Assembly (NCBI GenBank): GCA_003971905.1
Contig: RSEE01000120.1
Location: 1 to 64,000, forward strand
Reading direction: 5' to 3'
DNA length: 64,000 nt
Source of the DNA: Moniliella sp. 'wahieum'
Taxonomy: Eukaryota
The position numbers and the translations under genes were made by a program. This document shows, in pieces, positions 1 to 64,000 of the stretch. The stretch's first letter is position 1, and each line of letters begins with the position of its first letter. The notes beneath the pieces are model-generated. The model did no database searches and had not been told where the DNA came from. It saw only the letters and a program-made list of their open reading frames with translations.

Positions 1-791
1 TCACACAACAAGACCACCCCAAAGGAGCAGAAAGGATCCCAATGGCCGTGCAATGGCCCAGCTCACAGCCAATATCCCGTTGCCATTCGAACTGAACTGA
101 GGTCCAACCCTCTTGCAACTCTGCCTGCGGGATCAGGGAGATGGGTCGCGATCGATATCGTTTCCTGTCGCTTACAAAAGCGCCGGTCTCAAAGTGGCCT
201 CTTAGATCTTAAGGCCCTCCGGTGATGATGCCAGTGACGTGTGCGGTGCAGACCCCGTCTCTGGAGCCGTGAGGCCAGCCGTCTTCAGAGGAGCGAAGAT
301 GGTACCGAGTTGAGCCAATCGACGTGCATACACTTGGAGCGCGGGCCCGGGCCAGGCGCGCTGTCGGGGGCACGACGAGATGTGGCCAGAGACGACGAGA
401 GGGGTAGAGGAGAGGTGCACTGCGTGGTAGGCGGGGTGAGGCCGGCGGTGAGGCCGGTGAGGGTGGGCGATGGCCAGGAGGGCGTTTGCAATGTTTCCTG
501 TCGCAGCGCGCCCAGAGGGGCAGCAGCGGGGCAGCCGACGAGCTCCTGCCGGCTGCCGCCCAGCAGCCGTCGCAGCGCGGCACGAGCACGGCAGAGGGGC
601 AGTTTCGCATGCCGGCATGCACGCAGCATCATGCATCATGCATCATGCGTCCAGTGGGTTAGCCGCCCAGGCTGTGGTGGGGCGGCGCGCCCATCCAGCT
701 CATCGCCCATCGCCTTGCGCATCGCCTCCCGCATCGCGCCCCGTCGCCATCGCCATCGCCACCATCCCCATCCATTGCCGGGGCCTCAGCC

Positions 792-3700
792 ATGAGCGCA
801 CTTCCAGGCCACAGCGACCGCCCCGAGCCAGCAGCCAGCCCCCTCCCCCCCGACGACGACTTTGACGACGGCAACATTGCTGCTGCTCTCGACGACCACA
901 AGCCCAAGCACAAGCCTAGCCCCACCCCCGATCACACACCTCAGTCTCAGCCCCAGCCCCCGCCTCTCGCAGCCCCCCTCGACCTTCCCGCCACAGCAAC
1001 GGCTCCCGACGCACCTGATCATCACGATATGGAAGAACCTCCTCCCGAGGACGAGGACGATGGCGATATTGGTCTTGTCGCATCCCCGCCATCGTCTCCA
1101 CGACCACAACCCCCCACTCAGCCCCGCTCCCTCGACCAAGATTAATCCTCAGTCCGTGCCTCCGTCTCCGCATCATTCCCAGATCGTGCGCCAGTCATCG
1201 CTCAAGGCCAAGGGGTTGGACGAAGAAGTTAACGACACATCACCCGCGGCGTCACGCACACCCTCGCCTGCACCCGCCCCTGCTCCTACTACATCTGGGG
1301 AAAGTTCTCCTCTCTTCTGAGCCTCTTGCTGAGCCTTCACCCCCCAACACCCCTTCGACTCCCGAAGAGTCACTCAAACCGCATGTTCCCAGTGGTGTCT
1401 CCCTCACCACCAGCCCGGCGGTCGAGGAAGATCATAAGGCTCAGCTTACCCCGGCGGTTGAGGAAGATCATAAGGCGGAGCCTACCCCTCGTGCGTCAAG
1501 GGAGTCGAATCGGTCCTCAACCACACCTCGTGGCTCAGTTGAAGACAAACCCTCTCTCCTCAGAGCCGAGTTGTGGTTGTTGTGCCAGAACCGGAATCCA
1601 CAGACCCCAAAGCTAAAGGAAAGGGGAAAGCCTCGCCTTCGAAGGGAGACAACACCACTAAGCGGGGTAAGAGGACAAGGACAAGAGCAAGGAAGAGGAA
1701 GAGGAAGAGGAACGCAACCCTCTCAATTTGCGCGAAAGCGATCTGCTCCGGGTGAAGGCGCGGATGGAACGAGGCTGGGGTCGGGCTGCGTCGCCAGTAA
1801 AGGAGGAGGAAGAGGTGGACGTGATGGCCGACGATGACGACGGGTGGCAAGAGATGCCGGTAATGCGGACGATTAATGAGGAAACCGAGGCGTACAATGT
1901 CCTAGACGAGGAAGATCGTAAGCGGCTTCACTTTCGTGTGCCATCACCCGAGAGAGTTGCGGCCGCCGCGGCCGAATTGCCCCCCGCCCTTCCCGATCCC
2001 AAGCGAGGCCATGCTCGTATGGGTTCCAAAAGTAAGCGTCGTTCCCTGTTAGGCGCTGGGAATGCGACGGGACAAACGCTTGGCGTGTACGACGCTCGTG
2101 GATACGAGTGGCGGGCCCGGCCCGAGTCCGACTCGGAAGGGGCGGATGATGATGAGGATGCGCATCTGGATGAGATGGGGCCCGGACGTGGGTACACTCA
2201 AGTGCATCTGGACGAGGACGAGGAGGCTGAGCAGCTGTATGCTGCGACCGAGTACCTCTTCTCCAATGTCGACCGCAACCCGTATTCGGAAAAGCCGGCG
2301 GTCGATGCCGCTGCACAGATGAACACCGCCAAGGATTCCTGAGCGAGGGGCAACGAATTGCGTATGTAGGGTTGTGTGCGCTTCTCGCACGGCAAGTAAG
2401 TGAAACCCCGCTGCTTGTCCCTCCACCCTCAGCGAAGAGCAAGAAACCTCCTCCGCCCGACTTGGGCAAACCCAACCGCGCGTTAGCCACAGCACTGGAC
2501 AGCGGCCACGCGTGGATCACAGATGTGCTGGCCAAACTCTATCTTCATATGGATATTGCCCCGCCTGAACAAACCATGATTGCGCAACTGGGTCAACATG
2601 GTGTGCTTCCCTCAGACCTGGCACCGACCCTGATCACAACCCAAACGATCGACAATCCCGACTTTGATCCGGACGCGCTTGCGGAGCGGGAAAAGGAGGA
2701 GGAAGACCGGACGGAAGTGCAGGCTCTAAGCCAAGCCGTCGACGGGGCCCAGTCCACAACTCCATCCGCCGAGGAGCCCGACGAGGCCACGCTCGTTGGC
2801 GATCCTTCTCTCTCTACGGACCTACGTCTGAGCCAGGATGAGGAGACAGGGGTCAAACCGGCCTTGCTCGATCCCAACTCGGCGGCGCAGGGCAACATTG
2901 GGGAACTTCGTGGGCACACCGAGTGGGCAGTGCGCCACACACACAAGAACATGGCCCCTCTTCCCATGCATGGCGCGCCCAATGAGCCCGTGGGCCCCAC
3001 CCCCGACTCTGGGTCGGCTGATGCACCGGCCGCAGGCAATCAGCCCCCCCCCTCGGGCGTTGCTGGGGACGACAAAGGGACGCTGGCCACAGCCCCAACG
3101 GCCTTGGCGGGTGTCAGTACCGAGGTGACCTCTGCTGATCGAACCATCACGCTCGACCTGCGTTGGACCGTGCTGTGCGATCTGTTTTTGTTGGTCACGT
3201 TTGATGCGGACTACGATGCGCGGAGCCGAACATTACTGGAGCAGGTGGCGGCAGCGTTGGGGTTGAGCGCACTGGATGTGACCAAATTTGAGACGCGGAT
3301 TGCAGAGACGCTGGAGATTGATGATGGCGCTGCTCGTCATTTGCGCTTGCGCGACCGGCAAGCGATCCAGAAACGCGCCGCTGCGGCCAAGCGGCGGCGG
3401 TTGCTCATGATGGGCCTGGCTACCATTGGCGGCGGCGTGGTGTTAGGGCTGAGTGCTGGGCTGCTGGCGCCCATCATTGGGGTTGGGTTGGGCGCTGCGT
3501 TCAGTACGATTGGTATTGGGGGCACGTCAGCATTTTTTGGTGGCGCAGGCGGTGCGGCAGTCATCACCACCACCGCCACCCTTGCTGGTGGCGGCATGGC
3601 AGGCAACAGTATGGGTCGTCGAACGCGCGCGGTCAAGGTGTTCGAGTTCAAACCGGTTCACAGTAACAATCGCTTTCGCTGCATTCTCGGCATTCCTGGG

Positions 3701-5684
3701 TACGTTTTCCCCTTCCAGCCTTCTATTTTGATGTGCACCCGAGCTAATCATTGATGAACAGGTTTATGAACGGTGCCCAAGATGATCCCCGTCTCCCCTT
3801 TAGTACGGTGGATAGCATGATGGGCGACCTGTTCAGTGTGCTGTGGGAGCCGGATTTGATGCGCGAGATGGGTGCAGCGATGGGCATCTTGTGGAACGAA
3901 ACGGTTGCTGCTGGAATTCAACAGCTGTTAGCGGCCACCGTGGCAGGCAGCTTGATTGGTGCGTTGACCTGGCCTTTGTGGCTCAGCAAGCTGTCGTACT
4001 TGATTGACAATCCTTGGTCCAACTCGCTCGACCGCGCCAAGGCAGCGGGGCTGATCCTGGCGGATGTGATCGTGCATCGCCAGATGGGCTCGCGGCCGTT
4101 GACATTGGTTGCGTTTAGCCTGGGCGCCCGTGTCATTTTCTATGCGTTGCGAGAACTGTATCGGATAAACGGGTTTGGGCTGGTACAGGATGTCTACCTT
4201 GTCGGGGCTCCCGTGACGGCGAGCGACAAGGTGTGGCGCCAAGTGCGCTCCGTTGTCGCTGGCCGGTTTGTCAATGGCTATTCTAAGACCGATTGGATCT
4301 TGGGCTACCTGCACCGTGCCACTTCGGGCGGTTTGGCGTCCGTCGCCGGCTTGCACCCCATCACCGGCGCACCTGCCGTGGACAATGTGGACCTGACGCA
4401 AATCGTGCCGGGTCACTTGGCATACCGAGCCTTAATGCCACTGGTCCTGGGCGAGCTGGGCTTCCGCACCACGGCCGATTACTTTGACGAGCCCGAAGAT
4501 CTGTCCAAGATTCCAGAGAGGGAGGTACGACCGATGACAGAGGAAGAGCTGCGGGGCGGTGCATGAGTTAAACTATGCCTCGGCCGGGGACGAGGAGAAG
4601 ATTGCCACGGCGATTGCAGCGGCACAGGCGGCCAAGGGGCCGCCACCACCCCGACCAAGACGAATGCGTTTGCCAACTTTTTCAAGCGAAGCAGCAAAAA
4701 GTCCTCGACCCCAGCGGCTACGCCCACTCGGCCAAACGGGGTGGCTAGCCCCCCACGGAAAGCCAAGGCAGCGGCGGCAAGCGCACCGGATTATGATTAC
4801 GATGAGGACGTGGATGTGGAGGGCGAAGTGCGGGAGGACGATGGCCCACTGGAGCCGGAAGAGAAGCACGACACGCCTTCCTCTTCCCGCACATCCCTCA
4901 CCTTGGTGGGCCCGAGCCAGGCTCGGTTCGATCCCGACGCCATTCTGGCCGAACTGCGCAGTGCTGGGATCGAGGTCAAGGAGTTGCCGTCCAACATGCC
5001 TATTCTCCAAGTCAGCCGCCCGCGCGCGCGGACAAACAGTGTACCGGCCCCCGTCGCCACGTCACCTTCGACATCCACCTTGTCGCTGGCCGCCTCTACC
5101 GCCTCGGCTCCTGTCTCCACTACCCTGACCGATGGCGCAAAGCGAAAGACCTACACCGAATCCAACTTATCCTCAGTCTGGGGCGAGGCGGACCTTGCTG
5201 CGCCCGTCAGCGCGTATGGCTCTACCACCCGTCTTTCCGCACTGGCGCCCGAGGTGAGGAGAGAAAGTTCCGGTGGCGGTCTGGGCGCTTGGGGGGAATC
5301 CAGCACGCACCTACCTTCTCTCCCTGCCGTATCCAACGTTCGTTCGGGTCGGTGGGGGGAAGCCGAGACCAGCGAGGGGGCGGAACTATCGCACGGACTC
5401 GCTTCGCCCCCCTCTGTACCCCGTCTTCCTCCCTCCTCACCTGTCGGACTGCGCAGCCTCTCCCTCGTCCCCCCCGCTAGCACCGCTAGCACCGCTAGTA
5501 CCACAACCTCGCTTCCCCGCGCTGGGGGACTGCGACCGCCACTGGTTCCTCCGCCCCGGGCGTCGCACTGCCCCTCGACTTGGACCTCCCCTTGCCCCCG
5601 CCCCCGGCCACACCGACGCTCACGTTTGGCGCGCAGGATGGCGAGATCACATTGCAAGAGGATGAGAATCCGTGGGGGTCGTGA
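792..5684 (+). CDS. DUF726/TMCO4-family (Mil1/YFL034W-like) membrane protein with alpha/beta-hydrolase-like domain; frameshifted; intron 3700-3761
   Basis: ORFs 2372-3754 and 3751-4566 give LDLRWTVLCDLFL, YDARSR, GLATIGGGVVLGLSAGLLAP, IDNPWSNSLDRA, RPLTLVAFSLGARVIF and DWILGYLHR. GTACGT..GCTAAT..CAG intron. Long acidic/Pro-rich termini; ends ENPWGS-TGA at 5684. Confidence 0.85.
1414..1486 (+). repeat. 36-bp coding tandem duplication (PAVEEDHKAxxT x2)
   Basis: CCCGGCGGT(C/T)GAGGAAGATCATAAGGC starts at 1414 and again at 1450. Confidence 0.8.
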
Positions 5685-6390
5685 CGGCTTGCGCACAGCG
5701 CCCAGAGCATGCATGCGGCGTGAGGGGACGGAGGGAGGACCTCGATTGGCAGTTGCTGGAGGGTTCGGCTGTAGCGTACCCTACCGTACCCTACCTACCT
5801 ACCTAGCTACCTACCTACTTTCTTCTCATTCCCATCGAATCAATTGTGCTACCCATCTATCAAGTCACGGTGCAGCGTCCGGGCCAATAGGCCCAGGCGC
5901 GTTTTTAGGTCGCAGCGTAGCGCAATGAGATGCATTCATCCGTCGCTCCTCGTTTCGCCTCCTCTCACCTCACACGGTCGGTTTGTTGGTGGTCGAGTAC
6001 CGTGGAGCCTAAGCTAGTGATCAGTAGCTGGACGTTCAACCAGGGCAGAGCGGATGAGAGTGAGGTAGGAGCCTCTACCTGCCCAAACCAGTACCAGAGG
6101 ATTAGAGAAAGGAGCCTATCAAGCCAAGAACCAAGCTTCGACCGATCAAAGAGCAAATAAGGCCTAGGGGCCGACATGGTATAGAATTGTTCGTGCGGAT
6201 GAAGACAGGGATGGGTCAGACAGCGTTCTCAAAACAGATGCGCAAGATGAGGAAATGCGAGCAACGAAGGAAGAAGTGTGTTGGTGTGTGTGGAATGGGG
6301 GGGGGGGTGACAAGAACGCCAATTATAATAGGTAACATGTAAATGGAAAGCCAGAAGGGAAGGGAAGGTGCACCCCACCACATCCGTCAC

Positions 6391-8102
6391 CTACACGCTT
6401 GACACCGGGACGGCTTGCGGTGCCATGCCGAACGTCGGTGTAGGTACGTTGAGCAGGGCCTGGAGCTGAGCTTGGGCTGCGGCCTGCGCTTGCAGTTGCG
6501 CTTGCGCTTGAACATGTGCTTGAACTTGGGCTTGGATCTGGGCCTGGGCAAGGAGTTGAGTCTGGAGCTGGGTCTGGAGCTGGGTCTGGAGCTGAGCCTG
6601 AAGCTGAGCCTGGAGTTGAGCCTGCAACTGGGCCTGCAACTGGGCTTGGAGCTGAGCCTTGGCTTGGGTTTCAAGCTGCATGCGCATCTGCTTCTCGACT
6701 TTGGCCTGGGCGCAGGCCAAGCTATGCGCATACGCCTGGACCGACGTCGTGGCCAACATGTCTGGGTGCGCCGGTAAACTCGCTTGGGCCTTGGTAAGGG
6801 TCTGCAGCCAACGTGCCAGCAGCTGCGGTGGCACCAGCTGTTCGCTGCTGCTGGCCTGCGCGGGCGACCAGGTGGGCCCAGGGGTGGCGGTGGGATACTG
6901 CGGTGCGCCCGTGGGAGGCGTGTAAGTAAATCCCGACGACGGTACCAAAGGCACCGACGAGGCTACCGCCGGAGCTGGCGCCGCTTTCTGTGCCGGGAGC
7001 TGTGCAAAGGGCGATGTTGGTGGAGTGGGCAGCGCGTAGCTCGTAAACGGCGCAGTGGGAGGGAGGGGCGAGCCGTTCTCTACCAAAGGCGCGGCAGGTG
7101 GTGTAGGAGTCACCGCTGCGGGGGCCGAAGTCAAGCCGTCCTGTGGCGATCGACGGGGGCAAGCACGGGCAAGCTGAACCATTCGGGTCATCTCGCGTGA
7201 CCGGAAGGCGAGCAACGCCTCGGACCGTGCCTTGAACTGCCTCAGCTCGTCGGGGCTGACAAGAATGGAGTAACCGAGACCGCGCCAAAATGCCAGCTCC
7301 ATCTGAGTTACTGTGCGAGGGGAAGGAAGCTGGGCCAAGGAAGCCCACGTCTTGGCTGTATACGTGTGGTCCTCGAGCAGCTTATTGGCCAAAATCAGAG
7401 CAGACACCGAGACACGGTACTCGACACCAACCACGTCGGCTGTAATGTGGGGCTGGCGGCACTTGAAGCGGTACACGAGTACCCTGGCAAAGACAAACAG
7501 GCAATGCACGTCAGCATACATCAAAACGCGGCCCACAGCAACAGGAGGGGTGGGGGGGAAGAACGTACAAGGCTGTGTATAAGGTCTCGGTCGTTGCACG
7601 GAGCGATCGAATCAGGTCGCGGACACAAGCGACAAAGGCCGTTCTTGGCTGAAAGCGGCGCAAGACTGCGCGCACCTCCGGGGGCTGCGCAGCCACGACA
7701 GGCGAGATTGGTTCGGTGGCAACAAGAGGGGGGGATGGCGCATGGGTGAGCGGGGCGAAGGTGGAGCTGGGCTCGGCGGAGAGAGGGAGCTGGGCAGGGC
7801 GGGGGTGAACCAAAGAAAGCAGACCAATTCGCAAAACCATTGAGCGAGCTGGGTGGAGGTCTGGGATGGCCGTGTGGGGCGGAAGCGCTTGGATGGCGGG
7901 GCGAGCCCGTTGGGCCATTGGGAGACGGGGCGGGGGGCAGGGGGTGGGGCGTGGACGGTGGCGGTAGGAGCAGCCGGGGGGGCAGAGGTAGAAACAGAGG
8001 GGGGAAAGGAGGGGAGGAGTAGGCGGGGCGCGTCCGCCTGCCCAGCAGGCTGGAAATAGTGCCGGGTGCGCAGGACGAGGAGCGGGAGCGGGGCGCAGTC
8101 AT
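6391..8102 (-). CDS. Pho85-type (Pcl/Clg1-like) cyclin with Gln-Ala repeat C-terminus; intron 7484-7568; frameshifted 5' part
   Basis: Cyclin box ...TLYTAL/VLVYRFK...YRVSVSALILANKLLEDHTYTAKTWASL...QMELAFWRGLGYSILVS resembles the ANKxLDDxTYTNKTW motif. GTACGT..GCTGAC..CAG intron. Start codon uncertain. Confidence 0.75.
6460..6670 (-). repeat. 12-bp coding repeat encoding (QAQL/QTQL)n
   Basis: Repeated CTGGAGCTGAGC/CTGGAGCTGGGT units; translation QAQLQAQLQAQL...QTQLQTQL. Confidence 0.85.
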
Positions 8103-8667
8103 GATGGGCGGGGGCGGAGGGAGGCGGAGACCGAGTACGAAGAGGACGAGGGCAAGGAAGAGGAAGTGGAGGAAGAGAAAGAGAAGAGGAAGGCGGTGGT
8201 GGGAAAGATGCTACGGCTGTCCTACTGTATTATACCAGATCGCCACGCCGTCGGCCGTCTGCAAGGGGACAGAGTGTGCCAGGGTGCCGCAGGGTGCAGT
8301 GATCATGCATCATGCATGGCGCACCATGCGTCATCCACTGGCTGGCTGCGGAGGTGCGTGCGGCGTGGCAGTGCGAAGCGGAGCGCCGACGCAGCGCAGG
8401 AGAGCGCAGGAGAGCGCAAGCGAGCGCAGGGCAGCGCAGCACACTGCGCAGCGGGTCACCGATCGCCGAGCACAGGTGGCCTGCACAGGTCAGAATGCAG
8501 AATGCAGAATGCCGGCCATACGCCATGGCGGCGCGGGGGCGCAGTGGCGTGCAGGGGCAGGAGAGCGCAGGAGAGCGCAGGCCCCGCGCGGCGCCAGTGG
8601 AGCGACGAGACGTGTGGGCCGCGGGGCAACCAAATCCATTCTGCCCGACCGAACGACGGTGCATGCA

Positions 8668-8702
8668 TCATACATCATGCATCACGCATCACGCATCATG
8701 CA
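8668..8702. repeat. TNA-N4 heptamer array upstream of the cyclin
   Basis: TCA TACA TCA TGCA TCA CGCA TCA CGCA TCA TGCA. Confidence 0.8.
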
Positions 8703-11700
8703 TCGCCGCGCAGTTCTGACTTGGCAAATTCACCGCGCATTCGCTTGATTAGCTTGATTAGGTCGTCAGTTCTTGCGCTTCCACGAGTCTACATCACCGA
8801 TTGGCGTTCGATAGCACGGCGGCACTCTGCCTGCACGCCGCACCCTCTCGCCCAGCCTGCCGACGGCGTGGCTCCCCCAGCGGGCGCTTCTAATCACCTC
8901 ACCAGCCACGCCACAGGCCCGCCAGGCGCCCGCCTCCCGCCCACTGGTCCCACTCGCCCCTCCCATCCCACATCCGCGCCATATGCGTCCCCCGCTTCCT
9001 GCCGCCTTGCCACCCGCCCCGCGCGGCACAGCGCCCGTGCTGCCGTCCGCTGCCGAATCCGGATTGCGCTCCGCCGCCTCAGCCACGCGTCCCGCGTCCC
9101 TCGTCACTCGCGTCACCACCACTGAGCATGTGCATATCAACCGCTGGGGGCTGGGGACAGCTGTAAATTACACGCCTGGCCCAGGTCATCGATCCGGTCC
9201 TCGGCAATCGAGAATCCTCTGACATCGCACCTCTGACTGGGTCTGGCGAGTCGACCAAACGGCGAGTGCCCTCCCTCCTAAGACCGTCGAGGACGGTCCG
9301 TTTCCATCGGGGTCCGGTTGTGTCACGCCTCACGCGTGCCGCTTCCTCGTCTGCATCATCAATCTTTTTGAGCGCGGTGTGTCACCGGCACCACGCTGAG
9401 CAGCATGTAAAGCTTGTAAAGGTCAGCCAGTCATAAGTTTCTCAGCCTCTCAGTCGAGCGCATGTCATGCGTTCCTCGATCATTGATCGGCCCAACGCCC
9501 ATCGTTCGTCGGAGCGTCAATAACACGTCAGCGTCTAGCTGCGGTCGCTGGGCGAAGAGCACGAACGGCACATAGATATTAGATCCTCTTCAGGCTGTGG
9601 CGGAGCGACAATCGACGCCCGCATGAGGCCCGACGACACAAGCGCCGTTCTGCCAAGAACAAAGCCTGCCAGTGTATCATGTAGCAACTAGCGCAGCACG
9701 TAGCACATACTAGCACACCGCGAGGGTGCATGTGCCTGTAACAGTAACACGATCACAAAAGGTGCCTATAGTGGAGCAGAGCATACCAAAGAAACTAAGG
9801 GAAAAGAGAAATGGCGTCGTTCCCCACAGTGCTCTCGGAGCTTCGTTGTTTGTCTGGCTAGTCTCAGGAAGGCGCTCCCCCGGAGCGGCTCCGCGGCTCA
9901 GCGCCAGCCCTGCTGAGCCTCGGCCTCTCCGGGCCTCGACAAACTGAACATGAGCCCGTAATGAAAGGCCGCGGTGTTACAATGCGATGCATGAGCATGA
10001 TGCATGACACGGGCCAGCCGCCTTCTGTTGTTTATCACATCTTGCGTCTTACATTCATTACAGCTTTACGCCATTGAATTTCCAGCTTAAGGCCGTGGGT
10101 CATACCAATTACTAGTTACTGCTCCCGCCCACCTTTGCGGTGCACGACGCCATAATAAGAGGATGGAATGGTGTGTGCGCTGACCCGCTGGTGGCGGCCG
10201 CGGCGTCGCCTGGCGTAGCCGAGCCATAGGCCGATTCAAGCCGAGCGTTGAACCTCAGCTTCAGCCTCAGCGGCTGAGTGCTGGCCTGCGCCGGCGTGTG
10301 ACATGGGACGCGTGACGCGCTGACTGAGGTAGCACCCACACGGGCGCACTAGGGCGGGGCGAAATGTCAAACGCGTCCAACTGAACCCACGCCACGCCAG
10401 GTCCCGCTGTGTGAGATCTGAGTCACCTCTGAATTTGAGAGAGCCAGCATGCAACAGAAGGCTGGCCGCGGAGCTGGGCAGGCTGGGCAGTGGCTGGGCA
10501 GGCGCGAGAGGGTTGGGCGCTGGATTGCGGGGCCAGGGAAAAGAGCGGGATGGAAATTCAATTTGGGTTGCCGGGGATCCCGCCTTAGTTACCGGTTACT
10601 GGTTATGTGGTAAGCACCGAGTATGAAATGTCCCGCCGCCACACCCACACCCCACCAAAGCCGAGCGGCGGAGTAAGGAGCAAAGGAGCAGGCAAATGCA
10701 GCTTACATCCGTCGTATGCTGCGCAGCAGGAAGGAAACAGCGCTCCCCTACACTTGCCCTCTGCTCGGGTGGGTTGCAGACGAGGCAGCCAACGGCATGA
10801 ATCATGAATCTTGCGTGCACGTGGGAAAGGTGATGCAGACGTGGGACTATCGACTATCGGTTGTCCCATGTCCTGGGCGCATGGTAGGGCAAATGAAGCT
10901 CATCAAGCTTCAAGCTTCAAGCGTGGTCGAGGGGTCGGCCGGTGCATGGTGCGACAGCACGCTAGCCCCAAGGCAGGCACAGAGCACTCGGCACGAGCTG
11001 GGCCCTGCCTGGCCTACCTAGGCCCTAAGCGATGTCCATGGACATGGTACACAACACTCGGCCACTGCCACCCAATGCGACACGGCCAGGAACGAGGCGG
11101 GCACACTGGCCCTGTGCCCGACGTGATCCAAACCCCGCTGCCTGTTGTCAGATCTCAATCGCACCAGGGACGAAGAAACTTGCCGTCCCTACCGCCCCCC
11201 TTGCTCCACCCAACAAAAAGAAGCCGGGTCGTCCGAGCACCACGCAGGAGAGCGCGGTACACATTACTGCCGCGGGCCAGGTACAGCCTCCCAGTCCCCT
11301 GCCCGCCCGAGGCTGAGTAGCTGGCAGAGCTTGCCGCTTCAACACCCAACGCCCAACATGCAACGCACGTACGAACGTCAACGTGTCAACATTCAACGTA
11401 TTCACCCCTTCACATGTACACGTGGTTGCCCAGCGGCCAGGCAAATACTTTGGCGTCAGGGCCTCAGGCCTTAGCCCCTCAGCACCGCAACGTTCAACAC
11501 GTTCAACCTTGAAAGCCTTAGGCACCTCTCTCGTGCATCATGCAGCTTGAGTCGTTGAACCTGTCAGCGCGCCGGGCCTGAGATCTGGAACGGCCGCCTG
11601 TAGTGCGGAGCTTGTCTACTAATCTTAATCACAGGCCCACACAGGGCCAACCATCCAGCCACGCTTGTCCACAGCCAGTTCCTAGTTACTAGTATACCCT

Positions 11701-14700
11701 TTAGCTTCATTAGCTTCACTAGTAGTGACACAAATCCAATCCATTCCCCTCGCTCGCCCCTGGAGGGGAGGCAACCTGACGCGCGCGCCTGGCGCAGCAA
11801 GACGCAGCCAAATACAACAACTCCATATCGACCTAATAGCATTGGTGTATGTATGGTGATCGGGTGGCCGGCGACGCGGCGATGGGGGGCCGCTCACGGT
11901 GATCTGCAACACCCCCCTGTTCACTGTTGAACCGTTCACAGCCGTTCACAACGTTCACAGCGTGCTGAGTGTGCTCGCTGAACAAGCTCTCAGCGCTCAG
12001 CTGAGCGCTGGATCGCTGAACGTTCCATCGAATGCGTTGAGACGGTTGAGCTTCAAGCTTCACGAGTTGTCTATAGTGGGATCTGGGAGTCCATGCGATC
12101 TTCAAGCTCCAGTCTTAGTTACTCTAAATATCCACATCAACGTTCGACAAGGCGATCAAAAACAAAGCAAAACGGAAGGGGTGGCGGTGAAGACAAAGGG
12201 AGAAGACGTGCGACATGGGAAGAAGAAGATATGCGGCGGGCTCTGTACGCGCGCACGCGCACGCGCGAGTGGCTTGGCTCTAGCTATACCATCACATCTC
12301 GACAATCGATCAGTATGTCACGCATCGCATGCAGACTCCATGGCAACAGGAACTTCGAGCTTGAGAAGAATTGTGGGAACGTTGTCGTTACCAGGGGGCC
12401 AAGAGCGAGGGGCAAGGGGGCAAAACCTCGCGCGTGCGAAGGCAGGAGCGCTTCAGCCGAAGAGCGCCCGAGAAACTAAGTCTGGATGTGGAAAGTGGAG
12501 TCGGCGGGTTACGCCGGTTACGCGTTAGGCCATAAAGTTTCACTGTGGATGCGCGCGGGGCTAGTGGAGCTTCCAACTGGAGGGGAGCGCGGAGAGTCCG
12601 CGGGGGCGTCAGCGAGGGCGATGCTGATGCGCTGAAGCCTATTGCCTCCATTGAACATTGCGGAGAGGAATTTCGAGCGTGTAAAAGACCCACAGAGTTG
12701 TTTGGAGTCGCGCGAGCAGGCTCCGCGGGAGGGCAGTACTAGTGACGGCCATAGTATTGCTACTAGGTTGCCACTGGGCAAAAATTAAGTCCCTGATGGC
12801 GAACGACAGGGTGTGAATCGTTGCCCCTTAACGCTAGCTTAACGATTCCTTTGGACCTGGGCGCATTGTTGGGAGAGATGGAGATGCACACGGAGAATGC
12901 CTTGTTAAGATAATCGATCGGTAGGCCAGATGGCCAGATGGCCAGATGCAGCTCACATCGGCTCAATTACATGTATCGTTGTGGAACAAAAGGAGCGCAA
13001 GGAAACACCTTTGTAAGTCCTTTTCACTTTCCACAGCATCCCGACGAGGACTGGTGGTGATGCTTGTACGACCCACCATCCTTGAAACACATTGCACGGC
13101 TAACAACAGATCTGGGAGCCGCCCCACCATTGAGCACAGTCTCGCCTCGGTCGTGGATGAATTGATGGGATTTTCACCGTACTGGATTGCTAAGGGCAAC
13201 AAAATCCGACATGAACTGGAGCGAGGGAGAGAGTATTAGTGTCTCTCTCCGCTTTCGCCTCTATTACATTTCCCAATCGCCTCGTACTAGGGTAACAACA
13301 CAGGTATATTAGTTGGATGCCCCACAGTATACTAGCTGAACCTACTTAACCGTGGGAAACGCCGTATTCAATAGGCAATGGGTTAGGGTTAATGTCAATC
13401 TGATTCCTATCCTGTTCTTTTCTGCTTCCTCCTCGAGCTCGAAGCAGCCACCTTTTTACCTTCTTCAAACCGTTGAAACCTCTTATCCACCTTTCCCGCG
13501 TCCCATCGTCCACCAGCAGGATAGAAGGGAACCCCTCCCCCGTCGGTTGGCTCGGCTTGTCGTGTCTTCCTCTCCGTGGTCATGGTCACTTTTTCTCTTA
13601 TACTCTACTTTCCGGTCCATTCATGGGTTACGAGCAAGCGCCGCCGGGCGCCGCGCGACGAATTGCTAGGATGGTCTTCTTGCCTTGGCCCCCCTCATTT
13701 TTTGCTGTTTCCCCTCTTCGCTGTGGTGTCCTCTTTGTCACGGGCCGGCCCATTTGTTTCTTTCGTTGGTTTTTTCTTTTTCTTTGCCCGGCTCGGCTGG
13801 TCTGGGTCGTCCAGCTATCTCAATGTGTGCTGTACCCGCGCACAGGTATGTGTGGGTAGGGACATCCGTACGAAGTCCCCGTCCATGGCACGCCAAGGTA
13901 TCACGAAGAGGCATTCTAGTAGCGTCAACGTGCTAGACCATGATCGATAGATAGTAGTGCGCCGCGCGTAACGCAGATGTGACCTGACGAGCTACGGGCA
14001 TGGGCCACAACCAGAGCCACGCCGTCGAACTGGAAAGGTTCGGGGAGCAGTTAGCTGCTCGCGAGCACAGAGGGGATGTTTTTAGCCCAACGAGTCTCCC
14101 CACGGTTTCGAGTGTTGGGAGCAGAAGGTAAGAGTGGCTACGTGCCAGCGCGGCAAGGGGTCGGTCTCTGGAAGCTATCATCTCCCCGTCACGCGTCACG
14201 CGCACATGTCACGCATGAGATCGCAGATCAATCGCAGATCCCAACATGCCACAGCAGTATCTATCAGAGAAAGCCGACCGAATGTGTGGGAGAGGCAGAC
14301 GGAGAGGCAGAGGACGATTCGATGATCGATGAAGTGAAGAGAAACTGAAAGCCAAAAATTCCATGCGACACTCCGTTTCACATCCTCATGGTCCAGCCTA
14401 TATGTGAATGCAGTGTGAGTGTATAGAGAAAAACATGGATAGAGGTGGAGAAACGGGGAATATGCGGTCCAAAAGCCATCGGCAGAGTCAAAAGGGGGAA
14501 AAGGAACAAGAGTGTGAAGAGAGAAGAAGAAAAAAGCGGGTGTGCATATGGACGGGGGAATGGTTCTCCATAGTGTAGCCATAGTTAGAAACAGGACCAT
14601 GTTACCGAGATCCAGAGGATGTGCAGGGAACCTCACCGCGCAGAGACGGGTGTCTCGAGATGAGGCCTGAGGAGACACCCATTTCGATCTCGACCCTGAG

Positions 14701-14978
14701 ACCAGAGGTGGAGGCGAAAAGGATGGTGCGTTATAATGTGGAAGAGAGCGTGACAGACAGAAGAGAGTGTACTGGGTGTGGTACAGAACTAGAGCGGCAG
14801 AAGAAGTTTGAGGGTCTCCGCAAGGGGTGTGGGGCATGTGGGTGCGAAACCGGGTGACATAAACAACCGCCCAAATGGATATGGAAGAGAGAGAGAAAGC
14901 AGGGAGAAAGTGGTGGTGGGGGGAGGAGAGGTTTAAGGGAAGAACAGGGAGAAGGAACGAGGACGAGGAAAGGGAAGC

Positions 14979-15449
14979 TCAGTTTTGGATTTGGTTGTCG
15001 TTCCACGCCGATACATCACACTCTGGCTGATCATTCCCAATCGCGGCCGAGGCATAGGCTCGGGCTTTGGGAATTGGCATTGTCGGGCTCCCCGGGCTAG
15101 TGGAGGGGTAGCATTGCATCCGTCTGGGTTGAGCCGGTTGCGGGGCCAGGGAGCGCCGTATCCACCCGGACCGGCGCCCCAGAGAGTCAGATTGGGATTG
15201 GTGTAGGCCTCGAGGTGACGCGAAATGTAGTCCTGGGTCGGGTAGTCCGGTGGGTCGCACCCCACGTTGATCTTGGCTGGATCTTGGAAGACACGGATCC
15301 AGTCCAACGCCATCGTCGATGGCCACAGCAGCTGCTTCCAGGACGGCGTGCCAAAGTTTTGCGAAATGCCCAGATTGGCAAGGATGTAGAGCGGTTCGGG
15401 CGTCACGGGGCGGGCGGAGATGTTGGCAAGAGATCGGCGGCCAGTTGGT
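14979..15449 (-). pseudogene. KRE6: 3'-terminal fragment of a KRE6/SKN1 (GH16-like, beta-1,6-glucan synthesis) gene
   Basis: ANISARPVTPEPLYILANLGISQNFG...WPSTMALDWIRVFQDPAKINVGCDPPDYPTQDYISRHLEAYTNPNLTLW matches the Kre6/Skn1 C-terminus. No upstream Kre6 coding sequence is visible before the next gene. Confidence 0.75.
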
Positions 15450-15691
15450 CCCTAACCCTAATGCAAAACAGGATCCGGCCTAGGAGACAATAGAAAGAAA
15501 GTGTGCAAGAACCCAGGCCCCCTTCTCTTCCCCCTTGTTCTTATTTGACCGGGAAACAGGGGGGTAGGAGCATTGAGCGGAAAAAAAGGGTTGAGAGAAT
15601 GTGTAGAAAAAGGGGGGTGGCGATGTTGCAAGCTCAGCGCCGAAACCCACAAACGAGGCCCACCCGCTCACCCACCGCTTCGGGGTCCCGC

Positions 15692-16755
15692 TCAGTGCGG
15701 GATGATGGCAGCCATAATGGCCTTCAGCATGTCCTCCAAGGAGACCACGTGACCCACTTCGGACTGGGAGGGCGAGTATACCTTCTCTTGTGTTGGCTGC
15801 GGCGCCGCAGCCACAGCAGCAGGCGGGGACGATGCCGCGGGCGCGGCGCCAAACAAGCCACCAAACAACCCCTCTGCAGCCGAGAGCGCCGCGGCCAAGG
15901 GATCCGCGGCGCAGCAGCAGAGCCCGGGGCCGGCGGCCGCGCAGCAGCGGGAGAGGCGGCGGGGGAGGCTAGAACGTCGTGTTTGGGTGAGGAGTTCGGA
16001 GAGGATGAGGGCGCAGGTGCAGGCGCTGCCGCAGCAGAATGTTTAGGGGACCCCTTTCCACCACCGGATTTGCCCAATGTCGGCCCACATCCCGACGGCG
16101 TGCCATCGGCAAAGGTCCAGGTGATGGGGAATACACCCACCGCGGGTTGCGCCATCTTCTTGAACAGACCGGCAGTCAAGTCCAAGTCGCAGACTGATCG
16201 AAAGAAAAGTCAGCGCTAGTATTCTTTTCGGACCATAAGGAGGGGATCAGAGAACTTACCAGAGCCACAGGTGTCAGTAGCCGCGTCAAAGGGGCAGGTG
16301 TCCATCAATTGAGCTTGCTGTTGTGCCGTCACTGCCGTAGAGGATGAGGGTTTTGAAGCACAAGTCGCTCTGCGACAGGCCTTCCCTTTGGAACCGGTCC
16401 CAGCCGGCTTGGGACAGGGCAACACCCATCTATGCAAGCACACCGCATCAAGGTTAGTCAAGGCGGAAAGGGTCGCACGCCATGCCCTGGGAGGGGCAGC
16501 GGAAGAGGGTAAACAGGGAGCAAGGGCACGTACCGTATTGTCGGTCATTGGTGCGCCGCCACAGCTGCCAATGGGACTCGGGCCCTCTGTTTTGGGGTGG
16601 TAGAAGGTGGCCTGGCCGCGGGGCATGAGGAGGTGGGTGGTGTTGGCAGCGCGCGGGAGGGGTGCCTCCTGCGGGGGGCCGGGGCGGGGGAGGGCGGCGA
16701 CGTTGGAAAGGACGCCGAGGGCGAGGGTGAGGGCAGCCAGGGGCAGAGAACGCAT
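15692..16755 (-). CDS. Secreted RlpA-like/expansin-like double-psi beta-barrel protein with Ala/Pro/Ser-rich tail; introns 16430-16533 and 16194-16259
   Basis: Signal peptide MRSLPLAALTLALGVLSNVAA; GQATFY...GSCG, MDTCP, CDLDLTAGLFKKMA...GVFPITW; two GT..AG introns with CTAAC/CTGAC branch sites. Confidence 0.75.
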
Positions 16756-17340
16756 GGTGGGGGGACAGGCGAAGGGAGGAGGAGAAAAAAGAAGGTGGCC
16801 AGGGGATGAAAGAGCGTGGGCGGGGAGAAGGTGGGAGGGGCGGAAGGCGGTAAGGTTGGCGGCGGAGGCTGAAGCTAAGCTGAAGTGGAAGTGAGCGCGT
16901 CGTGACTAGGGGCTAGGAGGCTGCAACTGAATGCCCAATGGGTGCTGGGCCCCAGGGACCAGAGCCCAGCGCAAATAACGCAACGGCGGCCTGGCTGGCC
17001 GCAGCCAAGCATGTGCTTTGGGTGAGCTCACCGCACGGGGTCACCCATGCCGCGCCAGCCCTGCCGATCCAAACGTCCACGCCGCCGATCCCCCCCCGCA
17101 TCCCCAGCACGGCGCCCGTGTGTGCCACCCGTCTCACCCAACCCTACCGGCAGCCGTGCTGGGCCGGCGGGGTGCGGCAGAGGGCGGCACGGGACGGCAG
17201 GCGCGGGAGGCGGGGCGCTGTGCAGGGGCGCCGTGGGAGAGCGTCGGTGCCGTTCTGTGCCCCGCCCGCGCAAGCTGGCATGGGTGGGTGGGTGCGCCTG
17301 TGCGAGCGTGCAGCGGGGCCAGTGTGTTGGGGTGCGGCTG

Positions 17341-17384
17341 GTGCTTCGTACGCGATTAGTGCTTCGTACGCGATTAGTGCTTCG
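17341..17384. repeat. 18-bp tandem repeat (2.4 copies)
   Basis: GTGCTTCGTACGCGATTA twice, then GTGCTTCG. Confidence 0.85.
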
Positions 17385-17794
17385 AGACGCCGCTCCCCAC
17401 CGCCGCTGCACCGCCACACGCGAGTGTGCTTCCATGCAGCCAGTACGCGCTACCTGGCCTGGGTGCTCCAGCATGCGTCGGCCACATGCAGTGGCAGGTC
17501 CGGCGGGGTCCCGGTGTCTGCAGGCCGAATGTTAAGGAACGTACAATGAACGCAGCCGATCACCCGACCACCCAACCAACATTCGAATGCGTGCATGCCT
17601 GGTGCTTGCAATCAAGTTGGCTACCAAATCCACCAAGCCCTCTCTCCCCCGCCGCCGTTCTCATCACCGGCACCTCCCCCAGCCTCACGTACACTGTCAC
17701 CATGTCACCTCCCCACTCGGGCACCCACGCAAGCCATACCCACCACACCCATCGCTGAAATGTATATACCCCTCCGTACCACCACCTCCACCGC

Positions 17795-17818
17795 TCAAGC
17801 TTCAAGCTTCAAGCTTCA
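17795..17818. repeat. (TCAAGCT)3TCA heptamer array in the divergent expansin-like/TRP synthase intergenic region
   Basis: TCA AGCT TCA AGCT TCA AGCT TCA. Confidence 0.85.
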
Positions 17819-18300
17819 CCCCCACAAGCGGTCATCGTCGCATTCAAGGTCACCCCTCCCCACGCCCTCAATAGATCCAGCTTACACTTGCCGTACCGTC
17901 CTCAGGCAAAACCCCATGTCGCTAGCGCACCAGTACCAAACCCAGCCGGCGAAAGCGGACTCGGCCCAGGAGTCCTGCGAGGTGTGAGGGGCACAGGGGC
18001 AAATGCTCTGCGTTCACAGTGAAATCACCCTCGGGCAACCAAAGGCAGAGGGAGATTGAAGGCGACGAGAGAGGTGGGACGTGGTGGGCGGAAAGGAGCA
18101 TGGGAGGCGCGACGACGAGAGACAGACGAGCGTGGTGGGGATGCGCCCGCCACCGACTACGCGTTGCATCGACGTGCAAGCTGCGCGCGCGTTGACTGAC
18201 AAGAACTCAAGTACTCAAGTCAGCCAACATGCGACTGGGGGTGGCAAACGCGCCCCGGACAAGCTGGGGACCGCAGTACCAACACTCCACGTCCACCACG

Positions 18301-18312
18301 GCTGACGTCAGC
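18301..18312. promoter_or_regulatory. Possible bZIP (ATF/CRE or Gcn4/Cpc1-type) site upstream of tryptophan synthase
   Basis: Perfect palindrome GCTGACGTCAGC about 250 bp before the ATG; function is inferred. Confidence 0.35.
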
Positions 18313-18564
18313 TGGCACCCCCGCACCCCCTCGAACATTGCAATTGGTAACATTGGAATGAAACTTCGTGCGGACAAAACAGGCAGCCGTGTTCGCCGCT
18401 CTTTCTCCGTGCGCCTACTGCGCTTGCTGGACCTGCCTTCCTTGCACCGGCCCGCTTCCAGCGCCTTCCGTTTCTCTCGCCACTCTCCCTCATTCTTCCC
18501 ACCCCCCACCCCCACCCAGTTCAACCAGTTCAACCCCCCCCCTTCCCCCCTGTCTGTCTTCACC

Positions 18565-20785
18565 ATGGCAGCACACCTTCGCCAAACGTTTGCCGCCAAG
18601 GACGCCAAAAATGAGCCCGTCTTTGTTCACCTTCCTCACCGCCGGCTTCCCCACTGTCGCCGACACGGTTCCGCTCCTCCTCGGCCTCGAGAAGGGAGGT
18701 GCGGATGTGATTGAGCTGGGCGTGCCGTTCAGTGACCCCCAGGCCGATGGCCCTGCCATCCAACACAGCGACGAGGTGGCGCTGACCAATGGCGTGACCC
18801 TGCACTCGTGTCTCGACCTGGTGGCCCAGGCACGCAAGGCCGGCCTTACCGTCCCCGTCTTGCTCATGGGCTACTACAATCCCATCCTGGCCTATGGCGA
18901 GAAACAGTTGGTTGCTGACGCCCGCGCTGCTGGCGCCAGTGGCTTCATCATTGTGGATCTGCCTCCGGAAGATGCGTTTGCCTTCCGCGGTGCTTGCACC
19001 ACCGAGGGGTACGTTTCTCGCTCCCTGTGCCTCTCCCCGCCTGTTGCCACGTTGGGTGGAAAACCAGATTGTTGACCTCGCTTCCCTCTTGCTCTTCTGA
19101 CCTTTTTGTTGTGCAGGCTTTCTTTTATCCCGCTTGTGGCGCCCGGAACGACCGATAAGCGGATTGCGACGCTGCTGCGTCTGGCCGATTCCTTCATCTA
19201 CGTTGTCAGCAAAAATGGCACGACGGGTGCGACGTCCAGTGTGAGTGCGACGTTGAGCCGCTGGTGGCGCGAATCCGGAAGGTGCAGGGCGGAGGATGTG
19301 CACGTACCGTTGGCCGTTGGGTTTGGCGTGTCGACGCACGAGCACTTTACCGAGGTGGGCGCTGTGTCGGATGGCGTGGTGATTGGTTCGCAATTGATCA
19401 AGGTGGTGGGCCAAGCGCCCGAGGGCGAGCGTGCCGCCGCAGCACAACGCTTTTGCGAAGAGATTACCAACAAGCCCAATGGATTTTGGCATCGCACCCA
19501 ACCTCTTCCGCACATTAGCGCCAGCGCGCCCTCGTCCCAGCGTGCTGTCCAGCCGGCGTCCCAGGAGCAAGATCGGCCGGGTTGGTTTGGCCAGTTTGGC
19601 GGGCAGTATGTGCCTGAGGCGCTGTACCAAGCCCATGCCGAGCTCGAGAAGGCCTATGTCGAGGCTGTCAACGACCCTGCCTTCTGGAAAGAGTTTGAGA
19701 GCTACTTTGAATACATTGGTCGCCCTTCCGACCTGTACTTTGCCGACCGGCTCACCGAGGCTGCCGGCGGCGCTCGCATCTGGCTCAAGCGTGAAGACAT
19801 GAACCACACGGGCTCGCACAAGATCAACAATGTGGTGGGACAAATGTTGCTGGCCAAGCGGTTGGGCAAGACGCGCATCATTCTGACTGAGACGGGGCAG
19901 GACAGCATGGTGTGGCCACCGCCACGGTCGCGGCCAAGTTTGGTCTCAAGTGTGTGGTGTATATGGGCGCGGAGGATGTGCGGAGACAGCAGCTGAACGC
20001 CTACCGGATGAAGATGCTCGGTGCCGAGGTGGTCGCCGTCGAGGCTGGTAGCAAGACACTGAAGGACGCGATCAACGAGGCGAACCGGGACTGGGTGAGC
20101 AACATTGACACGACGCACTATGTTGTGGGCTCGGCGATTGGCCCGCACCCGTTCCCGTCGATGGTGCGGGACTTCCAGTCGATCATTGGCAAGGAGGTGC
20201 GCAAGCAGCTGCAAGCCAAGCGTGGCAAGCTGCCGGACGCGGTGGTCGCCTGCGTCGGTGGTGGCTCCAATGCGATCGGCATGTTCCACACGTTTATTCC
20301 CGACAAGAGCGTTCGTCTGATTGGTGTCGAAGCGGGCGGCGACGGCGTGGACACGGACCGGCACAGCGCTACCCTTGTCCAAGGGCAAACCGGGTGTGCT
20401 GCACGGCGTCCGCACCTACCTTTTGCAGGACAAAGATGGCCAGATCACCGAAACCCACTCGATCAGTGCCGGTCTGGACTACAGCGGCATTGGCCCCGAG
20501 CATGCTTGGCTCAAGGACACGGGCCGTGCCGAGTACCGCGTGGCCACCGACGTCGAGGCACTCGAGGGCTTCCGTCTGCTCACCCAACTCGAGGGCATCA
20601 TCCCTGCCTTGGAGAGCAGTCATGCCATCTATGGCGGCTTTAAGGAGGCGGCCAAGTTGCCCAAGGACCAGGACATTGTCATCTCTCTCAGTGGCAACGG
20701 TGCCAAGGATGTGCCTGAGGTCATTTCGCTCCTCACAGAGCGTGGATGGGATAAGAAGGTCAACTGGTATCTCGACCAGCAGTAA
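18565..20785 (+). CDS. TRP5: Tryptophan synthase, fused alpha+beta (fungal type); intron 19009-19116; several frameshifts
   Basis: Alpha: [38 protein letters not shown]. Beta: [66 protein letters not shown]. Confidence 0.97.
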
Positions 20786-21283
20786 CGCTTTGGCGCGCCA
20801 CACCCAAGATCGTATCTCCTGCTGGCATGCATCCTCGTACCTGCTATAACAGCCATCCATCATTCCACACACTTTTGTTTGTGCAGGCGCAGTACGTAGC
20901 ACCTATACTTCATGCTCCCCTTCGCCCCCGCGGGGGTGGGGTAAGTCAGAGAAGCGTTGCATATACCAAGGAAAAAGGAATGGGGGGATAGTGTTCGAAG
21001 ATGTAGGGAATGGAGCCATACTAACGGGAAAAATCCGCGTGGGCATCGAAACGATTGCAAATGACAATAGCAGACCAATCACAACACACCACAGAGACGA
21101 CTGGGGTGCGACGCGGTTCGGACCAAGGAGGAAATACAAAGGAATGCCAGCATGGGTTCGCACAATTAGCAACCTTGCCGAGGACCAATTAGGGTGGGAA
21201 GGGATACAGTGACGAGGTTGTCTGCGGTGGGAAAAGGAGTCGAAGATGACCTGCGCAGATTGACGAGTATGGGGGCCAGCACC

Positions 21284-22868
21284 TTACTCGGATTGCCGAA
21301 GGAGCGCAGCTCGCGAGTGGTAGGCACCATCGTCGGTAGCTGGTTCATCGTTCGATGGCAACTCGTCCTCGTCCATGTCATCCTCGACAATGGCAAACAC
21401 GTCGTGGGGGTGGGTTTTGTTGGAAGGCAGCGGTTGCATTTTCACTTGCTCCTGCCGCCCTGAGCTGTCGACCGCATCCTCGTCGTCAAACAGAGCCGTG
21501 CTGGTAACGGAGGGAACACGACCGGCATGCGTCGAACGAGAACGGTATTCTTCGCTGACCCGGGCCCAACTGGGACGAGGCGCATGGCCGTAACCATGGT
21601 GGCCCGGAACTGGGGGCGCATCCGCACATTCGCCCACCAGGCCCATCGCATGTTCCTCGGACGCCATGCGGTTCATGTTGAGCAGGTATACCCCAATAAA
21701 GATCACCACGAACCCACACAGCAGTGACACAGCTGGCGCCGCCCCTTGGGTATTGAACCCGCGGAAGAGGAGGAAGGAGGCAAAGATGGTGCTGGTGGTG
21801 AACATGACATAGTAAATGGGGTTGACTACATTGGTCGAGAACCTGGAACAAAGCGGTGGTGAGTCGTCGTATTGGATGCGGGATGCGGAGACGAGAGACA
21901 GAGAGAGGCAGGACGTACTGATCAAGCGCTTTATTAAAGTAGTTCATCTGCACTAGGATGCAGACAACAACAACGATGGCAAAGCAGTAGGTGGATGGAT
22001 AGGTGAATTGGTTGCTTCCATTGAGCGTCAACTTGAGGGCCACGCCAAAGCCCTTGACCGACATGACCGAGATGGAGCCAACGGAAGAGCAGATGGAAAG
22101 GTAAACCAAAGGCGTGCGTTTTCCCCACCGTGGCACCACCTGGTAAATCATGACGACAGCAAAGACGCTGACGACAAAGCAGTACGTGAGAAAGGGTGCT
22201 TGGATTGCGTAGGCCAGCATCTCGTCCACCGTACGGATTTCCTTGTCCTCCGGCGCATTGAGGATGATGATCAGCGTTCCAACCAAGCACAGTGTACATC
22301 CGACCCGCCCTAGCCGACCCAGCCTCTCCTTGAGAAGGAGAGAGGCGAGCACAGCACCAATCAACACCGACAAGGCACCCAAGGGGGTGACCAAAATGGG
22401 GGGGGCAAAAGTGTAGGCCGCAAAGTTGGCAATTTCTCCAATAATCATGCAGGCCATGCCAGCCCACCAGGTAGGGTTGGCCAAGTAGGCGTGCTGGTCG
22501 CTGGCCAGGTCGCCCGTCAGCCGATCTCCGGAATCAATGAGGCCCTTTTTGGTGATGATAAAGCTGGTGCCGATGGCCAGCGAGCTGCTGATCGCCAGGC
22601 CAAGCCCGATCCACTTATCTCGACCGAGGTTGGGGATGTAGGGAGAGTCCTCGGCGGCGGTGGAGGCAGGGCTTGGGTCGGCGCCGGCGCGTGGCAGCGC
22701 GGCAGGGACGGGCGGGGCACCGAGCAGGCCTATCCTGTAATTGGACGAGGCGAGACGGAAGGCGGGGGGCGGGACGGGCGATGCGTAGGTGAGGAGGAGG
22801 GTGGAGAGGACGACCAGGCAGCAGGCGGCCTGGGCGCGGCGGAGACGCAGGGCGGCTGGGCTGGGCAT
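21284..22868 (-). CDS. NIPA/DUF803 magnesium transporter; intron 21843-21918
   Basis: DKWIGLGLAISSSLAIGTSFIITKKGL, WWAGM, GEIANFAAYTFAPPILVTPLGALSV, QMNYFNKALDQ/FSTNVVNPIYYVMFTT. Confidence 0.93.
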
Positions 22869-23599
22869 GGGGAGCGAGCGGCGGGAAGCGCACGAGGTGG
22901 TGGGAAGAAGCGGGAGAAAGAGACACGCTGGTGTCGGTGTCGTGGCGTGGCGACGCACATGGGCACGAAGAGGCGGGGCCGTGGCAGGGCGTGGGACATG
23001 AGCTGGAGGTGTGTGTGATGCGTGTGGCCGATGATCGAGGATCGGCGGCTGGCGTAGTGGGAGGGGCGGCGTGCACAGCAAACCGCAAGTGTGATGCTGT
23101 GCCATTGTTCGCGGCGCTGGACAGGCACCAGCCAGCCGTTCTTGTTGCGCACCCTGGCGGAAGCGCAAACGGGGGGGCGCACGCGTCACGTGGCCCGGCG
23201 TGGCTAGCGAGCGGGTGTGATGGGCGGGTGACAGGCGCGGGCGATGTGATATGGGGGATGGATGCGCGGAGGCAGCGCGGAGGGCGGCAGGGGGCCGGTG
23301 TGGGTGCGGTAGGGTTGGGGCGTGCGGACAGGCGGGGTGGCTGGCTTGGCTGCACGGGGGTGGCGGGTGGCTTCATGCTGCTGCTGCTGCCGCTGGCTGC
23401 GCCGCCGCGCCGAGGCCGCCGAAATGGCTCGCTTCCCGCCCCCACCACCCGCCCGCCCCCATCCGTCCCGGCCGTCAGCTGCTGCGTCGCCGTCGCATCC
23501 CCTCCGTACCCGCCGCCGCCTGCCTGGCATGGCCTCCCGCCTCCGCGTCCCCGCCCCCCTCCCACCACCCCCTGTCTGCCGCGTGCGTCTGCCCCCCCC

Positions 23600-26364
23600 A
23601 TGGGCCCCATGTCCAGCCCCCCTGCCAGCTCCAGCTTCGAATGCACCTCGATGGCTTTGACTGCACCGTCCCCGCGCCACCTCCCCCGCCGTCCTCTCCC
23701 CCTTCCCCCCCTTCCCCCCCACCCCGCCCCTCCCGCCCCGCCCCTCCTCCCTTCCATCTTGGCCAACCCAACCAGCGCCAAGCCCAGCACCCCTTCCACC
23801 ATCCAGTGCGTCCTCCCCCCCCACCCGCACCCCATGCTGACCCCCTCCCAGTCCCCGGTTCGATGAGCCACGGCGTCTTCGCTTCCAGTCTCGTCGGACA
23901 GTGAGCGAATACGCCGGATCGCCCTCAAACAGCTCTGATCCTCCCTTGCCCAGCGTCCCAGCTCGCTCCAGGTCCGGGCAGGGTGCGGGACGCAGAGGCC
24001 GCCCTGGGTCCTGCCCATTCCCCTGACCCCAAAGGTGGGTGGGGACGATGGGGTCAGGAGCGCCCGCGATTCGATTTGCCGATCGTCCTGCACTTCCCGA
24101 ACCCAATGGCCGCGTTCAGTTTGTTGCCCCGCCTACCTCCCGATCCCCGTCCCGCCCTGTCAGCCGCGACTCGATCCTCGACAGCACCTCACCCGCCCCA
24201 TCAGCACGCGGCGCCGCACACTTCAGTTCACCGACACCCCCCACGATCGCATCGAATGGCACGAACGCGGCCTGCGCCCTCACGACAGCACTTCGTCGGA
24301 GCGCCGCACCCACTCTACTGGCGATATTCGACCCCACGCCGCCGCCCCTCTCCTTCGCCCAGTTCCTCCTTGGGCGGCTCCCATTCAGCCGGATCCAGTC
24401 CTTGGGTCCGGCCTTCGTCGCGATGGAGGCTACGGTTCTGTCTGATTCGGATGCTGATGCCAACTGCGTCTTTATGGAGGCAATTGAGTCGCTCCAAGCG
24501 TTGGAAGAGAAGCAGAAACTGCAAGATCAACGCTTGCGGGCCTGGCGTGACCGTGCCGGCTCGGGTGGCAGTGAATTGCTCTTGGGTCGTCCCAGTGCAG
24601 GCGCCAACATGTCGTTGCGCCAGCAACGGGTCGGGTTGGAGGCGTTGATGCATGAAGTGGTCCAGCCGCAGAGGAACAGCGATTACCAAGCCCAGACCGA
24701 AAGTCTTCCCAGTGGCGATGCGCTCCCCTTCGATGGATCCAGCAGCGATGATCTGGTGTTGGACACCACGCGCCAAGCCGCGAGCGGAGACGAAGGCAGT
24801 GATCGTGAAGGTGGGCAAGGGAGTTCGTCTGGGTCGGATCATTCCCTGTCGCTCGCCCGTATCCGTTCTGCTGGCACTCCGCTCCCCGACCCCGCCCGAC
24901 TGGGATCAAGTGTGTCATTACCATCATCGTTGCCCGATCGATCACATCGCCGCTCATGGAATGCGCAGACCAGAGTTGATTTGGACCGTGCCGACTTTGG
25001 CAGAGCGAGAGCGCGGCGCTTGCCCTGCGCCGTACGACATCGGTACCGCCCAAGTTGGCGCTCGGAGGAGCGTCTGGACAGGCCATGGAACGGCCCACCC
25101 TCCTTCGCTTCATCTCGCCCCCGCACCCTCCGCACCCTCATAATTTGGCCTCCCCTGGTGCGGATCGACCTGGGATCCCTCCAGTTTCGGCCGCGCCTTT
25201 TGTCAAGAGCCCTAGCCCCATCCCCAGTCCCCGCCGACCACGTTCGGAATCGGCTTGGCTACTGCCGATTCGCAGCAACCATCACCAAAACCAATCCTGC
25301 GGAAGAGCTGCGGATCGCGTCCGCCCTCGTCTTTGTCCGTGCGAGCAGGGAGTGGGCCCGTTCCACCCGCGCCCACGGCCTCCGCAGCGCCAAGCCACCA
25401 CCTTTCTCTCCTCGCCCTTCCTCGCACCCCAAGACCAAGACGTTGTGTCTCATCAACAGAGCCCGATCCCAGTGAGTCTTCCTCTTCTTGCTCCCCTTCC
25501 TCCTCTTCCCCTCTGGCGAGGAGGGGCCAGATTGCTCGGCGGATGACCAAGAGGGCACCTACAACCGTTTTGCCTGGTCTCCTCGCTTGGCCCGGGGGCT
25601 GCCCTCGTCGAGTGCCTTGCCTTCGCCGCGCTTGCCACGCGAGATGGGCCAGCATACCGATCGTTGTCCGCGTCCCGCTCGCCCTACTGGGATCCTTCGC
25701 ACCCGCCCCCTGCGTTCCACCGCTTCCCGCCTGTGCGGAATGAAGGGCAAGCCACCGGTTTCCAGACTCGGCTCCCGCACACCTCACCTCGCTCGGCATT
25801 GGCCTTGTCCTTGTCGGACGACAATGCCTCTTCATCCACCCTGCCTAGCCCCCGTTTCGCCCGCCTTACCCAATCACCTCCTCCGCGTTCGGGTTCACCC
25901 CACGTTACCACCTACCAACTGGGTCGTCAGCGCACTGCCCCCCCCGCTGCGCTCTTCGCCTCGCCGCGCGCGCTGCCTTCCCCCCATCCGCCCGCGCCCG
26001 CCCATCTGCCAGCGCGTATTCCTCCTCCTCTGCCTCCCCATCCCCACCTACCGCGTCCACATCCCGCTCGGCACCGTTGACCCCGCGCCTGTCTTCCGGG
26101 CTGGGGCTGGCGCCGCACTCGCCTCCTGCCTTGCCCTTGGTAGCTGCCACGCCGGTCCAAGCGACGGGCAAGTGTACTCGCCCACCAGTCCCTTTGGTGT
26201 GCCCATGCACCCCCGCCCGTCGATGGGGGAGGAAGGGTGGGAATGGGAGGACTGTTGTTCCTGCCCCCGTCGTACCTGTCCCAGCTGCTGCCACCCTCCT
26301 CTACCTCGTTGGCGGCCCTAGTTCCGCCCTGCCCGCCCCACGGCACGGCCCGTACCACACTTGA
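23600..26364 (+). CDS. Hypothetical low-complexity Pro/Ser-rich protein; frameshifted; limits uncertain
   Basis: Chain of long + strand ORFs (24039-25475, 25488-26321) with a short coiled-coil-like segment FMEAIESLQALEEKQKLQDQRLRAWRDR, followed by a pyrimidine-rich 3' region. No recognised domain. Confidence 0.45.
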
Positions 26365-27232
26365 CCCCCCCCCTATCCCCTATACCAGCGTTTCCTCTCT
26401 CGCACTTGCTCTCATCTTTTTGCCCTTGCTGCCTTGCCCCCTTGGCATTCTGTCCTTTGCTTGGGCTGTGCCCCCCCCCCCCCCCCCTTCCCCTATCCTC
26501 TCTGTATCTCATGCAACGCATACACCATCTTTACTCTTTTTTCTGTTCTTTCCGTTTTCGTTCCGTTTTGTTACGTCTTTGCTCATCTCTTTTCACTGTT
26601 GACTGGTTAGCGCTATAAGGACGGAACCGGTTGCGGCAGGACCCATGAGACGAAGCAGGGTACACGCTAACCGACCAAACCTCTGTCCTCATGCCCCCCC
26701 CCTGGCGGCCAACGAACACATAGCCCGTGCCCCCGCACCGCGTGGGGGATGCTCACGTGAGCGCCGAACAATCAGGACCTCCTACCGACACGAGACAAAC
26801 CGAGCGTCGCTCCTGCCCACCCGGGCCCGGAGGGACCCATTGGCTTGCAAGGCGGGCATACCACAGAATGGGGGGGGGTAAAGTAAAACAAGGTTAAACA
26901 AAGTAAAACCCAAGCCTCAAAAAGGACCAGAGAAAGATAGGAACAACAAAGCACCCCCCAAGTCCCACCAGCGAAGGGACCCGACCAAGAAAGGGGGAGG
27001 GGGGGAGGCGAGGGGGTATAAGAGTGACGTGCGGGGAATGAAGGAGGCAAGTGGGCTAGGGGGGCAAGGAGAGGGGAGGCATGGATGAACAGCAAAGAAT
27101 AGGGTCGGGGGAAGGGAAGTGCGGGAAGTGGGGAAGTGGGGGTGTGCGCGGTGGGAAGGGGGATCTAAGGCGCTCCGGTGGGTGCAGGCCCCGGGGTTGG
27201 ATGGGGCGAAGAGGGACGCGAGTTGGTGGTGG

Positions 27233-29596
<2,364 letters not shown>

Positions 29597-30160
29597 ACTC
29601 CGTCTGAGTACACTCGTCCTCAGTTGCTAGTTGCTAGTTGGTCCAGGCAGGCCAACGCATCCAGCAGCATCATGCATCAGCACCCTCCATCACGCACCAG
29701 CAGGCATAAGCGAATAATCAGCAGCCCAGCACTCGGTCTGAGCACGCAGCCACTGCGCCTGCGCCCGCTGCGTGGCACGTGCCGCTGCCACGCACTGGCG
29801 CTGTGCGGCGTGTCTGGCGGTCGGAGCGGTGCCAAGCGCCCGGCCGCGAGCAGACGCAGCAGATGCACAGCGTGCGCTACAGTGCCCCGCCTCTTCGGCC
29901 GCGTGAGACACAACTGCTGTATCCGCAGCTGCCCCCGTGCCGCTGCGACGCGCTGCGGGCCGCCCACAGTGCCTGGGGCGCCTGGGGAGCTCCCGCACAC
30001 TGCCGCACCGCCGTCCGAGCATATCGGCCGCGGCGGCCAGCACGCACTCGCCCACTGCCCACCCACCACTCTCCCGCCCCGCCATCGACGGCACCCAGCC
30101 CCCTCCCAGCCAATATGCAATCCGACACATCACCTGCACCATCACACCCTGCAGCGCATA

Positions 30161-30249
30161 TCACATGTCACATGTCACCTGGGCTAGTCAACCTGAAGCT
30201 GGAATTGAACGTTCATCGCCATCGTTCATCGATCATCGATCATCGTTCA
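30161..30249. repeat. TNA-N4 heptamer cluster upstream of SKY1
   Basis: TCA CATG TCA CATG TCA; TGA ACGT TCA; TCA TCGA TCA TCGA TCA TCGT TCA. Confidence 0.85.
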
Positions 30250-31869
30250 GTCCGTTCACGCGGTTGCGCCTTTTCGTTCGCACCCCGTCCGGGCACTTCA
30301 ACCATTCGCCTGGCGCACGACGGTCACACACGTGACGCTCCGGCCTCTTCTCTCGCATCTTGGAGCCGGCGGATTTACCCGCTGTTCATTCCTTTCGGCT
30401 CCACAAGACAAAAGCTGCCCCTTCTCTCCGCTTTGACCGCTGCAGCATTGCCACTGGTATTCTCAGTTCACGCGCCCGCACTCTCAGAGGCATATCCCCA
30501 GCCCTCTAGTCCCTCCATACCGGCCGGCAGAACTCTTCAAGCTTAATTCACGACACAAACTAAGTAGGCGTTTCAACAAACGGTAGATGTGGGATTGAAG
30601 GGTGTCATTATGTCGGCGGCAAGTATAGTTGAGGCGTGCGACGGACGTAATGCGTATTGAGATCTGAGATGTGGTTGAGACAGCTCCTGCATATTGCATG
30701 CTCATGCGCTTCACGCATCTAATCCATCCTTCCATAACTATCCGCCGGTACTATGAATGTCTATACATCATCACACGCCCCCCACTCCCACCCTGATTCT
30801 TCATCCAATTCTACAAGTTGCCCCTTCAGACCACGCCTATCGCAGTTCCAACGATGGCTGTCTATGTTTCCTCAACACCATTATTCTGGATCTATTGTTG
30901 CTACCGCTGCCAAGAGGCTACCAAAGAGATGGACCAAGATTGCCCGTATAATGGGACCACTGGTTTTCAGCCACATAAAAGGCTTACAATTGCCAAGTAT
31001 GAAGCACTCCCAGCCAGGTCTGAGAGCTGAGACCTTCCTTCTGGTATGTTCATCCTCTGCATCTCATCCTGGCTATGTAGATACTGCCTGCTTCTGTGGA
31101 ACCTCGACTGGGGTGCAGCGTGCCCCTTTTACTCGAACCCGATGCATTTCCCCGTCGCCACTCGTCCGCCACTTTCTTCCCCGCCCCCAGTCAATCGCTC
31201 ACCTGTCGTGACGTCTCTGCATGGCCGCTTTTCAACGCTCACACTTGGTTACTGTCATCTCTCTTGCATCTCATCTGGCTGTGGGGTCATTGCCGCCTTT
31301 TTTTGCGCCTCGCGTTGAAGAGCCTATGCTGATCACTTCACCAGTCGAAAAGGAACGCGGGGACAGCATGGAATTTTGGACGCAGTGGCTATACCACTGT
31401 TCCGAGAACAGTATCTCTCTTGGTTGGCCCACAACGAGTGTTGCCATGCGAACGAAATGCCGGCTACGGAAACATTTTCAATATCCCTAACCAGGAGAGC
31501 GGGATAACAGACTAGGGCACGGTGGATTATGGTGGAAGGTGGGACAGGCAGGCCCGGGCGAAGCAGTGGCGGCACAGTGGCGAATGAAAAAGCCCCAGTG
31601 GCATTGTGGCGCCTGTGCCGCCGTGGGTTTGAAATGTGCAATCCGCCCATGGACTGCTGGCCTGGCAGACGCCGCGGAACTGGCGCTTCCGCCTCCCGAA
31701 GGATGGACTAAAGATGGATTGAGGCCAGGGCAGCGCTAAAGTTGGTTACATTGCTCTTTCGCTTGTTCTCTCTATTGCTGCTGTCTTTGGACGCCGACGC
31801 TGGCCCTGACGCTGGCCCTGACTGACGCTGGCCTTGACGCTGGCCCTGACGCTGACGCCGACGCGGACG

Positions 31870-34611
31870 ATGCTGGCAGTGCGGCTGGTGGCGTTGCGGC
31901 TGGCCTCCCGCCCAAGGCCTCGCCCCGCTCGCCGTATAGCCCCGTTCTTCCCTTACCCCCTCCCGCGGGCCTGCTTCAGCACCCAGCCCACGCCCCCCCC
32001 CCAATCCGCCCATCCCGATACCAACCCCGGTCCCGGTCCCTCTGAGGACCTCGACGACAACTACGGGCCCCGCATACGCACGCGCCCGGCTCGCGTCAAC
32101 TCAATAATTCCCCTCCATGCGCCTGAGCGCCCACGCGCGCAGACGCCAAGTCCTCCTCCCTCGGCATTTCCCCGCACGACGCCCCCACCAGAACTATCGT
32201 TCGAGGTCTATGCCCCCGATGCCCCCGAGGTTCTCGCCCGCCCCGACTTACTTCCCACCAAGGAGAACCCCATCCCCTTTTGGTTTACTGCCCCCGCCCT
32301 GGATGCAGCCGAGGAAAAAAGGCTTCCTCGGCCGCTGCCGCGGCCGCCGCCTTGGCTGCTGCCCAGCCGCCTCGAAGCCAGTCCATCTACCCCAACTCGG
32401 TTGCTGCCGAATCGTTGCTCGCTCGCCTGGCATAACCTTTTTTCCACCCGTCTCATCGGATTACCCGAGAGGAAACACGCCCAGCCGAGGCCAATCTTGT
32501 TCGACACGGTGATGCCAGGACTGGCAGAAGACTCCTTGGCATTGACCAGCTCGATCGGACCAATGGGGACGAGGGTCGGAGCAACCGGACCCCTTCGGAC
32601 TTGAGGATATGGATATGGAGCCCTTCACTGAGGGGGAAATTGACCCAAAATCCAACTTGGCCTCTACCTTGGCCAATTGGCGCCCCGCGCAGCGAGGGAT
32701 TATGAGGTGTATGACCTCATGTCCACCATCATCACCGAGTCGCAGGCGCTTAACTTCTGGAACGTCTCACACGCTCACCAATTACTCAAGGCCAACATTG
32801 TGCAACGACGCAATCGACGAGCCAAGCAGCTCGGCGTGCGGCCCGAGAAGGTATCCGTTCGGGATCTTGGAATTCGGTTCCCTCCAAAATTGTTCAAAGC
32901 TTGTTACTTATCATCTCCTTTCAGGTACCTCGGATGAGGCCAAAGATGTCCTGCGTGATATGCGTATGTGGAACTTTGAGCCTGACTTGCTCGACTTGAA
33001 TGCTTTACTCCGAGTTGCCGCGCGTGATGGGAATGTGTTCATGGCGATTGAAGTGCTGGAGCAGATGGCTCGGTTGCCAGTCAATGAACAAGCAAAAAAC
33101 CCGCGCTTAAAAGACGGGATGTACGGATTGTTTCACTCTTCCTACGTCCGCAACTGGACCCCTCTGACACTCAACTCGCTCTTCTTCCTGTGCAAAAACA
33201 GACATGTCGAACAAGCCTTAGCCCTCGTCGGATTGGCTACAACCTTGCTCGTGCAGATGATGGTGAATTCCCCCCGCGATTGGCAGGTGGATTCCTGCCG
33301 CTATTCGCATGGAGTTGTTACAGCTCTTATTTCGAGGACATCAGCCAGGCATTGCGTACGACGTACTCAAAATTATTCTTGCCGCCGAGGGAGATCAGCG
33401 GTGGAAAGGGGACATGGGTCGAGCTGCTGAGCAGTTTACAGACCAGTGTTTTGTATGTGCCCAAATCTCATATCCTTGCTTTGAAGTGTGTATCACTGAC
33501 ATACCTGGACACACAGATACCCGGAATCTCGCTTACCTGGAAAAAGATGGCCGCCTACGGCATTGACCCCGGGGAGGCACTATCGATCAGCATTCTTGAG
33601 GCCAGCTCCCGTTGTGGAGAAATTCAATGTCTGAACGTGCATTTGTGCACCTGACCAGGATACTTCCGGTCGCATTCCCGTCCTACGCGAGTGGCACGGG
33701 GCCCTCTTATTGAGGCTTACCTTCGGGCGGGGATGTGGGAAAATGCGTTTCTCACATGTGCCATGGGTTGCCATGCAGGGCTGGACGCCTCCGAAACCAC
33801 GCAGCAGTTGATCCAGGCATGGTGAGCGCTTTGGGAAACACGCTCGACGCAACATTTATCCCCACATGTCCGTCAAATGCGAGCCGGCTTGCTCTCCGAG
33901 AAAAGCGCATCGATGACGCTGTCGCCGCTATGATTGAGGTGGGGAAGTACCCTTCCCCCAAGGGTGGACTGGACGTGCGGGTGTGGACGGGATTCTCTCG
34001 TGTTTTTCATATTCGCTCACCCCCTTGCGCGGGCTCGAGGTGATACAACAGGTCAAACGGTTGTACATGGCCCAACCTATGAGCACCACCAAGCACCTAA
34101 AATCTCCGGCCAAGTTCCAGCCGCCCATATCTAGCTACAACACGGCCCTCATCGCACTCGTCAATATTTCTGACCAGGCTCGCGCCGATCGCCTTCTAGC
34201 CGAGACACTTGAAGGTGGTTCTCATGGAAGCCTGGTAAGCAGTTCCCCTACTGGTCCGGCAACTCGGGCTCGACCACCTGGAACGCGATCACATACGAGC
34301 GTCTCATTCACCTTGCCCTTCGGCAAGACAACACGCAGCGGGCCATGTTCCTGTACCGTGCTGCTCGAAAACATGATGTGCCTGTCACATACGCCACATA
34401 TCTTTCCCTCGCAATGTACATGCAACAACGGCATGGCACCGGTTGGCACCAATTGCTGGCCAAGATGAGGGAGCGTGGCATGCCTTGTCCACGAATGAGC
34501 TACTTGGCTCCATTTGGACTCACCCCGGAACGCTGGGCTCAGCTGGGTCGCCGAAGGCGCAATCCCGTCCAACCAGATGCAAACGAAGCGCGCAGTGACG
34601 AACTCTATTAA
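31870..34611 (+). CDS. Probable mitochondrial pentatricopeptide-repeat (PPR) protein; frameshifted
   Basis: Arg-rich presequence-like MLAVRLVALRLASRPRPRPARR; PPR-like units DEAKDVLRDMRMWNFEPDLLDLNALLRVAARDGNVFMAIEVLEQM, WKKMAAYGIDP, PPISSYNTALIAL, LLAKMRERGMP. Confidence 0.65.
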
Positions 34612-34828
34612 GCCTACTTGCCATCATACCGAGTTTCTATCATGCCCACACTCCACTTGCTCACATCGCTCTTTTCCCCCTCATTACATGCATGTTACAC
34701 CGCGTGCCCTATAAGGTCGCGGCTGTTGTCCCGGGTGTCTGTCTATAGGGCGCAGCTGGGCAAACAAGGGAAGGCGTTCTCGTGGATTAGATTGGTCACA
34801 CCTGAGGCGACGACGTTATTTCTTTTTT

Positions 34829-37800
34829 TCATTCTATCGCCATGAGCTTGACCATTGACGCTTCCACCCCCCCGACAGTTCTCCAAGACCATCTGGCATA
34901 CCAGCGGGTCAACCTCGGGGAACATGGAAGCCAAGGTTGCCACTTTGGCTTGTTCCCGTTCGTGCTCTTGCGCCTGCGATTCAGCCCGGGCGTCCGACGC
35001 GCTTGCCCACGCAGCCGCTGCCTCATCGTCGGCCGGAGCCAGACACAAGTCGAGGGCAGACGAGGCGAGGTGGCGTTCGGGTGCGGACGAGGTGGGTTCC
35101 TGTTCGGGGGCTGCATCTGCCGACCCTGACGCGACCGACGCGGCCCGAGTCGATGCGTTCAAGGTAGGTTCGGGACTGGTGATGCGTTCCATAGCCGAGC
35201 GCGCCCAGTTGGGCAGCGGCAGTTTCAAACTCGAAGCTTGCCCGCCTGTATCTGATGCGGCAAAGTAAGCATCATGCGGACCTGGCGACGTAGGCTCGGA
35301 ACCGGATGCGCCGTCGGCAAAGAGCGAAAGAGGCGGCTTCGTGTGGTTGGCGGCGTCAAAGGTGTGGACGGCCTCGCAGCCTCCACACCTGTCGCGTTAT
35401 CGCTGACGCGCCGTGGCCAAAGTGGGGAAGGCACCCGCTTGGATTGAGGTGTGCACAGGACCACCGGCCCAGGCTCAGGACGCGAGTGCGGGGCAGTGGA
35501 TCGATCGAGGTTCCACTGGCCACTGGGTCTGTCGGATGCGAGGTGGATGGCAATGGATCTGACGAAACCCCTTTCGCCGCATCATCGTTTGTACCTTCTT
35601 TTGTCTCCTCTTTCGACTTGTCATTCGCCGACTCCCGCTGTTTCGCCTCTGGCATGCCTTCTCCTTGATGTTGGGCCCCTCCTTGGGCTCCGGTTGGAGT
35701 GCCTCCTTGGATTTCTCCTTGGACTCCTCCTTTCCATGCTCCTTTGCCTCCGGCTGGGGCTCAAGAATGGCAGATCGGACCACAGTCGCCCGAGAACGCC
35801 GATGGGCCGGGCCATGCCAAGACGGGCAGCCTCCCCTGTGCGCTGGAAGAATTGTCTTGTCTCTTCGGTCAAAGAGGGGATACTCTCACCATGCGTGTCG
35901 GTTCCCCCGCGAGAGATGCCGTGTAGAGGTCTGGGCAACAGGAGATGAGCGAACATGGGAAGGCGATGCCTCTGAAATAGCAGCCGGAGAGGGGTCGGTT
36001 GGGTGGGGGGTTGGGGCAAGGGGTGCCGGAGAAGGATGGGGCGAGGTAGTTGAGAAAGTTTGGGCGGTAGGTGCCTTGGGTGAGGGGTGTTTGGAATCGT
36101 CTCTGCTGGTACGGAGGAGGAAGGACGAGCTGGTTCTGTTTCGGACGAAAGTTTGGCTGCCGCAGCCTCGACTTGACGCTCAAACTCTTCGGGGGGATGT
36201 TAGAGAGAGAAGAGTAGTCCATCTGTTCAATAACCCAATGGCCCCTTGAATTGAAGAGAGGTAGTACCCGGATTCCGACGCGAGACGCTCGGAGGAGCGG
36301 AAGTGGGCAATGTACTCGACGTTCGAGACAAGGTGTGGGCACTGTGCCCGCAATACTACCAAGATAAGCAACGGCAGAAAGGTGTCCGCCCCGGCTTCTT
36401 TGGGCTTGAGGTGTCGGATGAGGCCAAAGATGACCTTGCAGACATTCATGAGACAAATCAACTTGTCCCTCGGCGCTTTAAATTGGTTGATCTTGAGCAA
36501 TTCCCGTACAGCAAACTTGACGAATCCAGGTGACTGGGCCACCAAGGGAACGTCTAGGTGTGACTCCTGGACCCAGCCAAACAAACGCACTTTTTGGTCC
36601 AGCACCGCATCCCGCTCTAGGTCGTCCGTCTGTACAGGCCATCGTCCCGCTTCAGCGACAGCAGGTGAAAACGTCAAATGATACAGGCGGTTCATGATCA
36701 ACTTCTCCATCGCCTCCTTCGTATTACTAAACTCAGCAGATGTCTGCCGAGACCAAGGCAGCGTCCTTGCCATGAGATCATCAATGAAGAACAAAAAACG
36801 GCGGATCAGTTGCACCTGTTCCGGCAGCCGATGCGGGCGACGACCAAACGTACGTAAAAAGCTAGATGCGGAGATGTCAGTATCCGATTCGCTTCTCGAC
36901 GAAGGCGTAACGCGTAACCAAGTGGAAGAAGCACTCACCTCCGCACATGATCTCCTACGGGGGCGGCGCTCGGGAGCTTCATTTGTTCAAGGAACAAATT
37001 AAGTCGAACGGGATTTCCTCGGGCCGGTTTACGGGCGAAGGAGTGCGAGGAGCATTGGCTTCCGAAGGCTTGAGTTGACTGGGGTAGGAAGAGGCATGAG
37101 GAGTGTGGGGTTGTTGGACCTCGGAAGGAGGACGAATGGGGGGGGGTGAGTTGCCTGCGATCACGGGTCGCGGCCGTACTACCGCGGGCATCGATTGATG
37201 TCGTTCTCTTGGCGTTGGGGACGGTGCCCGCATAGCCGAGAGGGAGGAACGGACACCGGAGGTTCCCGAAGGCAAGAGACGAGCCAAGGTCGAGAAAGGC
37301 GATTTGGGGCGCGATTTGGGGGGTGCAGAGGGCGGTGTGGGTTCACCCAAAAGGGTAGGCGCGGTGGGAGGTAACTTGGGCTCTTTGGTAGCGTCTTTCT
37401 CGCCCACAGCCGTGATCTTGTCAGGAACACAGGCGCGTGAAGAAAAGCGGTCGTAATGTCAGCCTCAGAGCCAGGGTGGGGCAATGAAGCTGTTGATGGG
37501 CCTTGCTCTTCGGGGTGCTGGACAATCGCTGGTCTTGACAGGCAGGGGGCGGGTTTGGGCTCAGCACGGGTCGAAGCGGAATCCGGGAGCCCACCAGCCG
37601 GCGGGGTGCCCGTGGCTGTTCCGGACCGCGCCGACCAGCAGAGTCCTGTGGATCTGGAGAGACAGCATGGGTCTGATCGAGTACTAGTGGCTCTCCAACA
37701 TGGGATAGCTTGGCGTGCGGGCTTTGCGTGGTGACCGAATCAGCCGCGAGGGATAGCTCGAGAGGGCTGACCTCCGCCGTGGCACAGCCACGCACGGCCG

Positions 37801-38061
37801 TAGTGGTAGGACCCAAATCGGGCGACTTCGCGCGGTGGTGGGGGCGCGGGGTGTGGACTGGGGCATGAGCGAGAGCGGCGGCGTAACCAGCAGCGCGCAG
37901 ACGATCACGCTCGCGTCCGGCAGCGGATGGTGGGCCGTCGTCGCCTTCGTCCGGCGCCACTTCATCCACATTTTGCCCCCGTCAGAGGCGGCAGGCACGA
38001 GGCATGGGGGCAGTGTGCGGAAAGCGCTGCTCGTCCGCCCTCGTGCCACAGCCGCTGCCAT
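34829..38061 (-). CDS. VPS9: Vps9 Rab5 GEF (VPS9 domain + C-terminal CUE domain); frameshifted; start uncertain
   Basis: EAMEKLIMNRLYHLTFSP, DDLERD, ELLKINQFKAPRDKLICLMN, GADTFLPLLILVVL, LVSNVEYI, SESGYYLSS; CUE VATLASMFPEVDPLVCQMVLE. Confidence 0.9.
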
Positions 38062-38151
38062 TTGGACGCGGCGAGGCAATCACCGCCCGCCCGCCTCGGT
38101 CGCCACCACCTCCTCTTCCACACTCTCGCCCTCCTCTTCTGGTGTCTGAAG

Positions 38152-38856
38152 ATGAACCGCCTTTCGGCTCGCGCCAGGCGGCCAACAAGCCCAGTCTTCA
38201 AAGTGCCATCGTTTCGACCGAGCAGCGCGGAGGGAGTGGAAGTCAAGCTGCGCAAGCTTGATGGCGAGCTGTCTCGCTACAGGGACCAGCTCAACAAGAT
38301 GCGCGATGGCCCCGGCAAGCAGTCAGTGCAGCGCCGTGCGATGGGCGTGCTCAAACAGAAGCGCATGTATGAAGCGCAGCTTGTCCAGCTCCAGCAGCAA
38401 GCCTTCAACATGGAGCAAGCTACGATGACAACCGAGAACTTGCGCAACACCATGGCCACTGTCGACGCGATGAAGACAGCCAACACGGAGATGAAGCGCG
38501 CCTATGGAAAGGTCGATGTGAACCAGATCGAGCGGTTGCAAGACGAAATGGAGGACCTGATGGATGCGGCCAACGAGGTACAAGAGAGCCTCGGCCGGAC
38601 CTACGGCGTGCCAGATGAGATTGACGAGGACGGCCTGGCAGCCGAGCTGGACGCTCTGTATGTATAGTTTCTCTGCATTGCGGAACGCGTAGCGTTTGCT
38701 GACCAAGATGGGGACCAGGGAAAATGATCTGGAGGCGGAAGAGCTCGAGACGCCATCTTATCTGCAAGAGACTAATCCTGCGCTGCCTGACTTTGTGGAC
38801 GAGCCGCCTGTTCTGAGGCTGCGGATCATGCGCAGCAGAAGGAGGCGGCGGTGTAG
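38152..38856 (+). CDS. VPS60: ESCRT-III Vps60/CHMP5 (Snf7 family); intron 38658-38718
   Basis: MNRL(F)G, KMRDGPGKQSVQRRAMGVLKQKRMYEAQ, FNMEQA, IERLQDEMEDLM, YGVPDEIDE, ETPSYL. Confidence 0.93.
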
Positions 38857-39268
38857 GCGGAGCAGGCCATGCTCGTGATATGTGAATTCGCGTGTTCTCT
38901 GGAGGCTTGCCGCGGGGAGGCGGCGTGGGCGTGGGCGTGGGCGTGAGCCCAATGTAGCACAGCTCTGGCTTGGCCCCTAACCCGCCCAGCCGCGTAGGCG
39001 CATAGTCGCGTAGGCTAGACTCGCGAGCCGCTGCAAATCGCCCGCCCCCAATTCCGCTGCGGCGGAATACCCCCCGAAGGCTGGGCATGGCCAGCCGGCC
39101 AAGGCCACGAGCACGCGACGGGCACCCATCGCATCACCCACCTTCTCCGCGTCGCTGCTGCTGCACACCCCCTTCCCGACGGCGCGAGCACAGCGCTCAA
39201 CCTCCCGTTTGTCCCACCACACACGCTCGGTGTAGGCGCTGAACCCGCCAGAGGTGCTGTGGCCCAGG

Positions 39269-39831
39269 ATGTTTTTCCTCAAGGACCTGACCCACACCAT
39301 CAACCTCCACCCCTCGTTCTTTGGCCCAGCCATGGTCAAATTCCTCGAGGCCAAGCTCCGGGATGACGTTGAGGGGACGTGCACAGGGCGGTACGGGTAC
39401 ATCATCTCCGTTATCCGTGTCACCTCCATTGGCGACGGCACCGTCCTGCCCGGCTCGGGCCTGGCCGAGTTCAAGTCGACGTACAGTGCCATTGTCATGA
39501 AGCCCTTCAAAGGAGAGGTTGTCGATGCCATGGTCACCTCGGTCAACAAGATGGGATTCTTTGCTTCGGTGGGCCCGATGAATATCTTTGTCTCCACTCA
39601 TCTTCTCCCGGTGGAGTACAAGTTCCTCAAAATTCTAACCCACCCGAATTTGCTTCAACCGAGGCTTCCATCACCCCCGGCTCAAAGGTCCGCCTGCGCA
39701 TTCTCGGTCTTCGGCAGAAGCGAGTGAAATTGTACGTGTCCCATCCTACTTGACGTGCTCCTCTCACAACTTCCTTGCGTCAGTTCGCCATTGGAACGAT
39801 GAAGGAGGACTTTTTGGGACCAACGGAGTAA
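39269..39831 (+). CDS. RPB7: RNA polymerase II subunit Rpb7; intron 39732-39783; frameshifted
   Basis: [73 protein letters not shown]. Confidence 0.96.
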
Positions 39832-40313
39832 AAGGCGTTTCCTTAGTCTACTCTCTGCGCCCAGTCCGGATCGAGACCCCATGTCCCAAAAAAGTGTGAG
39901 CCAAGAGGGGGTGCATGCTACCTCCAATGGTCGTCGCTTGGATACCATTTTCCCTTCGCTATGGTTTCCCGTTCCGAGTCCTTGAGTCGCTTACTCTCTT
40001 GTCGTACGTTCCCACATGCCACATGCCGTTCTGATTCGTATTTCTGTGTTGCACTCTTTACCAGGGTACACAACTGTAGCTCATGAGTAGGAAAGGATCA
40101 TGAATAGGAGAAAGGTGGAGTTAGAGTCCCCTCAAGTACTTCGGAAGTCAAAGGGATGCGAGAGCAATCCACAATAGAATACAGTTCCGATTATGCGAAA
40201 ACGCACGACACTTGTAAGCTTAACATTGGACCTGCAGTAGCAAAGCAAACAAGGATCAGTGCATCGATCCCAAGCACATGCAGAGCGACTACTGTCTCAC
40301 ACTTTTAGGTCAT

Positions 40314-42630
40314 TTAGCCCTTAGGCCTTAGGATAGATCCATATCGCCCTCGGGATCTGGTGCCGTAGATGAGACCGCAGGAGGGGTGATTGTAAAGGGT
40401 TTGGGCCCTTCGCGTCTTTTGGTGCAGACACAGCCGCGGCACCCTGGTTGGAAGCAAGAGGGCTTGGCTCGGAGCCTTCCCCCTCAGTGGCGCCATTGTT
40501 TTTGGTTGTACTTTTTGTTCCGTGCTGTACGTCGTCTCTCGCTCTCCTCATCGCCATCGCCATCCTCCACTCATTCTCTCATCTCCTCATCTCCTGATCG
40601 CCATCATCAACATCATATCCTCTCGTCGTCCTCTTCTTCATCGACTTCCTCTTCGTCGCCCCGGCCTCTGATGAGTATCCAGTCACTCTCTTCTTCGCTC
40701 CACTTTCCTCTTCGGGCTCGCCCCCGAAGCCAAAGTCCTGTTGGGCTGCGAATTCCTTAGCCCCGCGCTTGTGCCGCTTGCTCCGATGCGCCAAAGGGAT
40801 GCCAAATTAACCGTTTCCCCTTCTGGCGCTGGTCCGTCAGAAGAGGAAGACGCAGATCGTTTTTCTCCCAGCTGGAAGTGCGGCAGCATCGTCCCGAAGA
40901 AACAAGGCATCATCTTCAACATTCTGATACTCACTTCCCACTCCTTCGTCTGTCGTTTTGTCAGTCGTGGCAGTGGCGGGGTCGGCATCCGCATGAGCCC
41001 GGAGGACATGGGGCAAACGGCAACCTGGACGCGTGCACTTGCCCGTCTCTGCGAAATCAGGGCAATCAAATGAATGGAGCTGTGCACAGTCCTTCCCCTG
41101 ATCACACCAACCATATTTCGCGAAGTTACGACAGTAAACGCCTTCCTCGTTGATTTCCTCTCCCTGGGCCTTGGCTTGCTCTCGTTTAAGTGCAGCCTTG
41201 GTTGCGTCCGAGTGGGTATAGAAACACTCGTCTGCCCCAAACCGGCATTGGCCAGTGAGGAAGTGGGTACAGTCGGGAACGCGATGAGGGTCGCGAATGT
41301 GGGACAGGTGGCAAGAGCCCGGTGCCTTTTGGCACCCTTTGGCAGTCAAAGCACCAGGGCAGATGGCCACCTTACTCTCGTCGTGCACAAACGGGCAGGA
41401 CAGCCCCCGTTTGCACTGACCTGTCTTTTGGAAAAATGTGCAGGGTGTGTTTTGGGCAACAGAGCGGCGAGCGAGAGAACGAGAAGACCTACGCCCGCGT
41501 CCACGGGATGCGTCCCGCGCTCGTTGCATGGTCGCGATCCCCTCTCCCAGCTTGGCCAGGCGGGCAGCCGTCTTGGCAGCGGCCTTCTTGGCAGCCGCCT
41601 CTTTGCGCACGGCCAGCAAGTCCTTGGAAATCAAATTGCCCGTCTTGGTACGAACGAATTGTTGACCGTTAAATGAGGCTGAAGAGGGCGTAGCTTGTTC
41701 ACCCGCATCCGGGTGATTGTTTTCCCTGTCGACTCGGCTGTGGTTCAGGCGGGACAGGTCCCTTCTTGATCATTTTCTCGCCTGATTCATCAAACTGGAA
41801 AATGACGCCATCTATGATGATCTCTCCCGTGTCTCCTCGCCGTACAGAGGGCTTGGGCTGGTCTTCTTGGGCTTGACAGGTCGGGATGAAGCGGCAACAG
41901 CTTTGGCCTTAGCCGTCGCTTCCAACGCGGCAAGACGGGCCGGCTCACTGGTAACGAAAGCAAAAGTTAATATGGAGAGAATGCAACAAGACCAAAGTAC
42001 GTACGTCTGTTCATACCGGTCGCTCCGGACAAGGCTTAAGTTGTGGGTGGTCTTGCGTTTGACCCAGTTGTCGGCCTGCCCTACCGACAAGGTCGGGGAC
42101 ACGGCGCCACCAGCTCCAGGAACGGCGGGCACGGGCATACCTGGTGGGGGGGATGCCACCGCGGGGACAGAGGGGGGCGATGTGTGAGATGAAGTGGAAG
42201 ATGCCGAATTATTGAGCACAAGGGTGCGGTGGCGAGATGGAAGGGGAGCGCCTCCTGCGCCCGCTCCGCCTCTGCGTCCACGGCCGTGGGAGTTGAAAGC
42301 AGCAGAATAGGAAGCTCGCCCACGGCCTCGGGCGCGGTAGGACGGATTCCAGGAGCCACGCACGGGCGCGTAGCTAGACATCAAGTGGGGCGGACGAGGA
42401 GCATTGTACGTGGGGGCGGGGAAGGGGAAGGGCGGGGCAGAAGGGTTTAGCGGGACGGAGGAGGGAGGGGGCCGGACGGCGCGGCGGCGGCGGTGTGATG
42501 CTGTGCTGGATGCGGGCGGTGCGGCGGAGCGAGCGGCGGTCTGCTGGGCAATGCGTGCTTCCAGCCGCGCGATCTCTGCCTGGATCTCCGCCGCAGACTG
42601 GGCGGGCGCCGCGGACGAGTTGGAGGCCAT
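40314..42630 (-). CDS. Tandem CCCH zinc-finger protein (ZC3H3/Red5-like); intron near 41948-42004; frameshifted
   Basis: CTFFQKTGQCKRGLSCPFVHD, KVAIC...CHLSH, VPDCTHFLTGQC...CFYTH, CRNFAKYGWCDQGKDCAQLH, CPDFAETGKC...CRLPH. Confidence 0.85.
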
Positions 42631-42976
42631 GGCGGGGAGCAAGACGCCAGCCCCGGCGGCTGCTTGGGAGCCCCAGCTGGCTCTGCGTTAGATGGGCCCA
42701 GGGCGGAATGGAGGCGGGGCGGAATGCAAATATTGAATTCAATCGGCAGCAGAGCCATGGCGTGCATGACGCGCGTATGGCGGCGGGTGATGCATGATGC
42801 ATGATGCACACTAGGTTTGCACTGAATTAAATTACTGCCATCCATCCCAGCCCAGCGCCTAACTTCCGACAGCGTGCAAGCTGGCGGGCGGACGCGTTGC
42901 GTTGACCATTCAGACTGAGTTCGCCGGCCAGGCTAACCCGCCTCGCCTCGCACACTCTATCCCCCACTCCAGCCCC

Positions 42977-44284
42977 ATGCATGCCGCCCTCGCGGACGAG
43001 TGGGCAGCACTGCAGGCGGAAGCACACGACCACGCCAGCCAGGCCCTGGATGCTGACCAGCGCGCCGCGCTTGCTCCTGACGCCCTCTCGCCCTTCTGCT
43101 CCGCCGCCGATGCCGTGGCACGCCTGTTGCCTTACCACGTCTTTGACAGTCCGCACCGAGCATCCGGCTGTGAACGATCGCCCTGATCACCCCCATGACC
43201 CCATCCATACTACGCCCTCTGACACTGGTGCCTGCTATCCTTCCCCACGCGAGAGCATTGCACTCTGGTCGCGCTACTCATCGCTGTCTGATCGCTACCG
43301 ATCCGCACTCGTCCGCTCTGATGGCGGTCGCACGAGGGCCCAAGAAAACGCTTCATGCAGCTTCAGATACGACATCTCTCTGCCGATTACGAGCGAACAT
43401 CTCGCTAGCGAACAACCCAACTCAACACGCTTCGCCGAATACGAGGGTGGGTACGCTCTAATCCACGCTTGGGTCCTACCCTCCCCACCCAGCCCCCTCA
43501 AAGCCACAGTGTGCTCCAACAGCACCTGTTTCTAGCGCCGACACTTCGACCCCTTCATCTACCGCGCCACCCCAACCAACTCGTTCCCCGGCCGGCTGTC
43601 GTGTCTGCAGCGAAACCGAAGGTCGTCCAAGTAAAAAACGAGGACGCAAGGCTAAGTCTGATTTGGCTGCCGCCATGACAGCTGTAGCCAGGCGCCAACA
43701 CCACTTCTCGTCCGCCCTTTCCCCCGCCCCTCGTTGGTGCAGGTGCTAGCCCGGGCTTTATGCGTCCTAACCCCACCGCAGGAGGCCCTCCACGCAACAC
43801 TGGACCGAGACGGCATTCCCTTTGTCCTCCAGATCCCACTTACATGGCTCACCCGTCTCACTCAAGCTGGAATTCAGCCGTTACCCGCCCCGTACCTCGT
43901 TCCTGCTCTCTCAGCCTCCGGGCCACAAAGCGGCGTAAGAGTCGGACCTGATACGGCTCCCCGACCACCTTCGGCCGAACAAAAAGAACCGCCGTTCTAG
44001 TTGGCATCACCCAAACCGTCCCACCCAACGCACCCACCTCTCCACCTGTCCAAATCCTCCATATTTCTCTTCGGTGGGATAAGCTCGCCCCGCCTCAATT
44101 GACCACGGTCGTCAACCTTCTCAACTCAATCCAGCAGGCGAGTGCGCCTACTTTCCCAGGGAGAGTCTTCCCGTCCATCCCAATAGGACCCAGTGGTGTG
44201 CTGCCGTTCGCACCCACTGGATCCGTTCCGGCACAATCTTTAGGAAGCGGAGCGTCCTCGCCAACTCAAAGGCCAAGCCAGTGA
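42977..44284 (+). CDS. GLTSCR1/BICRA-domain protein; frameshifted
   Basis: DQRAALAPDALSPFCSAADAVARLLPYHVF matches the GLTSCR1 domain signature PFxSxxDAxxRLLPYH. Confidence 0.7.
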
Positions 44285-45124
44285 ATAACGTTGGTTTGGC
44301 ACCAACTCTGCTCTTTCAACTGCTCTGGTATGCACAAGTCTAACACATGTGAAACGAATTTGCCACAGGAAGACGGGTGGAACCGGCGGATCTGCACTGT
44401 TGGCCTCGCACCGCAGAAAAAATCGTCTCGGCCTCCCTTGCTCATGATGTGTCGTGAGGACGATGATCCTAGTGGCTTGATACCTCCGAGCTCTCTCCGC
44501 CGAGTCGATTAGCAGGGGAAGCTATTGGTGTATTGAACTGATTCATCCCCGAGTGTTTGCTACCGAAGTTGTTTGTGGTACATTCTGGGGACCGACGAGT
44601 TCGTGTCTATGCTGTGCAGAAAATCTATAACACCTTGCGATCCACAGGGAGGGGAGGGGTAGGGATTGAACGGAGGATGCGAGGAGTCAATCGTTGTAGT
44701 CGAATAAGCGTTGACTGGAAACACGAGACTGGTGGGCAGTGGGACTGGTCGCATTTTTCATTTATCTCTCTTTGCTGGCGATACCACACTGGCTTCCTGA
44801 ATAGCCTGGTAAGCACAGCGTTTCTTTTGTCCCTGACTGAAGTTGTGCAAATGCATGGACGCAGCAACATATCCAACGGTTGTTCTTGAGGTGTATCCGC
44901 TCCCCCCCGGACCGCATACGCAACGTTAGCGCGTGAACTGAATTGAATCGGTGGTACCCGGGCTTGTCGCTGCTGGGAGTCTTCAGCGAGGCGCAAAGGC
45001 TGGATACTCGGGCTTAAGAGACTACGGCGTAGGAAGTGTAACTCCTAACCCACAAGTTAACATAGCAAAAGGTATTCATATCAATCAGCCCCATCGAGGC
45101 CAATGAAAAGGAAAAGATTTTAGA

Positions 45125-45314
45125 GGTGAGCGCCAGCGACCAGTGTGTAAGGGAGGCGGCACTCGTGGCGACCTCGTGTGCAAGCACAAGCGATGGAAGC
45201 CGAAGAGACAAAGAGTGGAATGACAAGTACAGCTGGGCAGTGCCCAGCGTAACAGTTGTCAAACTGTTAAGAACAGATACTACACTTGATCTAAGCCAGA
45301 AGGCCAGAAGAGTT
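45125..45314 (-). ncRNA. U2: U2 spliceosomal snRNA
   Basis: Minus strand reads GCCTTCTGGCTTAGATCAAGTGTAGTATCTGTTCTT (stem I plus branch-point recognition GTGTAGTA). Stem IIa TAACAG/CTGTTA, stem IIb GCTGGGCA/TGCCCAGC, 3' stem GAGTGCC/GGCGCTC; about 190 nt. Confidence 0.93.
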
Positions 45315-45344
45315 GGGGAAAACAGAGATGCCCCGACCAAGCCC

Positions 45345-45351
45345 TTATATA
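45345..45351 (-). promoter_or_regulatory. TATA box of the U2 gene
   Basis: TATATAA on the minus strand about 30 nt upstream of the predicted U2 5' end. Confidence 0.65.
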
Positions 45352-47416
45352 GGCCTGTCGGTCCTGCAACCCTACCAGTGATCCCAGGTCACTGATCGAG
45401 ATCATCACCGGTTCGATCAGCTTCACTTCTCGCAAGGAGGCAGTGTCACGAGAACATTTATTGCGGAAGGTGCATTCCACGGGCCCTGTGCCCGCAATCC
45501 CTGCCTCCACCTGCCAGCCTCCACGGGGCACGGGCCTCCACTGCCTCGCAGTTTCCGCCGTCGAGTTCCGCCCGAGCAATACAGGTGATAATCATCCATC
45601 ACCGGTATTGCGTTTCCACCAGGCTGGCTCGTCCGCCGGCGTAATATGTTAGTACTTAGTGTAGTAGTTGTGCGAACCAATCAAGGAGCCAATAGCGTCG
45701 CCAATTCAGAACCCTCTTGCTCCCGCCATCCGCTTCCCAACCGGATGAAGCACGCATGGATTCGAATGAGCATAGTAGGCATGTGAGTAATGACTCATCT
45801 TAATGAGACTCCTCAGTATATACTGGCATTTCCAGTCCTCAAACATCATCAGTCCTGTTGACGCATAGTTACCAGCCCATCATCCATACCAAGCCGGGGA
45901 AGAATGGCCATAAGTATGTCCGTGGTACATCGCATTCTTGCACTGTGGTCTTTGAAAAGGCAAAACGTGGAGCGTCAAGGAGTAATACTGTGCGTTGTTG
46001 TTGGTGACTGTGTAAAAGCGCGTCTTGAACAATGCCTGCGTGTTCCATTCTTACGAGATATATATATGTCAAGCTTCCCGATCATTTGCTGGCCACGAAG
46101 TTCACTCAGGCTCTGGTACTTTGGCAGCCTCTCACGTCTTCGTGCTTTGCTGACTATCACTTGCCCACATCAAATCGTATCCGGAGTGCTCCTGTCAGTT
46201 CATTACACTGTGGGTCCGGGGTCCCCTCATAAGGCCTGATCCCCGACCCCGTAAAAGCTAAGGGGATATGGCAACTTTTCTGCTTTGTAGGAGTGATGGG
46301 CCCATATCTGAGAGCGTCAAGAACTTATAGTACCTGTGTCCATTCCACTCGGCCCGAAGATATCGACACATTGATTCATCTCGATATACACATCCCCGTA
46401 CCTCCTTTTCGTGTATATATAGCACGGGCCAAGATTTGAACAAGATCAGCGGTATGAGTATCAACCCAATGCGAAGGGCTAGCTTCCTCTGCAGTCCTGG
46501 AATGGTGTGTGGCCTTAAATCTTGCCTGGCTCAGTTAAATGATGGGGTGTGTAGGAGGGAGATTGCTTCGGATGACAGGTATTCATTCAGGCTGCATGGA
46601 ATGGCGCCTTATACCAGAGGAGAAGGAGAAGCTATCACACGGTAAACCACGCGTGATGAGGGGAAAGAGACACAAAGGGGGCAAGGAAGATCTAGAACAA
46701 GGATCATACCCACATCCTGTGGGAATGTGTGTGTGATCCGTCAGTGTGTCTACTTCTCCCCCGCCTGCCTTTCATCTCAACCGTTGAGCCGCCGGGTGGC
46801 TCGTGCTTTATTGGCCAACTTCTCCCTTCAGTTCCTCCTCAGTCCTAGGAGTTCCGTTGTTTTATTTTTCCTGCTTTTCCTTGTTCCGCATCTTAGCCCC
46901 TGGTGGCGACTCGGTTGCTGGTTGGCTTAGACCACCGCCACCACCACCACCACAGGGGGGTTGCATCACTCTCGAGGACCATCCGGACTCCAGGTCTTAT
47001 CATCTATCTCTGATCTTCAAATGCATGTGACACCAGGGGGAGTGTCTATTCGTGTATTCGTGGGTCCTATATCTTTTCTCATCGCCTTTGATTCTCTCAG
47101 TCAGAACAGCCAGAGCAGCTGTTACGGTTATATTACTCGCGATTTTGGAGTTTCTTGGTGTCCCCACCCCCCGCATAGTGCAGACGATACAGAAAAGGTG
47201 TCACGTGTCTATCCCCTTTGTCATGTGCTAGCATGCGACGCGTGATGGTCACGTGTTGTGTGACACGAAATAGGGTGCTCGTAGGGTTGTCGTAATTAAC
47301 ACCCAGCACCACCAGCAGGGAGCCGGCAGGTAACCCTCCCCGCATAACCACCGCCACCACCACCACCGCAACCGCAATCACTGCCACGATCACCACGCAT
47401 CAGCGACGCGGAAGGC

Positions 47417-50400
47417 ATGGGAAGCGATGGCGATAGCGAAGTCCAAACGCTCGTCGAGCGTTGACTCGCCCGAGCCGCCTGCTGCGCAGCCCGCAAGAGA
47501 CACCGCTCGCGCACCACCGAGCTAGCTCCGCGCCCACACCCACGCCGACATCTCAGCCCGGCATTCGGCCAACCTGGGTGGGCGATTGACCTTTGCCCCA
47601 GTTGGAAGCAGTGCTCGTCCCCGTCGCTCAACTCGTGTCGTCTCTCCACATCCTGCCCCCTCTCTCCGTTCTTCTCGCTCTTCCCGCCCTGCGTCTAGGC
47701 AACGCGGAGCTTCACAGCGTACCTTGCCCTCTCGCTCCCCCTCTCCGCACCTCAGCATCAGCAGTGATACAGAACCCGTACATCTGCCTGCATCACCCAG
47801 TCGGCCACTTCCGAAGAACTCTCTGCGCTTTCCGCACCACTCAAAAGCGAGCTCATCACGACGACTGCGTCCCAAGACGATTGTCCTATCCGATTCCGAT
47901 CACGAAGCCATCGACTCGGATTCATCAGCTTCCGAAGAGCTACTCCCTCCTTCCGCCCCATCGCAGTCGCGCATCAATCATTGTTCGAGTCGAAGCACCG
48001 CCACGCCACCCGCGCCGCCTCACTCGTACATCCTGTGGTCATACATGATTCCATCCAACAGTCCCTCTTTGCGTTCCCATGGGCTACTGCTTTTGCCCCC
48101 ATGACACTGTCTGAATTGGCGGTTCACCCAGCCAAGGTAGGTGCAGTTCATGGCTGGATGCGAGAGGCGCTGCTAGGCCCCCCGAGCCTCCGTCGTCTGC
48201 GTCGTCTTCTCTGCATTCGCGGGCCCACAGGATCGGGCAAGAGTGCCCTCGTTGAAGCACTTAGTAGAGAGGCCGATTTTCGCGTCACTGCCGACGCCAT
48301 CATTTTTGGTGCCCGCAACTACACGGTGACAGGAAGATCCTCCAAGCCCCTTTCATACCCTAAACCCATCCCAGGGGATCCCAATTGGGGGTTCGAGGCC
48401 GTGCCATTTAATGCACACACGCTTCCCTCGGCATCGCGGGGCATGTGGGATGGCGGTGAGTTAACATCTGTATCAACTGCTTTCGGCGCCTTCCTCCACG
48501 AAGCGGGAAGCGGTCGAACCTTGGCCTTTGCGCCCCCCGAGAAGGAGAAGAGCACAATGCCCGCTCCCTGCCTCCCTTCCAGCTCTACTCATCTTCCGGT
48601 CGCACCCGTGCACCACCTCGATCGCCTCCATCATCGGTTTCTTCTTCGGGCCTGCACCGTGCCATCTCGTTAAGCCCATCTGCCACACGGCTTCCCTTGA
48701 GTCAACTCTCTACACTGCTAGAGGATCACGAACCTTCGGCCTCCAGCAACAAGCAAAAGCCTTAGGGCCACGTAGCCCCTGGCGCCGAACCCAGTCCACA
48801 CCTCATGGAATGTTGCCCCATCTGGCTATGCCCGCTCTCCCTCCCTTGGACGGAACGGGGTCGGGAACCGAAGCCGAATCGGGTCATCGGCATAAGTTAA
48901 TTATTGTCGAAGACCTACCCAACCTGTATCACAAACCAACCCGGGATGCATTTCAAGCTGCTTTGCTTGCTTTTCTAAGCCAGCCTGACACTCTGGCTGC
49001 CCCTGTACCGCTCGTATTGCTTCTCTCTGAATCTGCACCTCAACTCGGAGCATCGCCAGAGGATGGAGAGGGCGAAGCTGCCGCTGCCTCGCATGCCGGC
49101 GCGGGTTTAGGTTGGTCTGATCGACTGGCCAACGTATGGGATGCACGCACACTCTTGGGCGATGTACGGCTGCAGGCAGGCTATGCTGATGTTGAACTCA
49201 ACCCAGCCAGTATGACAATGCTCAAACAGGCACTCCGCCGGACAGTTGATTGTGCTTTGAGCTTTTGTGCCTCCAAGGCTGGGCCAACAGCTATTGACGC
49301 TCCACTGGAAGGACCCACCTTGGCCAGAGCCGAGGCGCATGCCGGATTTACTCGGGTAATGGGCTACGCTGCTGCTGATGCCTTGGCTCGGTCATCCCTG
49401 ACGGGGGATTTGCGAGGTGCCAGTATTGCCCTCCAAGAAACATTACGGACCATGACCCAAGACCGATCTGGGTGCCCGCCACAGCATCCCCCAGCGACGG
49501 GGATGCCAGGGAAGAAACGTCCTAGGGCAGGTACGAAAGCACTCGCACGATTGGAGGAAACGGAGGCCAGGGCAAAAGCAGAGCAGGAATGGGACCCGTG
49601 GTGGAGAAGGTGGCAGCGCGGGTGGCGGGACTGGATCTGTGGCACTTGGTCGGAAAAGTCCTATATAACAAGCAAGAGCCCGCTCTTCCCTGGGACCGAC
49701 CCCGCAGTCTACCTCAGTCATCCCAAGTGGGCGAGCAGAGCAGTACCCATGGTCGAGACAAATTATTGGACGGGGTTTACGGGCCCAGCAGGCCCTGTTG
49801 GTCCACAACGAGTTCAACGCAGCGACTGGCATCTAAATGTCCTTCTGGCACGCCGCCCGTCGGCCCGCCTGGCCCAAACTCATGCAGCAGCCAGCGACGG
49901 ATCCCCTTAAACTCTGGGGCTCTTACCGTCAGCCCCGCTGATTTATCTCTTTTTTTGCTTGACAATGCCCCGCGATTCACCTCAGCACATGAGCAGATGC
50001 TCTCCTACGCCCGAGGCCGTGGTCTCCCCGTCCCCCCCGAGTTTGACGACCCATCTTTCGACAAGCTGTCTGTGCCCGCTCCCGATCCCGACGGTCAGAG
50101 TTTGATTCGGATGCAACACAGCCAGAGGAGCTATCTGAAGCGTCTTCGGCTATTCCGCTCGCATCTGCGCCTCTGGTGCGCAAGGCAACTGGGTTGCTGG
50201 CTAGCGCGAGGATAGCCGATGCTCTTAGCTTGGCCGATGCATATTTTGGCTCTCCTGCCGGCGGGAGTGGACCAGGGGATGCCATCCTCATCGGGGCGGC
50301 AAGAGTCTCAACCCGTCGTCTTTGGCATTCGGATCAGGGGTATCAAGCGTAGCCGAAGAATACGAATTCCATACGGCCGTTCGGGGTGTCACGACGCACA

Positions 50401-51072
50401 TGCCTCCGTACCTCGTCATTGGCTCTGACGGTCGCCTAACCGAGTCCAGCACCGCTGAGCCCTCACGCCCCTCGCGCTGGACCAAAAGGCCGCACGATGC
50501 CCCGCCACCTCCCAAGGTGCGCAAGCCCGAGTGGTATGCTGCCCGACGTGCGGCTCAGGCGGCCCATGCCGAGTTGCGTGATGCCTTACGACCAATTTCC
50601 ACCATCCCCACGGCGCCCATTTATGCCTCGGATCCTTTCTCCTGGCCGCTGCTCGGCCGGCTCTCAAAGGTGCCTTGTGAGTGTACCTGATACTCTAATA
50701 TCTTTGCCCTGGGTGAGATGCTGACTGTTTGAATTGCTAGTGACAATGTCCCGTACCGCCGTATTGCGCAAGTTGGCCGCCGTGCCAGAAGCAAAGGCTG
50801 AGGCTGGGTCGGATACTGAGGCACTCGTTGCCGACGATGGGGGCGGGGGAGGGGGAGCGGATGAGACGGACACGCCGGTTGCGGCGTTACATCGGAACAA
50901 TGCACTCGACGGCTCGCCAGAGCAGCTTCTTGATGAGCTCGGTGAACTATCCGACGACGCCATTGAGGATGCGGATGGACGTGCACCTGGTGGGTCGATG
51001 GACATCGACGATGATGATGAGTTTGAGGACGAAGAGTGGGAGGCGGTCGCACTCACCCTGGACCATTTGTAG
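47417..51072 (+). CDS. RAD17: Rad17/Rad24 checkpoint clamp loader (AAA+); intron about 50677-50740; frameshifted
   Basis: WATAFAPMTLSELAVHPAKVGAVHGWM, Walker A GPTGSGKS, KLIIVEDLPN, GDLRGA, LDLWHLVGKVLYNK. Confidence 0.85.
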
Positions 51073-51154
51073 CCTTGGACTTGAATCGATTGTTGGCTCA
51101 CTGTCTTTGTAGCCTCTAATCTGATTTGCTCGGTGGTTGGGTCCTGTTAGTTCC

Positions 51155-51345
51155 TACTGATCTGCATTATTGTCTCGTCACTGTTAGTCATTCCCCATCC
51201 ACCACCGGCGACTTCAGGGGAATGCGACTGTCCAAAGCCATAGCTTCGAGGATCGCACGGGTTTGGTAGCAAGTCGCTTCGATTGTGGACCAGCAAAAGT
51301 GACGTCGGTCCATGTGCTGACTGAGTTCAATAGTGTAACCCATCA
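51155..51345 (-). pseudogene. Isolated glycerol kinase (FGGY C-terminal) fragment
   Basis: RHFCWSTIEATCYQTRAILEAMALDSRIPLKSPVVDG(G)MTNSDE..MQI matches the glycerol kinase H..RA.LEA.CFQT.AIL.AM..DS....L.VDGGM.NS segment. The rest of the gene is absent. Confidence 0.7.
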
Positions 51346-51605
51346 GATGCACTATACCAGGCACCTTAATCCCCCCAACGTCCCAACACGTCAACGTAAA
51401 CCCTCCCCCCCCAGATGCAGAAGGAACAGTGTTAGATCCTTCCCCAAAATCAACTCCCCGCCCCGGCTGGCATTAGTGTGGCATAACTGAATACTAGACC
51501 ACACGATGCGATAAGAGCGCATCCACGCAAAGCACACCGCCGTTGCGCAGCCTTTCTACTCGGCAATGATCTCTGCACGTCATGCATTGCAACTATACTA
51601 AGTAC

Positions 51606-53371
51606 TCACACCCGGCACTGGATGTCAGTCCGCTCGAGGATGGCCAGCTGGGCGCCCAGCGCCCAGCCAAGCTCTGTGCCCGCAATTTTCTTGTCAGTTA
51701 CAACCATATGCTTGTCTGACAGCTCATAGCCGTACTTGAGTAAGGTGTGGAGGTATGTCGTGTCTAAACACGATTCCGGTCGGTCATACAGCTCCTTAAG
51801 TGCATCGGGTACTTTTCTACTGGCCAGCGTGCCGGCCATGACAGTGGATCCTTGCACACGTCCGCCACCAGCGCTCCAAGTTGTTTGACGGTGAATGTAG
51901 GCGTCAGCCCAAGGGGGGCAAGTCGATCATAAAAGTAGGAAAGCGCCACAACTGGGGCGCCCTCTGGTAAGCTCTTGACCAAACTAGGTTGGTACACCCC
52001 AGCAAATGCGCAGGGACCCGTGTCGCAAGGGGTGCTTGTCCAGGACAGTCTCCATCACCGCCGCCACGCTTCGGGCCCAATCGCTGTGCCTTGGAAGACA
52101 TGCGGGGCCAGGGTTGCGCGGCGCACATTGGTCGACGGCGGGCCAGAGGCGACAGTCGCAGAGGGGAGAAGAGTGACGTTCACGCTCTTTACTTGGTTGC
52201 GCGTGAGACAATGATGAGGGACCACTCCCTCGGTACTGGGGCGGTGCGGGTTGCGGGCCTGGGCCAGACCATGGAGGAAGCAGAAAGGGCGTGGGTCGCC
52301 TGGCGCGCTTGCATCAGGCCGTATCCCAGGTACGAGTTTTGGTACAGGACATGGCTTTGCCTGCCAAGTTGGGCAACTCGTAGACATGCGCTCCCGGACG
52401 CATGGCTGCTACTTCAGGACCCGACCCGAGTGTGCGTGGCTCAAAGACAATCTGTGTGCTGGCTCCACCCAAATCCAGCACAGCAGCGGTTGGGGCAGAA
52501 GTATGCGGACCCCCAATGCGACCCAGGAGGTAGTTGACTGTAATCCAGGCATACACTGCCTCCTCAGCCCCGTCCATAATCTCGACCGCATTGTGCCCTG
52601 GTGCATCGGCCAATGGGAATGGGTACCGTGTCGACAACATTTGCCGCACTGCATCAAGAATGTCCTTGGCCTCCTTCTCTCCCGTCAAACGTAGACCCGC
52701 ATAGCTTTCACCGCCACAGGCGTGCACTTGTGCAGGGACACGGAACCCGATCCAACGCCGCATCCATCAGCTCATGCAGGCTCTCGGCTGCCTCGATCGG
52801 CCGGCCAGCGTACTTGCTCAGCCCACCCTTTTTTGCTTTGAATAATTCGTCCTCCAACTCGGGCATCGCTCCCGCCTGCCCCCGGGTCTGAGAGCATGTG
52901 TTGAACTTGTACACATGAATGCGACTTCCTTGGCTGCCGGCATCAATCACCAGCCCGTACCGTACCGCGTCCGACCCGGGACATGCGCTGGTTTCGAGAG
53001 GGTTGGAAGCAAGGCTGGGTCGTTGGCGCACATGGCTCAGCGGATGGCTGTTTGACCATCCCGACCATCCCCCACCGTACCCCCAACCGAAGACACTGCC
53101 TGGCCCACCTGGCTACCCGACCTCGCGAGTGCCCAGATGGACACGAGAAGGAAAGCCCCGATGAGAAAGAGAATTCTCCTGGGCGTAAAGGCAGCACGGA
53201 GACCACGTTGGGTACACGAGGACGGGAGCGATGGGTTGCTCGGTGGCCACTCTGGCTCGCAAGGGGGCTCGGCACACGACCTGGACCGCCGGCTGAGGAG
53301 ACGGGCAAAAAGGGTTGCCGGTCATCGACCGTCTCGAGCTCCATGCTCTCCTGCCTTTCTTTGACCCCCAT
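51606..53371 (-). CDS. GDA1: Golgi guanosine diphosphatase (GDA1/CD39 family); frameshifted
   Basis: YGLVIDAGSQGSRIHVYKF, AGLRL, IMDGAEEAVYAWITVNYLLG, AVLDLGGASTQIVFEP, LSYFYDR, ELGWALGA. Confidence 0.92.
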
Positions 53372-54044
53372 CGGCAAACGCTAGCGGGACCAAGATGGTA
53401 AGAGAGCGACCTCACAACGACGAGCAAACGTGCGGCACAAACGGACGTGCACAGCAGCAAAGGCACAGCCGAAGGGCTGCAGCGAGCAACGACGGCAGAG
53501 ATGGTGGGGTGCCAGGAGCAGTGAGCCTCTCTAGCCGCTGACCCGATGACGCCCTGGTTTGCTCCGAGAGGCACCGCGTGGCAATGGGTTAGTGTGGCTG
53601 GCGGGTCACATGTCATGCACCAGGCTTTTCGGCTTCAGGCTTCAGGCACACATGTGTGAGGCTCAACTCCCTATTCAGGATTGAAACGTTGACCACCGTC
53701 GGTGCTGCAACGCTGGCGATCTTCCGCGTTACGAATCAAATGTTTCGACAAGGCATAGGATTCGAACGTTCAACATTAAATTGCCGCCGCCAAACTGTTT
53801 TGCCGCCAGAAGCGCGAATGATCTTATCGATGCCAAGCCTCGAAGAGCTCGTGAACATGGTCAACATACCTTTTTACTTCTACTTGTACTTACTACAGCA
53901 GCACTTCCACCAGACTGCAGAGATTCGCATGGCTATGTGTACGCAATCAAGACAAAAGGGTGTGGAAACCTCGCCAGTGCACAGCTTCGCTCCAATGGAT
54001 ATATTTAGTTACTAGAGGGCATGTGTGTGGAGATAGCAAGCAGT

Positions 54045-55073
54045 TTAAAGGGTGGCAGGGTCAAAGACGAAGCGGTACTTGACGTCGCTGTTCTCGAGGC
54101 GCTCCCAGACGTGGTTGATGTCCTTGTAGCTCACCTTCTCGACGGTGGCAGTGATGTTGTGCTTGCCGCAGAAGTCAAGCATCTCCTGGGTCTCCTTGAT
54201 ACCGCCAATGAGCGAACCAGCCAGCATCTTGTTCCCCATCACGAGGCCAGCAGTGTTGAAGTTGGGGGGCCCAAGTGGCCGGCAAGGGCCATGGTGCCGT
54301 GAGGCTTGAGGAGGGCCACGTAGTCAGCCAGGTTGTGGTCGACAGAGATAGTGTCAATGATGATGTCGAACGTGCCAGCTGCCGCCTTCATCTGCTCGGG
54401 ATCAGTGATGATGAGCAGGTTGTCGGCACCGAGGGACTTGGCCTCCTTGCCCTTGGACTCAGAGCGAGACGAGACAGTGACCTCGGCACCCATGGCGTGG
54501 GCAATCTTGATGGCCATGTGGCCCAGACCGCCAAGCCGGCAACGAGGACCTTCTTACCCGGGCCAGCCCCAAAGCGGGCCAACGGAGAGTAGGTGGTAAT
54601 GCCAGCGCACAGGAGAGGGGCAGCGCCAAAGGCGTCAAGGTTCTCAGGCACCTTCAGAACAAAGTCGCCACGAAAGACAATGCTCTGCGAGTAGCCACCA
54701 GCAGTGCGCGAGCCGTCAACACGGTCCTTACTGTTGTACGTCATGGTCGCACCCTCGTGGCAGAACTGTTCCTCGGAGTGGTTGCACTGCTCGCAGTGCT
54801 TGCACGAGTCAACCATGCAGCCAACGCCGACGTAGTCCCCCTTCTTGTACCGAGGGTCGCGCGATTCGGTCACGCGGCCCACAATCTCGTGGCCACAATG
54901 ACAGGGTATTGGATGGGGCCCCAGTCGCCACGGCAGTGTGGAGGTCATGCAGAAACCGGAAGCAGTGATGTCAATCGCCACATCGTTCTCACGCAAGTCG
55001 CGGCGTTCGATGGTGCCAGGGACAGAGGGCCGGTGGCATCGTTGACCTGGTAGACCTTGACAGTGGTGGGCAT
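54045..55073 (-). CDS. NADP-dependent Zn alcohol dehydrogenase (cinnamyl-ADH/Adh6-like); frameshifted
   Basis: GHEIVG, VGVGCMVDSCKHCEQC..EEQFC, GGYS, AAPLLCAGITTYSPL, GSLIGGIKETQEMLDFC, DVKYRFVFD. Confidence 0.93.
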
Positions 55074-55327
55074 GATGGCTGTGGGGGATAATAGGTCAGT
55101 CGCGCCCGACAATACCATCAAGATGGCCCGTTTTGAAATGGAATCGGATCAACGACTACTATGGAGAAACAAACAGAAGAGTGGAGAGGCTTGTTGGGGG
55201 GGTGGACGAAGAGGCGATGGTCTGTCGCCGCGTGGTATTTATACCTCGTGTGCCCAAGAGGATGGGAAGAGATGTCGTGTGTTGAATATTGAATGTTGCT
55301 GGAGGGGGGCATGCTAGCGCTGTGCAT

Positions 55328-56740
55328 CCATGAACGTCACGCGTCATGAACAACAGAGGAAGTTTTCAGGATGCATGATGATGGTGACCGGTGACCGGCG
55401 AATGCCGCATGATAGTGACCGAGTGACTAGTGACTAGGTGACTAGGTGACTGGGACCACCCACCGTGCCGGTGATTGATGGCCGCGACCGGTCGCCAACC
55501 ACCGAACACCCATTCTGTCGACTAGTGATCATCACTAGTCGGCTTCGGCCGCAACCATCATTTTGATCCGCAGAGGTAGCCCCGGATCGGGGAGAACAGG
55601 AGAACCAGAAGGAGTGAAGCGTAAAGCTTGAAGCCACCCTGAGCCTGAGCTCAGCTGGCTTGAGCCACGGTCCCAGATTCTCATTCTCACCGGTCACCGG
55701 TCACCGGCCACTGATCACCGGTTTACGTTTTACCGGCGGCCAAGTCGTCAACTCGTAACGCGCGTAACGTGTAACAGCATCCAGAAGTCCCAAGGTGGCT
55801 CTCGAACAGTGCCAGGCCGCACTGCGCCACCGCCGCGGCTGCGTTACGCGTCGCGTTATATCTGCTGACGCTGACGCGCGCTAACGTCTAACGCTGACGC
55901 TCTGATGCATGATGCATGATGTCTGGTTGACGTTTAGGCCGTTTAGGTCTTAGATCTTTGAGTTGCAGCAGGCCGCAGCTTGCCGCTTGCAGCGGCCTCA
56001 GGTCACCGGTCACCGTCCGGAGCTTCAGAGCTCCCACAGTCATGCTTTGCTTCACTTTCAAATTTCAATCCCACGACTCCTGCATCATGCATCATGCATC
56101 ATGCACATCATGCCCTCAGACGTATGCATCATCGATCCTCCGCATCGGCCTCACTCGATACCGAGTAAGCTAGTAACCAACCCAGTGCCGTGAAAATGTG
56201 CGATGCATCCGATGCATCGTGCTGCATGATGCATGATGCATAATCGATGATCATGCACGTCAGCGCACTGTCACATGTCTGGGCACATCCCCTGTCCCAT
56301 GACCCTGGGGCCTAAGCCTTAGGCCTTAGGCCTTAGGAAAACAAACGTTTACGTTTACGTTCACCGTTTGACCCGTTTATCGCCGTAAGCTGATAATGTG
56401 TAAGCGCGTAAACGGATCACGCATTGCACATCAAGTATCATACATATCATGCATCATGCACCACGTCAAGGCCCAAGCTCCAAGCTACCTGCCTGTCGTG
56501 CATGTTACCTGACAGCTCGGCGCCAGTAGCCATGCAGTTACGAAAGCGAAGGTCAAAGCACTGATGGCTCAGTCTGAGTGTTTCTTCGTCGAGCTTCGCC
56601 GCAGGTGGAGCATCTGCCACTGTGGCTGGTGTGCGGGGTCCTGAGCCGCGTGCTAGGCAAACCGCCATTGGACGTTGAAGCGCTGATGCATGCCGTGTGA
56701 CATGTGATGCATGATGCATGCATGATGCTTGAAGCGTATA
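55328..56740. repeat. Dense cluster of (TNA + 4-bp palindrome) heptamer arrays
   Basis: TCA CGCG TCA 55337; TGA CCGG TGA CCGG 55385; TGA CTAG TGA CTAG 55424; (TCA CCGG)3 55687; TGA TGCA TGA TGCA TGA 55903; TTA GGCC TTA GGCC TTA 56319; TGA CATG TGA TGCA TGA TGCA 56698. Confidence 0.9.
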
Positions 56741-57271
56741 AGACAGTGTGGCGTATTGGGCGATCGAAGGCGGGCAGGAGAGGCGTTTTTTTTGCGGGGA
56801 TATGTAGCAACCAGAACGAGAGAGCTACACGGTAAGAGGAAGCTACTGCTTGCTAGTTTAATTCGGAGTCCGCGGAGCCTCTTCGCTGGGGCTATATTAG
56901 GGACGAGGAGACCATCACCGGGGCCTACGGCCCGGTCAGCTGAGGCTTCGCCCCAGCTTGGTGCCGCGTCGCCACCGTAGCCACCGCTCCCCCTGTCTAC
57001 CGTTCCACGCTGGAACCCAAAGTAATATCACCGTTATACTTGCTGGTGGCTGGAGTGGCTCTGGCTGCCACGCCGCCGGCGGTTTCCGGCGGTTTACGTG
57101 AGAGACATATGTAAAAGTGTGCATGGGCGTTTCCCGTTTTTTTATCTAGTTTTTTAAGTGGCTGACCAAGTGGCGTAGCGACTTGTGAGTCCGAAAGGGC
57201 ACCACGAGACATGGGGAAGTCGATCACCGTCGCAAAACACTGGGCAATCCTGCAATAAAAGGTTTGTGGAC

Positions 57272-57387
57272 TATATTCCCCACCTCCCACATCTTTGTCA
57301 ATCCATATACACAGTATATATTCCCCACCTCCCACATCTTTGTCAATCCATATACACAGTAATCTTTGTCAATCCATATACACAGTA
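57272..57387. repeat. 45-bp perfect tandem repeat (2 copies plus a 26-bp partial)
   Basis: TATATTCCCCACCTCCCACATCTTTGTCAATCCATATACACAGTA at 57272 and 57317; partial copy from 57362. Confidence 0.9.
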
Positions 57388-58235
57388 TAGAGGCAAACGC
57401 TCTTCTGTTTTGCTTTTTCGTTTGCTCTCCACCGTTTCGCCCCTCAGCTTTCTATCTTGCTTCAGCTCCACCTTGCCAATAACTGCTGTAGGTGTTCGGT
57501 TATAATTTTCTTGTAACAAGTCTCTCCGTGGATTTTTTTCTTGTAACATCCACACTGCAAAAGTGTTACAGGCTGCTGATGGTAGTATACTTGAGGCAGC
57601 ACTGGGCACACGAAAGCGTATCCTGCTGTGTCGCGATGACGGTAAAAGACGTATTGCTTAAAATAGGGCAGTATAAGAGCCTCATCGCGGCACGTATATA
57701 ACAATCACTACCGCATATATGGTACACCCACACGTATATAAAAAAGAGAGATAGAAAATGGGTTCGTCCCAAAAGGTATCTCGCATAGCACCAGCACCAC
57801 AAACGGGAGGGGGGCACGGCTCATCGACACGCAGAATCATGATCATTCACTCTATAATCGTGTTTCTTCCTGATTTTCTGTCACTATTCAGGCTATTTCT
57901 TTGCCGCCAACTGATCGCTAAACGAGACTGGACCGCATAGATCTGTAGGGCTCGAATATGTCTCATTCAGACTTTGGCTATTGCCATGGTACACAGGGGT
58001 AAGAGAAAAACATCAACACATTCAATGGGCACATAGGGGCTGAAGACCACAATCTCATAAAACAAATGAATACCCGAGAAGCAATATGGGATGAGGAGAA
58101 TAGAGGCGAGAAATGCGAAAAGGACGCGTATAACATGCACTGTATCGGTGTTGTACAGCACCAGGGGGACAAGACTTTCTTCGGCCATTCCTCCGCTCAT
58201 GATGCAATGAGAGTAGGGAAAAGAAATGGACGTTA

Positions 58236-60263
58236 TTAACCGTTATTACTTGGACCGCAACATGTTGGTGCGCCATGGCCAGTGGAGCGAGCCAGGTGGA
58301 TGTACCATATCTTAGTCACAGCAGAGTTGCAAAACGTGATGCTCCTTTCTCCCATCGCTTTGTCGTCCCCTTTTTGTTGGGGAAGGAAGACAGAAATGGA
58401 ACTTGTCCCTGTTGATGAGCCACTAGACGCGGAGGAAACCAAGTTGTATTGGGGTTTATGGGAGTGGAACACGCAGCCTCGGATATCCAATATCTGCCAT
58501 TGATCGTGTAGATCAACAGGCGAGTAGAATACCAATCCGTTGTCAAACAAAACTGTAAGCAACGGATATTCTCTCCCAGCTTCTTCATCGAACGGCATGC
58601 TTGTCCATTCCGCAAGGTGAGGATGGCCGAGCTTCCGGTGCATTTTCCGGGGATATGGCGCAACTGTCCATCAATTTCTTGAGAAACTCGGCGGCCTCAT
58701 TAAAGGTCATAAAATTGCCCTTTGACCCTGGTAGGGCAGGGAGGACTTGTTCAACGTGACGGATCTGTTCAGAGATGTTCTCCTGGAGAGAATAGTCATC
58801 TCCTGCATGGCAATGTATGGACGTGTTGCAGACCGGCATGACGACACGACTGATTGGGTGGACATCCGATGAACGACCGCTCGCGGGATCCACTGTTGGG
58901 GTAAACTCCTTTTCTGGCAATGAGAACACCGGTCTTTTGGAGTTGTCTTCATCTAATCCGAGTCGTGCCAAAAGATTTTGCACCGTCTCGGGCTGGATAG
59001 GAAGCGGGGGCAGGGGGTAGGCTGGAGGGGTGAGAGAGTAGGAAGTGTGTATCTGTTCTGTACCGTTGAGAACGATACACCATTCGGGCTGCTTTCAACT
59101 GATGAAGGGGCGGAGGTTATACGGAGTGACTCTGGTTGAGCCTTGCCTTGAACCCGACGGAACCCCTGTCGGCTCGTACGCAGTGAATCCTCCTCTCGCC
59201 CCACCCTAGAGACAGGTCTGGATTGGGATCTTGCGGAGCTGTGAAGGGAGTTCCGGAAGGTTTCGGATCCGGGGGGTGGAGAGGTTTCCAGAGGGGATCC
59301 CGTAGTCTTTGTTGCACGCACTGTACCAGATGACTCAATGGCCAAACCCGTCCGCATCCTCTGAAGAGGATTATGGGAATTCTTGTGTATTTCCTTGTGA
59401 CCGCATGACGTGCAAGAAGGATCTTCTTCAGAGACGTGGGAGAATAGGCATTCGGTGCATACTTCACAAAGATGCACCTGGGGTTCGGCCCGTTGGACCG
59501 AATCCAGAGGATAAATCGCGGGGAGGCTTGCGGCGCTTCTCTTGTGAGAGTAGGTCTGTGTTCGACACAACGAATAAGATGTTGGGGAGCATCGTACCAT
59601 GTCTGGGGTAAGACTCCCATTGGTTTTAATACCTGCGGCAGAAAGGCAATGATGGTCCGTTTGAACTGAGAGCATCTGTCGCTCTTCGTTCCTGGCACTC
59701 GATATGGATGACAGAGTGGTGACTGCGTCGCATGACTTAGTTGTCCTGTGCCCCAGCAAGCAGCCACGCAAACTGGAGGGATAGGGCTTCCTGCCCGTTA
59801 TCATCCCCTTCGGAGGAGGAAGCAATGATTGGTTGGTGTTCAATGAAGCGAAGAACGCAGTTTGGGGAGACTGCCCCGTTTGGACCGCGTTCGTTGTCAT
59901 AATGCTGTCTTCCGCCATGCGTTGGGTCCTCTTGGCTGGATAATGAGTAGCGGGAGAGAAGAAAGAGGTGGAAGGACGTTCTCCCCAATAAGTCCTAGAT
60001 GAAGCACTTGAACTCAAGCCGAGTCGCTTGTCTTCGTCATTGGTATTATGGGGAGGAGCGAAGAGACAGGGTGGTCCATTGGGGATGTTCCGAGTGCGAG
60101 TACCTGAGCAGCATGTTTGAGGAGAGATGTTGCCCTCTGCCGCTGATGCTGGGGAGGGGTGTTTATTGCTGGACAACTGCTTGGGTACGACGTACGACTG
60201 CTTGCTCCCGCGGACGAAGTCCGAGGTGAACAAGAATCACTGGTGGAAGAGAGAGGGTGCCAT
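58236..60263 (-). CDS. Hypothetical protein: Ser-rich N-terminus, CxxC..CxxC motif, possible C-terminal PH-like domain; frameshifted
   Basis: Consecutive overlapping minus-strand ORFs 58953-60233, 58585-58983 and 58236-58643; pyrimidine-rich leader and TATAAT near 60619-60624. Confidence 0.5.
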
Positions 60264-61733
60264 ACTCTCCATGAGGCATGGGTGGAAGAAGACGTTGTTG
60301 CTGAGAAGAGGGGGCTGGGACGAGGGGCTGATGAAGAAGACGAAGGGAAAAGCGACACCGAGAACGGCAAAATGACTGCTGGAGAGATATGAGGTGAAGG
60401 TGGTGAGAGAAGTGGAGTGAAATGAGGAAGAGGGCAAGGCAAATATACGCGAGAGAAATGATAAGAGCCTCTTCTCTTTGTGCCTGGCGTTTAATGGTTT
60501 TGAGGAAAAATACGGCCGGAGGGGAGGACAGCACACAGGTGTGTGGGAATCCATCAGAGCCGGTATCCTTTTGGTGTGTATCCTTTCTTCAGACCACAAT
60601 TGCGACAACCCCCCTCGTATTATAGCCCCCTCTGTTCAGTATTCTCTTGACTACTAACAACTGTAACATATGACTAGTGACTAGTTACGCTTCTTTTTCC
60701 AGACCGTCACAAACCGTATCGTTACTAATTGCCTATGTGGAAGGGGTATTTTGATTTTGTTGAATGCTTCTCTCCGTGTAGTTGTGTTGGTCGCAAAAGA
60801 GAGGCGTGATACATTAAATGTGGTAGTACGTGGCAAAAGGCCAGTCGCTGTAGTGATTTCGCGTTTCACTCACCTAGTTAGTATATACTGCCAAGCACCA
60901 ATCCCTTTCCAGCAAAAGATGTTTTCAGTTGCCTGTGTGATATACACATGCAGACCACACAATACAAGAGAAACGCAACTTCTACTTAGATCATTATGCA
61001 GCTTAGCTATACAGAAGCTTATAACCCCTAATAACAAGCTTCACTGGCACCCTGCCGGACGACTGAGAGAGTTTTGGGACTATCAACATTGGGGATACGC
61101 TCTTCAAGTTGTCCAAGCTGCATGAGCCATGAGTGCATGAGCGCCTTGAGCAGTAGCTTGAGCAGGGCCTGCAGCTTTGGCAGCTGCACGGCAAGAAAAC
61201 CCCCATTTTAATTATTTCTTGGTCTCCTTACTATATGATTACAGTGGCCAAAAAAGAACAAGGGCTCTTCTGTCGTTTGTTGAGAGCGCGGGCAGAGATG
61301 GATATGCGATGGGTATAGGAGACAAGGAAGTCCGGCCGCAAACGGTTTGATGGTCGCGAAGAGATAGTATGAAGTGCGACGGATATGTGGCGGAAGCTGA
61401 GGACGCCCGCGCAGGCGGAGGCCTTGATGTCGAGGCTATAGGAGCGTACTGAACGCCTCTGTAAGTGCGGATGGTAAGCGACTGAGTAAAAATGCACGCC
61501 TTCAATCGTTCAAACGAGGCCAGATGGTCTGTGCGCGATCAGTTCAACTTGGGATTGATATTGCAAGAGCTAACGCCTGCTTGGGGTTATAAGTGCACCG
61601 CGGGCTGGCTAGGCTGGCTGTTGTACTGCGCCACAAGTGCGCCACACACATGCAGTGTCTCCTCAAGCTTCACGGACACCTTCGCCGCATCGCCGCCGCT
61701 TTCATCACCACCACATCTGCTCGATCTTGGATC

Positions 61734-63253
61734 ATGCTTTCTGCTGCACTGCGCATCGCCTCTCGCTCTTCCCGTACGATCCTCATTCCGGGCGCAGCTC
61801 GCGGACTGGCTAGCTCCTGTCATGCCATGGCACTGCAAAAGTTTGCCTTCCCAGCCATGTCACCCACAATGACCGAGGGCGGCCTAGCCAAATGGCATGT
61901 CAAGCCTGGCGACACTTTTTCTTCAGGCGATGCTTCTCGAGATCGAAACGGACAAGGCTACAATGGACGTTGAGGCTGCCGAGGATGGAGTCATGGCCAA
62001 GATTCTGGTACGTGCCCTTGCTTCGTTTACCCCCACGCCTTTTTTAAAACGCCTCTGATTATTCGTCTCTAGGTTCCCGACGGTGCCAAGGAAGTCAAGG
62101 TAAACAGTACCATTGCCATAATTGGTGAGCAAGGGGATGATATCAGTGCGCAGATGCCATCGCTGCCGATGAGTCGCTTAAAGAGACCGCCGACGGGGTC
62201 CAGGCTGCCCTGCCCCTGCTCCTGCTCCTGCCACCGCTCCGCCCCCCCTCCTGAAGCCACCAAGTCCACATCTCCTTCCTCAGATCCCAAGCCTGTGCCT
62301 AGCTCTTCTCCTTCTCATCTTCTACACCACCTCTAGCTCGCGTATTTTCGCCTCTCCTCTTGCGCGTAAAATCGCCCAGGAGAAGGGTGTGCCCTTGGGG
62401 CAACTCAAAGGCACAGGTCCTAATGGACGTATCATCGAGGCGGATGTAGAAGCGTACAAGCCCGTCTCAGTCCTTCTGTGCCTCCGAAGCCAAAGAGTGG
62501 GGCCCTCTCCCTTCCCTTGATGGACCCGCTGCTGCTACATTACTGATCTTCCTGTCTCCAACATGCGGCGGACCATTGCTGCCCGTCTCTCGGAGAGCAA
62601 GCAGCAACTGCCACATTACTATGTGTCGATTGACGTGGAGATGGATCGGGTGCTGCGGCTCCGGGAATTGTTTAACGCAGCATCGGCCGAGCAGGCTCGG
62701 GGAGACAAGGACAAGATCAAGGCCGCAAAGTTGTCGGTTGGGGACTTTATTACCAAGCCACCTCAGTCGCGTTGCAGCAGTGCCGAGGTGAATGCGGCAT
62801 GGTATGGCGATACTATCCGTCAGCATCACGTGGCTGATATCTCGATCGCTGTCGCCACACCCACTGGCCTGATTACGCCCATTATCCACAATGTGGGTGC
62901 TAAGGGTCTCGCAGTCATTTCGTCCAGCACGAAGGAGCTGGCTGCTAAAGCTCGGGCGGGTAAGTTGGCCCCCTCGGAGTACCAGGGTGGCACGTTTACC
63001 ATCTCCAATATGGGAATGTTTGGCATCTCTCATTTTACTGCCATCATCAACCCGCCCCAGAGCGCAATCCTGGCTATTGGTGGGACTGACCAGCGTTTGG
63101 TGCCGGACCCTTCGTCGGAAAGGGCTTCAAGACGGTGCCGGTTATGCAGGCGACGTTGTCGTCAGACCATCGGTGATTGATGGCGCAACGGCAGCACGCT
63201 GGATGAAGGCGTTCAAGGATACATTGGAGAATCCGTTGTCGTTGATGCTTTGA
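61734..63253 (+). CDS. LAT1: Pyruvate dehydrogenase E2, dihydrolipoamide acetyltransferase; intron about 62008-62072; frameshifted
   Basis: Presequence, PAMSPTMTEGG, EIETDKATMDVE (lipoyl Lys), FASPLARKIA, GTGPNGRII, MRRTIAARLSESKQ, YQGGTFTISNMGM, AIINPPQSAILAIG, DH..IDGA, ENPLSLML. Confidence 0.96.
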
Positions 63254-63538
63254 TTGGTGTCACTACCCTGCCACGGTACTTGTTTTTGTTTCGATCCTCT
63301 CGCTGGCTGGATCATGTGCCTGGACCGTCATCTCATTTTTAGTTTGCTCTTTACGATCCTCACGACGCTCTTCACGACACACTATTACCTCCATCTCCTT
63401 CACGTTACCCACAGTACCTCCATCTCTCAATATCTATCTTGCCTACCACTACGTTCTCTTTCTGCCCTCAGAATAATTCGCGCATAACGGCATAGATTCG
63501 CCATAGAAGAACAATGGCTGCCACGTGACAGCACCTGA

Positions 63539-63669
63539 TTACTTGGAGCGGGCACGCATCTTTCTGCGTTTACGGCGGAGACGGCGCATGCGTTTCTTCC
63601 TCCACTTTGCGCGCACTGGCAGACGAGGGGTTATGCAACTGCATGGACACAAAGGGATGAAACCATACT
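63539..63669 (-). CDS. RPL41: Ribosomal protein L41 (eL41/eS32), 25 aa; intron 63616-63668 splits the start codon
   Basis: Splicing GTATGG..CAG gives A|TG CGC GCA AAG TGG = MRAKWRKKRMRRLRRKRRKMRARSK-TAA. TATA-like TATATA at about 63740-63747. Confidence 0.93.
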
Positions 63670-64000
63670 TGTCGACAGGTCGTAGTATGCGCACGGGTGG
63701 TGGTGGGGGGAAGGGCAGCGCCGCCCTACGTTCCGTCCCTATATATAGCTCCAGCAAGCCCTGTCCGGGGGCTGGTCTGTGCCACCGACAGTGACGTCGT
63801 CAATCCGTTCGAACCACTCAGCCATGTTTCAATTTCACAGCACCAGGCCTCCCATAGCGCCTGGGGTTGTGGTTGGTGGCGGCTGCAGTGTCTGCTGTGG
63901 TCCATGCGTCCACCGTCACGCGTCACACACCTCATCATGCATATTTGCGTGGGGCAGCTTACGCGAGCGCAGGGCTAATTGTGTGGGGTTGTGCCCCAGA

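Follow-up and report, generated by a model that had tools for sequence, protein, structure and literature searches.

Trinucleotide repeats of the CNG type form hairpins, and their unit can be described as the palindrome GC plus one unpaired base, N. Short inverted symmetry can also be perfected and propagated without selection by template switching within quasipalindromes, for which the Ripley model predicts inverted copying. The usual surveys of microsatellites span units of 1-6 bp, and heptamers fall outside them. Heptanucleotide repeats are known from bacteria, as the cyanobacterial STRR and the G-rich heptamers of Xanthomonas and Nostoc, and are described as intergenic, with arrays that often form inverted pairs (PMC4692102). 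A short duplicated target placed around a few symmetric bases, with a fixed 3+2+2 geometry, is the layout of the excision footprints of cut-and-paste transposons of the Tc1/mariner/Stowaway type, and the PHIS superfamily includes a group, NuwaII, whose target duplication is TNA. NuwaII elements duplicate TNA at targets in which the triplet is preceded by C and followed by G, have TIRs starting with GG and count two basidiomycetes among their hosts (PMC4482050). Excision of Stowaway/mariner elements is described as leaving the duplication together with short end sequences (PMC4561436).

The window analysed here, a single stretch of 64 kb on which everything said below of the heptamer grammar rests, carries short arrays in which each unit joins one free base to a 6-bp palindrome, A-xyy'x'-T; TNA plus a 4-bp palindrome is an equivalent description of this unit. 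With the CNG repeats these arrays share an odd period, a palindrome joined to an unpaired base, strand symmetry and, in prediction, a hairpin with a periodic N.N mismatch; with CNG repeats and slippage microsatellites alike they share a tandem, non-coding arrangement in which the units of each array are homogeneous. They differ from CNG repeats in having a period of 7 rather than 3, only 1.4 to 3.6 copies, at least ten palindromes under one frame rule and a strict T.A pair beside the free base, and in that the predicted hairpins are weak. The bacterial heptamers form long arrays of non-palindromic G-rich units, whereas the fungal unit is reverse-complement symmetric (PMC4692102). Arrays of the TGCA type likewise switch between the TGA and the TCA strand within the flagged region, but this fungal 'inverted pair' reflects the single base N alone, and no relationship to the bacterial heptamers is implied.

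The DNA of the window is eukaryotic, with a G+C content of 51-67% and genes that carry introns. Pfam matches include DUF726, a KRE6/SKN1-like protein, tryptophan synthase, a NIPA magnesium transporter, a protein kinase, PPR, VPS9, Snf7, Rpb7, a CCCH zinc finger, Rad17, GDA1/CD39, an alcohol-dehydrogenase N-domain and 2-oxoacid dehydrogenase, and in Rfam and tRNA scans of the window the sole match was a U2 snRNA. The NIPA protein has a best match of 92% identity, with 84% to Tilletiaria anomala, 79-80% to Tilletia and 78% to Ceraceosorus, Violaceomyces and Ustilago. Judged from these protein comparisons the DNA is that of a fungus of the Ustilaginomycotina, near the Exobasidiomycetes. The initial annotation had drawn a link to the intergenic DNA of Ustilago; the subphylum was right, the best named relatives being Tilletiaria, Tilletia and Ustilago.

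Across the window, a TNA triplet followed by a 4-bp palindrome and a second TNA occurs 65 times. Shuffles that preserve dinucleotides (n=100) give 7.1±2.4 such units, and shuffling confined to 500-bp blocks (n=100) gives 7.1±2.5, with a maximum of 13. Palindromic spacers make up 65 of the 156 TNA-N4-TNA in the window (42%), while non-palindromic 4-bp spacers between TNA triplets show no excess over the whole window (91 against 107±9). Nor are palindromic spacers of 2, 6 or 8 bp clearly in excess in the window, with counts of 25 against 26.7, 2 against 1.6 and 2 against 0.6, respectively, and over all spacer lengths from 0 to 12 other than 4, palindromic or not, there is a weak excess at most. 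When 16 flank pairs X.Y were tried, T.A alone was strongly enriched; the runner-up was G.G (41 against 29), and the remainder included C.G (27 against 30), G.C (24 against 30), A.T (10 against 7) and G.A (21 against 15). The 12 spacer palindromes listed in the initial annotation are all present and, with ATAT and AATT, bring the number used to 14 of the 16 possible 4-bp palindromes, of which 10 are individually 7- to 27-fold above their own expectation. The enrichment of each of these ten fits a process that reads symmetry and not one particular sequence.

The stretch at 55328-56740, in which the grammar was first noticed, has a palindromic spacer in 20 of its 29 TNA-N4-TNA. Dinucleotide shuffles of this stretch give 0.28±0.52 such units (maximum 3, n=500) and an order-3 Markov model gives 2.5±1.5 (maximum 8). 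An order-4 model, which nearly overfits a region of 1.4 kb, gives 7.7±2.8 with a maximum of 19 in 500 simulations and so yields part of the signal, as would be expected if the arrays were a chance or compositional artefact of GC-rich, low-complexity DNA. Such an artefact is, however, at odds with the global and block-wise shuffles as well as with the lower-order expectations for the region, with an excess that is confined to palindromic spacers of a single length between flanks of a single kind, and with the absence of the signal from 570 kb of other fungal DNA. The compositional reading is effectively refuted and its probability negligible; the grammar is real and highly non-random.

This other fungal DNA amounts to 570,139 bases in 80 metagenome contigs whose NIPA identity lies between 37 and 82%; none is from a close relative, and the nearest, at 82% protein identity, is just 1.9 kb long, with the others at or below 71%. 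Palindromic spacers account for 141 of its 2,246 TNA-N4-TNA, and this 6.3% is the chance value of 16 in 256. A search of genome contigs for relatives found none. On these comparisons the palindromic heptamer grammar would read as specific to the lineage. No description of a grammar of TNA and 4-bp palindromes was found in the full-text literature, a corpus from which most subscription journals and supplements are absent, and the 'palindromic microsatellites' described from Fusarium are mitochondrial elements. The arrays belong to a known kind, the microsatellites; what is new is a palindromic heptanucleotide class of which we could not find a description.

The same preference is visible in the tandem repeats themselves. 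Among exact tandem repeats of at least 14 bp in the window, 44 have a period of 7 (3.5 in shuffles), 21 a period of 6 and 11 a period of 8, and TRF reports these period-7 arrays too. Both the palindromic 4-mer spacer and the 7-bp period proposed in the initial annotation thus stand clear of shuffled controls. Twenty-six of the 44 exact period-7 repeats consist of one base plus a 6-bp palindrome, and 23 of these 26 are of the form A....T. Symmetric units are rare at other periods, with 1 of 11 at period 5, 2 of 78 at period 6, none of 11 at period 8, 1 of 11 at period 9, none of 4 at period 10, the single repeat of period 11 and none of 3 at period 12. In the 18 non-symmetric period-7 arrays TNA is scarce (2 arrays, 4.4 expected) and a 4-bp palindrome is near its expectation (8 arrays, 4.6 expected), which indicates that both features are required jointly. 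The idea that target duplications of 7 bp arise wherever a site is centred on TNA was rejected, since non-palindromic TNA-N4-TNA are not enriched and TNA is found in only 2 of the 18 non-symmetric arrays.

The units carry the marks of direct copying. Both flanking triplets have the same central base in 56 of the 65 units (C,C in 29, G,G in 17, T,T in 8 and A,A in 2), although the grammar leaves N free, and complementary central bases are seen in 1 of the 65. This direct repetition of N is at variance with the Ripley model, and inverted, fold-back copying is excluded. Of 15 junctions between units 13 have an identical spacer on either side and 2 have mixed spacers. In 27 of 37 single-unit runs the 7-bp period extends at least 2 nt into a flank, as compared with 13% in shuffles, and 10 of the single-unit runs are full 14-mers. 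The excess climbs with the length L of the periodic segment, from 16 against 10.4 at L=10 to 15 against 2.5 at L=11, 11 against 0.46 at L=12 and 8 against 0.08 at L=13. Decayed arrays re-duplicate their own mutations, as in CGCA CGCA within 8662-8704. The arrays have 1.4 to 3.6 copies, and none has more than 3.6 exact ones.

Outside a tandem context the motif is not enriched. In the whole window, A-pal4-T with T..A context on neither side occurs 90 times against 104 expected, with 68 against 55 for such context on one side and 65 against 7.1 on both sides. Likewise, TNA-centred 7-bp palindromes without a TNA 7 bp away number 156 against 164±12 over the window. Among centred 7-bp palindromes, exact tandem copies are found for 33 of 236 with TNA, 2 of 191 with ANT, none of 340 with CNG and none of 326 with GNC. 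We read this as pointing away from selection on the motif itself. Taken together, the shared central base, the shared spacer, the continuation of the period into the flanks and the lack of enrichment of the isolated motif lead us to regard the arrays as tandem duplications of non-coding DNA that are young and local. Among 15 arrays, whether their units are the same or different, the flanking sequences are unrelated, which argues for independent origins and rules out dispersed copies of a single element. Three further candidates were set aside. A higher-order repeat of about 309 bp, suggested by CCGG arrays that lie 309 and 309 bp apart, was ruled out, the inter-array segments aligning as shuffles do (z -0.2); P-nucleotide models (a 5-bp duplication plus 2 nt), when followed through on paper, turned out to require an asymmetric target and to yield non-palindromic products, for which there is no excess; and deamination of CNG to TNA was dismissed as the CG-rich spacers remain intact.

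Coding DNA was defined by ORF cover and by the segments matched by Pfam domains, the map of genes from codon bias being too weak for use. Pfam domains cover 7,088 bases, and all 50 runs lie outside them (P approximately 0.003), so that the equal density in coding DNA that would, according to the initial annotation, refute its proposal is not what is seen; 31 of the 50 lie in the ORF-free part (no ORF of at least 150 aa), which is 31% of the window. The units concentrate in a small number of long intergenic regions. The 13 multi-unit runs are all in ORF-poor DNA, mostly in putative upstream or divergent-promoter regions. In 55283-56740, period-7 segments of at least 11 bp cover 30% of the sequence, against 6.4-6.5% in two control non-coding regions. 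Over the flagged stretch the lag-7 identity reaches 0.388, with approximately 0.25 at adjacent lags and harmonics at 14 and 21. The lag-7 signal is flat in the non-coding stretches 56800-58587, 43533-47525, 12600-14190 and 60640-62469, two of which are the control regions just named, and this suggests that the process, or the retention of its products, is regional.

The flagged stretch is on the upstream side of a minus-strand gene that resembles alcohol dehydrogenase. The putative start codon of this gene, picked by eye, is at 55071-55073, in a frame that differs from that of the domain-bearing ORF, implying a putative intron. Moving away from the gene, the sequence contains the single unit TCA CGCG TCA (55337-55346) and an exact tandem repeat (TGACCGG) x2.3, in which the 6-bp palindrome ACCGGT is followed by G (55383-55398). 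A tandem-repeat search then finds a TGACTAG unit decaying to an 8-bp variant (GTGACTAG x3.8) at 55413-55451. A 21-nt palindrome with one central mismatch, made of CTAG, TGA and TCA words, occupies 55518-55538, and the DNA fold over 55515-55541 has a predicted energy of -9.5 kcal/mol (z -5.65). Next come (TCACCGG) x3, exact, which TRF reports as 5.1 copies at 79% (55687-55722), the tandem repeat (TGATGCA) x2.7 (55903-55921) and the exact repeat (GGTCACC) x2.1, that is, TCA CCGG TCA (56001-56015). The longest exact array, (TGCATCA) x3.6 at 56081-56105, has a predicted fold with a TCA triloop (-6.7 kcal/mol). The exact repeats (GCCTTAG) x3.1, equivalent to TTA GGCC, and (ATCATGC) x2.1 are at 56316-56337 and 56446-56460, respectively.

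Two runs in this stretch change spacer without losing phase. At 56223-56250 an in-phase run includes TGA TGCA TGA TGCA TAA TCGA TGA (56227-56250), and at 56698-56728 the run TGA CATG TGA TGCA TGA (56698-56714) is followed by ATGC repeats; the initial annotation had given the coordinates and both examples correctly. It had also held that phase is kept across differing spacers, and two mixed in-phase junctions do exceed the 0.04 expected under an order-3 Markov model (P(≥2)=0.004; 0.26 and P=0.03 at order 4), but they are only 2 beside the 13 with the same spacer. The further claim that slippage does not easily explain the shared frame rests on these two junctions. Standing above the Markov expectation, the two hint at the addition of units anchored on TNA, and not at copying.

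Beyond the flagged stretch, multi-unit runs are found between divergent genes at 17795, 30161-30242, 42788 and 60671. The first is the exact repeat (TCAAGCT) x3.4 at 17795-17818, between the KRE6-like gene (minus strand) and tryptophan synthase (plus strand). Between the kinase (minus) and PPR (plus) genes the exact repeats (TCACATG) x2.6 and (TCATCGA) x2.9 lie within 30161-30245, and upstream of the CCCH zinc-finger gene region there is an exact (TGATGCA) x3.0 at 42788-42808. A motif search adds TGA CTAG TGA CTAG TTA at 60671-60687 and TCA TGCA TCA TGCA TCA at 629-645. Single units are also present in 3' or convergent spacers, at 14189-14670, 40321 and 51599.

This distribution is what might be expected of a cis-regulatory or structural code, in which the arrays are bound by a protein or protein family, dimeric or polymerising, able to recognise T.A at 7-bp steps along with the symmetry of the spacer, or in which they shape promoter chromatin. 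All 13 multi-unit runs are ORF-poor and mostly in putative promoters (for example at 17795, 30161, 42788 and 55.3-56.7 kb), the arrays are dense in some intergenic regions and missing from others, and the strict T.A rule resembles read-out by a protein. However, the motif is not enriched outside a tandem context, a single factor would not be expected to accept at least ten different palindromes, and runs are present in 3' or convergent spacers as well. A code open to any palindrome does not predict that neighbouring units share their palindrome (13 of 15 junctions) and their central base (56 of 65 units), and as both are homogeneous within arrays though neither is constrained, the arrays look young and not maintained; a continuum of decayed copies is present as well. 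We consider a code of this kind improbable. Of the two alternatives offered by the initial annotation, the footprint of a mutational or repair process is thus favoured and the binding or DNA-shape code disfavoured.

The reading that we tentatively prefer, while holding it to be somewhat short of probable, is that the arrays are quasi-palindromic heptanucleotide microsatellites arising from a lineage-specific mutational process that duplicates 7 bp, rather than a binding code. This process would tandemly duplicate 7 bp in effect solely where the unit has both dyad axes, one through the 4-bp palindrome and the other through the T.A pair around N. Its products would pile up, probably neutrally, in long non-coding regions, chiefly on the promoter side of genes, and the arrays would later decay through point mutation and small indels. 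The intermediate of the duplication may be a unit paired with itself, its palindrome forming the stem and its TNA a loop of three bases, by analogy a 7-base counterpart of the hairpin-forming CNG triplet repeats, and a hypothetical sequence-specific factor would impose T.A and the exact 7-bp step.

Predicted single-strand folds do have a stem made of the palindrome and a loop that contains TNA. They are nonetheless weak: of eight folds computed, those of the arrays have energies between -2.5 and -6.7 kcal/mol and z scores between -2.0 and +0.9 relative to shuffles, and only the 21-nt palindrome folds strongly. The DNA triloops known to be especially stable are GNA and not TNA, and G.A flanks show no enrichment here (21 against 15). 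Slippage assisted by hairpins should also favour symmetric units of period 5, 9 or 11 and the more stable flanks C.G and G.C, neither of which is seen, and this argues against a generic hairpin model. With other periods and flanks unfavoured, the folds weak and the stable triloops being GNA, such a model leaves the T.A rule and the limit to period 7 unexplained. That arrays do not exceed 3.6 exact copies is unusual for active slippage and also counts against it. The T.A rule and the restriction to period 7 look like the geometry of an enzyme, and this resemblance keeps alive an origin in transposon excision.

For such an origin a cut-and-paste element with a TNA target duplication would, on excision, leave two TNA and 2 nt from each inverted end; xy and y'x' would together make the 4-bp palindrome, exactly 7 bp would be added, and repeated hits or slippage would build the runs. 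This accounts for the 3+4 geometry, the T.A restriction, the identical N in 56 of 65 units, the purely palindromic 4-mers and the in-phase junctions between different palindromes (2 observed, 0.04 expected). A TNA-duplicating group, NuwaII, is moreover reported from basidiomycetes (PMC4482050), and the Stowaway/mariner footprints share the layout of the TNA units (PMC4561436). The GGCC spacers also tend to pair with certain triplets, TTA or TAA being found in 4 of 5 GGCC runs (P=0.03, uncorrected), and these runs are mostly preceded by C and trailed by G. Unlike excision footprints, however, the arrays use many palindromes, and at least ten enriched palindromes would demand some ten element families with differing end dinucleotides. 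The spacers begin with T, C, G or A, while the PHIS TIRs are reported to begin with A or G, or GG (PMC4482050). Within the window no transposase, integrase or reverse-transcriptase domain was found in the 240 ORFs scanned, nor any TIR-bounded element among the 25 longest of 101 inverted pairs inspected. The flanks are non-random, with the period continued in 27 of 37 single units as against the approximately 13% to be expected of simple footprints, and elements of the PIF/Harbinger type generally excise precisely (PMC4561436). An origin of the arrays in excision footprints would therefore seem unlikely.

It is possible, if doubtful, that this fungal lineage has an enzyme-driven mutational process, not described so far, of which the grammar is the signature in the genome. 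The enzyme might be a TNA-targeting DDE transposase or a domesticated nuclease, with repair of the break adding exactly 7 bp as a 3-bp target duplication and a 4-bp self-complementary filler. Such a process would produce promoter-side intergenic DNA continuously and would account for approximately 30% of the flagged spacer.

Should the grammar extend genome-wide, it would be a clean mutational signature, defined by a single period and a single flank pair with spacers of any palindrome, and would make up a considerable part of some promoter regions in a basidiomycete lineage associated with plants. Surveys of microsatellites, which as a standard end at hexamers, would overlook such a class. The grammar bears on whether short tandem repeats are born when the polymerase slips, when staggered breaks are repaired or through transposon traffic, and these three predict distinct de novo events at TNA sites. 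The heptamer arrays would also supply abundant and easily typed markers. Since promoters acquire start codons, stop codons and symmetric sequence with them, they may in addition affect expression.

The flagged stretch is not the only part of the window in which the arrays are dense. A second hot region, at 8230-12600, contains 12 runs and has a lag-7 identity of 0.328. The same region is also rich in short tandem duplications of 8-10 bp that bear TCA or TTA.

Along 55365-56728, within the non-coding region dense in heptamer units (a TNA triplet plus a 4-bp palindrome), tandem runs with the TGCA spacer switch by turns between the TGA and the TCA strand, yielding many inverted pairs of 14-22 nt that lie 117-600 bp apart. 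An alternation of strands over five or six such arrays is not significant. Three arrays of GGT(G/C)ACCGGT(G/C)ACCGG start at 55383, 55692 and 56001, in steps of exactly 309 and 309 bp, and two of the three are trailed at similar offsets by TGATGCA arrays, 317 bp apart. Because the sequence between the arrays is unrelated, the regular 309-bp spacing was taken to be coincidental. The top predicted hairpin of the region, with a predicted folding energy of -9.5 kcal/mol (z -5.65), is a 21-nt palindrome with one central mismatch at 55518-55538, GACTAGTGAT C ATCACTAGTC. It is made up of the words CTAG, TGA and TCA, as found in the neighbouring heptamer arrays.

The region lies on the upstream side of an alcohol-dehydrogenase-like gene on the minus strand (54391-55095). 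Read by eye, a candidate ATG at 55071-55073 would give MPTTVKVYQV..., and the gene seems to start in a frame other than that of the domain-bearing ORF, which would imply a putative intron close to the 5' end.

Beyond the arrays, the block at 56800-62400 has a GC content of ~0.51, compared with ~0.60 elsewhere in the window; it shows no period-7 signal and no Pfam domain in ORFs of at least 70 aa. A ~40-bp tandem duplication near 57230-57330 within it can be seen in several reading frames as a peptide repeat.

The ~6 kb at 8230-14190, with no Pfam-recognisable ORF, abounds in further short sequences of 8-10 bp duplicated in tandem. Most of these also contain TCA or TTA, for instance GTCAACGT, ACGTTCAAC, TTAGCTTCA and CCGTTCACAG, which suggests that TNA-associated duplications extend beyond period 7. 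A full-length match to Rfam RF00004 at 126.6 bits marks a U2 spliceosomal snRNA gene on the minus strand at 45121-45314, which lies within a 4-kb ORF-poor stretch holding only two heptamer units. Repeats unrelated to the heptamers comprise nine copies of the 12-bp unit GGAGCTGAGCCT (6552-6659), 2.4 exact copies of an 18-bp unit (17341-17384) and a low-complexity C-rich tract of ~65 bp (23680-23747).
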